A stretch of DNA of 64,000 nucleotides. Origin: Candidatus Eiseniibacteriota bacterium. Its GTDB lineage: Bacteria; Eisenbacteria; RBG-16-71-46; CAIMUX01; VGJL01. The stretch spans positions 1,920,001-1,984,000 of the forward strand of contig CAWBWI010000001.1 of the NCBI GenBank assembly GCA_963792585.1, written 5' to 3'. Below are positions 1-64,000 of this stretch, piece after piece (the stretch's first letter is position 1; every line of letters starts with the position of its first letter). The translations under genes were made by a program, and so were the position numbers. Under the pieces are notes generated by a model. It was not told the DNA's origin. It ran no database searches and worked only from the letters and a program-made list of their open reading frames with translations.

Positions 1-111
1 CTCTTCCTCGCCCAACGCTTCGCACGCCATGCGAGCCCCCTGACCACCGTCGTGTACACACACGTTTCCGATCAGGAGCTCCGGGACCGGCTTCGGCATC
101 TCGCCTGCTAG
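1..111 (+). CDS. Tyrosine recombinase/integrase, C-terminal fragment (5' truncated by window)
   Basis: Frame 1 reads LFLAQRFARHASPLTTVVYTHVSDQELRDRLRHLAC*, matching the box II H-x7-8-Y motif with the catalytic Tyr. Confidence 0.8.
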   Translation, partial: LFLAQRFARHASPLTTVVYTHVSDQELRDRLRHLAC

Positions 112-121
112 GGCCACGCGC

Positions 122-1723
122 CTACCTCCACGTACCGGCGCGCATTCGATTCATTCCGGCCATCCAGGCGTAGGTGAAGGCCAGGCTGAAGTGGTCCTCT
201 CCCAACCGCACGTAACGAAACTTCTTCACCCCCGTCTCCTCGTCTTCCTTGAGCATCCGCGCATCGGCGACCATATGCTTCGCAAACTGCTCGATCTGGG
301 GTGAGCGGCGCGGGAGCGTGACCTTCTTCTCCCGGATGGCGGCCCGGGATGCATCCAGGGCCTCTGTGCGGTGTCCCTGGACGATCCAGGAGGTGGGATC
401 CCAGTTGAGCGAGCCTCGTTGGTGCTCGTTGAAGAAGCACATGAAGACGCGCCAGGGGTGGCGCTTGGCAAACTCCCGGGTCGCGTGGGTCTCAGGGAGT
501 CCGTCGATGACGCAGCGCTCGACATGGAAGCGATCCAGGTACGCATCCAACTCCCCGAAATCATGGCAAACGCCTACGTGGATCAGTTCCCTCCTCTCCG
601 AGTCCTCGCCGCCGAGGTCCCGCAGGATTACGACGTGGAGGTTCTTGCCCGTATCCACGCCCATGGTGCAGACGCCGCTGGTGTCCGATTCTGCCATGGG
701 GGTCTCGCCGCAGAGGGAGAGCACGGACATCTGATCCAGACGGGTGCCTAGGTCCGTCCAGGGAACGCCGATCTTCAAGTTATAGAAGCGCTCCGGGTAC
801 TGCGCCGTCCTGTACTCGCGCAGGATCTCTCCCGGATCGACCTTGGAGCTGAAGAGCTGCGAGATCCGGTAGCCGTGGATCTTGCGGTCCGGGAAGTCGG
901 CGACCCACTCCCCCGCCGACAGATCGAGTTCCACGGAGCACTTGGGACAGGCCCGGAACCACGTCCCGTCGCTCCGCGCCTGGATGATCCGGACCTCCTG
1001 GCCCAGCTTGACGGGGAAGTCTCTATCCAGCGCCGTCCAGTGACCGCAAGACGGGCAGCGCAGTGTCCAGTGCCTCTGGTCCGACTTCTGGTACTGCTCG
1101 TCGATCCCGTAGTCGGGCAGGGACGGGTTGGAGAGCTCGATCACCCGCTTGTAGTCCGAGTGGGCCAGGCGCTCCAGAGCCATGGCCCGGGCTGCAGGTG
1201 TCGCCTCATCCAGCTCATCGAAGACCACCATGTCCGCCGGCACGGACTTCATCCCCACCGGTGAGAGCATCCCGCGCAGATACAGGTAGGCCTCTCCGAT
1301 GCGCTTCAGCCCCGCCGTGTCCGTCTCCCGCATCATCCGGGTGAGGAACGGGTTGTCAGCTACGAGCGGGCTCACGCGGGCCTTCGAGAACTCGAGCACG
1401 TCCGTCTTGGTGGGGAAGAAGTACATCGCATTCAAGCCCTGGAGACAGGCATGGATGCTTCGTAGGATCGCCCAGGTCGTCCCGCCGATCTGAGCGGCCT
1501 TGGAGAGCACGACGTGGATCGAGGTGTCGTCATAGATCGTCCGCAGGTACTCATGCCCCTCGAATGAGAACGGCACGCCTTCCAGGCGGATCTTCCGAAG
1601 CGTCCATTGGGCCAGAGGGTCACTGACCGACCGGCGCGCCGGGCTCGTCAGCTCCCGGGTCCTCTTCCTGAGGTAGGGCGGCAAGGATCGCCTTGCGGAT
1701 CCTCTCCCTCGCTTCCTCGTCAT
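122..1723 (-). CDS. Phage terminase large subunit, GpA type
   Basis: Walker A-like VLSKAAQIGGT, Walker B VVFDELDE, CPSCG/CPKCS zinc motifs, nuclease motif MGVDTG, C-terminal DHF. Confidence 0.85.
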   Translation of the reverse strand: MTRKRGRGSARRSLPPYLRKRTRELTSPARRSVSDPLAQWTLRKIRLEGVPFSFEGHEYLRTIYDDTSIHVVLSKAAQIGGTTWAILRSIHACLQGLNAMYFFPTKTDVLEFSKARVSPLVADNPFLTRMMRETDTAGLKRIGEAYLYLRGMLSPVGMKSVPADMVVFDELDEATPAARAMALERLAHSDYKRVIELSNPSLPDYGIDEQYQKSDQRHWTLRCPSCGHWTALDRDFPVKLGQEVRIIQARSDGTWFRACPKCSVELDLSAGEWVADFPDRKIHGYRISQLFSSKVDPGEILREYRTAQYPERFYNLKIGVPWTDLGTRLDQMSVLSLCGETPMAESDTSGVCTMGVDTGKNLHVVILRDLGGEDSERRELIHVGVCHDFGELDAYLDRFHVERCVIDGLPETHATREFAKRHPWRVFMCFFNEHQRGSLNWDPTSWIVQGHRTEALDASRAAIREKKVTLPRRSPQIEQFAKHMVADARMLKEDEETGVKKFRYVRLGEDHFSLAFTYAWMAGMNRMRAGTWR

Positions 1724-2192
1724 GCACGTTCTCCTTCACCGTGTCGATAAAGACATCGATCAGATGCCGCATCTCTGCTTCGGAATGGGCGCGGATCGCC
1801 TCTTCCGTCTCCCCATCGATGGACAACCCCTTGGCCAGACGCTGTCCCTTCTGCGCCCGGTCCAGGATTCCGGAGATCTTCTCCAGCTCCCGGATCTCGA
1901 TCGCGGGCTTTCCCTTCAGTTCATCGGCGAGCTTGGCCACGAGCAGGTCCCACATGCGGTAGTGACGGACGTTCAAAGAAACGCGGTCGCTTGCGATCTT
2001 CTCCGCGAACATCTCCGCAGCCCGGCGATCGATCTTCCTCCTCAGGTTGTCCCAGTCCTCATCCCGCCTCCATTTGCCGATCGTGTGGGGTTTGACGCGC
2101 AGACGGCCGGCAATCTCGGCGTTGGTTTCGACTTCTCCGGTGAGGAAGAGCCGGCGGGCTTCCTCACGCGCCTTGATCAGGATCTTGGGCAT
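1620..2192 (-). CDS. Putative terminase small subunit (N-terminal HTH)
   Basis: HTH EIAGRLRVKPHTIGKWRRDEDW followed by helical region; directly upstream of and overlapping terL. Confidence 0.65.
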   Translation of the reverse strand: MPKILIKAREEARRLFLTGEVETNAEIAGRLRVKPHTIGKWRRDEDWDNLRRKIDRRAAEMFAEKIASDRVSLNVRHYRMWDLLVAKLADELKGKPAIEIRELEKISGILDRAQKGQRLAKGLSIDGETEEAIRAHSEAEMRHLIDVFIDTVKENVHDEEARERIRKAILAALPQEEDPGADEPGAPVGQ

Positions 2193-2874
2193 CTCGGTCC
2201 TCCATGTAGTGCTGGGCCAGGTTGGCGAGACCTCGGGCCTTGCGGTCGCGACCCGCTGTACCGTCGCTTGCCAGTTCCACTGCCTGCTCGATCAACTGTT
2301 CTTGCTCCGGCGTGACGACGAAGGACATGACCCGAGGCAGGACTTTCTCCTCCTGCTCAGCCGCCTCTTCGAGCAGTGCGGCGATCTCCTCGGCCGGAAA
2401 CTCAAGCAAGGCGTGCAGCTCTTCAAGCTGGCGGTCCGTCTCGGGCAGGAGTCCGGCCAAGTCGTCCAGGCTCATCTCGCCCAAGAGCTCGTGGAGCAGC
2501 TGGGCACGGCGGATGGGCTGGTCTTGGCCTTCGAGGCGGTTGAGTGTCGCCAGGAGGAGCTTCGCCTCGCGGTCGGAGACCTCCCAGACGTCGCACCGGG
2601 CTTCCGTGTGTCCGAGATCCCGCAGGACCGACACCCGATGGTGGCCATCCAGGATCTCGAACTTCTCCGACTCGCGCGGATGAGGCCGCACCACGATGAA
2701 CGGGTAGCGTCCCGTGCGCTGAATATGGACCCGGAGCTTCTCCCGTAGCTCGTCGGACATCACGTTCGCGTTCAGCGGATGTGGGACAAGGTCGTCCAGG
2801 GGCACCATGCGGGCCCCGATGCGGGTCCCCATGCGCTCGGCCTGCGGTTGCAGGGTCCCTGCTTCATCATTCAT
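2164..2874 (-). CDS. ParB/Srx N-terminal domain protein
   Basis: LVPHPLNAN, PFIVVR, EILDGHHR motifs. Confidence 0.8.
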   Translation of the reverse strand: MNDEAGTLQPQAERMGTRIGARMVPLDDLVPHPLNANVMSDELREKLRVHIQRTGRYPFIVVRPHPRESEKFEILDGHHRVSVLRDLGHTEARCDVWEVSDREAKLLLATLNRLEGQDQPIRRAQLLHELLGEMSLDDLAGLLPETDRQLEELHALLEFPAEEIAALLEEAAEQEEKVLPRVMSFVVTPEQEQLIEQAVELASDGTAGRDRKARGLANLAQHYMEDRDAQDPDQGA

Positions 2875-3979
2875 GCGTCATCCCTCCTATCATCGCCACG
2901 TCCTGACTTGCGGCGTTGCATTTCGATACCCGCTCCGGATCCCATCCCACGACCAGGAACTCCCGGTTCGACTCGTTCTTTTCTGCAGTGGCCACGGCGG
3001 GCAGGTGCTTGTACTTGATCTCGATCGCTCGGGTGGAACGACCGAAGCGGGTCATCTTGGCTTCGAGTTCCTCGATCCCCACGACGGCGTTGCCCAGCGA
3101 GAGGAGCCAGACGGGGATGTGCTGCGCGCGGTCGAAGAGGGTATCGAGCATCTCCGCGCCATCGCGTGCCGTGAATGGGCTGGTCGGGCGGGACTGCCCC
3201 TCCAATATCTCGTCGATCACCTTGTATTCCTTCTCGTAGGACATCACGCCCGGGTATGGCGGATCGAAGTACGCGACGTCTGCCTCGATCTCGGGCAGCC
3301 GATCGAGCACGCTCGCCTTGATCACAGTGGCCTTGCCCTCGAACACCCCCGCATTGATCTGCCAAGCAAGCTCGCAGAGCTTCTCGGGGCGCGTGAGCCG
3401 CATGCCGTCCACGTAGTGGTACAAGCACGACTCGGTGATCGACTCGTACTCCCCCGTCGACAGGCGATGGATCGTGCCCGCGCGCACCTGGGCCATCGGA
3501 TGCGCAAGCAACGCCACACGGATCGCGAGGAGGCGTAACAACGCCGCCTTGGAGGGATCGGGCGTCTCTGCGGCCAAGGCTAGGGCTCGGTCGAGAAGAC
3601 GCGCCTGTGCGCACGTAAACGTCGACGGGGCGTAATCCCGTTCGATCCGGCCTGGTGGGTTGTCGGTGGGTGCTGCGATTCGGAGCACATCCTCGTGGGT
3701 CAGGCGGACCCGGCTGTTGGAGATGAGCGCTTCGCCGATTACGATCGATCGCTCGGCAATATCCGTGGCTACGACGCAGAAGCCTTGGGCCTTTGCGAAC
3801 AGGCTCACCGACCCACCGCCCATGAAGCCGTCGAGGAACGTCATCCCGTGCCATCGCGCCCTTGGCAGGATCTGGTCCACTTCCCGGAAGATGAGCGGAC
3901 AAAGCCTCCGTTTCCCTCCCAGATACGGCGGCAGGGCAGACCACAATGCCAGCTTGCGCGTCCTCGTGCGCCTCACCAT
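2867..3979 (-). CDS. DNA adenine methyltransferase (D12/Dam-like)
   Basis: PYLGGKRRL, SAM-binding DGFMGGGSVS, catalytic YFDPPY; start taken at MVRRTR. Confidence 0.85.
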   Translation of the reverse strand: MVRRTRTRKLALWSALPPYLGGKRRLCPLIFREVDQILPRARWHGMTFLDGFMGGGSVSLFAKAQGFCVVATDIAERSIVIGEALISNSRVRLTHEDVLRIAAPTDNPPGRIERDYAPSTFTCAQARLLDRALALAAETPDPSKAALLRLLAIRVALLAHPMAQVRAGTIHRLSTGEYESITESCLYHYVDGMRLTRPEKLCELAWQINAGVFEGKATVIKASVLDRLPEIEADVAYFDPPYPGVMSYEKEYKVIDEILEGQSRPTSPFTARDGAEMLDTLFDRAQHIPVWLLSLGNAVVGIEELEAKMTRFGRSTRAIEIKYKHLPAVATAEKNESNREFLVVGWDPERVSKCNAASQDVAMIGGMTHE

Positions 3980-4080
3980 CTTTCTGCTCCTTCCATGCTT
4001 GTTTCGCTGGAGCTTCCCGCGCAACAGCGCGTGTATTGCATTTCGGGGGCGATGAGGCCCTCGCAAAACGGAGGATGAGG

Positions 4081-4314
4081 ATGAACCAGAACACCACCAC
4101 CGACCCGAAGGCGATCCGCAGGGCCTACCGGGCATCCATGATGCTGGTGAAGGCCGCCGCTCTCTTGAGGGAGGCCGCAGAGGGATCGACCTGGGCACAG
4201 GGTAAGGGCGACTTCCTTCGCTACGCCGTCGCGATCGATGAGTTGATCTCCTGCGACAACGGCGAAGGTGGACTCGCGGCCACGATCACGTTCCTTTCGA
4301 ACCGGAGTCGGTAA
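4081..4314 (+). CDS. Small hypothetical protein
   Basis: GAGG RBS before ATG; first of four closely spaced plus-strand ORFs. Confidence 0.6.
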   Translation: MNQNTTTDPKAIRRAYRASMMLVKAAALLREAAEGSTWAQGKGDFLRYAVAIDELISCDNGEGGLAATITFLSNRSR

Positions 4315-4323
4315 CCGGAGGCG

Positions 4324-4554
4324 ATGGTGAACCACATTCCAACCTACCAAGAGACGATCCGCCAGATCCTCGATCGCAAGCGGATCACGGGAATCGAACC
4401 CGCCCACGTGGAGGCGTTCATGCGCGTCTACGTGGGGACGCTGGACGGACTGGATCGCAGGCGATTCACACGCCTCGCGATGGATGCTGTCGAGGAGATC
4501 CGCGGATGCGAACCCGATGTCGTGGCCAGCGTGGCCGCGTCGTACGGGCTGTAG
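4324..4554 (+). CDS. Small hypothetical protein
   Basis: GGAGG RBS; 9 nt after previous stop. Confidence 0.65.
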   Translation: MVNHIPTYQETIRQILDRKRITGIEPAHVEAFMRVYVGTLDGLDRRRFTRLAMDAVEEIRGCEPDVVASVAASYGL

Positions 4555-4566
4555 AGGAGGGAGACC

Positions 4567-4935
4567 ATGAACGAGACGACGATCCAGAAGATCGTGATCA
4601 CCCGAGAGCAGATCAGTGAACTGCTGCGCACCAACCCCGATGCCCGCGACGACGCACGCGTCTGGGTCCTGGCGGATGCGATCGGGCAGTATGAGGCTTA
4701 CACAGAGAAGCTCGAGTGGTTGGCCCGCAACCTCAACGACTTGGTCCTGAAGAACCAGACGGCCGGGATGCCGAGCGTCTACGACACCGTGCTGCGGACC
4801 TCCCTGATCCCCGAGATTGAAGAGCACGCCTCGAAGTTCACCGCCCTCAAGCGGGTGCTCCAGACCACTTGCAAGCGAGCAGACGACCCCACCGCGACGG
4901 TCGTCGATACGTTGATCCGGACCCTGAACGCGTAG
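4567..4935 (+). CDS. Hypothetical helical protein
   Basis: GAGGAGG RBS; operon spacing. Confidence 0.65.
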   Translation: MNETTIQKIVITREQISELLRTNPDARDDARVWVLADAIGQYEAYTEKLEWLARNLNDLVLKNQTAGMPSVYDTVLRTSLIPEIEEHASKFTALKRVLQTTCKRADDPTATVVDTLIRTLNA

Positions 4936-4947
4936 GCGGAGGACGCG

Positions 4948-5619
4948 ATGACCACCTGCACGAAGACCGAGTTGACTCAGTACCTGCGATCGAAGATTTG
5001 TCCCTGGTGCGGGGCCCGGCTGGCGTCGCACCACGAGCGATCGGAGGACGGCAGGATCCTCCCGATGGTCTACACCTGCACCGAGTGCGGCCGGAACCCC
5101 CGTGAAGCACTCGCACTTCCCTACCCAGAACCGGCCGGGCATCGACCCAGGCCAGAAGGAGAAGCCATGAGCACGAAGAAGACAGAGAAGACCTCCAGCA
5201 AGAAGAGCAGCGGCGAGAAGCACGAGGAGGCGGCCACGGCCAGTACGGGACGCGTGCATACGATCGCCAAGCCGAGGACCATGCCGGTGACCGGAGCGCC
5301 GAAGGACAAGCCGGTCGCGGTGATCGTCGGTGGAAACGAGCAGATCCCCGGGCCGGCCGAGGTCGCGGCGACTCCGGCCAAGCCTCCCAAGAAGGCGAAG
5401 GGCCCCGCGACGGACGCGCCCACGACCGTGCCCGACGACGGTGGCGAGATCGTGGTCTTCGCATTCCGCCTCACCCGGTCCGAGCGCGATGAACTGCACG
5501 CCGCCACCGGATCCGCCAAGGCCTCCCGCTTCGTGAAGGCGATCGTCCTGGCGGGAGCGCGAGCGGATACCAAGGCAGTGCAGGAGCTGATCGACGAGGT
5601 GCAGAGAGGCCGCAAGTAG
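4948..5619 (+). CDS. Zinc-ribbon plus Lys/Pro-rich protein with possible C-terminal ribbon-helix-helix; possible internal start at 5167
   Basis: CPWC...CTEC; second RBS GAAGGAG before ATG 5167; C-terminal VVFAFRLTRSERDEL. Confidence 0.6.
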   Translation: MTTCTKTELTQYLRSKICPWCGARLASHHERSEDGRILPMVYTCTECGRNPREALALPYPEPAGHRPRPEGEAMSTKKTEKTSSKKSSGEKHEEAATASTGRVHTIAKPRTMPVTGAPKDKPVAVIVGGNEQIPGPAEVAATPAKPPKKAKGPATDAPTTVPDDGGEIVVFAFRLTRSERDELHAATGSAKASRFVKAIVLAGARADTKAVQELIDEVQRGRK

Positions 5620-5814
5620 CTTCCTCCACAGACGGGCAGACACCCCCAGGATGACATTGCCTGGGGTTGTCGCTTTTGGCATCCGGGGCATCGCGAGAGA
5701 GATCCCCGCGTCCATCGCCATGACGAGAAGCACCAGGAACAGCTGCACGGACGTCAAACTCGTCAAGGCGAGGTACACCTCATCACGATTCATCGATCGT
5801 CCTCCTGATCTGCT

Positions 5815-6072
5815 TCAGACACCCACACACCGCTCACGGCAGCACGAGGGCTGGATCCATCTGATCGACACGCCCACGAGGCGGGCCGTTCCTTCGCGAA
5901 GTCGATATCGGAGAGCGCTGGACCTCCGAAGGTACGAATGCGGTCCGCTGGGTCGTCGGGGAGTCCCTGCCTGACAAGAGGCATCTTCCGCCACGAGGGC
6001 GCGGACAGCCTCGGCGAGAGACCGTCCGGTGTTGCCATTGGCGGGGCCACCCCGATCCGCAAGCTCATCCAT
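5815..6072 (-). CDS. Hypothetical protein
   Basis: Start overlaps stop of upstream ORF, GGAG RBS; no motif. Confidence 0.3.
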   Translation of the reverse strand: MDELADRGGPANGNTGRSLAEAVRALVAEDASCQAGTPRRPSGPHSYLRRSSALRYRLREGTARLVGVSIRWIQPSCCRERCVGV

Positions 6073-6304
6073 TCTCTCCAGCCGGACTGGCGACTGCAGC
6101 ACCCGTGATCGCATCGATCTCCTGCCAAAGGGCGACGGCATCCCTCACCTGCGCCGCAAAGCAGTGCAGAGTCGAGGCCCGCTCGTTATCACGCTCTGCA
6201 AGCTCAACAGCACGTCGCAGGTCGCTCCGCAAGATTCCAAGCGCATCGTCGACAAGCTTTCCAGCCAGGCTTTCACTGCGCTGGGATGTTGGCCGCATCT
6301 GCAT
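6065..6304 (-). CDS. Small helical hypothetical protein
   Basis: GAGGAG RBS; overlaps end of the initiator-like gene. Confidence 0.5.
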   Translation of the reverse strand: MQMRPTSQRSESLAGKLVDDALGILRSDLRRAVELAERDNERASTLHCFAAQVRDAVALWQEIDAITGAAVASPAGENG

Positions 6305-7799
6305 CGCATTTCTCCTCCCTCGCAACTTGGTGCGTCTCCACCACTTTGGTTGCTCGATAGTTCTCCGCCAGGATGACCAGTCGAGCAGCAGTCGTGTTGT
6401 CGTAGAGAGACTCGCCAGGACCGTTCGGATACACGATTGCCCGGATCGCCTGGATACGTTCGGGATGTCCCCTCGTCAGTTCTTCGAGTTCGAACAGGAT
6501 CGGGATGCACTGCGCGCGAATCTTCTCCCTCTCCTGCCGCGCCTCAGCCGCAATCTCCAGGATGCGCATCTGCTCGGATTGCTCCCGCTCATGCCTTTCG
6601 GTGGCTTCCCGATCTGCGGCCTCTCGCTCCTGGAGTCGGCGCACTGTTTCCGCATCAGGCGCCAGCGGAGGCATTGTGACGGGCACTTCGTTTGCTGCCT
6701 CGCGAACGATGCGCTCTGCGATGTGTCCACGCTTCGCGTGCGGAGATTCTTCGATCTGATTTTTGGATCCACAGAATTCTGATTCGAACTGCGCGACTCG
6801 CTCGTCTAGCTCGCTGCCTCGCCGTGCGGGCCCATGCACGATCGTTTCATGCTCGCCTTGCTCGTGCACAATTGTCCCACTGAAGACGCCGAACCGTTTT
6901 CCGTCGTTGTCTCCAGAATCTGCCAGGATCCTGCGTAGATATCCGATCGGATTGTCGATCTCCCCGGCTTCCCAACGTGGAAGGACTTCTTCGTTGATGA
7001 CTTCAAGTATCCCGCCGACCACCCCCTCCGCATCGAAGTAGAGCAACAGCGGCCGGAGAGCATCCTCGACACGCCATTCCGAAGCACCGGCAACCCTTTC
7101 TAGGATGGCTGCGGCAGCCTCGGCGTCCTCGGGATCCTGCAGTGGGAGGGGGCGTGTCGGGTCTGAGCCTCCCCGACCTTTCTTTGAAATTGGGACTAGC
7201 GGGAACGCATGCTCGGGCGAGAGCCCCGCGAGCGCCGAGCCTAAGCCTCCTCCTAAGCCGATCGTTGAATCGTTAAGACGTAAAGACGTCTCGGCGGGAG
7301 AATGGTCATGCACCTGCGTAATCGCCCCTGTTTCCAGGGAGTTGCAGGGCACCCCCGTGCGCTCTGGAGAATGGTCATCGGTTGGCCACGGATTGGTCAC
7401 GGTACGGTCATCCAGGAGCGCGGATGCGCGGTCCCAAGCCGACGGATCGCTGGCCCACGTGGGAGAAACCTCGAGTCTTCGGCCGCGTCGCCGGCCGGGA
7501 ACCCGCAGCAGTCCAAGTCTGATACCCAGGTCGATCGCCCGGCGGAAGGACTTCTCGCTCCTGCCGATGCGGTCTGATGGATTGGGCCGTTGTTTCACCC
7601 GTTGTGCCAAGAGATCCGGCCGTAGAGGGAGGCTCTGACGCTTGCCGCGATGGGCATCGCGAGCCTTCGGATGTGGCCAGGGCTCGCCGCGGACAACCAC
7701 CCGATCAAGAAGCTCGAGAACCTCACAGAGGGCGGGCGGTAGGCGCCTCGGATTCATGCCCGCCTTGCGTGCGCTCTCGCGCCACCTGGGTACTATCAC
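6273..7799 (-). CDS. Putative replication initiator (N-terminal wHTH)
   Basis: HTH-like SDRIGRSEKSFRRAIDLGIRLGLLRV, low-complexity linker, IDNPIGYLRRIL motif seen in phage/plasmid initiators; GTG start with GGAG RBS. Confidence 0.5.
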   Translation of the reverse strand: MIVPRWRESARKAGMNPRRLPPALCEVLELLDRVVVRGEPWPHPKARDAHRGKRQSLPLRPDLLAQRVKQRPNPSDRIGRSEKSFRRAIDLGIRLGLLRVPGRRRGRRLEVSPTWASDPSAWDRASALLDDRTVTNPWPTDDHSPERTGVPCNSLETGAITQVHDHSPAETSLRLNDSTIGLGGGLGSALAGLSPEHAFPLVPISKKGRGGSDPTRPLPLQDPEDAEAAAAILERVAGASEWRVEDALRPLLLYFDAEGVVGGILEVINEEVLPRWEAGEIDNPIGYLRRILADSGDNDGKRFGVFSGTIVHEQGEHETIVHGPARRGSELDERVAQFESEFCGSKNQIEESPHAKRGHIAERIVREAANEVPVTMPPLAPDAETVRRLQEREAADREATERHEREQSEQMRILEIAAEARQEREKIRAQCIPILFELEELTRGHPERIQAIRAIVYPNGPGESLYDNTTAARLVILAENYRATKVVETHQVAREEKCDADAANIPAQ

Positions 7800-7847
7800 C
7801 GAATCTCCACTCCTCCGCGTCGTCCGCAGTGATGGGAGAGAGCTGGT

Positions 7848-7946
7848 GTGGGGTGCCCGGCAGGTAGGAACGAAACAGGCGCTATGGGTTGCCGGAGCAA
7901 CACCCACAACGCCTTCCGCTTTGCGGCCGGGTCGCTGTCTGGTGAT
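7848..7946 (-). ncRNA. Candidate structured cis-regulatory RNA, copy 1
   Basis: 7897-7946 is 49/50 identical to 13141-13190; stem AGGCGTTGTGG/CCATAGCGCCT with GTTGC-TCCG-GCAAC cap. Confidence 0.55.
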
Positions 7947-8147
7947 CTCTCACCTCGCGTGACCTCCCACGCGACAGCAAGACGTGTACCCCGGCGTTGC
8001 ACCAGTGTCAAGCCTGCCGGAGGCGGACCAAGCTGGGCAGCACACAGGCGCGTCCTGACCCTGTACACATCAGATCGTCGGGACAATTCACTTCAGCCGC
8101 TGTGAGACTCGCACGGGCCCGCTGACCTCGCGCCACCGTCGAATCCG

Positions 8148-8516
8148 TCATCGCGACACCCCCTGACGACCCGGATTCTCCGCGGACCGCTGGCCGGCAG
8201 ATTCCTCCCACGCCATTCGGAACGGCAGTCCGTTCTGGATCTCGAGGCACGCGATCGTCCCATCCTGCAGTCGGTCAAATTCTTGGAGCATCTCCAGGAC
8301 CTGTCGTTTGAGCACGGGATTTGAGTTATCTGAGTCGGGCCCCGCGCCTGAGTCCGATCCGAACCTGACGGTCCGGATCATGCGGGGAAGTGGGTGGAGC
8401 ACGGGCTCGCCGGTTCGGATCTTGAGGTCCTGAATCTCGCCGAATCGGACCGACCGGATGAGGTCGAGCAACAGCCTGCGTTTGGGTGAGAGTGACTTGT
8501 ACCGGGTCTCGGGCAT
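8148..8516 (-). CDS. Conserved mobile-element hypothetical protein
   Basis: LIRSVRFGEIQDLKIRTGEP...LEIQNGLPF pattern typical of small proteins in integrative elements. Confidence 0.7.
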   Translation of the reverse strand: MPETRYKSLSPKRRLLLDLIRSVRFGEIQDLKIRTGEPVLHPLPRMIRTVRFGSDSGAGPDSDNSNPVLKRQVLEMLQEFDRLQDGTIACLEIQNGLPFRMAWEESAGQRSAENPGRQGVSR

Positions 8517-8544
8517 GATCACCGCCTTGCTAGCCGGCAAATAA

Positions 8545-8639
8545 GGGACCCCCAGGGGCTGGCCCGGCAAGGCCTCCTGAGGGTCCCTCCGCCCACGGAG
8601 GGCGGATGAGTCAATGACTTCTGGTTCGCCGGGCCAGCC
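8545..8639 (-). ncRNA. Candidate pseudoknot/switch RNA leader
   Basis: Interleaved 12-bp helices 8628-8639/8557-8568 and 8576-8587/8545-8556, plus hairpin 8588-8606. Confidence 0.45.
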
Positions 8640-8667
8640 GAGTCAATTGCTGGCTATCTCCCACAGC

Positions 8668-8706
8668 GAAACTCTTGGGGTTTCAGATGAAACTCTCGGG
8701 GTTTCA
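8668..8706. promoter_or_regulatory. Tandem palindromic operator-like sites
   Basis: GAAACTCTyGGGGTTTCA twice (8668-8685, 8689-8706), 21-bp period, each with GAAAC/GTTTC dyad. Confidence 0.55.
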
Positions 8707-8770
8707 AATGCTCTTCTTCCGAAATTGGCAGGGGAGCCGCAGTTCAGCGGCCCTGTGCGATGGTCCGAGG

Positions 8771-10186
8771 TTAGAGGCTCCAGTCGATCTTCCTATCGGG
8801 CCGATAGGAGTATGTCGCGTTCTCTCTGCTGATCGCGTTCTCGAGATGCGTCGCGAGATCCGCGCAGTGCCTTCTGAGCCTCCGGCAAGCGAACTTCAAT
8901 GCCTTGTTCACCCTCACCCGTGCTTTGTTCCGCTCTGGTGCGATCCAGCAAGTCTGTCCTTGGGCGCCGTAATCATTGCGAAGCACTCGCTTGATCTCGT
9001 CAATCTGACCCTGGAGCTCATCCGACCCATGACTCCCCGAGTCCTCCTGCAGGTCCCGCAGCCCTTCGAGCCGGTCGAGTTCGGCACGGAGCTTCTCATA
9101 GCCACCGGGGCCTCCCCTTTCGATGGCCGTTTCAAATCCTCTCTTCTTCCGAAGACCAACCTCACCGCACAAGTCAATCGCAGCTGAGTGGGGCACGGGA
9201 GTATCGCGGCCACCCGCCTTGTCCTTGTCGAGGGTCCGGGCCAACAGATCCAGCCCGGGGAACTGCTCCCCCTCGTGCTGCATGAGAAAGTGAATGAGGT
9301 GGAGGCCGCTCAGTTTCGGGACGCGTGGGAGCTCGAACCCTTCCCATGTGATTCGCCAATGCTCCCCGTCCCAGCGAAAGACGTCTCGTGCCAACGCCTC
9401 AAGCGCCATGACCGGGGTCTTCGACCTAAGGCACAGATCGAGGCTCCCCCCCAAGAGCATCTGCTCCTCGTAAAGGCCAACGAGGTTCTGGGTGATTCGC
9501 GCGAACTGCGGTTTGACAAGCACAGGCACTTCGCGTTTCGGGTTGGCTTCGCCTAAACGTTGCAGGTCATTGAGGCTAAGCCATTGAGGCGGTAGGACCA
9601 GATATCCCGTACGCCCGGGGACGTCCTGTGGTCCCAGTCGGATGCCTCTCGCACGGTGAGCGCCATAGAGATCCCAAAAATGAAGCAGCGCCTTGAGTCT
9701 GAATGCCGGTCTACGCAGATGCTTCGCGAAATATGCAGCCCGCTTGGCCTGTGGTATGCCGAATTCCCCCCACTTTGGAAGCTTGAGCATTGAAGGCTTG
9801 CCTTGATTTGCAGCCACCACATCGTTGAATAGGATGAAGAGAAAAACGATAAAGGCGAGGCCCTCGTGGGGTTCCAATCCCTGTAGCCACTGAACGATGG
9901 AGAGTGCGGCCTTGAGTCGTAGAGCAATGACATCCGAAGGGACCTCGCGGATTAGCGCGCCGGTCACCTCGTACTCGTCACGGTAGAAGTTCGGTTCGTC
10001 AACTGGATGCTGCTGGCGAAGTCGATCGCAGGGTAGAAGCAACACGACCACCTCGGTGATCGGTTTGAGTGAGATGTCGACGGACACTTCGAGCTGGAAC
10101 GGGGCTCTCTCAAGATCAGCCCACCAGGTGTCGATCCACTCTACGGGGACGGGCTTCCAGCGGTTTCTGCGTTTCTGCCGGGCCAT
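8771..10186 (-). CDS. Putative transcriptional regulator (C-terminal DNA-binding module)
   Basis: C-terminal GLHLIHFL...KARVRVNKAL...LATHLENAI...YSYRP resembles the C-terminus of ATPase-type regulators; N-terminal half unrecognised. Confidence 0.5.
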   Translation of the reverse strand: MARQKRRNRWKPVPVEWIDTWWADLERAPFQLEVSVDISLKPITEVVVLLLPCDRLRQQHPVDEPNFYRDEYEVTGALIREVPSDVIALRLKAALSIVQWLQGLEPHEGLAFIVFLFILFNDVVAANQGKPSMLKLPKWGEFGIPQAKRAAYFAKHLRRPAFRLKALLHFWDLYGAHRARGIRLGPQDVPGRTGYLVLPPQWLSLNDLQRLGEANPKREVPVLVKPQFARITQNLVGLYEEQMLLGGSLDLCLRSKTPVMALEALARDVFRWDGEHWRITWEGFELPRVPKLSGLHLIHFLMQHEGEQFPGLDLLARTLDKDKAGGRDTPVPHSAAIDLCGEVGLRKKRGFETAIERGGPGGYEKLRAELDRLEGLRDLQEDSGSHGSDELQGQIDEIKRVLRNDYGAQGQTCWIAPERNKARVRVNKALKFACRRLRRHCADLATHLENAISRENATYSYRPDRKIDWSL

Positions 10187-10277
10187 CGTTCGAGGACTTC
10201 TCCTGTAGTCGGGCGTTTCGCAGGCACACGATCGACTGGCCTCGCCTCACGAACGGCGATTGCCGGGCGCACTGCCA

Positions 10278-10791
10278 TCATACGAACATTTGTTCGTTCT
10301 GACTAGGACGGAGTTCTTCGGTAGGTCGGCGTGTTTGGATCACGGAAACCGGAGCCGAGAGACGACCGCTGAGCAGCCTCCGCTGCACCTCCCAGTCGAC
10401 CGCTGCCACAACAGGCCGAAAAAGCCGCTCTGTCACCTCGTCTCGCCCAGTGACGCGCGGCAGGAACAGGATCTCCTCCTGGATTTCCGGTGCCAGGTTC
10501 AGCAGATCCATGATCTGGGAGACGCGCGCCTTGCTGACGCCCCCGAGGCGAGCGATGTCCACGTAGTCGCGCACGATCCCCTTCCGGATCAGGCCGTCGA
10601 AGTGGATCGCGAGAGCCATGAGTCGGGAGATCCGCGGGATGCGGCCCGGCTCGACGGGCTTGGCGCTTCGGGACGGTCCCTGTGCGCATCCGTCGCCGTC
10701 CCCGATTCCCTCTCCGAAAGTGGACATCGAACTCCACCGTCGCGCCCACACACGCGCCCGTGTGCGCGCCTGGAGCCGCCTGTCGCGCCAC
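10278..10791 (-). pseudogene. Serine-recombinase-associated HTH protein, one frameshift near 10670
   Basis: VEFDVHFRRGNRGR in one frame continues as RIPRISRLMALAIHFDGLI...IARLGGVSKARVSQIMDLLNLAPEIQE in another. Confidence 0.7.
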
Positions 10792-12373
10792 TATCCCACC
10801 TCCTGGGCCAGAACCTTGATCCCGCCCGGCCGGAACGTCACGGCGACCGTCTCCTGCGCGCCGTCGTAGGCGACCCGCTCGACGAGCAGGTGGACGACGC
10901 GGGCTTGCTCTCTGGGCGAGAGGGTGTCCCAGATCGGCTCGAAGCTCGCGAGGGCCGTCACCAGGTCCGCTTCGTCCACGCGGTCCCGCTCCAGCGCGGC
11001 CTCCTGAGCGTGGATCTCCGCGAGCCGCTGCTCGGCGACCGTGATCCGCTCCTGCAGGTCCGCCAGGCGTGCGGTGGTCGACACCTTGCCTCTGCCCTGC
11101 GCTGACGTACCGACCAGTCGCTTCACCTCGGCTGCGGATCGCCTGAGATCCCGCCTCCAGTTCGCGGCGCTCCGCGGCCAGGCGGTCGGCCTGCTCCTGG
11201 GTGGCGGCCCGCGCCTGCTTGAGCACCTCGGCCTGGAGCTTCGGGTCCGTCCCGATCGCCCGAACGCGGTCGACCACGAACTTCTCGATCTCCCCGGCCG
11301 GGAGCGACTTCGTCGGGCAGGTGTCCCATCCCTGCTTCTGCGCCCGGCCGCAGACGTAGTACCGGTACCGGCGCTCGCCGCGCTGGGAGTAGGTGTGCGT
11401 CATCGCAGCGTCGCAGGGTGCGCACCGGAGCAGCCCCCGCAGCAGCGCCCCGTGCTGGTTCCGGATCGCCCGTCCACCAGCTCGGCCGTTGCGCCGCAGG
11501 AGCCGTCTGGACGCGCTCCCAGATGGCCTCGTCCACGATCGCCGTCGTGCTCGCCCGGGTAGACCGTGCCCCGGTGGTCGACCTTCCCGACGTAGGTCGG
11601 GCTCGTCAGCAGGTGGAAGAGCGTGTTCTTCTCGAACGGCGTGCCGCCTCGCGCCTTGCCCTTCTTGGTGACCCACGCCTTCGTCGTCCACCGCCGGCGG
11701 TTCAGCTCCCGGAGGGTCTCCGTGAGGGACTCCTTCTCGACGTACAGGTCGAAGATCGCCCGGACCCGCTCGGCCTCGGCCTCGTTGACGACGATTCGCC
11801 CGCCCTGGGGGTCGACGTCGTAGCCCAGGACCGGCACGCCGCCCGACCCACTTGCCCTTCCGGCGGGCGGCGGCCATCTTGTCCCGCGTCCGCTCGGCGA
11901 TGATCTCCCGCTCGAACTGGGCGAAGGACAGCAGGACGTTCAGCATCAGCCGGCCCATCGAGGTCGCCGTGTTGAACTGCTGGGTGACGGAGACGAAGGA
12001 GACCCGGTGCTTGTCGAGGACCTCCATGATCCGGGCGAAGTCGAGCAGGGACCGGGACAGGCGGTCGACCTTGTAGACGACCACGCAGTCGACCCGCCCC
12101 GCCTCGATGTCGGCCATGAGCCGCTTCAGCGCCGGCCGGTCCATGTTGCCGCCGGTGAAGCCGCCGTCGTCGTAGGGGTCGGGCAGGCAGACCCAGCCCT
12201 CGTGCTTCTGGCACGCGATGTACGCCTCGGCGGCCTCCCGCTGGGCGTCGAGGGAGTTGAACTCCTGGTCGAGGCCCTCCTCGGTGGACTTGCGGGTGTA
12301 GATGGCGCAGCGGGTCGTGCGTGGGCTTGGTCGCGTCAGCCTGCCCCTTACTGGATCGAGAACGGCGGATCAT
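10791..12373 (-). pseudogene. Large serine recombinase (resolvase + recombinase + zinc ribbon), multiple frameshifts
   Basis: RCAIYTRKST catalytic motif, YDDGGFTGGNMDRPAL, VYKVDRLSRS, PVLGY, LLRCAPC, YRYYVC; domains split over several frames. Confidence 0.9.
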
Positions 12374-12855
12374 CGCGTCGTCTCCCTTGCCGGTCAGCCC
12401 GAAGAAGAGCAACCCATTCCAGTGCGAGCCCGTCACCGCCTTCGCCACCGCCGTCAGCGACCGGTAGACCGCTGCCCTCGTACTCGAAGCCTTCGTCGAG
12501 CACCGTGACCGCGATGGTGCGACCCCGGTACTCGCGGGTCAGCACCGCCCCCGGCATGGGCAGGCGTCGGTCGTGCGTCGGCGTGAACGACCCGACCACG
12601 GTGCGGCCCACGCCTGTCTTCGGCGCAACCAGCCGCAGGTCGGACTCGTTGGCCAGCTCCTCGGCACGGCGCAGGGCACGCTCCGACAGCCCGCCGTGCT
12701 CGTTCGCCTGCAGCCGCCACGCGATGCGCTTGCGGAGGAAATCCTTGTGCCGGGACGTGGTCGGCTCGCCGAAGGCCTGCTGCGTACGCCTCCCGCAGCT
12801 CCGCGACGGTCATGTCCCGGAGCGCCTCGATCTGCTTGGCGAGCGCCTGCTTCAT
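12370..12855 (-). pseudogene. DUF2924 domain protein, frameshifted
   Basis: LRKRIAWRLQ, PGAVLTREYRG, GFEYEG, SLTAVAKAVTGSHWNGLLFFGL across three frames; usual position upstream of a serine recombinase. Confidence 0.8.
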
Positions 12856-13047
12856 GATGCAGCCTCCATCGGTCCCGACTCTCCGTCGGTCAACCCACAC
12901 AAGGGCATCGGTCCGCCGGAACAGTCCAGGGGATTCTCGGTGAACGGATCGGGTCTTGAGGCGCAGGTAGCCTGCTGCCAGGATCGCGGCCACCTCGCCC
13001 AGCCGTTGCTCCGCCGTCATCTCCTCGGGGTCGTCCAGGAAGTCCAT
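12856..13047 (-). CDS. Small hypothetical protein upstream of DUF2924 (3' end uncertain)
   Basis: MTAEQRLGEVAAILAAGYLRL; GGAGG RBS; reads in frame into DUF2924 as assembled. Confidence 0.55.
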
Positions 13048-13082
13048 GCTTCCTCCGTGACCCGGCGCTGCTTCAGATGTTC

Positions 13083-13190
13083 GTGGGGGTTGCGCTCAGG
13101 CGGGTGGGAACGAAAACGACGTCGTGGTTCCGTTGCCTTCGCAACACCCACAACGCCTTCCGCTTTGCGGCCGGGCCGCTGTCTGGTGAT
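13083..13190 (-). ncRNA. Candidate structured cis-regulatory RNA, copy 2
   Basis: Same 50-nt block as 7897-7946; stem GGCGTTGTGG/CCACGACGTC with GTTGC-GAAG-GCAAC cap. Confidence 0.55.
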
Positions 13191-13395
13191 ATGTCTGATC
13201 GCGGTGCGTTCACCGCCTGAGTTCAGTTTCTACACGTGCACCGATGCTCCGTCAACTACGAACTTTCCAACGCGCCGAGATCACCGTGCGGACGATCGTG
13301 AAGTGCATGGCGGCGAGCCTATCAACAGTCGGACGCTAGCTACAACTCGGGCAATACGGCGGCGGATTGTACGAGGCACACCTGTTAGGCATTTG

Positions 13396-14580
13396 CTAGA
13401 ACGGTATGTCTTCATCATCTGGAACATCGTCCTTGGTTGGAGAGGACAAGAAGGGAGAGCCGTCATCGAGCACAACAGCTGGATTCCCTGGGTCCGTCTC
13501 GTCTTGGAGCGCGACAGCGAGCGCAGTTTGCCAGGCAGGCGGATACGTCCTGATGATCAAGACAATAGCCTGACGTAGGTGATCATCCCCACCCCTGATT
13601 GCGTTGGCGATCGCCCTGACGCAGCGATCCATCCGGGCCCCGGTGGGGAGCACGTCAGGAAGTTGGCGCATGAAGTATCTCGCCACATAGGCACGACCGT
13701 CTTCATCGCTGCCCTCCAATTTCTCAAGAAGAACCTCCGCTGCCTGGATTCGATTCGTAAAGGCGCGTAGCAATGTGTTCGCCCATGTAGCCACTGGGCT
13801 AGTCGTCCTCCCACGGGAGCTGAATTTGCCTGATCGAATGTCCGCTATCAACTTGTTCTCAATCCGGAGCCGCGCAACTTCGGACAGACCCGACCATACA
13901 TCTGGTGAGAGCATCTGCAACGCGGTCCGGATTGCCCCCTCATCAGTGGTCGCGCGAAGGTCCTCGGACACCACGGTTAGGTAGTTTCTGAGCTGACCAT
14001 CGGAAAGCTGAGCGAGAAGGCCGGCAATGAGGAATCGCAGCTTCCGCAGGTCTCCGCGTTGCCTATTCCGAAATAGCGCGATAATGGCCTCTCCTCGCTT
14101 CTGGACCGGGATTTCGGCTACGAGAAGATCTGCATATCTGGGCGATTCCACAAACTCGGGATCGAGGGCACGATTCATGAAGCCCCCGGGAGTGAACGCC
14201 GATTCAGAGACATCTATGATGCGCAGGATGTAGCCAAGAAAGTAGAGTACTGCGTCGGCTGTGTCCTTCGTGTCTACGACTGGCGCGTGACTTCGAGGAT
14301 TGCGAATACCTAGATAGATGCCACGGAGGATTTGCTCCATGCCCTTCTGAACGTTCCGGTCAGATTCTGTCTGCAGGGTATTCAACCGGAGTTTGGGAGC
14401 GTCGCCCCCCAGAGCCAGTCCAACGAGAGCAACTCCATCGCCATCCACCCCGGCCTTCTCCCGTAAAGTCGCACTCAAGAGATGAATGCCCTCGAGGATT
14501 GCGTGGGAATAGTTATTGGATTCATATGGACCCATGACAACTGCCCATAACCCGGCTGGGATATGAGTTTGAAGGTTCAC
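13396..14580 (-). CDS. Cassette 10: TIGR02391/Ymh-like (HEPN-type) N-terminal domain plus helical-repeat C-terminus
   Basis: DGVALVGLAL, TESDRNVQKG, IRNPRSH (Rx4H); GCCTAAC 5 nt after the stop. Confidence 0.8.
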   Translation of the reverse strand: MNLQTHIPAGLWAVVMGPYESNNYSHAILEGIHLLSATLREKAGVDGDGVALVGLALGGDAPKLRLNTLQTESDRNVQKGMEQILRGIYLGIRNPRSHAPVVDTKDTADAVLYFLGYILRIIDVSESAFTPGGFMNRALDPEFVESPRYADLLVAEIPVQKRGEAIIALFRNRQRGDLRKLRFLIAGLLAQLSDGQLRNYLTVVSEDLRATTDEGAIRTALQMLSPDVWSGLSEVARLRIENKLIADIRSGKFSSRGRTTSPVATWANTLLRAFTNRIQAAEVLLEKLEGSDEDGRAYVARYFMRQLPDVLPTGARMDRCVRAIANAIRGGDDHLRQAIVLIIRTYPPAWQTALAVALQDETDPGNPAVVLDDGSPFLSSPTKDDVPDDEDIPF

Positions 14581-14608
14581 CTTGGGTATCGCCTCCTCTG
14601 CTGACCAG

Positions 14609-14739
14609 TCCCGACGTTCCCATCACCTGCGGACTGAACCCGGTGCGGCCCGGCCAGCCTCGCGTGATGGTCTTGCGTTCTATGCTTCTCTCCCAGGACC
14701 GTGACGGGCCAGCGCCGGAGGTGGATCCGGCGGTTCGAC
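14609..14739 (-). repeat. attC-like site (131 bp)
   Basis: R'' GTCGAAC, ATCCACCT...GCAGGTGATG, R' GTCGGGA. Confidence 0.8.
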
Positions 14740-14757
14740 TGCATACGGCGCATATTC

Positions 14758-15348
14758 CTACTCGTTTCCTCCTGCTTCGGACTGACCGTCAAGGTAAGCA
14801 CCTATTCCAGCCTGTATCCCGTCGAGGATGCGGGCACCACAAGCGAAGAGCTCGGAGAACCTTCTGACATTGACAAGCTTCATGTCGGATGGGAGCGATT
14901 GTAGCCCTGACCGATCTACGGGGTACCTGAAGGAGAAGGACCCGGAGTCCAACTCCCCGATTTGAGCAACAATCGAATCAAGCTCGAAGAGTTCGGCGGG
15001 ATCGCCGGTAGGCCAGACCCTCAGGACAAGGGGGCGAAGTTCTCGCCAAAGCTCAGATACATCATGGTGACGGTGCTGCTTCTCAGGAACCTTCAGCAAG
15101 GCCTGCGCATCAAGCAGGGTACGTTTTAGTTGCAGTTCGAGGTAGTGGCGGGAAAGAAACACGATCGGGTAGAGGAGAATGTCAAGGTCGCCGCTATTCT
15201 CCTCTGCGTAGCTCGTAAGGACTTCTGCAGCACGAGAGTAGCCGCTGATGTATGGACCCCACTGATCATGCGTGAACTGCAGGCATGCATTGTGCTCCCA
15301 ATCGACGTCCAGTCGGAACAACCGCATGTCATCGCCCATTTCAGGCAC
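14758..15348 (-). CDS. Cassette 9: HEPN-like protein
   Basis: YPIVFLSRHYLELQLK, HDVSELW, DSGSFSFRYP. Confidence 0.65.
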   Translation of the reverse strand: MPEMGDDMRLFRLDVDWEHNACLQFTHDQWGPYISGYSRAAEVLTSYAEENSGDLDILLYPIVFLSRHYLELQLKRTLLDAQALLKVPEKQHRHHDVSELWRELRPLVLRVWPTGDPAELFELDSIVAQIGELDSGSFSFRYPVDRSGLQSLPSDMKLVNVRRFSELFACGARILDGIQAGIGAYLDGQSEAGGNE

Positions 15349-15366
15349 GGGGCAGCCTCCTGGTCA

Positions 15367-15497
15367 GGCGAACGTTCGGATCACCTGCGTCCCGATGCCG
15401 GCGCGGCTCCGGCAGCCCGAGGTGATGGACTTGCCTGCTATGCTCGTCCGCCGGTGCCGTGACGGCCCGTCGCGTCAGGTGGGGGCAGCAGTTATGT
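15367..15497 (-). repeat. attC-like site (131 bp)
   Basis: R'' ACATAAC contains the upstream gene's TAA; CACCTGACG...CGCAGGTGA; R' GTTCGCC. Confidence 0.85.
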
Positions 15498-16235
15498 CGT
15501 GGGCATTGCACGTGCAGCCTCGCGATCATCGACGACGCGCAGCAAGTGACTGGCGAGTTGCAGCAGTTCAACGGCTTGCGCAGGGTCGGTGATCGAAACA
15601 CGACGATGGCTTCCTGGGTTCTTGAAGCGTCCGATTGCTCCGGCGAAGAGATCCTGGAGGGCTTGCCGTTCGGCAGCAGGCTCGGATTGCTCCGAAAGTG
15701 GCCCTGACTGGGCATTGAAAGCCCTTCGCATCAGGTCCACGCCGAGAACTGTTGCGTCATAGCCGCCGACCTCGCGCACGCGAACCTCTACAAGCTTGAA
15801 GGACTGAAAGACAGCGGACTCGTAATCGCCAAGTAGAAACGTCGGATAGGCACGCTCCAAAATGAGGGCATGGATCGAGGATTTTGGAAACACGGAGGCG
15901 TATTGGAAACTCTTGTAGTCGTTCTCGGTACGAAGCTGCTCACCTCGGCGCGTTATGAAGAACCAACCGTTGGTGGCGTCGTCAGGATGAGGCGCGATTA
16001 GTACCTCGCGTTCGAGGTGGGCCCAGGCTTCCATTAGAGCCAGTTGAATGCGCACCTGATGCGTGGGCGGATATCCGAGCTGCCCAGCTTCGATGGCGAA
16101 GTTGTGGCGGTTGAACTTGCTACTACGTGAGTGAATGAGCCAGCGAAGGACATATCCTGCTAATTCCTCTGGTGGAAGGGCCAGCAAGTCCTCGGGGTCT
16201 GGAACGAGTTGTCTCAAGTCCATTGGTGTTACCAT
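15492..16235 (-). CDS. Cassette 8: TIGR02391 family protein (wHTH-like N-terminus plus Ymh-like C-terminus)
   Basis: LMEAWAHLERE, YESAVFQSFKLVEVRVRE, GVDLMRRAF, LFAGAIGRFKNPGSHR. Confidence 0.8.
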   Translation of the reverse strand: MVTPMDLRQLVPDPEDLLALPPEELAGYVLRWLIHSRSSKFNRHNFAIEAGQLGYPPTHQVRIQLALMEAWAHLEREVLIAPHPDDATNGWFFITRRGEQLRTENDYKSFQYASVFPKSSIHALILERAYPTFLLGDYESAVFQSFKLVEVRVREVGGYDATVLGVDLMRRAFNAQSGPLSEQSEPAAERQALQDLFAGAIGRFKNPGSHRRVSITDPAQAVELLQLASHLLRVVDDREAARAMPTT

Positions 16236-16364
16236 ATTCTGTTCGAATCCCCCGCGTCCTGACCCCGGCACGGCCCCAGCTGCCCGTCACACTGATCCCG
16301 CCTTTCATGCTCCCCTGCCGGGGCCGTGACGGGCCAGCGCGAGAGGTGGGGGCGGCCGTTGGAT
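16233..16364 (-). repeat. attC-like site (degenerate R')
   Basis: R'' ATCCAAC; conserved GCGCTGGCCCGTCACGGCCCC block. Confidence 0.75.
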
Positions 16365-16377
16365 TGATCGATCCCTT

Positions 16378-16929
16378 TCATAGGATCCCTGACCACAAAG
16401 CGATCCACGATTTCAGGGGTTCCGCTTTGTTCTCGAAGTGATCATAGACAAGCCACTCATCATCTCGACCCTCGAGCCGCCCCCAAACGATGCGTTGATA
16501 GAGTCCCAAGTACTCGCGCTCAGCCCAATCCAATCCCGGCTTGTCGGACGCGGGGAAGAGAGCCACATGCCGCGCTGTTTGGGCCCCATCCGCAAGGCCG
16601 AGTTCCCATGGAATCCACCGACTGTCCACCGTGTTGGGAGTGAGAAAGAGAACAAAGCGGGAACACTCCTTGATGGTGCTCTTTAGAATTTCCGCTGTCT
16701 TCGGAGAAGGTTCTTTCGGAAGCCGGAGATCGAAAGCATCAACGTAAACCGATGCTCCATGACTCTCCAAAATCTCGATCACCCCGCCAAGGTGTAGGAG
16801 GTCCTGTGCCGAGTGGGAGAGAAATAGAGATTTCCCAGCCGCAGATCGGGAGGCCTCCGTATACGCCTTTGCGACGTCGATCCGCGCGCCTTGTTGGCGA
16901 AGCTCGTCGAATGTTGCGTACCGTGGCAT
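16378..16929 (-). CDS. Cassette 7: stand-alone TIR domain protein
   Basis: LFLSHS, VYVD, SRWIPWELGLA with the conserved catalytic Glu. Confidence 0.85.
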   Translation of the reverse strand: MPRYATFDELRQQGARIDVAKAYTEASRSAAGKSLFLSHSAQDLLHLGGVIEILESHGASVYVDAFDLRLPKEPSPKTAEILKSTIKECSRFVLFLTPNTVDSRWIPWELGLADGAQTARHVALFPASDKPGLDWAEREYLGLYQRIVWGRLEGRDDEWLVYDHFENKAEPLKSWIALWSGIL

Positions 16930-16942
16930 GTTCGCCTACTTC

Positions 16943-17069
16943 ATCCTAAAATGCACCTGCGGCCTGAGCCCGGCGCACCCCTTGCCCCCCATCGCGCCGC
17001 TCCGGCCTTCCATGCTTCTCTGCCGGGGCCTTGACGGCCCAGCGCGTCAGGTGAATGCGGCAGTTGGAC
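16943..17069 (-). repeat. attC-like site (127 bp)
   Basis: R'' GTCCAAC, CATTCACCTGACG...GCAGGTGCAT; short deletion before R'. Confidence 0.8.
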
Positions 17070-17084
17070 CACGACACCATGGAG

Positions 17085-17948
17085 CTATCTCCTGCTGGCC
17101 TGTCGGTTGAGTAAGGCGAGCATGCTGTCGGCACCCACCGCAATGCGCTCAACGGTTCCGTCCTTTGTGAGAGCGACACCAAGAGGGATTCCATGTCGGT
17201 ATACTCGGAAACGCTGCGCTAGCTCACCGAGCCAGCCTCCTCCCCAATACTGCTCACCCGGGGGGCGTTCCTGCGCCAGCCAGGTAGGGAGGGTATGGCA
17301 CTCAGCGTCTAGGTTTATGCCGATCACGCGGACTCCTTGCAGGTTGACCGCCAACGATGGCGACTGATTCAGCCTGGCGATGAAGCGTTTGCATGGGCCG
17401 CACCAACTGGCCCAGAAATAGATGAATTTTGGACGCTCAGCACTGAGGGAAAGTCGAAGATCTGCGCAGGCGGGAGAGGAGACCTGTGCTGCAGTGGCTG
17501 TTTCTCCGACGAGCCAGGGATCGAGCTCCAGCAAAGGAACGACCTGATAGCCTGTCGAATCCGGGTTGAGGACATATCTCGTGTCTGCGCCTGCGGCAAT
17601 GTCAGCCATTCGCATGCGTTGGACGACGACAGCGAGTTGGAGCGATTCGCGCCCGATGGTGACGCGAACCGTGGATGGCTTCGACGAGAGAAGGTACCCG
17701 AGCACGCGATCCAGTGGCCACCCTCGGACCGAGAGACCATCAAGTGCAAGCAGAGAGTCTCCGGGAAGCATGCCCGCTCGATCAGCAGGACCGTTGGGAA
17801 TGGGTCGAAGCACAATGACGCCCGTGGTGCTGTCCGCTTGTCCGAGAACCGCGCCGATCCCGAAACGGTCAGGGGTGAAGTCCTCAGCCACAGCGGACTT
17901 CGAAGAGACTGCCAGTAGAGCAGCCACCCATAGCATCAGAGTCGCCAT
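17085..17948 (-). CDS. Cassette 6: exported PDZ plus TlpA-like thioredoxin protein
   Basis: Signal peptide; FGIGAVL...GPADRAGMLPGD PDZ; FWASWCGPCK. Confidence 0.75.
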   Translation of the reverse strand: MATLMLWVAALLAVSSKSAVAEDFTPDRFGIGAVLGQADSTTGVIVLRPIPNGPADRAGMLPGDSLLALDGLSVRGWPLDRVLGYLLSSKPSTVRVTIGRESLQLAVVVQRMRMADIAAGADTRYVLNPDSTGYQVVPLLELDPWLVGETATAAQVSSPACADLRLSLSAERPKFIYFWASWCGPCKRFIARLNQSPSLAVNLQGVRVIGINLDAECHTLPTWLAQERPPGEQYWGGGWLGELAQRFRVYRHGIPLGVALTKDGTVERIAVGADSMLALLNRQASRR

Positions 17949-17992
17949 CCTCAAACCAGACGGAAGCAAACAGAGCCAGCGGCTCAAAGCTG

Positions 17993-18123
17993 GGCCAACG
18001 TTCGCGTCACCTGCGGGCGATGACCGGCGCGGACCTGGCAGCCCGGGGTGATGGTCTTGCCTTCCAGTACTTCTCTGCAGGGCCGTGACGGCCCAGCGCG
18101 GGAAGTGAAGCCGGCAGCTAGCC
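17993..18123 (-). repeat. attC-like site (131 bp)
   Basis: R'' GGCTAGC 1 nt after the stop; GCAGGTGACGCGAAC then R' GTTGGCC. Confidence 0.8.
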
Positions 18124-18124
18124 A

Positions 18125-18967
18125 TCAGTGAATACAGCCTAACCATAGCCGACCGAGTGCAGACTCCACCGCCTGGCGCAGCGGGGCTTCGGATTCAGGA
18201 GCAATCTGCACGCCCCAGCCTAGCAGAACGGGGTTTTGGCAAAAGTCGATCGGGTCATCTCTCAGCGGGTCCAGGACGACGGGATCACATCGCGGATCGT
18301 ATGATTGGCCGTTGCAGACTACTGGTCGCGTAAGAAGGGCGTAACGCAGAGACATGAGCAGGGACCAGCTCAAAGTGGCCTCGGTGCCCTCCTCGTACCC
18401 GGTGTCGGGCCCACCAATATCGACCATCTTGTTGTCTCCAGTAAGAGACTCTTTGATGATCTGGCCAAAGCAATGGGCCACTGCGTCGGCGACTTGGATG
18501 CCGACGCGGACACGGGAGTCCGCACCCGCATCTATTCGACTCTCCGCCAAGTAAGAGAACAGGCATCGCAGCCTCGCCGCCTCGGCGGACGACGAGAAGA
18601 TGCCCTGGTCGAAGACGAGAGCCGTGTTGGACGGGTCGATCCCATTGCGAACGAATGTGGATTGCACAGCCTGCAAGGCCTGTCGGCCTAGACGCGCCCG
18701 ACTGAAAGGCCCAAAGAAGACTGCCACGCTGGCGCGGCTGGCGGCGAGCCCCAGTAGGCGGCTTCTTGCGTCACGCATGCGCGGGTCGGAATCCATGCGA
18801 GCGCCACTCTTGAACTCTTCTCGTGGTGGGTCTAGGCCCGCTTCCCTCAATGCAAGTGTCACACGATCTTCAAACTCATCATCGGCGAAAACGAAAGCGG
18901 TGACAACGACGCCTAGTGAGTCGTAGATGCTCTCGTCTACAAAGCATTGAGTAGCGTTGGGCTTCAT
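18125..18967 (-). CDS. Cassette 5: DUF3800-like protein
   Basis: N-terminal FVDES, EFKS, VFDQG, IQVADAVA. Confidence 0.7.
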   Translation of the reverse strand: MKPNATQCFVDESIYDSLGVVVTAFVFADDEFEDRVTLALREAGLDPPREEFKSGARMDSDPRMRDARSRLLGLAASRASVAVFFGPFSRARLGRQALQAVQSTFVRNGIDPSNTALVFDQGIFSSSAEAARLRCLFSYLAESRIDAGADSRVRVGIQVADAVAHCFGQIIKESLTGDNKMVDIGGPDTGYEEGTEATLSWSLLMSLRYALLTRPVVCNGQSYDPRCDPVVLDPLRDDPIDFCQNPVLLGWGVQIAPESEAPLRQAVESALGRLWLGCIH

Positions 18968-18980
18968 CTTACCTCTGCTG

Positions 18981-19108
18981 CCATAAGGTTGCCCTTCGAG
19001 TCGCCTTCGGACCAAGCCGCGCGCAGCCCGGGGCGATGATCTTGCCCCATCCGGCATCCTACCGAGGCCGGGACGGCCCAGCGCGTCAGGTGAATGCGAC
19101 TGTTGGCC
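18981..19108 (-). repeat. attC-like site (128 bp)
   Basis: R'' GGCCAAC, CATTCACCTGACGCGCTGGGCCGTC; degenerate 3' arm. Confidence 0.75.
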
Positions 19109-19133
19109 GGGTCTTTCGTCGCGGAGGTCGGCG

Positions 19134-19355
19134 TCAATCCCGCTTCTCCTCAAGGTGAACCCCGCAGGTCTCCAACGCAGCTATGCGGCGACGGAGATCA
19201 CCGATCCGCAAGTCATTGCGCTCATGCAGGCCCGTGACCAACATGAGAAGCCCAGCGACGCTGCCGACGACATTTGTCCGGAAGCCGCAGAAAATGACCA
19301 TCCCGACACCGAGGACAATCAACACCGTGGAGATCGGCCACATGACACGGTTCAT
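19134..19355 (-). CDS. Cassette 4: small two-TM membrane protein
   Basis: AGGAGGAG RBS; two hydrophobic helices. Confidence 0.65.
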   Translation of the reverse strand: MNRVMWPISTVLIVLGVGMVIFCGFRTNVVGSVAGLLMLVTGLHERNDLRIGDLRRRIAALETCGVHLEEKRD

Positions 19356-19372
19356 TTTCTCCTCCTAGGTTC

Positions 19373-19488
19373 GTCCAAGGTTCACGACCTCCTGCGCCTC
19401 GGCCATCCCATCGCGCCGCTCCCGCCTTCCATGCCGCTCTGCCAGGGCCGTGACGGCCCAGCGCGGGAGGTGGGGGCGGCTGCTATAG
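19373..19488 (-). repeat. attC-like site (116 bp, internally deleted)
   Basis: Conserved GCGCTGGGCCGTCACGGCCCTGGCAGAG block; shares an internal variant with the 16943-17069 copy. Confidence 0.7.
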
Positions 19489-19500
19489 ATCATCCGGACC

Positions 19501-19989
19501 TCAGTCGCCCAGACCGCCCATGCCAGAAAACGCACGACCAATGATGTAGATGATCGTGGCGTCGACGACCAACCCTATCCCAAACCCAATCAGAACGACA
19601 TGAGGTGAAGATTTCATCTCCACCCACTCCACCCGCGTCGATGGAATTGAATGTGACTGCCAGCCCGTGCGAAGCAGCACCGCTTCATGGCTGGAACTGT
19701 CGGGCGACTCTGTGGGAATGGCGAGAAGCCTAGAGAATCCCTGGAATCGTCCGGTTACGGCCAACGTGTCGCGCTGTTTGATGATCACTGGCGCGCCCGG
19801 TTCTACTCGGTCCAATGATCTTACATCGCCTCTAGTTTTCCTATCCCTTGCAGCCTCATGCATATGCGCGACACTCGCACCGATCAAGGAGCAGCCGGAG
19901 TTCCCTGAAGCAAGACCGAACACCGGGAGTAGGACTGCCAGCCGCGAGATGCACCGGACTCTGCTGCCGACGGAGTCGATCGTCCGCAT
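19501..19989 (-). CDS. Cassette 3: exported or lipoprotein-like membrane protein
   Basis: Hydrophobic N-terminus with SGCS; C-terminal TM GFGIGLVVD; ATG lies within the R' core GTCATGC. Confidence 0.55.
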   Translation of the reverse strand: MRTIDSVGSRVRCISRLAVLLPVFGLASGNSGCSLIGASVAHMHEAARDRKTRGDVRSLDRVEPGAPVIIKQRDTLAVTGRFQGFSRLLAIPTESPDSSSHEAVLLRTGWQSHSIPSTRVEWVEMKSSPHVVLIGFGIGLVVDATIIYIIGRAFSGMGGLGD

Positions 19990-20116
19990 GACGGTTGCGT
20001 GACCTGCAACCCGAGGTTGCCGCATCCCTGGCAGCCCGAGGCGATAATCAGACTTTCTATGCTCCCCTGTCAGGGCCGTGATGGCCCAGCGCGTCAGGTG
20101 AATGCAGTAGTTACAC
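19986..20116 (-). repeat. attC-like site (131 bp)
   Basis: R'' GTGTAAC, CATTCACCTGACG...TGCAGGTCAC, R' GTCATGC. Confidence 0.8.
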
Positions 20117-20222
20117 AGCACGATGCGTACGCCCTCCGATGCGCCCCGTTACTTTGGGGCGCTGTAGGCGGTTTGCCACCTATTCGTGAGCTGATAGGTT
20201 AGAATCGGTCCTCCAACAAGTG

Positions 20223-20696
20223 TCAGTACTGAGAAGATCGCCACATCGCGACCGCTCGGGGAGTCGAAGCAGGGACCGTCGCAAACCTGGGTCGGCTCCT
20301 TTTCGCCAAAACCGCGACCGCCACGGAGCCGAGCACAATGCCCACTGGGATCCCGACGCCAAAGATCGCGAGCTTCGAAGGTGGGCGCTTCGTCCGGACT
20401 GCTATCAGTTGAGCGTCAGTCCGAATAGGCGACTCAGGCCAGATGGTGAGCAGGGATTCCGAGAGCTGCCATGTTCGTGGACGGTGCGAGAACTCCGACT
20501 TGAGACCACCGGCCTCGGAGAGGAATCGCAGTTCAAGGTGCTTTGCGTCACAGATCTTGTTCTGTGCAGTCTGCCCGATGCCTGAGAGCCGGTACGTCTG
20601 ACAGCGCGTGGAGTCAACTCCCGCAGTGTCCTTGGCCATTGCCTCCGAGGCACCGGCAGTAAGAAGAATCGAGATCCCCATGAACGCAAGCGTCAT
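20223..20696 (-). CDS. Cassette 2: exported protein with C-terminal TM
   Basis: Signal-like N-terminus; TM AIFGVGIPVGIVLGSVAVAVL. Confidence 0.5.
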   Translation of the reverse strand: MTLAFMGISILLTAGASEAMAKDTAGVDSTRCQTYRLSGIGQTAQNKICDAKHLELRFLSEAGGLKSEFSHRPRTWQLSESLLTIWPESPIRTDAQLIAVRTKRPPSKLAIFGVGIPVGIVLGSVAVAVLAKRSRPRFATVPASTPRAVAMWRSSQY

Positions 20697-20713
20697 GAAT
20701 GTGGCGATAGTCG

Positions 20714-20844
20714 GTGTAGCGATTGCATCAGCCGCGCGCTGACCCCGGCGCGGCCATGGCAGCCCGGGGTGATGGTCCGAGCTTCTATGCTTCTCTTCCA
20801 GGGCCGTGATGGGCCAGCGCGGGAGGGGGATGCGGCAGTCAGAC
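20714..20844 (-). repeat. attC-like site (131 bp)
   Basis: R'' GTCTGAC contains the upstream TGA stop; R' GCTACAC. Confidence 0.8.
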
Positions 20845-21603
20845 CCGCGTCGTTGTATCGTCATCAGGTTGCTCCGGCTCGAACTTGAACACGTTTGATC
20901 CGATCGTGTGACCCGACTCCCGACTCAACTGGACCTTCTCAAGAAACCGCCCGAGAGCCCTCGGACCGAAGGTCTTCATCCGGTGAATCTCCTGCGGTGA
21001 GAAGAGAGGTTCAGATAGAAGTGGGTCTGCGTATCCAGGGGGAAACCGAAGGAAACGGTAGAGGACGGCGATTGAGCGTGTGTCCAGTGGGGCTCTTGTG
21101 TTTCTTCCCCAGGCGAAGACATCGTCGGGATGCTCAGCAAAGTAGGTTTCCGGGAAGCCGTCGTCACTAGGTTGGAGAAGGCTGTGGAATCGTAACCTCC
21201 AGTCAATGAGCCTCTCCTCGTACACTCTTCGGTGGCTGGTTTCGAGGATCTCCTTGCTCAGTGCCTCGGATGCCTTCAAGAAGCGAGCCGCTGCAATCCA
21301 GTTCTCCCTGCGATTCGGAGGGGACGTTGACGCATCGCCTTGCGTGAGCACTTGGAATGCCCGTTCGAGGAGCTCCAGGCAATTGTCGAGGTAGTCTCGG
21401 GATCGAGCTCTGGCCAGGTTGAGAAGCAACGCTACAAGGGCGACACAGGCACCCGAGAGGACACCAAGGCCACCGAGGAGTGGCAGAACATCAGGAAGCC
21501 CAGCTCCCCCAGCGAACATGAAGATGACTAACGCAAGGATGAGCAGTCCAGCGAGCGCCAAAACGACGGTAGAGCCCCAAAGAAAACGTGAGAGCGTTTT
21601 CAT
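20839..21603 (-). CDS. Cassette 1: two-TM protein with helical cytoplasmic domain
   Basis: Two N-terminal TM helices; PPNRRENWIAAARFL. Confidence 0.7.
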   Translation of the reverse strand: MKTLSRFLWGSTVVLALAGLLILALVIFMFAGGAGLPDVLPLLGGLGVLSGACVALVALLLNLARARSRDYLDNCLELLERAFQVLTQGDASTSPPNRRENWIAAARFLKASEALSKEILETSHRRVYEERLIDWRLRFHSLLQPSDDGFPETYFAEHPDDVFAWGRNTRAPLDTRSIAVLYRFLRFPPGYADPLLSEPLFSPQEIHRMKTFGPRALGRFLEKVQLSRESGHTIGSNVFKFEPEQPDDDTTTRV

Positions 21604-21607
21604 GTCA

Positions 21608-21672
21608 ATCTGACGTTTGCCTCCCCCGACTTCGATGACGGGCGCGGCCCTGGCAGCCCGGGGCGATGGTCT
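21608..21672 (-). repeat. Partial attC-like site (3' half only)
   Basis: GACCATCGCCCCGGGCTGCCAGGGCCGCGCCCGTCATCG...AAC then GTCAGAT matches the 3' half of the family; the 5' half is absent. Confidence 0.7.
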
Positions 21673-21916
21673 AGGATTGCGGGGGGAGAGAAGGCTTGTC
21701 CAGCCCACTCGGGGCCGGACCGGAGCTCGAATCGGCTTGGCCACACGCGGCTCATCCTTCGTCCTCGCCTGGCTGGGTTATCTCGTTCGAGGTGGACACC
21801 TCGGGCACGCACGGAGTCGGGCCAGGCGCATCTATGGTAGCGCGAGAGGGGCGTCTTCGCAATGCGGACGAGGTATCCAGGAGAGACGACCGCCAGCCGA
21901 CTGAACCACCGCGCCC

Positions 21917-24034
21917 TCAACGGCCGAGGATGACTATTCTCCCCGTCCGGACCACTCCGGCTGTGAGCATGCGGACGAGGTAGACGCCTGCTGGGAGGGG
22001 TCGCCCGCTGCCATCGCTACCGTCCCAATCGACTGAATGCCGTCCTGCAGAGTGAGGCCCGAGCGAGAATCGGCGCACCACGCGGCCAGTGGCGTCGTAG
22101 ACTTCGAGATCAACGCCTGTCGCGGCCCGCGGCAGTTCATAGGTGAGAAGAGCAGGACCACCGCTCGGGTTGGGGGACGCGCTGACCGGCGAACCGGCCG
22201 CATCCTCTCCGGGCTCGCCGGCGAGGGCCAGCCTGCCCGGACAAGGGCCCCTCATCTCCGATGGGGGCGGAGCCACTATGGTGACATCTCGGGAGACCGC
22301 ATAGCTCCCGTTCCAGACGCTCGCGGCTATGGCCACGAAGTCGCCGTTCGGCTCCGGAATGTTGCACTCGCCTCGATCATTCGATCCCCACGCCACCATC
22401 GATCCGTCCACCATCAGACCGAGGCTGTGAGCACCTCCGCCAGCGATTGCCGTGAAGTGCGCGTTCGGCTCCGGAATGTCACATTGCCCATCGCTGTTAC
22501 TCCCCCATGCTACAATCGATCCATCCGCCTTTAGACCGAGGCTGTGGCCGCCTCCACCTGTGACCGCGATGAACCCGGTGTTCGGGGCCGGTACGTTGCA
22601 CTGACCCACCGAATTCTCCCCCCAGGCGATGATCGATCCGTTCCTCCTCAAGGCCAGGCTGTGCCACGCGCCTGCCGCGATCGCGATGAAGTCCTGGCTG
22701 GAATCCGGCACGTCGCACTGATGGAAGACATTGTTGCCCCATGCAAAGACGCGTCCATCCGACGTCAAACCCAGGCTGTGATCCTCGCCGGCATCGACGG
22801 CGACGAACCCCGTGTTGGGAGCAGGTGGATTGCATTGGTGATTGTAGTTGTACCCCCATCCGATGATCGAGCTATCGGACCGGATGGCGAGGCTATGATC
22901 TCCGCCCGCCGCAATTCCGATCGGGTCGTGCAGACCTTGTGGCACGTTGCACTGACCGTAGCCATTGTCACCCCAGGCGACGACCGTCCCATCGCGGCGA
23001 ACGCCGAGGCAGTGAGATCCGTGGCCCGTTACTGTCCGAAAGCCGGAGTTGGGAGCGGGCACGCGGTGACCCCAACCGGCTCCACCCCATGCCATAATCG
23101 ATCCGGGGGCGCGGGGTGCGCAGGTTGCCGAGAGGCAATCCGTCCCGATTCCCTGCCAGATCCCCGGCGAGTCGCATTCGGCGATCGTCGTCATCGTGCA
23201 GCTCCCGTCCGGAGAGCAGCACGCGCCGTCCGTGCAGGTGTTGAGGTCGCACGCAATTCCGGTCCCCTGCCACGCACCTCCCTGGTCGCTGCACTCGGTC
23301 TCGCTGATGATCCTGCACAGTCCGTGTTGGAGGCAGCATGCCCCTCCGGCATTGGTCAGGGGCCCGGAGAACTCCTGGCTTGCATCATATGCGACCCCAT
23401 CATCACCGAACGTCCAATCCGGATAGCCGAAGTAGGCGCTCCGGAACATGCTGTCGCATTCCTTGACGCTGACGGCCGCAAGCCGCCCTGCCTGGGGCGG
23501 GAAGCCGTGGTCGCGGAACTGCGCGCAGAACCAGTAGCGGACGCCGGGGACGAAGGTCAGCTCGACGGGGACGCTCCACTCGTAAACCGGGTACCATCCG
23601 CCCTGACAGCCTACGAACTCCTCGCGATAATCCGTGACCACGAAGCTCGCGATCAGCTCGCCAGGTCTGCAATTCGCATCCTCGAAGAACTCGAAATTGA
23701 AACCTGGCGTCGGGATCCCCGGATCGCACGCAACGGAGTTGTTATAGTAGCCGCCCCAGAACGTAACGCGTGTCACCAGACTGTCGCTCAAGATGAAGTC
23801 GTTGGCGATCTCCGTCTCGAGCCCAAACTGCAGGATCTGCTCGCTCGAGCCGATCAATCCCCATAGATCGGGAGGATCGGACCAGAGGACGTTTCGGGCT
23901 TCCCTCGCGAGTGGATGCGGCACCCCCAATCCAGGATGGAAAGGGGAAAGCGGTGGTTGGTTCGCCGGTCCCTTTGCAGAAGTCCCGCCGACAACTGCGA
24001 CGATCAGTAGCAACGCGAGTCCGATGGATTTCAC
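21917..24034 (-). CDS. Secreted RCC1-repeat protein with Cys-rich modules and C-terminal FlgD-Ig domain
   Basis: Signal peptide; GACC modules; about 6 AAGxxHSLxLxxDGxIxAWGxNxxGQC repeats; PNPS...WDGSDGSGRPLPAGVY. Confidence 0.85.
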   Translation of the reverse strand: MKSIGLALLLIVAVVGGTSAKGPANQPPLSPFHPGLGVPHPLAREARNVLWSDPPDLWGLIGSSEQILQFGLETEIANDFILSDSLVTRVTFWGGYYNNSVACDPGIPTPGFNFEFFEDANCRPGELIASFVVTDYREEFVGCQGGWYPVYEWSVPVELTFVPGVRYWFCAQFRDHGFPPQAGRLAAVSVKECDSMFRSAYFGYPDWTFGDDGVAYDASQEFSGPLTNAGGACCLQHGLCRIISETECSDQGGAWQGTGIACDLNTCTDGACCSPDGSCTMTTIAECDSPGIWQGIGTDCLSATCAPRAPGSIMAWGGAGWGHRVPAPNSGFRTVTGHGSHCLGVRRDGTVVAWGDNGYGQCNVPQGLHDPIGIAAGGDHSLAIRSDSSIIGWGYNYNHQCNPPAPNTGFVAVDAGEDHSLGLTSDGRVFAWGNNVFHQCDVPDSSQDFIAIAAGAWHSLALRRNGSIIAWGENSVGQCNVPAPNTGFIAVTGGGGHSLGLKADGSIVAWGSNSDGQCDIPEPNAHFTAIAGGGAHSLGLMVDGSMVAWGSNDRGECNIPEPNGDFVAIAASVWNGSYAVSRDVTIVAPPPSEMRGPCPGRLALAGEPGEDAAGSPVSASPNPSGGPALLTYELPRAATGVDLEVYDATGRVVRRFSLGPHSAGRHSVDWDGSDGSGRPLPAGVYLVRMLTAGVVRTGRIVILGR

Positions 24035-24191
24035 TTGCAGGCCTCCTTCGGGGGTCTCGGGAACTCAATCCCTCGCACGATCGCGATTCCGCCTTGGATA
24101 TCGGCCGGGGGTATGGCTGCATCGACCACGCCGATCGTCTGGCGGATCGGCATGTGGAAGCAAGCAAGACGGCCTATCGCTCTCCCTAGCA

Positions 24192-25490
24192 TCACCGGAA
24201 GCTGCTCTTGATCCGCCCCCAGGTGGTCGGCTGAACCGGCGTCGGCTCGCACGGATTCGGGTCGCAGGTGGTGCCGTTCCCCATGTAGTTTCCTCCCTGC
24301 TCGCCGCACGCTGACTGTCCAAGGACGAGGCACGATCCATCCACGAAGCAGCACGCGCCAGTCGGTGGCGTTCCGCAGCCTTGGCCCCGGGCACCGATCA
24401 GGCCGCAGTCGACGCCGTCAGGGTGGTTGCCAGGGAGACACGGCGACTGGCCGTCCAGGGTGTAGCCATCGTTCGCGGCATCGCAGAAGAGCGGGTCGGC
24501 CGAGATGTTGCCGCCAAGGTCATTGCCACAGACTGCGTTTCCGGTGGTATTCCCGTAGAAGTCACAGCAGCGGACCGTGACTGTTCCAGAACACTCCAAA
24601 GCCGAACCCTCGTGGAAGGCGATGATGATCCTGTTGAGGCCGATGTTCGAATCGATGATGGAAACCGCAGCGTTCTCACTCGTAAGCGCGTTTCTTGCCA
24701 CCGTACAGCCCGAGATCGTACCGGAGCTGAGCACGACAGTGAGACTGGTGATGCCGCCCCACCAATCGTTCCGGTTGTCGACGAACAGACAGTCCTCGAT
24801 GGTCAGCGCGGGCGTATGGACGAGGAGTCCCGCAGGATTACCGAATCCTGCGATGTTCCTGGCGAAGACGCAGCGCAGGATGGTCACCTCCGGCCCATCC
24901 GCCCACATCGCCAACCTGTCGTTGTCAGTGACGACGGTGTCGGTCATGGTGAGCCTGCATCCGCTTGGAGCCCAGATCCCCCCTCCTTGATAGGCCGTGC
25001 AGTTCCGAACCGTGCATCCCTCAATCAAAATCGTTGAGTTCTGGACAAGGATGCCGCCTCCGCTTGCGCTCGCGCTGCAGTCCTCGATGAGGCAGTCACG
25101 GATTGTCATCCGGGAGTCGCGGCACCGGAGTCCTCCTCCCTCTCGATCCTCGTACTCACCCGACTCGACCAATCCATGAACGATCCTGAATCCCTCGATG
25201 ATCGCATCCTGTTGGAGGCCAGCCGAATCGAATCCCCGACCGGCTGACGCTGCATCGACGGTCGTGGCTTCTGCCCCTTGCTCGCTGTGAACCCAGATCC
25301 CGGCCTTCATGACGATATCGTGCTCGAGATACTCCCCCGGCGCGACCAGCACATCATCTCCTGCTGAAGCCGCGTTGATCCCTGCCTGGATGGTGGGAGC
25401 ATCCCCCGGAACGTGCCAGGTGGCTCCGGCAGCGGGAACCGTGATCACGAGCGTGAGACACATGCAGGGCAGGGTCGGTAAGCGTTTCAT
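24192..25490 (-). CDS. Secreted right-handed beta-helix protein
   Basis: VPGDAPTIQAGINAASAGDDVLVAPGEY, GGG repeats, NISADPLFC, C-terminal TTWGRIKSSFR. Confidence 0.85.
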   Translation of the reverse strand: MKRLPTLPCMCLTLVITVPAAGATWHVPGDAPTIQAGINAASAGDDVLVAPGEYLEHDIVMKAGIWVHSEQGAEATTVDAASAGRGFDSAGLQQDAIIEGFRIVHGLVESGEYEDREGGGLRCRDSRMTIRDCLIEDCSASASGGGILVQNSTILIEGCTVRNCTAYQGGGIWAPSGCRLTMTDTVVTDNDRLAMWADGPEVTILRCVFARNIAGFGNPAGLLVHTPALTIEDCLFVDNRNDWWGGITSLTVVLSSGTISGCTVARNALTSENAAVSIIDSNIGLNRIIIAFHEGSALECSGTVTVRCCDFYGNTTGNAVCGNDLGGNISADPLFCDAANDGYTLDGQSPCLPGNHPDGVDCGLIGARGQGCGTPPTGACCFVDGSCLVLGQSACGEQGGNYMGNGTTCDPNPCEPTPVQPTTWGRIKSSFR

Positions 25491-26061
25491 CTGAGTCCTC
25501 CCAGGGAGGTACATTCCGCGAAAACCCCTTCGTCCGCACAGATTCGCGCCGTTCTCATGATACGCTCGACAGCCTCATTGGAACACTTCTATCGGCTCGG
25601 CTAATCTTCCACCGGACGGTCGTCAGCGATATCGTGCTCCCCCTTGCCGCGTAAGCAGTGGGGTGCTCCCGCGGCCTGCGAGTCCGGTCGGGCAAAAGCT
25701 GGTGGGTCATCACCAGCCGCGACCCTCGTCTGTGTCCGGCATCCCCACCTTCGCTCGCCTTGGGGTAGTCCGCGACCCCGTCCCCTGCAATCCCCGCGCG
25801 CCTGCACCCACGCCCGGCATGTCGCGATCGCATGGGCGTTCACCATGAGAACGCAGTTTCGTGAAGCGTGCGCTCTGGTACCCCGGAGCGAACCGCGTCG
25901 TTCACCACTGCGGGGGAGAGAATCAAGAAGGAGAGAGTTTCGGCCTCTCACGCCCCGTTTCGTGGCGGTTCCCACCGGTTGCACTCGACACACTTTCGAA
26001 ATAGAGAATCAGCTTCGCGGCGACGTCGTCGCAACACGCTCGCGTTTCTGCGGATATAGAC

Positions 26062-26091
26062 GAGCCCCGATGGCATACACCACCGAGGCTC
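26062..26091 (-). terminator. Strong hairpin, terminator-like (weak U tract)
   Basis: 12-bp stem GAGCCTCGGTGG/CCATCGGGGCTC; two pairs are G-U only on the minus strand. Confidence 0.45.
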
Positions 26092-26352
26092 CGTCAACCG
26101 CTCTCGGCACGATAAGCTCGTAGCCTGGTTGTCTGGCTCCCCGCTCCTACCGCGAACCTGGACCCTTCCGGTGAACGCTCCAGACTTGCATCATGGCTTC
26201 AGAACGATGTCCTTCCTCGCTCTCTCCCGATTGCGCAGAACAGAATCACCACCAAGTCCATTGATCATTGATCCATGTGCGTGCTCAGGCGTTCAAGGGT
26301 GATCGTCTGTCCCTCCGGCAACGCCGCACCGCAGACAAGGGCCACGCCCCGT

Positions 26353-28668
26353 CTAGATCCCGAGGAAGCGCCGCACGGAGCCGATCATTCCGCCCCCGTG
26401 CAGGCTGCACTCCTTGTCGGGCTCGGTTCCCTCGAGGAATTCCTCGTCCCGGTACTCGGGGCAGTCGCCGGTCGCTAGCTCCCCCGACGCCGTGCAGACC
26501 AGGGCATCCTCGATGCCCGGCGGGCGATCGAACGATCCGTCCCCGTTGCGGCAGATCGTCTGCGACATGATCGACGCCCAGATCGGCAAGGCGGCCGAGG
26601 CGCCGGAGAGTCCGACGGGATCGCGACGATCGAATCCCACCCATACTCCCGTCGCGCGGCGCGGCGTGTAGCCGCAAAACCAGGCGTCGCGGTAGTCGTC
26701 GGTCGTGCCCGTCTTCCCGGCGACCGTGCCGCGTACGCCGCGCGAGCGCGCGCCGGCGCCCGTGCCCGACTCGATGACGCCCTGGAGAAGACGGGTGATC
26801 AGATAGCTCTCCTGCGGGTCGACCCCCGTAGGATCGCTGAGCGGTGACAGCGATATCGGCTTCCCATTCTGTCCGAGGATCCCGCGCAAGAGCGTCGGTG
26901 CGCGTGCGCGCCCCCCCGCAGCGAGCCCCGCGTAGGCCGACGTGATCTCGAGCAGGCTCACCCCCGACGTGCCCAGCGCGAGCGAGGGGACCTCGTCGAG
27001 CTCGCTCGTGATCCCGAGATCCCGCGCGACCTCCGCCACCCGCTTGATTCCAACCTCGTTTCCCACGGATGCAGTGGGAATGTTGAGCGAGTGCTCGAGG
27101 GCGTACCGCAGGCTCACCTCGCCGCGGAACTGTCGGTCGTAGTCCATCGGACGCCAGATCTTGCGGCCCGCGCGGATCCCGATCGGCTTGTCTTCGAGGA
27201 TCGTCGCCGCGGTCCAGTAGGTCCCGTCCTTGCGCTTTGGGTGGGTGAAGGCCGCGAGGTAGACGAACGGCTTGAAGAGCGAGCCGGCCTGCCGCCGGGC
27301 GTCGACGGCGCGGTTGAACGGTCCCGTCAGGTAGTCGCGTCCGCCCACGAGCGCGCGCACCTCCCCATTGGCAGGGTCGATCGTGACAACCGCCGCCTGC
27401 AACGGGCTCTTCTTCTTGCGGATCGCCCGATGATCGCGCTCGAGATCCTTCAATCCATCGCGCAATGCTTTGACCGCCGCGTCTTGATCGCGAGGATCGA
27501 GGGTGGTAAAGATCGCCGTGCCTGCCTTCGTCGCCGTCCCCCTCGGCGCGCGACGCTCGATTTCCCCGCGTACCGCATCCAGGAAGAATGATGCCTCGGC
27601 GACGCGCTCGGGCGGGCGCCGCGACGGAAGCGGAGAGGCGATCGCCCTCTTGGCGTCACCCTCGCTGAGAATCCCCTTTTCCGCGAGCAGCCGCAGGACG
27701 AGATCGCGGCGGTTCTTTGCCTTCTGGGGAGCGCTGTAGGGCGAGTAGGCGTTCGGGGCCTGGATCAGGCCGACCAGGAGCGCGATCCCCGCCGGGTCGG
27801 CATCCTCGATCTCTTTGCCGAGGTAGTAGCGCGATGCCTCGCCCACGCCACGGATCTCCATCGGTCCCCAGTATCCCCAGTAGACGGCGTTCAGGTAGGC
27901 CTCGAGGATTTGATCCTTCGAGTAGCGAAGCTCGAGGCCCAGCGCGATCACTGCTTCCTGCGCCTTGCGCGCGACGGTCTTCTTGTTGTGAAGGTAGAGG
28001 GAGCGCGCGAGCTGTTGCGTGAGGGTCGATCCTCCCTGCGAGGACGCGCCGCGACGCAGATCCGTCCAGAGGGCCCGCATGGTGCCGACCGGGTCGATCC
28101 CGGGATGGTGATAGAACCGGTGATCTTCGATGGCGATCAGCGACTTCAGGAAAAGCGGCGGCGCATCGCTGAGGCGGAGGTAGTCGAGCACGGCCCCTGT
28201 CTCGCCTTCGAAACCCGCGATCCGTTCCGGGTCGAGGAAGATCTCGGCGTCGTCGATCTCATCGATCAACTCGGTGCGGTTGATCTCGTCTCCGCGCACG
28301 CGGACGCGGACGCGCCCGCCGTCGAACGTGCGATCCGGATACTGGAATGGCCGCAAGTTGATCTCGGCGCCGGAGGACAGGGAACGATACTCGCCCGACT
28401 CGGGTGCGCCATCCACCTCGCGATATCCGGCGCGCCGCAGGCGATCCGCGAGTTCGTCGGCATTGAGCCGGGCCCCCGGCCGGAGGTCGGTCGGGGCGGC
28501 AAAGTACACGACAGTCTGCCGCGATCCGGCCTTCGGGATCGGCATCGTGAGGCACGAGACGCCGACGAGCACGAGCGTCAGCAGGAACGCTCCCGCGACG
28601 CCGATCACAACCCACGGACTCCTGCGGCGGCGCGGCGGCTGGGAGGTAGAAGTCGGTGGCGCGCTCAT
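26353..28668 (-). CDS. mrcB: Penicillin-binding protein 1B-like (class A)
   Basis: TM anchor, UB2H-like region, EDHRFYHHPG, QGGSTLTQQL, SLFK, SLN, KTG. Confidence 0.85.
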   Translation of the reverse strand: MSAPPTSTSQPPRRRRSPWVVIGVAGAFLLTLVLVGVSCLTMPIPKAGSRQTVVYFAAPTDLRPGARLNADELADRLRRAGYREVDGAPESGEYRSLSSGAEINLRPFQYPDRTFDGGRVRVRVRGDEINRTELIDEIDDAEIFLDPERIAGFEGETGAVLDYLRLSDAPPLFLKSLIAIEDHRFYHHPGIDPVGTMRALWTDLRRGASSQGGSTLTQQLARSLYLHNKKTVARKAQEAVIALGLELRYSKDQILEAYLNAVYWGYWGPMEIRGVGEASRYYLGKEIEDADPAGIALLVGLIQAPNAYSPYSAPQKAKNRRDLVLRLLAEKGILSEGDAKRAIASPLPSRRPPERVAEASFFLDAVRGEIERRAPRGTATKAGTAIFTTLDPRDQDAAVKALRDGLKDLERDHRAIRKKKSPLQAAVVTIDPANGEVRALVGGRDYLTGPFNRAVDARRQAGSLFKPFVYLAAFTHPKRKDGTYWTAATILEDKPIGIRAGRKIWRPMDYDRQFRGEVSLRYALEHSLNIPTASVGNEVGIKRVAEVARDLGITSELDEVPSLALGTSGVSLLEITSAYAGLAAGGRARAPTLLRGILGQNGKPISLSPLSDPTGVDPQESYLITRLLQGVIESGTGAGARSRGVRGTVAGKTGTTDDYRDAWFCGYTPRRATGVWVGFDRRDPVGLSGASAALPIWASIMSQTICRNGDGSFDRPPGIEDALVCTASGELATGDCPEYRDEEFLEGTEPDKECSLHGGGMIGSVRRFLGI

Positions 28669-28673
28669 GGCGA

Positions 28674-29789
28674 TTACGTGCGGATCTGCCTCGCGGGGCG
28701 CGGATCGGATTCCAGATACGGCTCGAAACCCCGCTCGCGGAGGATCGAGGCGACTTCCGCGAGCGTCCGCTCGTCCTGCAGCTCGAACTGCGCGAGGGCC
28801 TGGTTCTCGGGCGCCGAATAGCCGCCCGGATCGGTCCGCGAGCCGACCGACATCTCGGTCACGCCCCATCCGAGGGCCGCGTCACGGAATGCGGCCGATT
28901 CCCGCGTTGACAGAACGATTCCGGTGGAGGGAAGGCTCATCCGGATGACCGCGATCATCCGCAGCAACTGCTCATCCGCCACACTCCAGTAGGGATGGCG
29001 GGACAGCTCGGAGCCGTCGGCGGGTTCGATGCGCGGCAGCGAGATCGAGCGCGGCAGCCTTCCACTGGCATCCTCCATCCTGCGAGCGTGCCGGATCAGT
29101 CCGATCGTCTCCTCGACCGGATCTCCGAGGCCGACAAGAACGCCCAGGCCGACGTTCGGGATGCCCCCCTCGAGCGCGCGGGACGGCGCCTCGAAACGCC
29201 AGTCGTAGTCACGCTTGGTTCCGTCGGGATGGACCCGGGCGAAGATGGCGCGATCGTACGTCTCCTGGAAGAGGACATAGGCGTCGACTCCCGCATGGGC
29301 GAGGGCACGGAAGTCCTCGACCGTCCCCGGAGCGATCTCCACAGCGAGATGCTCCACTGCGTGGACGCCCTCGCGCGCGGAGCGGGCCCGCGCGACCGCC
29401 GCCAGGGCCATCGCGCGACCGCTCACCGAGGGATCCTCCGACGCGACCAGCAGGATTCGCCGGTGCCCCATGCGGAGCAGCGCGCGGGTCTCCAGTTCGA
29501 TCTCATCGGGAGAGAGGATCCGCCGGCGCGCGTGCACGTTGTCCCTGCGGAACCCGCAGTAGAGGCAGTTGTTGACGCAAACGTTGGAGTAGTAGAGCGG
29601 CGCGAAGAGGCGGATGGTGTGGTTGTGCGTCGCCTCGGTCACCCGGGCGGATGCGCGCAGGAGGGCCACGCCGAACGCCGGGTCGGGATCGGAAAGCCAG
29701 GCGCGAGCCCGCTCCTCGGAGAGCCGCCCGCCGGCCAGGACCGATTCCGTCCATTCGGCCAGTTGTCGGATCTTGTCATCCAGGTTCAC
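28674..29789 (-). CDS. thiH: ThiH/HydG-family radical SAM (ThiH-like)
   Basis: APLYYSNVCVNNCLYCGF, FQETYD, GSRTDPGGY, QFELQDER; lacks the HydG C-terminal Cys cluster. Confidence 0.7.
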   Translation of the reverse strand: MNLDDKIRQLAEWTESVLAGGRLSEERARAWLSDPDPAFGVALLRASARVTEATHNHTIRLFAPLYYSNVCVNNCLYCGFRRDNVHARRRILSPDEIELETRALLRMGHRRILLVASEDPSVSGRAMALAAVARARSAREGVHAVEHLAVEIAPGTVEDFRALAHAGVDAYVLFQETYDRAIFARVHPDGTKRDYDWRFEAPSRALEGGIPNVGLGVLVGLGDPVEETIGLIRHARRMEDASGRLPRSISLPRIEPADGSELSRHPYWSVADEQLLRMIAVIRMSLPSTGIVLSTRESAAFRDAALGWGVTEMSVGSRTDPGGYSAPENQALAQFELQDERTLAEVASILRERGFEPYLESDPRPARQIRT

Positions 29790-29830
29790 GTCGGTATTCT
29801 AGACCTTGCCGCACCTGGCAGGGAGCAAGG

Positions 29831-31009
29831 ATGGAACCGATATACCTCGACCACAACGCGACCACGCCGGTTGACCCGGAGGTCCGGGAGGCGATGCTCC
29901 CCTTCCTGGGTCCGGAATTCGGCAACCCATCGAGCGGGCACGTCTATGGCCTTCGTGTGCGGGCTGCGGTCGCCCGGGCTCGGGACCAGGCGGCGGCCAT
30001 GATCGGCGCCGCCCCCGAGGAGATCATCTTCACGTCGGGCGGGACGGAAGCGAGCTACCTCGCGCTGCTTGGCGCCGCCGCGGCACTGCGCGATCGCCGG
30101 CCCGGCCGATCCCTGCGGATCGCCTCCTTCACGCTCGAGCACCCAGCCACCCTCGTGCCGCTGGAAGACCTGCGTCGTCAGGGGGACGAGATCCGTCTCG
30201 CGCGGGCCGATCATCACGGCGTCGTCGACCTCGACGAGATCCTGGGAGCCGTGCAGGGCCAGGAGCCGGCGGACTTGGCAAGCCTCATGGTCGCTCACAA
30301 CGAGACGGGCGCGATCCAGCCGGTCGAGGAGGTCGGACGCGCGGCGCGCGCGGCCGGAACGGTCTATCACGTCGATGCGGCGCAGGCGGCGGGAAAGATT
30401 CTCGTGAACGTGGATGCGATCGGTTGCGACCTGCTCTCGATCGTCGGGCACAAGCTGTATGCCCCGAAGGGGATCGGCCTGCTCTACATCCGGGCGGGCA
30501 CGCCGATTCGCTCGCTCGTGGGGGGGGCCGGGCAGGAGCGGGGCCTGCGGGGCGGAACCGAGAACGTCCCCGGCATCATCGGCTTGGGTACGGCCTGCGC
30601 AATCGCGTTGCGGAGACTCGCCGATGGCGAGCCCATGCGCCTGGCCCGGTTGCGCGATCGACTGTGGGAACGACTTCGCGCGGAAATCCCCGGGATCGCG
30701 CGAACTTCGGAGGGGGTTGCTACCCTCCCGAACACCCTGCACGTCCGCTTTCCGGGGGCGAGCGGGAATGCGGTTCTTTCGGCCACCCCGGAGGTCGCCG
30801 CATCCACGGGATCGGCATGCCATTCCGGCATCGACCGCCCTCCCGCCGCGATCATCGCGCTGGGAGTTCCGGAGGAGGAGGCCGTTGGATCCGTCCGGCT
30901 TAGCCTGGGCCACGGAACCGATCCCGAGACCGTCGAACGCGCCGCGGAATACCTGATCCGGGGGTGGCGGACGGCCAGCGGAGGGAATCGCGAAGCCCCC
31001 CGCCGATAA
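29831..31009 (+). CDS. Cysteine desulfurase (IscS/NifS class)
   Basis: YLDHNATTP, FTSGGTE, HVDAAQ, GHKLYAPKG, STGSACHS. Confidence 0.9.
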   Translation: MEPIYLDHNATTPVDPEVREAMLPFLGPEFGNPSSGHVYGLRVRAAVARARDQAAAMIGAAPEEIIFTSGGTEASYLALLGAAAALRDRRPGRSLRIASFTLEHPATLVPLEDLRRQGDEIRLARADHHGVVDLDEILGAVQGQEPADLASLMVAHNETGAIQPVEEVGRAARAAGTVYHVDAAQAAGKILVNVDAIGCDLLSIVGHKLYAPKGIGLLYIRAGTPIRSLVGGAGQERGLRGGTENVPGIIGLGTACAIALRRLADGEPMRLARLRDRLWERLRAEIPGIARTSEGVATLPNTLHVRFPGASGNAVLSATPEVAASTGSACHSGIDRPPAAIIALGVPEEEAVGSVRLSLGHGTDPETVERAAEYLIRGWRTASGGNREAPRR

Positions 31010-31040
31010 GGAACGGAAGGGTCCGCCGGACGCCGACCGG

Positions 31041-31628
31041 GAGGACGCCGAACTCATCCGCCGGACGCTCTCCGGCGACCGGAACGCATTCGAAGGGCTT
31101 GTGCGTCGCCACCACCGGGACCTCATGCGCACGCTCCGCGGGATCACGCGGAACATCGAGGAGGCCGAGGACTTGACCCAGGAGGCATTCCTGCGGGCCT
31201 ACCGCGCTCTCGATCGGTTCGATCTCGCCCGGCCGTTTCGCCCGTGGCTGTGGACGATCGGGATCAGGCTCGCGCTTCATGCAGTCGCCCGCAAGGAACG
31301 AGGCAACGTGAGCCTCGACGCGGAGGATCCCGACGGAATGGCGCGCACCGACGGTCCATGGATGGCCGACTCGCGGAGCGTCGAGGCGATCGAGGAGAAC
31401 CTGATGCGCAGCGAGATCGAGCGGGCTTTGGACGCGCTCGACCCGGACCATCGGGCGGTGATCCTCCTGCGCGCCGTCGAGGAGCGGAGCTACGAGGAGA
31501 TCAGCGAGATCCTCGGGATCCCGAAGGGAACGGTGATGTCGCGGCTCTTCCGCGCCCGAATGCGGTTGAAGGAACGACTCGCCGGACTGCGCGCCGACGC
31601 GCGCCCGGGCGAGAGGAGCGGGTCATGA
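31041..31628 (+). CDS. ECF sigma-70 factor (start uncertain)
   Basis: DAELIRRTLSGDRNAFEGLV, AEDLTQEAFLRAY, SYEEISEILGIPKGTVMSRLFRAR. Confidence 0.9.
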   Translation, partial: EDAELIRRTLSGDRNAFEGLVRRHHRDLMRTLRGITRNIEEAEDLTQEAFLRAYRALDRFDLARPFRPWLWTIGIRLALHAVARKERGNVSLDAEDPDGMARTDGPWMADSRSVEAIEENLMRSEIERALDALDPDHRAVILLRAVEERSYEEISEILGIPKGTVMSRLFRARMRLKERLAGLRADARPGERSGS

Positions 31629-33085
31629 ACGAGTCGTGCGGTCGCTTTCTCGAGTGGATGAGCGGCTTCGTCGACGGCGAACTGCCGGAGGCGGACGTCC
31701 GCGCCCTCGAGGCGCACCTCGCCGGATGCGCGGAGTGCAGGCTCGCGCTCGATCAACTGCGGGCCAACGACGTGGGCCTGCGCGCCGCGCTCGCGCATGA
31801 GTCGACGACCAGGGAAGAGACGGAAGCGCTCCAGCGCGCGCTCACGCGATTGGAGGGCGAGCCGGCCCCCGAGTGGGATCTCGCGAGACGGCGGTCGCGC
31901 CGGAACTGGAGTGTGACGCTTCGCTGGTCGGCGGGCATCGCCGCGGCCGCGGCGGCTGTCCTCCTCGTCATGCGACTCGGGCCGGCGCCGACGGCGCCGA
32001 TTCGTTCGCGTACGATTGCTCCCTCGCACGAGGTCGCGACTCCCGCCCCGGCGGCGGAATCTCCTGTGCGATCTGCGGAGACGACATCCCCGAAGACGGT
32101 CACGACGCAAACTGCGCCGACTTCGTCCCCGGAACTCCCCGCGGGGGTCGCGCTGCGGGACGAGGCGGCGACCGGCTCGGCGACGGACCGGATGAAGGGG
32201 GAGGCGCTTCCAACCCGCAAGGTGGAGAGGGTGGGCGCTGAGGCGGTCGAACCTGAGAGCCCCGCGCCGGCTCAGGCCGCGGGTCCCGCCGCGTCGGCCC
32301 GCGCGACGGAGTCGCCGGTCGCGATAGCGGACCAAGGAGTGACCGGGCCGAGCGATACGGGGGCGGACCAAGAAGCGGTCGGGCGGACTGCCGCGGGACA
32401 GGATCAACAAGGAGTCGCGCCGAGCGATGCGGCGAAGGCCGAGCGGGCGGAGCGTGAAGTGGCGCCACGGGCCGAGGAGAAGGACGAGCCGACATCCACC
32501 CCGGAAGAGAGCGAGCGCGGCGAACAGGCCTCGAACGCGCCGGCCCCCGAGCGACCCGGAACCAGCGCGGCACGAGAGTCGCGGGGTGCGCGGTCGGGTC
32601 GCGCCGCTCCGACCGAGGAGCGTTCCCTCAAGTCGGCTCCGCCCCCCGCCGGCAGCTCGAGTTTTGCTCCGTCGAAGTCGAACCTCTCGGGCGGCACCGC
32701 CCACACACAGGATGAGAAATCATCGGCGTATTACAACTATTCCGGCGCTCCCTCTCCCTGGTACATGACGATCGCCGAGACCGACACGATCGTGCCGGAC
32801 CTCGCGTGGAAGTCGCGACTCCAGGATGCGGAGGTCGAACTGGCGTCCCGAGCCGGGGCAGTCCTGCCCGCCGATGAGCGCGCGCGTCGCTATCGCGCGA
32901 TCGGGGACTTGTGGGAGTGGTTCGGCCGCCGCAACGTCGATCCCTTCGCATCCATGCACGCCATCAAATGTTACAGCCTCGCCGTGAAAAACGATCCCGA
33001 GGCGGCCGCCCTCGATTCGACCCGCGTGCAACGCGCCCGGGCCGCGGTGTTCGGGATGCAGAAGGTCAAACCCGCCTACCGCTAG
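31625..33085 (+). CDS. zf-HC2 anti-sigma factor with long low-complexity extracytoplasmic region
   Basis: HLAGCAECR, single TM, ATGA coupling to the sigma gene. Confidence 0.85.
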   Translation: MNESCGRFLEWMSGFVDGELPEADVRALEAHLAGCAECRLALDQLRANDVGLRAALAHESTTREETEALQRALTRLEGEPAPEWDLARRRSRRNWSVTLRWSAGIAAAAAAVLLVMRLGPAPTAPIRSRTIAPSHEVATPAPAAESPVRSAETTSPKTVTTQTAPTSSPELPAGVALRDEAATGSATDRMKGEALPTRKVERVGAEAVEPESPAPAQAAGPAASARATESPVAIADQGVTGPSDTGADQEAVGRTAAGQDQQGVAPSDAAKAERAEREVAPRAEEKDEPTSTPEESERGEQASNAPAPERPGTSAARESRGARSGRAAPTEERSLKSAPPPAGSSSFAPSKSNLSGGTAHTQDEKSSAYYNYSGAPSPWYMTIAETDTIVPDLAWKSRLQDAEVELASRAGAVLPADERARRYRAIGDLWEWFGRRNVDPFASMHAIKCYSLAVKNDPEAAALDSTRVQRARAAVFGMQKVKPAYR

Positions 33086-33179
33086 AACCGCGGCCACGCA
33101 GGGGGCCATCTCGCGTGTCCAGCGCTGTTGTCCGCATGCGACTCATGCACTAGAAATTGGCGCCGTTCGGTTTTGCTGC

Positions 33180-33497
33180 TTGAGTGACCGACGATCCATC
33201 GCCCCCTCGCAGGGGGGGCTCGAGATGGAGGTCCGCCTCCCGCCGACTCTTCCTCCGGATGCGCGGCTCGAGAATGCCGTCATCCTCACCGTCGATGGGC
33301 GAGTGGTGCGCGACCTGCTTCGCGGGGGACATTCTGCGGGGAACGGCGCGCTTCGCTGGGACGGGCGGGACGGCGCGGGCCGCGACGCTCCGAACGGGGT
33401 CTACCCCGTCCGCATCGGGGCAGCCGGTCGGACTCGGGCGGGCGCATTCACCTGGCTGAGGCGAGTCGCGCCGCCTGACGATTCCGCGGCACCGTGA
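33180..33497 (+). pseudogene. Isolated FlgD-Ig-like domain, probable remnant
   Basis: TVDGRVVRDL...WDGRDGAGRDAPNGVY with no signal peptide or passenger domain. Confidence 0.45.
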
Positions 33498-33601
33498 GCT
33501 CTGAGGTTCGCCGGGAAGGCCGGGAATATTCGAGAAGACGGTAGATAGGTTCCACCAGCCTTCGGTCCTGGGGGGACGGACCGATCGAGGAGGTTGGAAC
33601 C

Positions 33602-35836
33602 ATGAACACGTCCATCACCCGCACGTTCATCTTCGTCGCCTTGATCGCGATCGGTCTCCCCGAGTCCGCCCCCGGGCAAGAGCTTCGCCCGGTGCCGGGA
33701 TCCGTGCGCGGCCGCACGAGCGTCCGCGCCCGGCTCGACGGCTCGATCCTGCAAGTCTCCTGCGAGCAGCTCTTCATCAACGACGGGCGTCGTGCCGAAG
33801 AAGTTGAGATCCTGCTACCGATTCCCGCCGATGCGGTCGTGACCGACGGACTCCTGCTCGCCGACGGACAGGAGATTCGCGCGGAAGTCCTGCCCGCGGG
33901 CGAGGCGCGAGCGATCTACGAGCGGATCGTGCGCCAGCGCCGCGACCCAGCGCTTCTCGAGCTCGCCGGGCACGGCCTCGTGCGCCTCTCGGCGTTTCCG
34001 ATCCCGCCCGGCGGACGGCGGACCGTCTCCTTCCGCTATCACCAGTCGCTCCCCGGCGAGCGCGGCCGCACGCGGCTTGCGTTTCCCGTCGCGTCCCTCT
34101 GCGGGATCGACCGTAGCGGCCCGCTCGACTTCGACCTCACCATCGACGGGCGCGATCCGATCGAGCAGGTCTACTCCCCCAGCCACGAGTTCGAGATCAC
34201 GCGCGAAGGGCCGACGACGGCCGACCTGCGCTACGTCGACGACTCCCCCGATCCTCGCGAGACGCTCGAGGTGAGCGTCGTGCGCGGCGGCGAGTCGATC
34301 GGGATCGACCTGCGCACTGCGCGCGAACGGGGCGAGGACGGCTATTTCCTTCTCGCCGTCTCCCCCGGGTGGGATCTTCTCCGGGGTCGCGAGACCTCGA
34401 GCGAGGCGGTCACTTTCGTCCTCGACACATCGGGAAGCATGGAGGGTGAGAAGTTCGAGCAGGCGCGGAGCGCGCTCGAGAGCTTCATCCGGGAGATCCC
34501 CCGTCAAGATCGATTCAATCTGGTCGCCTTCAGCGACGGCGTCGACCTGCTCTTCGACGATGGGCCGCACCGCGTGACCGAGGAGACGCGTCGCCGCGCG
34601 CTCTCCTTCCTGCGCCGCCTGGAGCCGGGCGGCGGCACGGCGATCGACGATGCGCTCGATGCGGCAGGGCGGGCAACGCCGCAGGGCGGGATGATCCTGC
34701 TCCTGACCGATGGACAGCCGACGGTCGGAGAGACCGACCCGCGCACGATCGTCGAGAACGTGCGGCGTTTGCGCCGCGAGCAGCGATTCTATGCGTTCGG
34801 CGTCGGGTACGACGTCGACGCGAGACTCCTCGACGACCTGGCCGATCAAGGAAACGGCTCGGTCTCCTACGTGCGCCCCGGAGAGAACGTCGAGAACGCG
34901 GTCACGGCCCTCCGTCGCCGGGTCGGCCACCCGTGCGCGCGCAATGTCCGGATCGAGGTCGACGGGACGCGAGTGGATGAGATCTTCCCCGCGGGCGAGC
35001 AGGTCCTTTTCGCCGGAGAGCCACTGATCCTCGCGGGTCGCGTGAGCCCGCGCGCGCACCTCGCGACCGTGCGGATCACCGCCGAAGGTCCCGATGGGCG
35101 CCGCCTCGCCCGAAGCTGGCGGGTCGACTTCAGCGATCCGGAAGCGCGCAGTTCCGCCGTGCCGGTGCTGTGGGCGTCGCGGAAGGCGGCGTCGTTAATC
35201 GAACAGATCCGCCGCGAGGGATCCGACCGGCGCGCCATGGACGAGCTGCGCGAGCTATCGCAGCGCTACGGCATCCTGAACGAGGAGGTCGCCCTGCTCG
35301 CCCGCGAGGACGACCCTGCTCTGTTCGCAGAGCGCGACCGCGCGCCGCAAGTTGGCGGCTGGCAGAGGATCAAGCAGCTCAGCGGAGGGTTGGCCATGAG
35401 GAGCGGTCGGGGCGTCGCGCACTCGCCGCAGTCCGCGCCAACGCAGTCGAGCGTTCCAGCCCCGCGCGATGAGTTCGAAATGTCCGCGAAGACGTGGGAG
35501 CTGAAGGATGCGGGGATGGCGGCGCAGGCGAAGCTCGAGCCGGGTGACGTCGTAACCGCCGGCGAGAAGACGTTCCGCAAGGTTGGAGAGGTCTGGACCG
35601 ACACGCGGATCGCCGACCCGCTGCCCAAGGGAACGAAGACGATCCGGGTGCGCGCCTTCAGCGACGGATCATTCAAGCTCGCCGCGGCCGACGAGCGGAT
35701 CGCCGCATGGCTCGCCGTTGGCGAGCGGGTGCGGATCGCGCTGCCGGGGATCGTTCTCGAGGTGACGCCGGGCGGGGAGGAAACGCTCTCGCAGTCGACG
35801 CTGCGGGAGATCCTCGACGCGCTGGCCCAAGACTAA
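33602..35836 (+). CDS. Secreted VIT plus vWA domain protein
   Basis: EARAIYERIVRQRRDPALLE; MIDAS DTSGSM, GGTAI, LLTDG, FGVGYDV. Confidence 0.9.
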   Translation: MNTSITRTFIFVALIAIGLPESAPGQELRPVPGSVRGRTSVRARLDGSILQVSCEQLFINDGRRAEEVEILLPIPADAVVTDGLLLADGQEIRAEVLPAGEARAIYERIVRQRRDPALLELAGHGLVRLSAFPIPPGGRRTVSFRYHQSLPGERGRTRLAFPVASLCGIDRSGPLDFDLTIDGRDPIEQVYSPSHEFEITREGPTTADLRYVDDSPDPRETLEVSVVRGGESIGIDLRTARERGEDGYFLLAVSPGWDLLRGRETSSEAVTFVLDTSGSMEGEKFEQARSALESFIREIPRQDRFNLVAFSDGVDLLFDDGPHRVTEETRRRALSFLRRLEPGGGTAIDDALDAAGRATPQGGMILLLTDGQPTVGETDPRTIVENVRRLRREQRFYAFGVGYDVDARLLDDLADQGNGSVSYVRPGENVENAVTALRRRVGHPCARNVRIEVDGTRVDEIFPAGEQVLFAGEPLILAGRVSPRAHLATVRITAEGPDGRRLARSWRVDFSDPEARSSAVPVLWASRKAASLIEQIRREGSDRRAMDELRELSQRYGILNEEVALLAREDDPALFAERDRAPQVGGWQRIKQLSGGLAMRSGRGVAHSPQSAPTQSSVPAPRDEFEMSAKTWELKDAGMAAQAKLEPGDVVTAGEKTFRKVGEVWTDTRIADPLPKGTKTIRVRAFSDGSFKLAAADERIAAWLAVGERVRIALPGIVLEVTPGGEETLSQSTLREILDALAQD

Positions 35837-35857
35837 GCGACCGGCAAACGTTTGCCG

Positions 35858-36553
35858 CTAGACCGCGAAGGGCCCGGACCCGCAGGGGGACGGGCCCGTT
35901 CTTCCTTCTCGGATCTTCCCGTCGGTCGTGATGGTGACAACGTCCATCGGCGCCGTGGACTCGGCGGCCTGCATCGCGAACTCCGTCGCGCGCACGATCC
36001 CGCCGCAGCACGGCACCTCCATCTGGAGGACGGTGACCGAACGGGGACGCGCGGTCTCGAAGATCGTCTTGAGCTTCGCGGCATGGGCCTGGATGTCATC
36101 CAGCTTCGGGCAGGCGACGACGACCGCGCGGCCGGCGAGAAAGTCCCGGTGATAGTTCGCGTAGGCGAAGGGCACGCAATCGGCGGTGACGAGCAGATCG
36201 GCATCGCGCAGCCAGGGGGCCATGGGAGAGACAAGGCTCAGCTCGACCGGCCACTGGCGCAGCGCGCTGCCGGCGAACTCCGGGATCTCGGGCGCTTTCG
36301 CGGGAATCGGATCGTGACGCGCGGACTCCCCCGCGTGAGGATCGACGAAGGGATCGGCTTCGCGCTCGATGATCCGGATGGCTCCCTGCGGGCACTCCCC
36401 GAGGCAGTTGCCGATCCCGTCACAGAGGCTGTCGCGGACGAGTCGAGCTTTGCCGTCCACGATGGCGAGCGCGCCCTCGTGGCACGAGGGGATGCAGTTG
36501 CCGCAGCCGTCGCACTTCTCTTCGTCGATCTCGATCACCTTGCGAAGCGCCAT
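35858..36553 (-). CDS. 4Fe-4S ferredoxin-domain protein
   Basis: CDGCGNCIPSC and CDGIGNCLGECP; LRQWPVEL, ADC, CPKLD, MEVPCC. Confidence 0.9.
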   Translation of the reverse strand: MALRKVIEIDEEKCDGCGNCIPSCHEGALAIVDGKARLVRDSLCDGIGNCLGECPQGAIRIIEREADPFVDPHAGESARHDPIPAKAPEIPEFAGSALRQWPVELSLVSPMAPWLRDADLLVTADCVPFAYANYHRDFLAGRAVVVACPKLDDIQAHAAKLKTIFETARPRSVTVLQMEVPCCGGIVRATEFAMQAAESTAPMDVVTITTDGKIREGRTGPSPCGSGPFAV

Positions 36554-36634
36554 GGATCCTCCTTGCGGGTTGTCCTTCCCAAAGATGCGGCTTTCCCCGC
36601 CCGGGAACCGATGACTTAGGTCACAGACGCGCAA

Positions 36635-38050
36635 TCAGGCAATCACCGCCGCCTTGATCAGGTTCGTCGTCCCGGCCATGCCGATCGGGAATCCGGCCGT
36701 CAGGACGACCGTGTCCCCGCTCTTGAGGAGGCCCGCCCGCTTGCCCGCCTCGCGCGCCGCGGCGATCATTCCCTCGGCATCGGCCGTTTTCTCGACGAGG
36801 ACCGGCACGACCCCCCAGACCAGGGCGAGTCGGCGGTAGGTTGACGCCAGGGGAGTCGCGGCCACGATCACCGTCGGAGGCCGGTACTTCGCCACCAGCC
36901 GCGAGGTGCTCCCCGACTGCGTGCAGGTCAGGATCGTGGGAGCTTTCAAGTCCAACGCCAGGCTGCAGGCGGCATGGGCGACCGCCTCAGGCAAGGTCGA
37001 GACCCCCGCCTCTTCGCTGCGGCGCCGGCAAGCCTCGAAGCGGAATCCCGTCTCGGCATCGTCGGCGATGCGCGCCATCATCTTCACCGCCTCGATCGGA
37101 TAGGCGCCCATCGCGGTTTCCTCGGAGAGCATCACCGCGTCGGTCCCGTCGATGATCGCGTTCGCGACGTCGGTCACCTCCGCCCGGGTCGGACGGGGCG
37201 ACTCGACCATCGAGCGCAACATCTGGGTGGCCGTGATGACCGGTTTGCCGGCACGGTTCGCCTTCGCGATCAGCATCTTCTGGACCAGCGGCACCCGCTC
37301 CAGCGGGATTTCGACGCCCAGATCGCCGCGCGCCACCATGATCCCGTCGACCTCCGCGACGATCGCATCGATGCAGTCGAGCGCCTCGTGCTTCTCGATC
37401 TTCGCGATGATCGGGGTGTCCCCACCGTGCTCGCGGATGAGTCCGCGCGCCAGGCGGATATCCTCCGCGCTGCGGACGAAGGAGAGGGCGATGTAGTCGA
37501 CCCCCTTCGCCACGCCGAAGGCGAGATCGGCGCGGTCCTTCTCCGAGAGCGACGGCGCGCGGATCGAGCGGGTCGGGAGATTGATCCCCTTGTGCGAACC
37601 GAGCGGCCCGCCGACGACGACGCGGCAGACGATATCCTCTTCGGTCGTCGAGAGGACGCTGAGTTCGAGCGCGCCGTCGCTCAAGAGGAGCGTGTCGCCG
37701 GGCTTCACTTCCTTAGGTAGGTCTGGATACGTCAAAGAAGCGGACTGCGCGTCGCCGGGCACATCGCGCGCGGTGAGGGTGAAGGTCGCCCCCGAACCGA
37801 GATCGATCGATCCGCCGGCGATCGGCCCGGTGCGGACCTTCGGCCCCGCGAGATCCTGCAGAATCGCCACGGGTCGATCGAGGCGCGCGGCGATCGCGCG
37901 CAGGGCATCGATGACCCGCCCGTGCTCTTCCTGCGTCCCGTGGGAGAAGTTCAGCCGGGCGACGTTCATCCCCGCGTCGACCAGATTCTCCAGGGCCTCG
38001 GGCGATCGCGACGACGGGCCGATCGTGCAGACGATCTTCGTTCGGCGCAT
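36635..38050 (-). CDS. pyk: Pyruvate kinase
   Basis: RRTKIVCTIGP, RLNFSHG, IIAKIE, MVARGDLGVE, ATQML, DAVMLSEETA. Confidence 0.97.
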   Translation of the reverse strand: MRRTKIVCTIGPSSRSPEALENLVDAGMNVARLNFSHGTQEEHGRVIDALRAIAARLDRPVAILQDLAGPKVRTGPIAGGSIDLGSGATFTLTARDVPGDAQSASLTYPDLPKEVKPGDTLLLSDGALELSVLSTTEEDIVCRVVVGGPLGSHKGINLPTRSIRAPSLSEKDRADLAFGVAKGVDYIALSFVRSAEDIRLARGLIREHGGDTPIIAKIEKHEALDCIDAIVAEVDGIMVARGDLGVEIPLERVPLVQKMLIAKANRAGKPVITATQMLRSMVESPRPTRAEVTDVANAIIDGTDAVMLSEETAMGAYPIEAVKMMARIADDAETGFRFEACRRRSEEAGVSTLPEAVAHAACSLALDLKAPTILTCTQSGSTSRLVAKYRPPTVIVAATPLASTYRRLALVWGVVPVLVEKTADAEGMIAAAREAGKRAGLLKSGDTVVLTAGFPIGMAGTTNLIKAAVIA

Positions 38051-38126
38051 CCATTCCTCCAGAGATGACGCGGGGCCGCCCGCGGCGCGCGCGGACGGCC
38101 CCGAATCGATCACTTCGATCCAGGAC

Positions 38127-40262
38127 TCACTCGGGCCTCGCGAAGAGCTTCGGGTCGACCGGGCCATTCACGATCGCCTCACTGACCTTTGCTTCGCCGA
38201 ACGGCTCCCCGTCGAAGAGGGTCTTGACCGAGTAGGGAACCATGACCGGACCGGTCTTGCGGAAGTCCCCGAAGATCTCCGTGACGTCCGCAGGACCTCC
38301 TTGGGGCGAGTCCCCGCGATACTGCAACCGCGCCGGCCGTCCCGTCTCCGGGTCGAGGAGCAGGTACGCCCGGTCCAGCCCGCCCCCGGTGAGCAAGACA
38401 ACGTCGAGCGCCTTGCCGTCGACCGTCTCCTGCGCGAGCGCCTGCGCGGTGTAGGTGTCGGGGCGGCCGAAGAGCGACCAGAAGTCGCGCGCCCGATCCT
38501 CCATCAGATCGGCGATCTCCTCGGCGGTCATGTCCTCGAGTCCCTTGGGCGTCTTCTTCCATCCGGTATCGCCGGTGCGAACCATGACGACCTCGCCGAA
38601 GGGGAGCTTCTGCGCCACGTAGTCCTTGCCATCGGCGGTGCGCAATGACCGGATGCCGACCGTGAGCGACATCCCCTGGATCGTCACCGCCATGTCAGCC
38701 TTGCTCGACATGCTCTTGAGCCCTGCCCACGCGGCGCTGCCGCCCGTGGCCTTTGCCGCCCGGTCCAGCAGCTTCTTGCCCGCGGCGAGATTGTCCGGCG
38801 TAGCCGCCGGGACCTCGACCTTGGGCGGAGGCTCGGGGATCGTCAGGTCGATCGTCTGCACGTCGCCGAGCGACATGAGCGGCTGGGCGAAGTCCTTCTG
38901 ATCGCCGACGAGGAGGAGTTGCAGATCATCGGGGTGGATGTTCCGCTTCGCCGCCGCGAGGATCGACTCGGCGGTGACCTTCTTGACCTCCTCCGGGTAC
39001 TTCGAGGTGAAGTCCGCCGGATAGCCGAAGAAGTCGAGGTAGGCCATCCGCGCGGCGATCTGGCCCTTCGAGGCGTACTGGAAAACGTAGGAGTTCAGGA
39101 TGCCGTTCTTCGCCTGATCGAGCTCCGTCTGGCTGACCGGTTCCTCGGTCAAACGCCGGACTTCCTTCTTGATGATCGCGAGGGCCACGAGTGCCGAATC
39201 GCTCCGCGTGCCCGAGTAGCCGAAGAAGACGCCGGGGCGCGCGAGTTCGGCGCCCGAGGAACCGCCGGCGGCATAGGCAAGCCCGCGCTTCGTGCGGATC
39301 TCGTTGAAGAGACGCGACGAGAAGCCGCCCCCGAAGATCTCGCCGAGGACTGTCATCGCGGCGTAGTCGGGGTTGTCGGCCTTGATCCCCACGTGACCGC
39401 CGACCACCCAGGTGTTCGTCATCGCCTTCTTCTCGGCGTAGTAGGTCCCGCCTCCCGGGATGATCTGCGCGGCGGGCGGCTCGGCCGGCGGAAGTCGCTT
39501 CGCGCCCTTCCAGTTGCCGAAGAGAGATTCGATCTGCGAGTGCACCTGCGCCGCGTCGAAGTCTCCCCAGATCGTGAAGTAGATCCGATCGGGGGTGAAG
39601 TTGCTCTTGTGGAAGGCGACCAAATCGTCGCGGGTCACTGCTTCGATCGTCGCGTACTCGGTCATCCGGGCGTACGGGTGGTCCTTTCCGTAGACGATCT
39701 GGGACATCGTGCGGAAGACGATGGCCATCGGCTCGTCGTTACGGCCGGCGATCCCGCGCCGCTGATCGACCTTCGAGAGCTCGAGCTTCTCTTCCGGGAA
39801 GGACGGGTGCTGGATCACGTCGGCCAGAATCGTCAGAACCTCCTGCGCGTTTTCGCGCAGGCACCAGAAGTTGCCCGAGCCGTTGTTCGAGCCGATGTTG
39901 AACTCCAGCGAGGCGCCCATGTTCTCGAGCTTGCGATCGAGATCATCACCGGGGTACTTCTCGCTTCCGCCCGTGCGAAGGACCTCGCCGGTCATCTCGG
40001 CGAGGCCGACCTTCTCGGCGGGATCGAGGGCGCCGCTCGCCCGCACCAGCACGCGCCCCTGCACGACCGGAAAGTCGTGATCTTCGAGGATGTAGAGGAC
40101 CATCCCGTTCGGCAGGACGCTGCGCTGGACATTCGGTAGCGTGACTTCGTTCAGAGGCGGGTATTTCAGTTTGCTGGTATCCCAGACACCCCCCGCGACG
40201 GCGGCCGAGACGGCCGCGCAGGCGAGAACCGCGAGCAGGAGACTAAACCGGATCCGCTTCAT
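38127..40262 (-). CDS. M16 peptidase non-catalytic subunit with C-terminal beta-rich extension
   Basis: LPNG, SSRLFNEIRTKRGLAY; no HXXEH; signal peptide. Confidence 0.85.
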   Translation of the reverse strand: MKRIRFSLLLAVLACAAVSAAVAGGVWDTSKLKYPPLNEVTLPNVQRSVLPNGMVLYILEDHDFPVVQGRVLVRASGALDPAEKVGLAEMTGEVLRTGGSEKYPGDDLDRKLENMGASLEFNIGSNNGSGNFWCLRENAQEVLTILADVIQHPSFPEEKLELSKVDQRRGIAGRNDEPMAIVFRTMSQIVYGKDHPYARMTEYATIEAVTRDDLVAFHKSNFTPDRIYFTIWGDFDAAQVHSQIESLFGNWKGAKRLPPAEPPAAQIIPGGGTYYAEKKAMTNTWVVGGHVGIKADNPDYAAMTVLGEIFGGGFSSRLFNEIRTKRGLAYAAGGSSGAELARPGVFFGYSGTRSDSALVALAIIKKEVRRLTEEPVSQTELDQAKNGILNSYVFQYASKGQIAARMAYLDFFGYPADFTSKYPEEVKKVTAESILAAAKRNIHPDDLQLLLVGDQKDFAQPLMSLGDVQTIDLTIPEPPPKVEVPAATPDNLAAGKKLLDRAAKATGGSAAWAGLKSMSSKADMAVTIQGMSLTVGIRSLRTADGKDYVAQKLPFGEVVMVRTGDTGWKKTPKGLEDMTAEEIADLMEDRARDFWSLFGRPDTYTAQALAQETVDGKALDVVLLTGGGLDRAYLLLDPETGRPARLQYRGDSPQGGPADVTEIFGDFRKTGPVMVPYSVKTLFDGEPFGEAKVSEAIVNGPVDPKLFARPE

Positions 40263-40273
40263 TCCCCACCCCC

Positions 40274-41800
40274 TCAAGACGACGAGCCGGCGCTCTTGCG
40301 CAGGATCGCGACCGTCCGGTTGTCGACGCGCAGACACTCACGCGCCGCGTTCATCACGTCGTCTTTCGTAACGGCGTTGACCTCGTCGAGCTGGCGGAAG
40401 AGCTTGCGCCAGTCTCCGCGAATCATCTGGTTGTAGACGAGCTGCTCGGCCAGCCCACCGTTCGCCTGGATCTGGCGCAGGAAGCGCGCGCGTGAACGCG
40501 TCTTGAATCCGGCGAGCTCTTCGTCGGTCACCGGCGCGTCCTTGAGGAAGCGCGCGACCTCGCGGTCGAAGACGGCGAGCGCCGTGTCGGGCTCGACGCC
40601 GGAAGCGGGAACGATGTAGCTGAACATCAAGGTCGGGTACTTCTCCCCCGGCATTCCCGCGAACATGCCGCTCTGTACCGCGAGCTTCTTCTCCTTGACG
40701 AGCGTCGTGTAGAGACGGCTCGACCGGCCCTGTCCGATCACGTCCGAGAGCGCCTCGTAGGCGTGCCACTTCGGGTCGTTCACGTCGGGGATGTGCCAGC
40801 CGAGGAAGACGAGCGGCTGCTCGTCGGCGATCATCGTGACGCGACGCTCGACATCCTGCCGCGGCTCGATGGTCATGACGGGAGGCGGCGCGGGGGCGTC
40901 GCTCATCGTCGAGAAGTACTTCTTCGCGAAGCCTTCGATCTCGGAGGTCTTGACGTCTCCCACGACCGCGATCGTCACGTTCTTGGCGACGTAGTGCTCC
41001 TTGCGGAACGCTTCGGCCTGCTCGCGACTGAAGGTCTCGAGATCGGATCGGTGGCCGATCAGACCATTGCCGTACGGAGCGGCGACGAAGGCGGTCTGGA
41101 GGAATCCCTCGAAGAGGCGCCCGGAGGCAGTCGATTCGGTGCGCATCCGGCGCTCTTCGATGACGACCTCGCGCTCCTTGTAGAACTCGCGCAAGACCGG
41201 GTTGATCAGGCGGTCCGATTCCGTCATCGCCCAGAGCTCGATCTTGTTGGAGGGAAGCTCGTACTCGTACTGCGTCTGATCGGTGCCGGTGCCGGCGTTC
41301 AGTCCGACCACGCCATTGCGCTCCAGGATCGCGCTGAACCCGTTCGAAACGACGTACTTGTCCGCCTCGGCCTGCGCCGCCTTGAAGGAGTCCTTCAGCG
41401 CGGCGATCTTCGTCGAATCCGCGAGGCGCCCCTTGTAGCGCTCCGCCATCAGCGCGGCATAGGCGCGATCGACGGCGTCGAGGGCAACCTTCTCCTTCTT
41501 GTAGTCCGTGGTGCCGATGTTCGGCGTCCCCTTGAACGCCATGTGCTCGAACATGTGCGCGATGCCGGTGACCCCGGCCACCTCGTCCACCGCCCCGACG
41601 TTCGCGTATGTGCGGAATGCGAAGACCGGCGCGTCGTGCCGCTCCAGGACGATGAACTTCAGTCCATTCGGGAGCGTGAACTCATGGACGTCCTTCTCCA
41701 GCGATGCGAATCCCTGCGTCGCCGGCGCGTCCGCGGCGAGCGCCGGTCCGACCAGCGCAAGCACGGCCAGCAGCCCGAAGGCGACCCGTGCGAGTCTCAT
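40274..41800 (-). CDS. M16 zinc peptidase catalytic subunit (exported)
   Basis: HMFEH, NAGT, EREVVIEERR, SSRLY. Confidence 0.92.
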   Translation of the reverse strand: MRLARVAFGLLAVLALVGPALAADAPATQGFASLEKDVHEFTLPNGLKFIVLERHDAPVFAFRTYANVGAVDEVAGVTGIAHMFEHMAFKGTPNIGTTDYKKEKVALDAVDRAYAALMAERYKGRLADSTKIAALKDSFKAAQAEADKYVVSNGFSAILERNGVVGLNAGTGTDQTQYEYELPSNKIELWAMTESDRLINPVLREFYKEREVVIEERRMRTESTASGRLFEGFLQTAFVAAPYGNGLIGHRSDLETFSREQAEAFRKEHYVAKNVTIAVVGDVKTSEIEGFAKKYFSTMSDAPAPPPVMTIEPRQDVERRVTMIADEQPLVFLGWHIPDVNDPKWHAYEALSDVIGQGRSSRLYTTLVKEKKLAVQSGMFAGMPGEKYPTLMFSYIVPASGVEPDTALAVFDREVARFLKDAPVTDEELAGFKTRSRARFLRQIQANGGLAEQLVYNQMIRGDWRKLFRQLDEVNAVTKDDVMNAARECLRVDNRTVAILRKSAGSSS

Positions 41801-41865
41801 CTGCCCCTCCTCCTCTTCCATCAAGGGAATCCCGCGCCCGGCGGGCCGGCGCGGGTCCGATCTCG

Positions 41866-41874
41866 TGCTATAGT
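41866..41874 (+). promoter_or_regulatory. Extended -10 element for argS
   Basis: TGcTATAGT about 40-50 nt upstream of the start. Confidence 0.45.
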
Positions 41875-41923
41875 GCCCGACGTCCCGAGATTATACGGAA
41901 GGACGGCCAAAAAGATGCCCCGG

Positions 41924-43825
41924 ATGGAGAAAACCTTACAGGACCTGAAGACGGCCCTCCTGGCCTGCGCGCCCGGAACCGTCGAGGGATTCGACCCCGC
42001 GTTCACGCGTCCGCCCAACCCGGACCTCGGGGACATCGCGATCGCGGTCTTCCCGCTGGCGAAGGGGCTGGGCAAGCCGCCGCAGCAGATCGCGCAGGAC
42101 TGGGCGGCGCGGCTTCCGGCCGGCACCCCGCTGGGTCCCGACCTTCGCCTGGAGAGCGCACAGGGGGCGGGTGGATTCCTGAACCTCCGTTTCGAGGCGA
42201 CCTCGCTCCTGCGGAGCGTCTGTGCCTGCGTGACGGAGGAAGGATCGGCTTATGGCGCAATCACCACCGGGGCCGGCATGCGCGCCATGGTCGAGTACTC
42301 GAGCCCGAACACGAACAAGCCGCTCCACCTCGGGCACGTGCGCAACAACGTCATCGGCATGAGCCTCTCGAATGTCCTGGAAGCGGGCGGGTACGAAGTG
42401 ATCCGCGCGAACCTGGTCAACGATCGGGGCATCCACATCTGCAAGTCGATGCTCGCCTACCAGACGTGGGGAAACGGCGAAACGCCGGCGATCGCGCGCG
42501 AGAAGGGCGATCACTTCGTCGGGCGTTACTACGTCCGCTTCGACCAGGCCCTGCGCGAGGAGCGGACCGAGTACTTCCACCGCGAGGGGATCGATCCGGC
42601 GAGCCTCGAACGCGAGGCGCGCGACGAGGCGGAGGATCGTTTCCTCGCCTGGTCGAGCTGGCAGCGCAACGCCCAGAAGATGCTCCAGCGCTGGGAAGAA
42701 GGCGACGCCGCCACGCTCGCCCTCTGGCGCCGGATGAACGACTGGGTCTACGAGGGGTTCCGGCAGACCTATGAGCGGCTCGGTTGCCGGTTCGACCGCT
42801 GGTACTTCGAGAGCGAGACCTGGCAGCTCGGCAAGGCCGAGGTCGAGCGCGGCCTCGGTATGGGCGTCTTCTATCGCAAGGAGGACGGCTCGGTCTGGGC
42901 GCGTCTGGAGCCAATGGGCTTGCAGGACAAGCTCGTCCTGCGCTCCAACGGCACCTCGGTCTACATCACACAGGACATCGGCACCGCCGTGCGCAAGCAC
43001 GAGGACTACCGGATGGACCGCTCGCTCTACGTCGTCGGCGCCGAGCAGATCCTCCACTTCAAGAACCTCTTCGCGATGCTGAAGGCGCTGGGCTACGCGT
43101 GGGCGGAGGGGTGCACGCACGTCGCCTACGCGCTCGTCACCCTGCCGCGCGGCATGGGCAAACTCAAGTCACGCGAGGGAACCGCCGTCGACGCCGACGA
43201 TCTTCTCGACGTTCTCCACGAAGAGGCGAAGAAGAAGATCGTCGAGGGTGGCTACTGCGGCGACGATCCCGAGCGGATCGAGGCGACGGCCGAGGCGATC
43301 GGTCAGGGCGCGCTGAAGGTGTACCTGCTGCAAGTCGGCAACGACAAGAACATTGTCTTCGACCCGGAGGAGAAGCTCGCCTTCGAGGGCGACACGGGCC
43401 CGGCGATCCAGTACAGCCACGCGCGGATCTGCGGCATCGTGCGCAAAGGACTCGAGCGTGGGGTGATTGCCGAGGCCGATCTCGTCCCCGCGAGCGACGC
43501 TCCGGCGGGTGTCTGGACTGGGATGCGCGAGGAGCGGGTCGACTACACGCGGCTCTCATCAAGCGAGGAACGGGAGATCGCACTGCGGTTGCTCGAGTTC
43601 CCGATCGCCGTGGGGCTTGCGAACCGGCAGCTCTCTGCCGCGCCGATCGCGACGTACCTGCTCGAACTCACGCGGGCCTATGCGCGCTTCTACCATGCGC
43701 ACCGGGTATTGGACGCGGCGGATGCGGAGACGCGGAATGCGCGGCTCCACTTGAGCCTCTGCGTTGCGCAGGTCCTGCGACGGGGTTTGGGGATCCTCAC
43801 AGTGGAAGCGCCCGACCGAATGTAG
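41924..43825 (+). CDS. argS: Arginine--tRNA ligase (alternative start 41915)
   Basis: VEYSSPNTNKPLHLGHVRN, NDRGIHICKSM, YITQDIG, KLKSREG, GDTGPAIQYSHARI. Confidence 0.97.
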   Translation: MEKTLQDLKTALLACAPGTVEGFDPAFTRPPNPDLGDIAIAVFPLAKGLGKPPQQIAQDWAARLPAGTPLGPDLRLESAQGAGGFLNLRFEATSLLRSVCACVTEEGSAYGAITTGAGMRAMVEYSSPNTNKPLHLGHVRNNVIGMSLSNVLEAGGYEVIRANLVNDRGIHICKSMLAYQTWGNGETPAIAREKGDHFVGRYYVRFDQALREERTEYFHREGIDPASLEREARDEAEDRFLAWSSWQRNAQKMLQRWEEGDAATLALWRRMNDWVYEGFRQTYERLGCRFDRWYFESETWQLGKAEVERGLGMGVFYRKEDGSVWARLEPMGLQDKLVLRSNGTSVYITQDIGTAVRKHEDYRMDRSLYVVGAEQILHFKNLFAMLKALGYAWAEGCTHVAYALVTLPRGMGKLKSREGTAVDADDLLDVLHEEAKKKIVEGGYCGDDPERIEATAEAIGQGALKVYLLQVGNDKNIVFDPEEKLAFEGDTGPAIQYSHARICGIVRKGLERGVIAEADLVPASDAPAGVWTGMREERVDYTRLSSSEEREIALRLLEFPIAVGLANRQLSAAPIATYLLELTRAYARFYHAHRVLDAADAETRNARLHLSLCVAQVLRRGLGILTVEAPDRM

Positions 43826-43866
43826 GCCGGGCGCTTCCAAGTTGGACGCTTGTGGAAAAGCGTTCG

Positions 43867-45519
43867 CTAGGCGTCGCGGTCCGTATCCGGCTCGGACAGA
43901 TCGACCGGGCCGATCCCATCCGACATACCGATCCGACCCTCGGGGGCTATCCGCCGCATCGGCTCAGAGGACTCGGCAGTCGGCTCGCCCGCGACATCTC
44001 CACCGATGCTGCTCCCCAGACCCTTGTGGGAACGGTTCTCGCGCGGCTTCGAATGCTTACCCCTGCGGCCGGCGAGAACGGGCTTCTTGATCCGCCCGAA
44101 TTCGGCCACCGGCTGAGGCGTTGATGTCCGAGGTTCCGTCGCCGGCCGATCGGAGAATCCGGAGATGCGGTCGATCGGCTCCTGATCATCGACGGGACCG
44201 ATAGGTCCGATCGGACCCTCGGACGCGTGATGCTCGGGAGGCTGGTACGAACGCGGCTCGGGCGGCTGGTATGCGCGCGGCTCAGGCGGTTGGTATGCAC
44301 GCGGCTCGGCCGGCTCGAATGCGCGAGGCTCACTGGCCGCGACCGGCTCGTACCGCGGCCGGGGCGGTGGCTCCTGCTCGCGTTCCGTGTCGGCGGGCGC
44401 AGGAGCGGGACGCTCCTCTCCATATGAAGATCCGCGCTCTTCGCGGCGCTCCCCGAAACCGCCTCTCGAACCCCCACGTCCGCCTCTGCGACGGCGTCCG
44501 CGGCTCCGGTCTCTGTCCCGGTCGCGATCCTGATCGCGCCTCTCCTCGACCGGCGCCTCGACCTCTTCGCCTTCTTCGCGCGGCGGGACGTCGGGGCGGA
44601 GCGGTCGCATCGGAGGAATCTCGACGCGCGGGCGCGGAGGTCCTCCGACGGGTCTTGGGCTCAGCCTCTCATCGATCGGCGGAGTCTCCGGGCGCTGAAC
44701 CCGGGGCATGTCCTGGGGCGGTCGGTTCGGAAGGGGGACGGTATTCGGCGGAGTCCCCGAAACGACGACGCTCAGGCCGCGACCATCGGTCGGCTCGGCA
44801 GCGGGCGGCCGGCGGCGGGGTCTGTCCAGTCGGTCCCCACGTTCGTGACGGTCGCCGCGCTCCGGGCGTTCTCCCCGCAAGGGGCGATCACCGCGCTCCA
44901 CACGATCGGGTCGTTCCGGTCGATCGGGACGATCCCGGCGCTCCGGGCGCTCTCCCGGACGCTCTGGGGCGCCCGCCCGGACGGGGGCGGAAGCATCCCG
45001 CGGGGGCCGACTCCCGCGGGGGCCTTCACTTCGACGGCCTTCGCGACTGCCCCGCCCACGCCGGCGATCCAGGTCCCGTTCCCCACGACGAGTGTCCCGA
45101 TCGCGGCCCACGCCCCGCCGAAGGGGCTGTCTCTGGTCTCTGGAGGCCGGGATCCGCAGGTCGGTGATCACGGAGGGAGCGTTCATGGCGAGGAGGCCGA
45201 CGATGCCAAGCAGAAGCCCGGCAGCGGCAACGCCAAGGGACGGAAGGGAATGAAAACCGCCCGCGGCAAAGGTGCCCAGGCCGACGACGGCGGTCGCGGA
45301 GCCGAGGGTGATCGAGAGGGGATAAGCCTCCTGCTTCTCTTTCTGGATCCAGCGCATCGCAAGCCCAACGAGGGCGGCCGCTCCAATGGCGGCAAGTGCG
45401 AGCGTCACCATCAGGGGGTTGCGTTCGCCCCCCCTGGAGAAGGCGGCCATGGCCCAGCCGGCCACGGCCAGATCGACAACCCCGGAGATAACAAGGGTCG
45501 TGACGAGAAATGAGTTCAT
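43867..45519 (-). CDS. Membrane protein (about 4 TM) with long disordered Arg/Pro/Glu-rich tail
   Basis: Hydrophobic N-terminal 110 aa; RPER/RGDR and PEPRAYQP repeats. Confidence 0.7.
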   Translation of the reverse strand: MNSFLVTTLVISGVVDLAVAGWAMAAFSRGGERNPLMVTLALAAIGAAALVGLAMRWIQKEKQEAYPLSITLGSATAVVGLGTFAAGGFHSLPSLGVAAAGLLLGIVGLLAMNAPSVITDLRIPASRDQRQPLRRGVGRDRDTRRGERDLDRRRGRGSREGRRSEGPRGSRPPRDASAPVRAGAPERPGERPERRDRPDRPERPDRVERGDRPLRGERPERGDRHERGDRLDRPRRRPPAAEPTDGRGLSVVVSGTPPNTVPLPNRPPQDMPRVQRPETPPIDERLSPRPVGGPPRPRVEIPPMRPLRPDVPPREEGEEVEAPVEERRDQDRDRDRDRSRGRRRRGGRGGSRGGFGERREERGSSYGEERPAPAPADTEREQEPPPRPRYEPVAASEPRAFEPAEPRAYQPPEPRAYQPPEPRSYQPPEHHASEGPIGPIGPVDDQEPIDRISGFSDRPATEPRTSTPQPVAEFGRIKKPVLAGRRGKHSKPRENRSHKGLGSSIGGDVAGEPTAESSEPMRRIAPEGRIGMSDGIGPVDLSEPDTDRDA

Positions 45520-45811
45520 TGAATCCTCTTACGTTCGTTCGCAGACCATGAACATCCGTCATGGTTCTCGGGATGCGCGGTCTGAGCAGATGTGTTGTCG
45601 CTTCAATGTAGGCCAGGCATCGAAGGGCTGTCAACGACAGGCACCCCCCCTCCGGGGCCCCGGGAGGCTCAAACCTCTATTTACCTGTCAGACAAGCCGA
45701 TCTATCATGAGGCGATTTCAGCCGGAACGCCATTTCCAGGGCCCAGGTCCTTTGGGACCGCCCCCGACTTGACCGGCCTCGTGAGGGGCTGAGGGAGGAG
45801 TGCGCCGCGTC

Positions 45812-46228
45812 ATGAGCAAGGGGAAAATTCTGTTGGTCGACGACGATCCGGATCTCGTCGAGGCGATGCGTCTGGTGCTGGAGGGGAACGGGTACGACTG
45901 CGTCCACGCATCGAACGGGACGCGCGCCTTGGAGGCTCTCCCCAAGGAGAAGCCTGATCTGATGGTCCTGGACGTGATGATGGACGACCTCACCGAGGGC
46001 TTCCACGTTGCCTATAAGATCCGCAAGCCGGAGCCGGGGCTCGAGGCGTTCCAGCACATGCCGATCATCATGTTGACGGCGATCGGGTCGAGGACCGGAA
46101 TGAAGTTCGATCTCGCGGCTGATGCCGACTACCTTCCTGTCGAGGAATTCCTCGAGAAACCGGTCCAGCCGAAGGAGCTGCTCGCGAAGGTCGAGGAGCT
46201 ATTGAGCAAGGTCCGAGGAGGGCGTTGA
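45812..46228 (+). CDS. Single-domain response regulator
   Basis: ILLVDDD, PDLMVLDVMM, IMLTA, KP. Confidence 0.92.
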   Translation: MSKGKILLVDDDPDLVEAMRLVLEGNGYDCVHASNGTRALEALPKEKPDLMVLDVMMDDLTEGFHVAYKIRKPEPGLEAFQHMPIIMLTAIGSRTGMKFDLAADADYLPVEEFLEKPVQPKELLAKVEELLSKVRGGR

Positions 46229-46242
46229 GCCACCGCTAAACG

Positions 46243-47493
46243 ATGCAGGCGCTCGGGTGGTTGATCGCGGCGGGGTTCGCCGTCGCGATCCTTTGGCTCG
46301 TTGTCCTGGCAAGTCGCGCGCGCGCGCGGCGCGCCGAGGCCCTGCTTCTACTCACCCGCCTCGAACAGGAACAAAACAGGATGCTGCAGGGGCTGATCCT
46401 CGCGCAGGAGGCGGCCTCCAGAATTCTCACGCCCGGCGAGCTGGCGGGAACTGTCGGGAGGATCGCGCGTGAGGCGGTCGACCTGCTCGGGGTGGAGGGC
46501 GCCTGTGTCTTCGTGAGGCCGCCGGAAGGGACCGACGAGCCGACCGATCTGTGCGCGGGGCATTTTCCGGACGGGATGGCGGACCCGAGCCTCCCCACTT
46601 CAGAGACGGACGTCGTGCCCGGATTCGGCTCGATTCTCACCATCCCCATCCGCCTCGGCACCGACGTCCTCGGGGAATTCCGTTTGGCGGAGAAGGCGGG
46701 AAGGACGCTGAACGTCCGCGAAATCCACGTCGCGCAGCTGCTCGCCCAGCTGATCGCAATCGCCGCGCAGTACCGGATCCAGCGGAACGCGATCGAGCGG
46801 GCGGAGGAGGACAAACGCCGGTTCATCCTCGCGACGACGCACGACCTCCGCGCGCCGGTGACGACGATCGAGCAGCTCGCACAGACGATGCGGGAAGGAT
46901 ATGCGGGCGAAATTCCCGAGAAGCCGCGCGAGTTGATCGAGAAGATTCACGGCCGGGCGGAACAGCTTCTGGAATTGCTGGGAGATCTTCTCAACCTGGC
47001 TGCGGAGCAGCAGGACATCGGCGTGATGCGCGAGAAGGTCCCCGTGTCGCTGTCGGCGATCTTCGATGCGCAGATCGAGGCGGCGCGCGTTGCGTGCGAG
47101 GCGCGTGGCATCGAGCTGTCGGCGCACCGTCCGGGAATCGCGCTCACCCGCATGGCCGCCAAAGGGGACCTGGAGAAGATCCTGTCCAACCTGCTCTCGA
47201 ACGCCGCGAAGTACACGCTGCCGGGGGGACGGATCGACGCTCGACTCGAGGACTCCCCCGGCGGGATCCTCTTCCGGGTCAAAGACACGGGAATCGGAAT
47301 CCCGAAGGATGCGATCCCGAAGCTGTTCACGGAGTACTTCCGCGCCACGAACGCGCGGGAGATGGAGCGGCATGGGACGGGCCTCGGCCTCGCGCTCGTG
47401 CAGCGCCTTGTACGGAAGTACGGCGGGAGGATCCGCGTCGATAGCGTCCTCCACCGCGGAACGCTGGTGGAGGTCCTGCTCCCGCCGGAATGA
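46243..47493 (+). CDS. Sensor histidine kinase (TM, GAF-like, HisKA, HATPase)
   Basis: HDLRAP, NLLSNAAKY, DTGIGI, GTGLGL. Confidence 0.92.
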   Translation: MQALGWLIAAGFAVAILWLVVLASRARARRAEALLLLTRLEQEQNRMLQGLILAQEAASRILTPGELAGTVGRIAREAVDLLGVEGACVFVRPPEGTDEPTDLCAGHFPDGMADPSLPTSETDVVPGFGSILTIPIRLGTDVLGEFRLAEKAGRTLNVREIHVAQLLAQLIAIAAQYRIQRNAIERAEEDKRRFILATTHDLRAPVTTIEQLAQTMREGYAGEIPEKPRELIEKIHGRAEQLLELLGDLLNLAAEQQDIGVMREKVPVSLSAIFDAQIEAARVACEARGIELSAHRPGIALTRMAAKGDLEKILSNLLSNAAKYTLPGGRIDARLEDSPGGILFRVKDTGIGIPKDAIPKLFTEYFRATNAREMERHGTGLGLALVQRLVRKYGGRIRVDSVLHRGTLVEVLLPPE

Positions 47494-47515
47494 GCGGGGC
47501 TAGAAAGGTCGAGTC

Positions 47516-47995
47516 GTGAAGGCGGAACGGATGAAGATCGGCGGCGTGCTCGTCTCGCAGAAGGTCGGGATGGTCTCGATCGAAGGCACCCCGAACACGC
47601 CCGGAATCGCGGGGATGGTGCTCGAGTCGCTCGGCACGGCCGGAATCAGCGTCGAGTTCATCTCGTGCTGCCCCGACCTGGGAGGCGGCGCCACGATCTC
47701 CGTCTGCGTGGAGATGGCGAGCTTCGATGAAGCGCTCGACAGGATCGAGGAGATCCGCGCCGACGTCGACGCGAAGAAGGTCGTCACCAACGAGGACCTC
47801 TGCGCCCTAGCCGTCTTCGGCCCTCACTTCCGGGAGATCCCGAACGTCGCCTCTCAGGTCTTCAAGGCCTTGGCCGAGGTCGGGATCAACATTCTCGCGA
47901 TCTCGACCTCGGTCTCGTCAGTCACGTGCGTCTTCAAGCAGGACAAGCTGTCCGAGGGCCTCGCCTCGTTGCGCGGCCGCTTCGAGATCCCCTAG
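47516..47995 (+). CDS. Tandem ACT-domain protein (aspartokinase regulatory-domain-like)
   Basis: PNTPGIAGMVLESLGTAGISVEFI and PNVASQVFKALAEVGINILAISTS. Confidence 0.85.
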   Translation: MKAERMKIGGVLVSQKVGMVSIEGTPNTPGIAGMVLESLGTAGISVEFISCCPDLGGGATISVCVEMASFDEALDRIEEIRADVDAKKVVTNEDLCALAVFGPHFREIPNVASQVFKALAEVGINILAISTSVSSVTCVFKQDKLSEGLASLRGRFEIP

Positions 47996-48639
47996 CCCGT
48001 CGTCCGCAGCCCCTTGAGGAGGGTCATCATCTCATCGTGGTGCTGTTGGATCACCGCCTCCGGCCCGACCGTCTTGAAGAACCACGGCCCTCCCGGCCCC
48101 TCGACGACCGCACCAAAGAGACGCCAGCCGGGCTCGTCATAGCTCGGTCCGCCCATCCCCCCCGACTGGTAATGACCGTTGAGAGCGATGGTGGTCACCT
48201 TCAGGCCGGTGGAGGTCGCGAAGTTCTCTGTCTTCGCCTTCGACATCGGGTCGCTGCCGTCGTCCTGCTTGAACTGGCCGGCCCAGCGCTCGAGATTCGC
48301 CTGCGTCTGTCCCCCCTGACCGGAGCCGAAGAAGAATACGGCCAGCTCGCCGTCCTTCACACCCTGGGTCCCGGACGGGATTCGATACTGCGCGGCGCGC
48401 ATCTGGCTAGCGGGCTGCTCCTTGACCCAGCTGGACGGCGCGGTCCAGGCGATGCCGTTCGCCGCGTCGCCTCCCGACGGGGCGCTCTGCGACATTCCAG
48501 GCATCCCGGCAGGCTTGCTCGCGGCCGGAGTGGAATGGCTGTCGGTGGAGCCGGCGCGCTCCGTGTTCTGGCTGCAGCCGGCGAAGGCGACGATGACGAC
48601 CAGCAAGAGCGCGGCCGTCGAGATCTTCAGACGGATCAT
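47992..48639 (-). CDS. Lipoprotein of unknown function
   Basis: Lipobox FAGC; MRAAQY, ANLERWAGQF, WFFKTVGP. Confidence 0.75.
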   Translation of the reverse strand: MIRLKISTAALLLVVIVAFAGCSQNTERAGSTDSHSTPAASKPAGMPGMSQSAPSGGDAANGIAWTAPSSWVKEQPASQMRAAQYRIPSGTQGVKDGELAVFFFGSGQGGQTQANLERWAGQFKQDDGSDPMSKAKTENFATSTGLKVTTIALNGHYQSGGMGGPSYDEPGWRLFGAVVEGPGGPWFFKTVGPEAVIQQHHDEMMTLLKGLRTTG

Positions 48640-48845
48640 GGGACCCTCCCCTTTCACGCGTGTCGATCGATTACGGACAACCCGGCAGTATACAGCGGAC
48701 CGATGATCGGGGGGACGACAACCTCGCGCGCCTGTCGTAGGATCGCCGCCATGGCATGGGACGGCGGCTTGCGGCGCGCGGGCGCTATGGGGTGCGAAGG
48801 CGGTTTAGGACGCGACGGCGTTTTGCGATGAGACGGGGGTCTGCG

Positions 48846-50621
48846 ATGAGACGGGACCGCGCCGCCGATCTGTTGCCGTGGCTCGCGGGGTTCCTCGCGA
48901 TCGCGGCGGCGCTTCCATCCCTCGGTGGCACCTTCGTCTGGGACGACCGCTGGCTGATTCTCCAGAGCCCGCTCCGGCACGATCCCGGGCTTCTCCCCCG
49001 CCTGTTGATCGAGGGTCATGGCTGGGGAACGATGACCATGCCCGAAGATGCGACGGTCTACTACCGGCCGTTGGCGACCCTGTTGCACGGCATCATGATC
49101 CTCATCTTCGGCCCGAACCCTCTGCCGTTCCGGGTGGTGTCGATCGGCCTCCACGCGGCCTCGAGCGTCGTCCTGGGCCTCTTCCTCGCGCGACGGGCGC
49201 CGCGGGCCGCCGCTGCGGCCCTGGTCTTCGCCGTCCACCCCGCGCTCGCTGATGCTTTCGGGTGGATCTCGGCCGCACCGGATCTCCTCGCGGCGGGATT
49301 CCTGATTTCGACACTGATCCTGTTGGATCGCGGGCGCGGGGCGCTCGCAGCGCTCTGCTGGTTTCTTGGATTGATGTCCAAGGAATCGGCGATCGTTGGT
49401 GCGCTGTGGATTCCGCTGCTGACGATCTGCGGCGTCATCGAGCGGCCCGGACGCCGGAGCTGGATCGCGCTCGGCGCGGCCCTCGGCCTCTATCTCGCGG
49501 CGCGCGGTCTCACGGTCGGTTTCGAACGGGGCGCGGTCGAATATCCCGCGGGGGTCGCGGCGAGCGGGCTGGTGTTGACCGGACGGCTGTTCATCGCGGA
49601 TGTCTTCCGGCTCCTCGTCCCCGTACGGCTCACGCTCGAGGCGCCGGTGTGGGTGACCGCGCGCGGGAGCGGCGCGGGCGGTATCGCGGGGATCATCGTG
49701 ATGATCGCCCTCGCGGGAGGGGCGTGGGCTCTTCTGCGCCGGACCGGGGGCGCTGTGCGCGGCCTCGCGCTCGCCTATCTCCTGTGCCTCACCGCCCTCT
49801 TGCCCGTCATGCAGATCGTCCCTACGAATGACATCTTCGGCGGCCGCTTCCTCGTTCTGCCCGCGATGGGGCTGTGCATGGGCGCGGGGCTCGCGATCGC
49901 CTGGATCCGCGGTCCCATACCGCGCGCGGTCGTCGTCGCCTTCGCTGCCTTGATCCTCCTGATGGGCGTGCGCACGGGACTGCGCGCGGGAGAGTGGGTG
50001 AACGAGGAGCGGCTCTTCGGCGGGGAATTCCGTCGCCAGCCAGACTCCATCCGGGCGAGGTTGAGCTGGGCGAGCTATCTCATCGGCGCTGGCCGGATCG
50101 CCGAAGCGGCGCCGGTCATCGAGGGAACGCGCGCGCTTCTGCCCGATCATCCCAGGGTTCGCTACCAACAGGCGCTCCTGTGGATGAACCAGGGACGCGT
50201 CGGCGAGGCGGAAGCGACGTTTCGCGATCTTCTGACGAACTGGAAGCGGACACCCACGCTGCTCGCGAACCTCGCGGGCTGCCAGATGCGACTCGGCAGG
50301 ATCGAGGAAGGCCTCGCCACGCTCGATGAGGCGACGCGCGTTTCCGCGCCGACTCCGGGGATGCGAAACAACCGCGGCATCGCGTTGATGCGCCTGGGGC
50401 GCCTGGGCGAAGCCCGGCGGGAGTTCGAGGCGGCCATAGCCGAGGATCCCAGCTACGCGCCCGCGCGCGTGAACCTGATCTTCCTGCTCGCGCGCGACCG
50501 CGACACCCAGCCCGCCGCGCGGGGCGCCGCCGATGAGTTCCTGCGCCTGTTCCCCGACGCGCCGGAGGCCGCACGCGTGCGCGCCCTGGTGGACACGCTC
50601 GGGATGGGTGGGAAGCGTTAG
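48846..50621 (+). CDS. TMTC-like GT-C membrane protein with C-terminal TPRs
   Basis: FVWDD, YYRPL, FAVHP, SKESA, multiple TMs, TPR helices. Confidence 0.8.
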   Translation: MRRDRAADLLPWLAGFLAIAAALPSLGGTFVWDDRWLILQSPLRHDPGLLPRLLIEGHGWGTMTMPEDATVYYRPLATLLHGIMILIFGPNPLPFRVVSIGLHAASSVVLGLFLARRAPRAAAAALVFAVHPALADAFGWISAAPDLLAAGFLISTLILLDRGRGALAALCWFLGLMSKESAIVGALWIPLLTICGVIERPGRRSWIALGAALGLYLAARGLTVGFERGAVEYPAGVAASGLVLTGRLFIADVFRLLVPVRLTLEAPVWVTARGSGAGGIAGIIVMIALAGGAWALLRRTGGAVRGLALAYLLCLTALLPVMQIVPTNDIFGGRFLVLPAMGLCMGAGLAIAWIRGPIPRAVVVAFAALILLMGVRTGLRAGEWVNEERLFGGEFRRQPDSIRARLSWASYLIGAGRIAEAAPVIEGTRALLPDHPRVRYQQALLWMNQGRVGEAEATFRDLLTNWKRTPTLLANLAGCQMRLGRIEEGLATLDEATRVSAPTPGMRNNRGIALMRLGRLGEARREFEAAIAEDPSYAPARVNLIFLLARDRDTQPAARGAADEFLRLFPDAPEAARVRALVDTLGMGGKR

Positions 50622-51550
50622 CGCTTACCGAGGTTCCTGAGGAGTTCCCCGAGCAAGCGTTCCTGCGCTGCGTAAGGCATCTCTCCGTGAACGCCGGCGA
50701 CGAATCGACCCTGGGCGACGGCCGTTCCCCTTCCTTTCTCGGATTCCAGGAAGCGCAACCCCGCAGGTTGGATCGCCGGCACTCCCCGGTCGATCGTTTC
50801 GCGCTTCGCGTGGTGGGCTCGCAGGCGGGCGATCGCCTCGGTGGCGGCCGCCGCCGTCCCGGCGTCGCAGAAGAAGAGCTCTCCCTGCGTGCCGTCGGTC
50901 TCGTAGGTCGCCAGGATCCCTCCGCGCAGGAACGCGTGCCCGAGCAGGTCGAGGGGCACATAGCGTTCGCTCTGAGGCAGGAGACCATCCTTCGGTAGTG
51001 GATCGATGATGGGTGGAAGAGAACCTCCTCCCGCCGAGCCGGCACAAACGTGCGCCACAAGATGTTCCATCATGTCGACCAGAACCGGACGGTCATCGTC
51101 CACCTCCGCATGAATGAAGAGGCCTCTTTTCCACGCCGCCGCCAGGGTGCCGGAGCGACGTCCCTCGACGCCCCAGTCACGGCGAGCGGCCGCGGTGGTC
51201 AGTCCGCTCCGGTAGATCCCGAACGCGCCCAGATCGCTCCCCATGTCGAAGAGATCGAGGGTTACGCAGGCAAGAGAGTCCACCCCCAAGCGGTAGCGCA
51301 CGTGAGCGAGGGCTCGGAATCCGTAGGACAGATATCTCTCGGCCCCGCCGTCCATGTACTCGAAGAGATCGTCGGGGCCGTACCCGACGGGTCCTTCGGC
51401 GACCGCCCACCCCCGGAGCGCGGAAGCTGGTGGAAGGAGCGCCGCAAGGTCGTCGGCGGCCGGCGCAGGCCACGCGGGACCCGCCGCGAGGGCGAGCAGC
51501 ATCACGGCGGCGGCAACGGAGCGCGCGATGGGAGCGGCCATCGTCCTCAT
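50618..51550 (-). CDS. DUF6599-like exported protein
   Basis: LFEYMDGGAERYLSYGF, DMGSDLGAFGIY; ATGA-coupled to the AKR gene. Confidence 0.7.
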   Translation of the reverse strand: MRTMAAPIARSVAAAVMLLALAAGPAWPAPAADDLAALLPPASALRGWAVAEGPVGYGPDDLFEYMDGGAERYLSYGFRALAHVRYRLGVDSLACVTLDLFDMGSDLGAFGIYRSGLTTAAARRDWGVEGRRSGTLAAAWKRGLFIHAEVDDDRPVLVDMMEHLVAHVCAGSAGGGSLPPIIDPLPKDGLLPQSERYVPLDLLGHAFLRGGILATYETDGTQGELFFCDAGTAAAATEAIARLRAHHAKRETIDRGVPAIQPAGLRFLESEKGRGTAVAQGRFVAGVHGEMPYAAQERLLGELLRNLGKR

Positions 51551-52737
51551 GCTCCTGCGGAGCCGAGAAGCCGGTGGGCTTCGACCAGTTCGGTGCGCAC
51601 GCGCCGGCCGAAGGGACACGCCGCGTCGCATGGACCCGCGCATGCGGTGCAGGGGGCGGCCGATCCGCTGCGGGCGAGGGAGCGATACCGGCGCGTTCCG
51701 TCCTCGGCCATGTCGTAGTACTTGGAGTACATCGCGTAGCGCATCACGTCGGCCACCGCGACCCCGTTCGGACAGACCCCCTCGCAGGACTTACAGAACC
51801 GGCAGTACTGATCGCGCACCGCATCGCGATATCGGGCAAGCATGGCCTCCTCGGCCCGCGTCGGCATTGACCCCACGGCGGCAATGCACTCCTCCAGGCG
51901 ATCGAAGTTGGTGATCGTGACCGCGACACTCGAGAGATCCGCGTTGGTGAGCGCCCACTTCACCGCGGCTTGGCGGAGAGACAATCCACCGGCCTCGAGG
52001 TCCGGAACGTCCTTCTGACGGTTGCCCGCGTTCGTCTTGAAAACGACGGTGCCGATTCCCCGTTGGGCGGCCCGATGAAGAATCTCCGCTTGATCGGGAT
52101 ACGAGACGAAGTCGTACTTGGTGAGGAAGACCTCGAAGCGGCCGTCGTCGATGGCGGCGTTGAGGCAGCTCTGCATTCCCCCGCAGTGGCCGGACAGGCC
52201 AAGGTACCCGACCTTTCCCGCCTGTTTGGCCTCGCCGATGGCCTCGAAGAACGCATCGTGCCGCAAATCCTCGGGCGAGGAGACGTCGGACATCGCATAG
52301 ATCGCGACGCGATCCGCGCGGAGGCGACGCAAGCTGGCATCGATGCTGTTCAGGATGCTCCGGCGGGTTGCGCCGCGCCGCACCACGTTGCCCGTGATGA
52401 CGACCACCCGGTCTCGGCCGCTTCCCAGCGTGGCGATCACCCTCCCGAGAGCCTCCTCCTCCCTCCCGTCCAGATACTCCCCCGAGGTGAAGAAGGTGTT
52501 GATCCCCGCGTCGAATGCCGCCTGCATCAGCGGAGGATTGTCGACCCCGTGGGCGCCGAAGGTGATCTCGGAGGCCTCGAGTCCCGTCTTGCCGAGCGGG
52601 CGGTAGCGCATCTTGGCCTCGCCCGAGCCTCTCGCCTTCCGCCGGTCTGCGGCGCAGCCCCAGACGGCCAGGCCCGAGGAGACCGCGGCCAATTGCAGGA
52701 ACAGCCTTCGACCGATTCCTTTGCGGATCATCGCCAT
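51547..52737 (-). CDS. Aldo/keto reductase with Tat signal and C-terminal Fe-S domain
   Basis: GRRLFL, YRPLGKTGL, SLRRL, YLGLSGH, CRFCKSCEGVCP, CTACAGPCDAACP. Confidence 0.85.
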   Translation of the reverse strand: MAMIRKGIGRRLFLQLAAVSSGLAVWGCAADRRKARGSGEAKMRYRPLGKTGLEASEITFGAHGVDNPPLMQAAFDAGINTFFTSGEYLDGREEEALGRVIATLGSGRDRVVVITGNVVRRGATRRSILNSIDASLRRLRADRVAIYAMSDVSSPEDLRHDAFFEAIGEAKQAGKVGYLGLSGHCGGMQSCLNAAIDDGRFEVFLTKYDFVSYPDQAEILHRAAQRGIGTVVFKTNAGNRQKDVPDLEAGGLSLRQAAVKWALTNADLSSVAVTITNFDRLEECIAAVGSMPTRAEEAMLARYRDAVRDQYCRFCKSCEGVCPNGVAVADVMRYAMYSKYYDMAEDGTRRYRSLARSGSAAPCTACAGPCDAACPFGRRVRTELVEAHRLLGSAGA

Positions 52738-52898
52738 GGGAAACCTCCCCCGTTGTCCAGGCGCCGGCATGTGCGACATCGGAGCCGGTGGACAGCAACA
52801 ACCTTGAACCTGCCTGACGGCAGCGTCAATCATCCCGGCGGCCCGATCCATGCTTCCATCCACGTGCCGGCGGTGGCATTCGGACGAAAGGGGGACAC

Positions 52899-53999
52899 GT
52901 GGGCGATCGGGTATGGTGGGTCCTGCTCTTACTTCTCCTGCCGATCGGTTGCTCGCGCGATCGCCGAGCGTCCCACGGCGGCGTCGCGCCGCCGACGCTC
53001 GAGGTGTCGTGGCTTCATCCCTCCGACGGGGAAGCGCTCGCGGACACGGTACGGATCGAGCTGCAAACGCAGGGTGACGCGCCGGATGGAATCGTGATCG
53101 CGGCGGACGGGGTTTCGGTCGCGACAATTGAAGAGCCGCCGTGGGGGTTCTCGTGGCTTCCCGAGGGTGGGTCGCGGCGGATCGCGCTCACCGCCCACGC
53201 GGGCGCGGTCTCAGCCGGGCCGATCGAGATCGACTGGTCGCCGAATGAAGCGCCCGCCGTCACAATTCGTCTCCCCCGCGGCGCCCGCGGGGTCGATCGC
53301 GGATCTCCCGACTCCCTGCGGGCCGACGTCGTCGATCCTGAGGACGGGCGGCTTCGCGGCACCGCGATCGTGTGGATGTCGGACGTGCAGGGACGACTCG
53401 GCTCCGGCGAAGCGATCCCCACGCGTTGTCTGGTCGAAGGCCCGCACCGCATCCGCGTCGCGGCCACGGATCGGTGGTTGCGCACCGGCTCCGCCGAGGT
53501 TGAAATTGAAGCCTTCGCCTACAGCGACGGATCGACGCCCGAGGGAACGCTCGAAGATGTCTGGCACGCCTGGCTCGCGGCCGATCCGGAGGCATACGCT
53601 CGACTGCTCGCGCCCTCCTATCGATTCCTCTTCTGTCCCTTCGATCGGGAGGGGGATCCGACAATGCCCGTCGACTGGGATCGCGAGGACGAGCTTTCGT
53701 TCTTCCGTTCCCTCGCGAGCGCGCCGGGATCGATCGAGCGGGTCGCGTGGGAAATCGGCTCCGTCCAGGAGGCTCTCATCGACGGCCGCAGGATGGCGAA
53801 GGCGGAGATCGAGGGGATCGAGATTCGGGCGATCGTCGCCGAGGGAGAATCGCTCCGTGTGATCGGCGGGCGCGCCTGCGTCTACTTGGCCCGCGTTGCG
53901 CTCGGCGAGCCATGGACGATCGAACAGTGGAGGGACCGGGGTGGGGATACTGCGGACACGCAAGGGGAGCTACGCGTGGAGGTTCGCCGTCGTCGGTAG
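52899..53999 (+). CDS. Lipoprotein with Ig-like domains
   Basis: LLLPIGC lipobox; NEAPAVTI, DPEDG...WMSDVQGRLGSG. Confidence 0.7.
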   Translation: MGDRVWWVLLLLLLPIGCSRDRRASHGGVAPPTLEVSWLHPSDGEALADTVRIELQTQGDAPDGIVIAADGVSVATIEEPPWGFSWLPEGGSRRIALTAHAGAVSAGPIEIDWSPNEAPAVTIRLPRGARGVDRGSPDSLRADVVDPEDGRLRGTAIVWMSDVQGRLGSGEAIPTRCLVEGPHRIRVAATDRWLRTGSAEVEIEAFAYSDGSTPEGTLEDVWHAWLAADPEAYARLLAPSYRFLFCPFDREGDPTMPVDWDREDELSFFRSLASAPGSIERVAWEIGSVQEALIDGRRMAKAEIEGIEIRAIVAEGESLRVIGGRACVYLARVALGEPWTIEQWRDRGGDTADTQGELRVEVRRRR

Positions 54000-54263
54000 C
54001 GATAGCCGTCGCTTCGCAGATCGGGCCCGGTGGAAATAGGAAGCAGGGAATCCTGTGTCCGAGTGGTATGGTCACGAAGAGAATCGACGCCGAATACTCG
54101 GCCGCCTCTTTCTGCCGCATGTTCAGGTGCAAGTCCCACGGTTGAGAATGAAGACGTTCCCGTCAAGTGCCCGGCAGATCGGAACCTACCTCGTTTCGAT
54201 GAACAGAAGGGAAGCATGAGAATAGATGAAGTCTGCTCGAAGGAGCGGAATCCGTATCCGTCC

Positions 54264-55196
54264 ATGAGCCTCGCGCGCGTCACGGTCGCGTGGATGGTCA
54301 TCACCGTGTTCGTTGCCGCCACGGCGATCGCGCAGGTCACATTCCAGGATGAGAACTTCAACGATGCCGACTGGACCATGACGGTTCTCTACACAACCGG
54401 CAACGGTGGCAGCGGGTCGGCCGGCCAGAGCGCCGGCGGTGGGAACCCCGACGCCCACCGACTCGTGACCCACAACATGAACACGCGTCCGGCGCGGTTG
54501 GGACTCGTGCACGAGCGAGCGGGCGCGATCTACGATCCACAGACGCAGGGCGCGGTCGGCGCCGTAGATTTCTCGTTCGATGCGAAGACGTTCGTCGATC
54601 CCGGATACGGCGGCCAATCGGCGACGCTCACGATTCGGCAAGACGACGTCGTCTATCTTGGTCCGTATTTCGCGAACGGGGACGACGTCTGGCGCAGTAC
54701 GGAGCATGCGGGCTTGGGCGCAACCGATTTCGCGGAATGGGACGCCCCAAATCATCCTGATTTCTCGAACGCCGGCGAAGTGCTTCAGTTCGGGTTCCTC
54801 ACCTCCAACCACAATCCCCCGGATGGGATCATTGGCAGTTCAACGACCATCGTCGGGTATGACAACTGGTCGGTCACCATCGTGACGGCAACGAGCGGTG
54901 TTCAGCCCGGACCGGTCACCACACAGCTCGTGCATGCCGCCATGCCGAACCCATTTGCGCGCGACACCGTGATCCGCTTCACATTAGAGGAGGCCGCGGG
55001 GATTCGCGTGCGGATCTGCGATGCAACCGGGCGCGCCATACGGCTGTTCCAACTGGACCGATCCGCGCCGGGCGCCCAGTCGGTCGCATGGGATGGCCTC
55101 GACTCGGCCGGCCGTCCGACGCCCACCGGCGTTTATTTCTACAGCATCGATGCCGGGATGCGGACGGCGATGGGGCAGGTGATGCGCCTGCGTTAG
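54264..55196 (+). CDS. Secreted protein with C-terminal FlgD-Ig domain
   Basis: Signal peptide; GGNP motif; PNPF...WDGLDSAGRPTPTGVYFY. Confidence 0.8.
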   Translation: MSLARVTVAWMVITVFVAATAIAQVTFQDENFNDADWTMTVLYTTGNGGSGSAGQSAGGGNPDAHRLVTHNMNTRPARLGLVHERAGAIYDPQTQGAVGAVDFSFDAKTFVDPGYGGQSATLTIRQDDVVYLGPYFANGDDVWRSTEHAGLGATDFAEWDAPNHPDFSNAGEVLQFGFLTSNHNPPDGIIGSSTTIVGYDNWSVTIVTATSGVQPGPVTTQLVHAAMPNPFARDTVIRFTLEEAAGIRVRICDATGRAIRLFQLDRSAPGAQSVAWDGLDSAGRPTPTGVYFYSIDAGMRTAMGQVMRLR

Positions 55197-55359
55197 CTCG
55201 GGCAAGCACGAAGTCGGGCACGGCAGGACAGGTCCGGAGAGGCGCCGGTCGCGGCTGAGTGCGGTGTTGACCGAGTCGGGGAAGGATCGGGGCGGGGAGA
55301 CGGCACACGCACAAGGGGGATTGCGCGTGGCGGTTCGCCGTCTCCCCGGGGGATTCCCC

Positions 55360-56277
55360 TCAATCCATGTACGAGTAGACTTTCCAGGTGCCGTTGCATT
55401 GCACGAACGTCCGGGCGAACGCGACCTCCGCGGGCTGCCCGTCCGCCGTGTGGGCGAGAATCCGCGCACCGTCGTAAAGCGAGAAGTTGCGGTAGGGAGC
55501 CACTCCGACTTCGTAGGCGATGGAATCGAAGATCAGGCTCCTCCCTCCGAACTCATCCATTCCCGCGTTGGCTCCCTTGACGCAGTCCGCGTCGAGGAAG
55601 AACCAGGCATCCGCTGCCTTCAACCGGGTAATCGGACGACTCGCCGGGAACTCGGGCCAGAGGATCTCTCCAAATTCGTCTGCCGTGATCCTGAGCGCGC
55701 TGAGGGCCTTCTTGTCTTTCGTGCGCAGCGCGTCGAGGATCTGCTGCGCGAGTTCGTCGGCGGAAGATGCACCCCCGGCGAGCTCACGATCGACTCTTGG
55801 GGCTTCCCGGCGGCCGACCACGGCCGCGTTTGCCTCGGAATCATTCGGCGGCACGTATCCCGGACTCCCCACGAACGCCGATCGCGATGGCCGTTCTCCC
55901 ATCGGAGCCAATGGAATCTCCGTCATTGTCCCCTCCTGCTCCGCATCCGAGGAATGACCCCGCTCGACCGACGGCTTCTGGGCTGCGGGGTCCGCAACGA
56001 CGTGATCGTTCCCCGAAGGGCGTGCCGCACGGATTGGGGCATCGATCGACGTTGCGGGGGCGGGCTCCGTCGGGGCCGGGGCGACCGGGGAGGCCAGGGA
56101 AGCCGTCGAGGGCGATGCCGCCACCGATACGACGTCCCCCACAGCGCCGTTCCCGGTCGCCGAAACCTGTCGGGCGCCCGGTGCGCCGCCCGACAGCTTG
56201 ATCAGCGCGATACACAGCAACGCGGCGAGGGCAATGCCGGGAAGCGCCAACCATCGGTTCGAACTCTTCGTGTTCAT
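55360..56277 (-). CDS. Membrane-anchored hypothetical protein
   Basis: GGAGG RBS, N-terminal TM, Pro/Ala linker, globular C-terminus; co-oriented after the TBDR. Confidence 0.7.
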   Translation of the reverse strand: MNTKSSNRWLALPGIALAALLCIALIKLSGGAPGARQVSATGNGAVGDVVSVAASPSTASLASPVAPAPTEPAPATSIDAPIRAARPSGNDHVVADPAAQKPSVERGHSSDAEQEGTMTEIPLAPMGERPSRSAFVGSPGYVPPNDSEANAAVVGRREAPRVDRELAGGASSADELAQQILDALRTKDKKALSALRITADEFGEILWPEFPASRPITRLKAADAWFFLDADCVKGANAGMDEFGGRSLIFDSIAYEVGVAPYRNFSLYDGARILAHTADGQPAEVAFARTFVQCNGTWKVYSYMD

Positions 56278-56300
56278 CGTCTGCCTCCTCTCGCTGTAGC

Positions 56301-59219
56301 TCAGGATCCGGTCGAGATCGAGAGTGAGATACTCCGGCCATCGCGGAAGCGGCTCGTCACCTTCGACGTCTTCTCGATGATCCCCTTCTGCTCGAAGCGG
56401 ACATCGTCATCGAAGAGGTTCTCGAGGGAGAGCTTCAGCCGTCCGATTCCCGTGCGACGGCTGTACGTCATATCGACGCTCGTGCGGGGCTGTTCGTAGA
56501 TATCCGGGAGCCCCTGCACGCCGACGCGGGAGAGACGGCGTCCGAAGCGGTTGACCATCAGGGTCGCACCGGTCGTCCCGTTCGCATTCGCGTAGAACAG
56601 GCCGAGATTCACAACGTAGGGAGATTGCCCCTCGAGGGGACGCTTCTGCGACGTCTCCACGCCGAGCTTGCTCACGTCGGTTCGAGAACGGACGAGGGTG
56701 ATATTCGCGGTGGTCGCGAACGGCGCCAGCTTCGGGCTGACTCGATCGAGTCCCACCCGCGCCTCCAGCTCCGTGCCGGCGATCGAGCCGCCCTTGCCGT
56801 TGATCGGCTTGTAGACCGGCGTCTCACCCCCTTGAAGACTCCGCTCGATCGGATTCACCAGATCCTTGTAGAAGAGGCTTGCCGCAAGCAGTTCGTTCGG
56901 GCTCGGGTAGGCCTCGACCCGCAGGTCGGTGTTCCGGATCTTGGCCCGCTTGAGCTCGGGGTTCCCGACCTCGGGATAGCCGCTCACATAGTCTGTGATC
57001 CAGAAGTTGCTGAGCTCGCGGAAGTCCGGACGCGAAACCGTCACGCTGTAGGCGCCCCGCACGGTGAGGTCTTCTCGGAGCGCGTACGAGAGGTTCACGG
57101 CCGGCAGCAGGTCGGTATTCGAGAGCTTTGCCTTTGCCAGCAGTGAATCGGGTGTCAGGTGGAAGATGTCGTAGCTCTCCACCTTCATGGTCGCATCCTC
57201 GATCCGCGCGCCGAAGACGGCCCGCCACTTCGTCGAAAGGGGCAGATCGAACATCGCGAAACCGGCGGTCAGATCCTGGTGGGCACGATAGTTGTCGCTC
57301 TCCGGCTTCGTCAGTTCCTGAAGCATGAATGTCGTGCTCGCTCCGCCGATCCTCTCGTCGGTCAGAATCTGCTCCGGGGAAAGTGCGAGAATCGAGTCGA
57401 GGCCGGCGCCACCGCCGGAGGACGGGGCGCTGTAGAAGAAGCGCCTCCAACTCGAGTCGCGATCCTTGTTCTTCACCAATGCGCCGAAGCGGAACTTCGA
57501 GTCCAGGCGGCCCCACTGCTTGAAGGGAATGGTCAGGTTGATTTCCGGTGAACGCTCATCCTCGACCGATCGCCCGAACATCCGGGTGAGTCCGAGGCTG
57601 GCGGAGCGCCCGCTCAGACGCCAGACGTCGAGCGAGTCGACGATTTCCTCATCCACGACGACATAGTCCCGTTCGAACTCGTAGTTGTACTCGCGTCGGT
57701 CGGGCTCGCTTCGCACGGCGCGCGAGTAGTTGTAGCGGAGATCGACCTTCGCGTTTCCCATGTGGGTCAGGGTGTGGCTGGTCGAGACCGAGCTGGCGAA
57801 GAGGCCCCGCTCGACGTAGTCAAATCGGCTGTTCCGCAGCGGTTTGCCGCTATCGTTGTTCTCACCCTCGTAGAACCGCACTTCGTCTTCGGCGCTGCGG
57901 TTGTAGATCCCCCGCAAGGAGATCGTATTGAAGTCGTTGAGCCGGTAACTCGAATTGGCGATCGCGCCCCAGAGGGTCGTTGCCTCCGAGGTCGTCACGT
58001 CATACGCCGTCTCGGGAATCAGGATCCCGCCATCCGACTTGTAGACATTCTCCTCGCCCTCCGTGGTGCGGAAGCCGTTCGACATGGAGAAGGAGCCAAG
58101 GAACCCGAGGGGGCGGTCGAGGAGATCGAGCTCGTTTCCGTAGGTGGCGTTGACCGCATAGGAAGGGAGGCCGGTCTGCGTCTTTCGGTTCCAGGTCCGG
58201 TTGAATGCGCGACCGAGGATGCCGACCGTGTCGGCGGAGAATCCGGCCGATGAGAAGGCGCCGCGACGCGTGATCTTGGTGTTGCGCGCCAAGCGGTCGA
58301 CGACCCCCGGCAAATCCCGTGTGCCGTCGTCGATCCCCAGGAAGTCGGTCTTGCCGCCCTGATATGTGTAGAATGTCTTGCCGGTCGTCGTTCCGTTGCC
58401 CCCCGCGGAGACAGAGAAGTCCCAGAGCTTGCGGCCGGGGAAGTCTCTGGTGCTGACGTTCACGACCCCACCGCCGAACTCTCCGGGTTGATCGGGCGTA
58501 TAGGTCTTCTGGACGACCACATTGTCGAGCAGGCTCGAAGCGAAGAGGTCCAGCGGCACCACCCGCTTGTTCGGCTCCGGCGTGCCGACCGTCGCGCCGT
58601 TGATCTGGGTCGAGCTGTAGCGCTCCCCCAAACCGCGGACGTAGACGTACCGACGCCCCACGATCGATAGCCCCGTGACGCGCTGCAGCGCCTCCGCGGC
58701 ATTGGAATCGGTGCTCTTGGCGATCTGCTGCGAACTGATCCCGTCGCTCACGGCGGGAGCGCGCTTCTGCTGCGCCAGCACCGACGCCTCTGTGTTCTCG
58801 ATCGCCTTGGCGGTGATCTGAACCGTCTTCAAGGTCATCGCGTCGGGCACGAGGGAAACATCGACCGTTGCGACCTGCCCCTCGAGAACCTCGATCGCGG
58901 TGACGGACCGGTGGTGGTAGGAGACGAATCTGACGACGATCTTGTACAGGCCCGGCTTCGCGACGATGCGGTAGCTTCCGTCGGGCTTGGTCATCGCGCC
59001 GCCGGACGGCGTGCCCGTCGTATCAGTGGCCGACTCGAGGTGCATCAGGGCGACGGATGCGAACGCTAGCGGAGCGCCAGTCTCCGAGCTGACGACCTTT
59101 CCGATGATGCCCGCGGCATCGGCTCCGCGCGCCTCATAAGCCGAAAGTCCGGTCAGAATCACGATCGCCAGGCCGGCAACGGCCCGTGCGCATCCGTACC
59201 AATATGGCTTGCAGGTCAT
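56301..59219 (-). CDS. TonB-dependent receptor with N-terminal carboxypeptidase-regulatory-like domain
   Basis: DSNAAEALQRVTGLS, VYVRGLGERY, PLDLF, RPDFRELS, GNPELK. Confidence 0.92.
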   Translation of the reverse strand: MTCKPYWYGCARAVAGLAIVILTGLSAYEARGADAAGIIGKVVSSETGAPLAFASVALMHLESATDTTGTPSGGAMTKPDGSYRIVAKPGLYKIVVRFVSYHHRSVTAIEVLEGQVATVDVSLVPDAMTLKTVQITAKAIENTEASVLAQQKRAPAVSDGISSQQIAKSTDSNAAEALQRVTGLSIVGRRYVYVRGLGERYSSTQINGATVGTPEPNKRVVPLDLFASSLLDNVVVQKTYTPDQPGEFGGGVVNVSTRDFPGRKLWDFSVSAGGNGTTTGKTFYTYQGGKTDFLGIDDGTRDLPGVVDRLARNTKITRRGAFSSAGFSADTVGILGRAFNRTWNRKTQTGLPSYAVNATYGNELDLLDRPLGFLGSFSMSNGFRTTEGEENVYKSDGGILIPETAYDVTTSEATTLWGAIANSSYRLNDFNTISLRGIYNRSAEDEVRFYEGENNDSGKPLRNSRFDYVERGLFASSVSTSHTLTHMGNAKVDLRYNYSRAVRSEPDRREYNYEFERDYVVVDEEIVDSLDVWRLSGRSASLGLTRMFGRSVEDERSPEINLTIPFKQWGRLDSKFRFGALVKNKDRDSSWRRFFYSAPSSGGGAGLDSILALSPEQILTDERIGGASTTFMLQELTKPESDNYRAHQDLTAGFAMFDLPLSTKWRAVFGARIEDATMKVESYDIFHLTPDSLLAKAKLSNTDLLPAVNLSYALREDLTVRGAYSVTVSRPDFRELSNFWITDYVSGYPEVGNPELKRAKIRNTDLRVEAYPSPNELLAASLFYKDLVNPIERSLQGGETPVYKPINGKGGSIAGTELEARVGLDRVSPKLAPFATTANITLVRSRTDVSKLGVETSQKRPLEGQSPYVVNLGLFYANANGTTGATLMVNRFGRRLSRVGVQGLPDIYEQPRTSVDMTYSRRTGIGRLKLSLENLFDDDVRFEQKGIIEKTSKVTSRFRDGRSISLSISTGS

Positions 59220-59300
59220 TTCTCAGGCTCCCCCTTGCGCTGATGGAAGTCTTGCCGGGGGGCGGGAACCGCCCCGCCTCCCCGGCGTCGACGAGCGAAA

Positions 59301-60998
59301 CTAGTGAACCGTGATCAGGCGACCGGATGTCACATGGCCGCCGGCCTCGCAGCGGTAGTAGTAGGCGCCCGCAGGACGACCGCTCGGCAGGTTCCAAACC
59401 GCCTGGTGATCGCCGGCCGGCAGATTTCCGTTCACAAGGGTCGCGACCTCACGTCCCGTGGAGTCGAAGACCCGCAGGCTCGTCGCACCCTCGCTCGGCA
59501 ACCGAAGGAGGAAGTGCGCGCTGTTGACGACCGGATTCGGAAAGGTGCGCACGATCAGGTCGCTCGTAGGCTGGATCGGCTCCACGCCCGCGGGACCGGA
59601 GCAGAGGAGAACGGGCACGTCATTGTAGGTCCCGCGCGCCGAGCTCTGATTGTCGCTGACGTCGATTCCCTGCGTCTTCCAGCCCAGGATGATGCTGTTG
59701 TAGACCTGGGCGTCCGTGCCGCGGCGCAGGTGGATCCCCTTCGTCGACGTTCCGCCGACTTGATCGGTATTGACCAGCGTCACATTGGCAATGACCGGGT
59801 TCGAGCGGCACGGGGCATCGAAGTCGAACTCGTTGTTGTCCGCCTCGATTCCCTTGTCGCAGCTGTTGTCGCCCCATGCTGGATGACTGCGAACTGGACC
59901 AGGCCGCGGAAGCCCATCTGCCAGTCGAGGCCGTCGTCTCCACCGCGCGACGCCGAGCAGGTGTTTCGCCGTCATCTTGCCGCCGAACCACTCGAAGCAG
60001 ATCGTCCTTGCCGCGGAAGGCGTTCAGGTAGTCGGCGCGCGTGTTGACGCCGACGCTGCAGAAAGTGAAGGCGTTCAGCTCGTTGTTGACGCTGAGCTCG
60101 TGCCCGGCGTACTCCACGCGAACGTAGCGAAGCGACGCCACTGTTGTCGCAGTCGTCGTTCCCGCAGTGGAATGACTTCGGTCCCCTCCGTGAAGCAAGC
60201 TCTGCCCGTACGGCAGTCGGCGCAGTTGGCGATCGCGTTGCCGCAGAGCATGATGCCGCCCCAGTCGCCGCTGGCCATCTCGCCGGGAACCTGATCGCTC
60301 GTCATGATGATCGGCTGGCTCGGGCTTCCCTGCGCGTCGATCCTGGCCCCGCGTTCGATGACGAGGAAGCCGAGGGAGGCCTTCTCGCCGAAGATCGCGG
60401 TCCCCGCTTCGATCGTCAGGATCGCCGGCGGGAGGACGTTGACGCGGCCGCGGAGCAGGTAGTTGTTCGTGCTCGTCCAGGTCGTGTTCGCAGCGATATC
60501 CGTCTGAACGATGATCACCGGCTTCGTGTAGTCCAGATCGGTGCGACCCGCGCCGGTCTCATTGAAGTAGGTCCAGCCCTGCGTCCAGTCGGCGCCCCAT
60601 GCCGTCGGTGGAACGCCGCCCCTGTAGCAAACGTAGTCGGGCCTCGCGAAGCTGGGCGTGAATCCACAGTTGTAGCACGCGTCATCATGCACGACGGGGA
60701 CGACGACCTGATCGTTGCTGCCCAGCGCGAGGCTCGTTGCCGCCGGCACCCAGCTCGGACTCACGTGGTCGTAAGGATTCGCGAGCTGAGGATCGACCTC
60801 GTCGTTGTGGGTGAACAGCGTCCGGAGGAGCATGCAGCCGTCGAACGTCGCCGAACCGCCGGTGCGGCAGTTGCCGCCGGCATTGTTGAACGAGATATTC
60901 CCGTCGAAGGCGTGCTGCGCCGATGCGATGCCGCTACTGAGCGTGGCCAACGCGACGAGACACAGAACGATCCGCCTCCCGTTGATCCGATTCTTCAT
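59301..60998 (-). pseudogene. Secreted beta-helix protein partnering the TBDR, with C-terminal sorting-like domain; several frameshifts at 59870-60170
   Basis: LTIEAGT, GSPSQPIIMTSDQ, GDWGGIMLCG, LRYVRVEYAG, NELNAFT, GIEADN, FPNP across frames. Confidence 0.8.
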
Positions 60999-61124
60999 TG
61001 GGTGAGACCTCCCCGTAGTGATGTGAGTGGACCTGCCCCGAGACCAGGAATCGCCTCCCATCCAGCGCGACTCCTTCAAAGGGAAGGCTAGGTGCCGATG
61101 CCACGAGTCGTCCAAACAAGATCC

Positions 61125-61174
61125 GGTGAATCTTGTTTGAACGTCTCGCGCGTTCCATGTGAATGAAGTGTGAA
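61125..61174 (-). promoter_or_regulatory. Phased TTCAC-type direct repeats (OmpR/PhoB-like boxes)
   Basis: TTCACA, TTCACA, TTCAAA, TTCACC start at 61174, 61163, 61141 and 61130 (11-bp register). Confidence 0.5.
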
Positions 61175-61319
61175 GGGTTTCTACGATCCGCGGATTCCGC
61201 GGCTGCGAGGCATCCTGATTAAAGCGACGTTGGGGGCGTCGGCCCCTCGCTCAACGGCGCGAATGGGACCGCGCGTCGCGCGCCGGCTCAGGCGCGAGCG
61301 CGCATCAGGATTCCGTCCG

Positions 61320-62597
61320 CTATTTCACATCCAATGGATGCTCGCGGAAGTCCGCCAGGACGACAATCGCGAAGTGGTCGGGATGGACGTTGCGGCGCGC
61401 CACATCCAGGATCTGTTCGCGCGTGACCGCCTGCATCTCGGTCAGGTCGCGCAGCCAGAATTCGTCGGGCAGGCCGTAGAACTCCTGCTCGATCAACTTC
61501 GCCGCGATCTGGTCGTTCGTTTCCATGGTGAGAGGGAGGCTCCCCGTGAAGTATTTCTTCGCCCATGCGAGTTCTTCGTCGGTGGCGCCTTCGGCGCGGA
61601 AGCGATCGATCTCGGCGAGCATCTCGTGGATCGCCTCGTTCATCGACTCGACCTTTGTTTGCGTTGCGGCGAAGAAGTAACCTGGCTCCCGCCGTGGCCA
61701 GAAGTTCGAGTGGACTCCGTAGGTGAGCCCCCGCTCCTCGCGCAGGTTTCGCATGAGGCGGCTGCCGAAGCCCGATCCGCCGAGGATGTAGTTCATCACG
61801 ACCGCCGCATTGTGATCGGGGTGATTGCGTGGCAGACCGACGTTTCCCATCCGGATCGTCGCCTGCGTGACCTCCTGCTGGATGGTCACGACCGCGCGCT
61901 CGGTCGGAGTGGGCATCGACGGGATCGGGTGCTTCGGCGAAGCGGTGGCCGACCACTTGCCGAACATCTCCTCCGCCCAGGTGAGCGCCGTCTCCGCGTC
62001 GATGTCCCCGACCAGGGCCAGGATCGACCCATCCGGGACGTATCTCCCACCGTGGAAGGCGACGATCGCCTCTCGGTCCGTCCGCCCGACCGATTCCGGC
62101 GTTCCCTCCTTCGTCCGGTGGTACGGGTGCGCCCCGTAGATCGCCTCGAAGAAGCGTTCACGCACGAAGGAGGAGTGGTCGTCCTTGCGGCCTTCGAGAT
62201 AGCCCAGGATCTGTGAACGCTTTCGCTCGATCTCTTCCTCCAGGAATGCCGGAACGAGGGCCACCTCCGCAAGCGTCTCTATCAGGACGCGCGCATCCGC
62301 CGCGCGACCCGTGAGATCGACGGTCGCATAGTCGAAGTCGCACGAGGTCGACAGGGTTGCGCCGATCCCGTCGACGGCCTCAGCAAGCTCGACGGCGCCC
62401 CGGCGGGATGTCCCGAGGGGCAGGAGCTGCGAGACGAAGTGCGCAACGCCCGGATGGGACTCCGGCTCGGCCGCCACGCCCGAAGGGACGAGAAGCGTCG
62501 CCGAGACGATCGGCAGATGCCGGCGCTCGAGAACGATGACGGTGAGCCCGTTCGGAAGGACGCGCCGCGAGCGAACCGGGTGCAGGGAATCGCTCAT
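61320..62597 (-). CDS. M16 peptidase non-catalytic subunit
   Basis: LPNGL, GSGFGSRLMRNLREERGLTYG; own RBS and ATG overlapping the upstream stop. Confidence 0.85.
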   Translation of the reverse strand: MSDSLHPVRSRRVLPNGLTVIVLERRHLPIVSATLLVPSGVAAEPESHPGVAHFVSQLLPLGTSRRGAVELAEAVDGIGATLSTSCDFDYATVDLTGRAADARVLIETLAEVALVPAFLEEEIERKRSQILGYLEGRKDDHSSFVRERFFEAIYGAHPYHRTKEGTPESVGRTDREAIVAFHGGRYVPDGSILALVGDIDAETALTWAEEMFGKWSATASPKHPIPSMPTPTERAVVTIQQEVTQATIRMGNVGLPRNHPDHNAAVVMNYILGGSGFGSRLMRNLREERGLTYGVHSNFWPRREPGYFFAATQTKVESMNEAIHEMLAEIDRFRAEGATDEELAWAKKYFTGSLPLTMETNDQIAAKLIEQEFYGLPDEFWLRDLTEMQAVTREQILDVARRNVHPDHFAIVVLADFREHPLDVK

Positions 62598-63848
62598 TCC
62601 TCGCCTCCCTCGGCGATCAGATAGCCGCACGTACGCTGCTTTTCGTCGAACCAGCTCCCCGCCGCGCGCGCGACGTCGCCGGCGGTCGCTGCGAGGCACG
62701 CATCGTGGAACTCGAAGAAGTTCTGCCAGGTGGAGAGGCACTCGTAGGAGCCGAGTCCCTGCCCCAACTCGAAGTTGTGCTCTTGACCAAAGATGAAATC
62801 GGCGTCGATCTGGTTGCGCGCCTTCTCGATCTCCTTCGCCGTGGGCGGCGTCGCGGCAGAGCGATTCCACCGCCTCGATGACCGCGGCGCGAAGCCGCTC
62901 GACGTCGACGCCCGGCCGCGCCGTGGCACGAATCACGAAGGTCGACGGATCTTTGCGGATGTAGAAGCCCCCGGATAGATCCATCGCGAGCGGCTCCTGG
63001 TAGATCAACCGCTGGTAGAGACGGCTCGATCGGCCACGGAAGAGAATGTACTCGCCGATGTTGATCGGGGCTGCATCGGCGTGGGTCGATTCGGGCGCTC
63101 GGTAGGCGATCACTACCCCCGGTAGCTGGACTTCCTTGTGGACGCGCACCGTCCGCTCCCCCCGCTGGTCGGGCTCGACGACCTGGACCGGAGGGACTTC
63201 CGGGCCCCGCGCGATCCCGCCGAAGTGGCGTCCGGCCAGCTCGAGCACCTGGTCGTGGTGAACGTCGCCCGCGACGACCAGGACCGCATTGTTCGGACGG
63301 TAGTAGACCTTGTAGTAGGCGATCAGATCCCCGCGCGTGATCGTCTCGAGATCGGTCATCCAGCCGATCACGGGCCAGTGATACGGGTGCGCCTGGAAGA
63401 CCGCCGCCTCGACCGCCTCGGTGATCAGGCCGAAGGGCGGATCCTCGCGCGTCTGCCGGCGTTCCTCGCGGATCACGGAGATCTCGCTCTCGAACTCCTC
63501 CGGCTGGAGCAGGAGCCCCTGCATGCGGTCCGCCTCGAGTTCGAAAGCGACCTCGAGGCGGTCGTTTGCCATGTTCTCGAAGTACGCGGTGAAGTCGTAG
63601 CTCGTGAAGGCGTTGTTCGTCATCCCGTTCTCCTGGATGATCCGGTCGAACACGCCCTTCGGAAATCGCTCGGTTCCCTTGAACATCATGTGCTCGAATA
63701 TGTGGGAGGCGCCGGTGATGCCGGTCCGCTCGTTGCGCGAGCCGACGCGATACCAGAGCTGGAGGCTCGCCGTCGGGCTCACCGGGTTCTCGACGGTGAG
63801 GACCTTCAGGCCGTTGTCGAGTTGCGATTCATGGATTCGGTCGCGCAT
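62594..63848 (-). CDS. M16 zinc peptidase catalytic subunit, one frameshift near 62840
   Basis: HIFEH, NAFTSYD, EERR; C-terminus EIEKARNQI... lies in another frame ending at 62594. Confidence 0.85.
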
Positions 63849-63930
63849 GAGTCTCCTTCGCTTTTGTTCGCCTGTACCGGTAACGATGGATGAGGGTCAG
63901 ATGGATCCGTCGTGCCTCCAGTATGCCGCC

Positions 63931-63999
63931 TCACGTGGTGGCGGCCAACTCGTAATCGAACTCGTAAGAGTGCGCCCCGGCGCTGATGATGATCGTCAT
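63931..63999 (-). CDS. 3' end of a gene, possibly DUF3224-like
   Basis: MTIIISAGAHSYEFDYELAATT*. Confidence 0.35.
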   Translation of the reverse strand: MTIIISAGAHSYEFDYELAATT

Positions 64000-64000
64000 C

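Follow-up and report, generated by a model that had tools for sequence, protein, structure and literature searches.

A decayed integron cassette cluster headed by a promoter-leader-attI-like module in a Candidatus Eiseniibacteriota genome

Integron cassette clusters without an integrase (CALINs) were described by Cury et al. (2016, PMC4889954) as groups made up of a minimum of two attC sites with no intI nearby; an IntI was encoded elsewhere in the genome for half of them, and 83% had fewer than six sites. Those split off from an integron are treated in that account as cut off from the Pc promoter. Integron integrases can also place cassettes away from the integron, at the diverse genomic sites of the attG/SALIN system (Loot et al., bioRxiv 2022.09.11.507474). 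Short ORFs are known at integron recombination sites: ORF-11 and ORF-17 cross the attI1 crossover (PMC8876359), and short attC ORFs of class 1 integrons allow termination-reinitiation (PMC8876359; Jacquier 2009, as reported in citing papers). They are counted with exceptional cases said to "seem to remain anecdotal" (PMC11511950).

Here we analyzed a 64,000-nt stretch (the window) of a Candidatus Eiseniibacteriota genome. The window contains an integrase-less integron cassette cluster, that is, a CALIN, whose attC sites are decayed. It resembles described CALINs in having no intI nearby, an IntI encoded elsewhere in the genome, and an IS-like element at its edge. In contrast to most of them, it has nine full sites, and it is headed by a promoter-leader-attI-like module that occurs in eight copies in the genome.

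The window array and the integron on contig C6

The first-pass annotation of the window had reported nine full copies and one half copy of a repeat alternating with single minus-strand ORFs, a layout that was borne out (Table 1). When window positions 1-40000 were searched with a covariance model based on 37 copies from outside the window, the same ten places came up and, apart from weak echoes on the reverse strand, nothing else at E < 0.05. Eight copies scored E < 1e-7 and the half copy 2.7e-4; the 116-bp copy scored no better than 0.22. Five copies had been counted as 131 bp long; the model gives six, and the alignment adds a seventh. The ten cassette genes claimed are present, but the tenth has no full attC, only a lone R'' box. 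A stop codon inside R'', put forward as general, occurs in just two of the ten cassettes (stops at 15492 and 20839).

Table 1 Features of the window array in window coordinates.
Feature	Position	Strand	Remark
Module H: promoter-like -35/17/-10 boxes (~21862-21834), 5' leader, leader ORF	21641..21874	-	attI-like 3' end missing here
Predicted leader ORF, 51 codons, H through half attC in register	21600..21755	-	stop overlaps first cassette gene start
attC right half (L', R') fused to H, model positions 62-130	21608..21677	-	probably by deletion
Cassette 1 gene, 254 aa, N-terminal hydrophobic segments, no family	20839..21603	-	
attC, 131 bp, decayed	20714..20844	-	
Cassette 2 gene, ~157 aa, in frame with upstream attC frame	20223..20696	-	32% paralogue elsewhere on C1
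attC, 131 bp, decayed	19986..20116	-	
Cassette 3 gene, ~160 aa, in frame with upstream attC frame	19501..19985	-	start uncertain
attC, 116 bp, right arm lacks 15 nt	19373..19488	-	frame kept
Cassette 4 gene, 73 aa, hydrophobic	19134..19355	-	
attC, 122 bp, 9-nt deletion	18987..19108	-	frame kept
Cassette 5 gene, 280 aa, no family	18125..18967	-	
attC, 131 bp, decayed	17993..18123	-	
Cassette 6 gene, PDZ and thioredoxin-like domains, in frame with upstream attC frame	17085..17948	-	
attC, degenerate right end	16939..17069	-	sole window copy with a relay-frame stop
Cassette 7 gene, ThsB-like TIR protein	16378..16929	-	PADLOC E 1e-55
attC, 131 bp, decayed	16234..16364	-	
Cassette 8 gene, TIGR02391 / Hypoth_Ymh domain	15492..16223	-	
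attC, 131 bp, sole window copy with AAC and GTT intact	15367..15497	-	folds no better than shuffles
Cassette 9 gene, 196 aa	14758..15348	-	28% identity to a C6 cassette protein
attC, 131 bp, decayed	14609..14739	-	
Cassette 10 gene, 394 aa, TIGR02391 / HEPN-like N-terminal domain	13396..14580	-	
Lone R'' box of cassette 10, in-frame ATG before it	13384..13390	-	remaining attC absent
rve-type IS-like element, 5' fragment	13263..13382	-	lies where the last attC would be

No ThsA partner for the ThsB-like protein was found in the array, and none of the window cassettes has a close copy on C6. A search of Rfam with window positions 10000-26000 and five platform loci returned nothing relevant. A frameshifted island with DUF2924 and serine-recombinase genes adjoins the IS-like fragment. 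Insertion of this island within the last attC, splitting a single array, was considered and rejected: the sites 52 kb away have cassettes of their own, and the sequence past the lone R'' is the end of the IS-like element.

The window sites belong to the attC family of a 42-site integron on contig C6. The family comprises 58 copies in five groups, 42 of them behind intI on C6, whose product is the only integron integrase of the genome above the cut-off (TIGR02249, 431.9 versus 265 bits, whole model); judged by eye from its translation, it presumably has the catalytic R-K-H-R-H-Y residues and the IntI-specific insertion. The consensus fold has an L box, a stem with extrahelical bases, an unpaired central spacer, and a variable terminal loop, in agreement with the minus-strand consensus and the two unpaired bases proposed in the first-pass annotation. 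Paired positions also covary, and the annotation had named a lack of covariation in the R and L boxes as contrary evidence: 97.4% of cells are paired, and double changes number 41 (0 of 500 shuffles). The first unpaired base of the bottom strand is A in this family, compared with G16 in VCR2 and attCoxa2 (PMC5027507).

Circular cassette intermediates leave a match between the R' start and the R'' end of the same cassette, and the ten window units bear this match, at 4.0 of 8 positions (2.55 when shuffled, 4 of 20,000); on C6 the value is 5.98 (3.33 when shuffled, 0 of 20,000). The C6 locus resembles sedentary chromosomal integrons in its co-directional intI, 42 homogeneous attC sites, duplicated cassettes, and far-end decay. 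The window array had been called a lineage-specific sedentary integron array. The attC architecture held up, as did the reading as a cassette array and the restriction to the lineage, but the sedentary label fits the C6 array and not the window, since neither intI nor a remnant of it lies within 6 kb upstream of the window array; intI and attI adjoin an array at C6:619016-667779. Two side observations concern this integron. A PemK/MazF-type pair lies between intI and the platform on C6; in G004, a genome from a sister genus, a PIN-type pair has this position. Some genes of the C6 array carry a C-terminal motif found throughout the host, which may offer a way into the question of cassette formation.

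The divergence of the window copies is hairpin decay and not that of an attC family still at work. Both core triplets, AAC and GTT, are present in 34 of the first 35 C6 copies as inverted R boxes; the 35 copies fold at z -3.6 to -10.5 relative to shuffles, and the bottom strand has the lower energy in all 35. In the window, AAC is kept in 6/9 copies, GTT in 2/9, and both in 1/9. The bottom strand is the lower in energy in four of the nine, and the copies, which had been said to fold, range from z +0.4 to -1.3 (30 dinucleotide shuffles each). No window copy thus combines intact triplets with a folding bottom strand, as a functional attC does. Mismatch to the consensus at paired positions is 0.198 in the window and 0.013 on C6.

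That window copies do not fold would suit a REP, MITE, or MIRU-like intergenic element unconnected with integrons, and so would the open, coupled frame described below. The mycobacterial MIRU is an intergenic repeat with a small ORF coupled to both neighbours and is not an integrase recombination site. We give such an origin almost no credence: 42 of the 58 copies stand behind IntI and none is scattered, and the C6 copies have both R boxes and unpaired bases, favour the bottom strand, and show end matches within cassettes. The first-pass annotation had named genome-wide copies with no relation to ORF ends as contrary evidence; all 58 copies lie at ORF ends, in five groups.

Module H at the head of the off-site attC groups

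Module H is a 260-bp sequence with promoter-like boxes, a leader ORF, and an attI-like end. It heads the window array and the three other attC groups away from C6 (4/4), and no attC of the family follows four of its eight copies. In the H copies with cassettes and an intact 3' end, the distance from the -35 box to the crossover is 255 and 262 nt, compared with 263 nt on C6. A crossover junction followed by a cassette is present in the copies at C1:266.8 kb and C3:1029.2 kb; the window copy lacks this junction. A further intact H end lies at C1:310 kb. In sequence comparisons with the C6 platform, two of five H copies scored above background (1 and 0 of 1,500), the other three did not clearly do so (40, 64, and 75 of 1,500), and the resemblance is weak overall. 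Against the intI-linked platform of G004, three H copies were above background (1, 1, and 8 of 1,000); two H copies and the C6 platform were not clearly so (94, 88, and 39 of 1,000). These features suggest that H is a Pc-leader-attI platform with a predicted promoter, although a promoter consensus scan placed the boxes of the window copy below its cut-off and left them unlisted. A structured RNA in the H leader was rejected as an explanation, as 10/10 leaders fold no better than shuffles (z -0.3 to +0.9).

The window "half repeat" is probably H fused to half an attC by deletion; contigs of runs X1 and X2 span the junction. We propose, with a probability of roughly 0.65, that the window array is a CALIN built by a distant integron integrase at a stray copy of the promoter-leader-attI module and that its attC sites decayed later. 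The H platform would have received cassettes in trans. A deletion would then have cost the window copy its attI end, together with at least one cassette and an attC's left half; the last attC would have given way to an IS-like element. With the insertion site lost, the hairpins would have drifted, and the window array is likely frozen.

Two other histories have to be weighed. In the first, the platform and its cassettes were moved or duplicated in one block, out of an earlier second integron that had lost its integrase, by way of the neighbouring islands, and H was never loaded in place. The window and C1:267 kb arrays share the same upstream repeat, and both of these larger satellites adjoin related DUF2924 and serine-recombinase islands (81-84% identical), so that block transfer could have occurred. 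Two H copies also outscore the C6 platform against that of G004 (60.5 and 52 versus 37.5), and rearrangement and intI loss are among the CALIN routes accepted by Cury et al. (PMC4889954). However, the first genes after the H copies are mutually unrelated, no intI remnant was found upstream of any of the eight copies with 21 IntI queries, and the C3 copy is followed by a near-intact, well-folding attC (z -5.2) that groups with a current C6 subtype. We regard a block move as rather unlikely.

In the second history, H is an unrelated promoter-bearing repeat, and cassettes that entered attG sites were retained for the promoter upstream. Loot et al. (bioRxiv 2022.09.11.507474) document attG insertion behind promoters, and H is best conserved in its 5' half, a part that related populations have in multiple copies; contigs for the C1:266 kb copy matched the 5' part alone. 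The four H copies without attC point the same way. Against this, the -35-to-crossover length, the frame of the leader ORF, and the 3' end of H agree with two intI-linked platforms, and attG sites are described as very numerous and dissimilar to attI (Loot et al.). We hold this history to be quite improbable. Loading of H by the C6 integrase would share with the attG/SALIN system the placing of cassettes away from the integron and would differ in its target, which appears to be a repeated attI-like module.

An open frame through the attC core

The attC core spans 39 codons and is open in the frame that runs from AAC to GTT. An in-frame ATG, usually placed right behind the cassette gene, precedes the core in 31 of 49 distinct cassettes; the other frames have 1 and 5, and the background is 16.5%. 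On the downstream side, the frame stops at or close to a gene with an ATG start, or continues through, in 36 of 51 cases (21 and 18 in the other frames). The leader ORFs at the attI sites of C6 and G004 are in the same frame as attC and stop at the start of the first gene; as in ORF-11 and ORF-17, a leader ORF here crosses the crossover. The core is a multiple of three in 9/9 window copies, both deletions included, and the H/half-attC fusion also keeps the frame. Three C6 sites are 135 bp long and break it. Among unrelated attC sites in relatives, the core is divisible by three in 5/15.

Private substitutions in attC avoid stop codons. On C6, stops number 0/32 against 4.15 expected (P 0.009), and decayed copies have 2/18 against 5.8 (P 0.03); the window alone, with 1/9 against 3.2 (P 0.11), is not significant. 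It should be noted that these P values are optimistic because the attC copies are related, and that a naive test (2/49 versus 12-13.7) overstates the deficit because subtypes share changes, so that we relied on private substitutions. Selection on the peptide sequence was rejected, as no synonymous bias appeared in any frame (39/106, 40/113, and 41/99), and the attC-encoded peptide itself is likely irrelevant.

The open frame and start codons suggest an array-wide translational relay in this attC family. Having finished a gene, ribosomes would start anew, translate across the attC, and pass to the next gene, and this would lessen polarity along a long transcript. Such a relay resembles termination-reinitiation at the class 1 ORFs and differs from those anecdotal cases in being family-wide: the core is fixed at 39 codons, attI shares one frame with attC, and stops are fewer than expected. 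Counting against it, Carvalho et al. reported for class 1 integrons that attC removal rarely altered downstream expression.

The frame and starts may instead be a by-product of cassette making, for example through capture of the start of the next gene from a source operon, or of shared ancestry. The lack of synonymous bias and the relatedness of the copies fit this account, as does the fact that a start at the cassette end helps the neighbour and not its own cassette. Capture alone, however, would not fix the frame of the ATG relative to AAC (36, 3, and 8 by frame). The avoidance of stops by private substitutions, the survival of the frame through both deletions and the H fusion, and the attI leader ORFs of C6 and G004 likewise speak against a by-product, which we consider possible though doubtful. 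Only tentatively do we extend the relay to a wider scheme, in which one integrase would serve several dispersed promoter-attI platforms, every junction would offer one universal open frame, and, once a satellite array had lost its insertion site, the decayed attC sites, their frame kept, would have been domesticated as translational linkers of a fixed operon. If so, any cassette order would give an unbroken ribosome relay.

Distribution and implications

An exact attC pattern gave ten matches in GTDB, of which one is a real related site. A wide spread of the family was rejected, as 9/10 matches in GTDB and 2/4 in metagenomes are chance and viral sequences gave none. Among 60 relatives, H gave six short matches at chance level only; metagenome contigs held no exact H, and five genomes held no second copy of the G004 platform. 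A 4,717-nt contig of run X1 has the ThsB cassette as its sole match, from one attC to the next (95%). Several window cassettes went uncovered in runs X1-X3; this does not show that they are absent. In a literature search that left most subscription journals outside, we found nothing joining "integron" with "Eisenbacteria" and nothing on attI-headed CALINs or array-wide attC frames.

A decayed CALIN by itself is ordinary. The finding bears on how CALINs arise and on whether they are expressed. Since all four off-site groups start at a promoter-attI-like module, in-trans loading can be put to a direct test, there being a single integrase and several natural targets. It also bears on how long cassette arrays may escape polarity, small ORFs in attC being the rule across this family.

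A decayed attC cassette array

The first-pass annotation described nine full repeat copies and one half copy interleaved with ten minus-strand ORFs. This arrangement was recovered as described, and a covariance model trained on 37 copies, all outside the window, found the ten array places again within window positions 1-40000. The window itself corresponds to G000:C1:1920001-1984000. A profile search built on the nine window copies detected 58 attC family copies in the genome at E<1e-5 (see table). The G+C content was 59.2% in the window array versus 62-66% in the contigs. Outside this genome, a related but longer attC site occurred in a Gemmatimonadales genome (L074), and two metagenome contigs (L091, L094) held one near-identical attC and one small array. 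When a cassette protein from C6 was used as query, the Atlas returned clusters from Krumholzibacteriota and Eiseniibacteriota, which is no more than a lead to the host.

The bottom strand of the family folds into an R box, a spacer, an L box and a stem with unpaired A and T. In the 37 copies used for fold and covariation (36 of the 42 C6 copies plus the C3 copy), pairing was found in 97.4% of cells with 41 double changes (0/500 shuffles), a test inflated by the relatedness of the copies; slid controls were 28-39% paired. More specific to cassettes is a start complementary to the cassette's own end and not to the adjoining R'' box. At positions 4-11, the end match on C6 was 5.98 within cassettes versus 3.38 in place and 3.33 shuffled (0/20,000), and in the window 4.0 versus 2.67 and 2.55 (4/20,000). 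The family-level fold, the covariation and this end match bear out the attC architecture proposed earlier, and we put the probability that the window holds an attC cassette array at about 97%.

The window copies had fold z-scores of +0.4 to -1.3, no better than shuffles, versus -3.6 to -10.5 on C6. Among the nine copies, the core triplet AAC was found in six, GTT in two and both in one. They differed from consensus at 0.198 of paired and 0.267 of unpaired positions, compared with 0.013 and 0.111 in the 25 C6 type-A copies, and lay on long branches. Their divergence of 10-40% exceeds what read error could give; contigs of three public sequencing runs differed by 3-10% from the stretches of the array that they matched. 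The array is very probably dead, or nearly so, for recombination, and would now be frozen. The earlier label of a sedentary integron array applies to the C6 array; the window array is a genuine though decayed CALIN (an integrase-less attC cluster), a satellite of the sedentary integron on C6.

Coordinates of attC groups and associated features
Feature	Location	Remarks
attC group	C6:621500-667779	42 copies, one array
attC group	window	10 copies
attC group	C1:1.880-1.881 Mb	2 copies
attC group	C1:267-269 kb	3 copies
attC group	C3:1030 kb	1 copy
Complete sedentary integron	G000:C6:619016-667779 (L011-L013)	co-directional intI, PemK/MazF-type pair, platform, 42 attC
intI	C6:619076-620020	431.9 bits
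tRNA-Glu call (ARAGORN)	G000:C6:650454-650532	distal C6 array; may be spurious
Sister-genus (G004) integron	L040:9758-10713	layout as C6, but PIN toxin-antitoxin family separates intI from platform
TWG-motif cassettes	L011:11014-L012:15777	C6
~495-aa protein, same TWG-type C-terminal motif	L016:7485-8970	in cassette; attC at C1:1881477
Second attC-like site (by eye)	L017:6085-6170	shorter, different type; after second cassette of C3 satellite
Recombinase island	window 147-4929 + 10278-13236	frameshifted DUF2924/serine recombinase; small tyrosine recombinase just beyond window
Relative of window island		81-84%; adjoins C1:267 kb CALIN
72-bp direct repeat	window 7888-7959 + 13132-13203	88% identical; also at other island ends
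rve-type IS-like element	window 13263-13382; C1:1880084; C1:318580
Similar-looking beta-helix gene	window 24192-25514	without attC; 94.6% copy at C1:302-304 kb
Dispersed non-coding repeat, ~450 bp	window 25730-26180	19 other genome matches

The integron integrase on C6, and module H at the head of satellite arrays

Only one gene in the genome passed the integron-integrase cut-off of 265 bits, and the remaining 13 profile matches were all below 70 bits; with genome completeness at 84%, the assembly could lack a second intI. The C6 intI is co-directional with its array, with the PemK/MazF-type pair between them. The 42 C6 attC fall into three subtypes, several cassettes are duplicated, and the last sites at the far end are decayed and more widely spaced. 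IntI exceeded the cut-off in 21/30 relatives; intI and attC were co-directional in 5/20 relative loci (G001, G013, G021, G024, G025), divergent in one (G022) and uninformative in 14. Putative addiction-module genes likewise follow intI in relatives G009 and G017.

Directly upstream of the half repeat lies module H, a ~260-bp repeat with eight copies in the genome. A copy starts each of the four off-site attC groups: in two of them the module stops precisely at the GTT of the first cassette, in one it is joined to the first gene, and in the window it is joined to an attC right half, a junction bridged by contigs of runs X1 and X2 and thus not an assembly artefact. Four of the eight copies are not followed by an attC of the family, and 21 IntI queries found no intI within 6 kb upstream of any copy. 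Boxes resembling -35/17/-10 were spotted by eye in H, the window copy falling below the promoter-scan cut-off. Six copies contain a leader ORF; in the four with a crossover-like end, this ORF runs across the crossover point and shares its frame with the C6 leader. In global alignments with the C6 platform, two of five H copies were above genomic background (reached by 1 and 0 of 1,500), the other three being at 40, 64 and 75 of 1,500. Relative G004, from a sister genus within the same family, has the order intI, PIN-type pair, platform (IntI 72% identical); when its platform was compared with the five H copies, the scores were 1, 1, 8, 88 and 94 of 1,000, and with the C6 platform 39. Judged from sequence, H is probably a sister Pc-leader-attI integron platform.

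IntI would have loaded cassettes at such a platform in trans. The best sign of this is the C3 satellite: the cassette behind H has ends that match, and the site there folds well and belongs to a C6 subtype. Two observations count against it: related recombinase islands adjoin the two larger satellites, and no close C6 copy of any window cassette was found. On balance we lean slightly towards loading in place at H over transfer of whole blocks. Deletion and an IS-like insertion would have clipped both ends of the window array.

The rve-type element has its 5' end directly after the last R box in two satellite arrays, and fragments of it lie upstream of H in at least one H copy; it possibly prefers integron junctions. 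The ~450-bp repeat lies near secreted-protein genes and is joined to H in some contigs.

Cassette cargo

The window cassettes encode two TIGR02391/HEPN-like proteins, one ThsB-like TIR and one PDZ-thioredoxin protein; no convincing family was found for the remaining six. In a 4,717-nt X1 contig, the match is confined to the ThsB cassette and reaches from one attC to the next (666 nt, 35 differences), a sign that this cassette may have other neighbours there. Of the first 35 cassette genes on C6, 12 (~9 distinct) carry the short C-terminal motif TWG-x-x-K/R-x-x-F/Y, four of these encoding CHRD-domain proteins; it occurs in none of the ten window cassettes. It closes 105 ORFs genome-wide, which suggests that these C6 cassettes were built from the host's own secreted-protein pool.

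An open frame through attC

The AAC-to-GTT core is 117 nt long in 49 of 58 aligned copies, and its consensus has no stop in the AAC-to-GTT frame. Of the 49 distinct cassette ends in this genome (57 minus 8 duplicates), 39 had an in-frame start codon no more than 10 codons away, against 12 and 8 for the two remaining frames; with ATG only, the counts were 31 against 1 and 5; the background at matched distances from 5,575 long-ORF stops was 35% for any start and 16.5% for ATG. Such a start was present at 8/9 window sites, and a ribosome-site-like word preceded 22 of the 39. Past GTT, the frame ends shortly before the following gene, overlaps it or continues into it at 36/51 cassette starts versus 21 and 18 (ATG only).

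With substitutions scored against the subtype consensus, and omitting cores not divisible by three (1 and 2) and three 135-bp copies, stops in this frame numbered 0/32 in proximal C6 copies (4.15 expected, P 0.009), 2/18 in decayed copies (5.8 expected, P 0.03) and 1/9 in the window alone (3.2 expected, P 0.11). No synonymous bias was found in the attC core. The frame is preserved by 9-nt and 15-nt deletions and by the H fusion, and broken by the three 135-bp sites; only 5/15 unrelated attC sites of relatives have a core divisible by three. Selection for translation, as a hand-over of ribosomes through attC, is a reasonably likely explanation, and such translation would couple neighbouring genes. 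Genome-scale counts of attC ORFs may be contained already in work by Jacquier from 2009.

CALINs and in-trans mobilisation are known already, as are co-directional integrases, ORF-11 and ORFs within attC (see Cury 2016; Loot preprint; Xanthomonas preprint; PMC8876359; Carvalho 2024; PMC5027507; Ghaly 2022). What differs from these known cases is the systematic combination of CALIN, in-trans mobilisation, co-directional integrase, ORF-11-like and attC ORF features.
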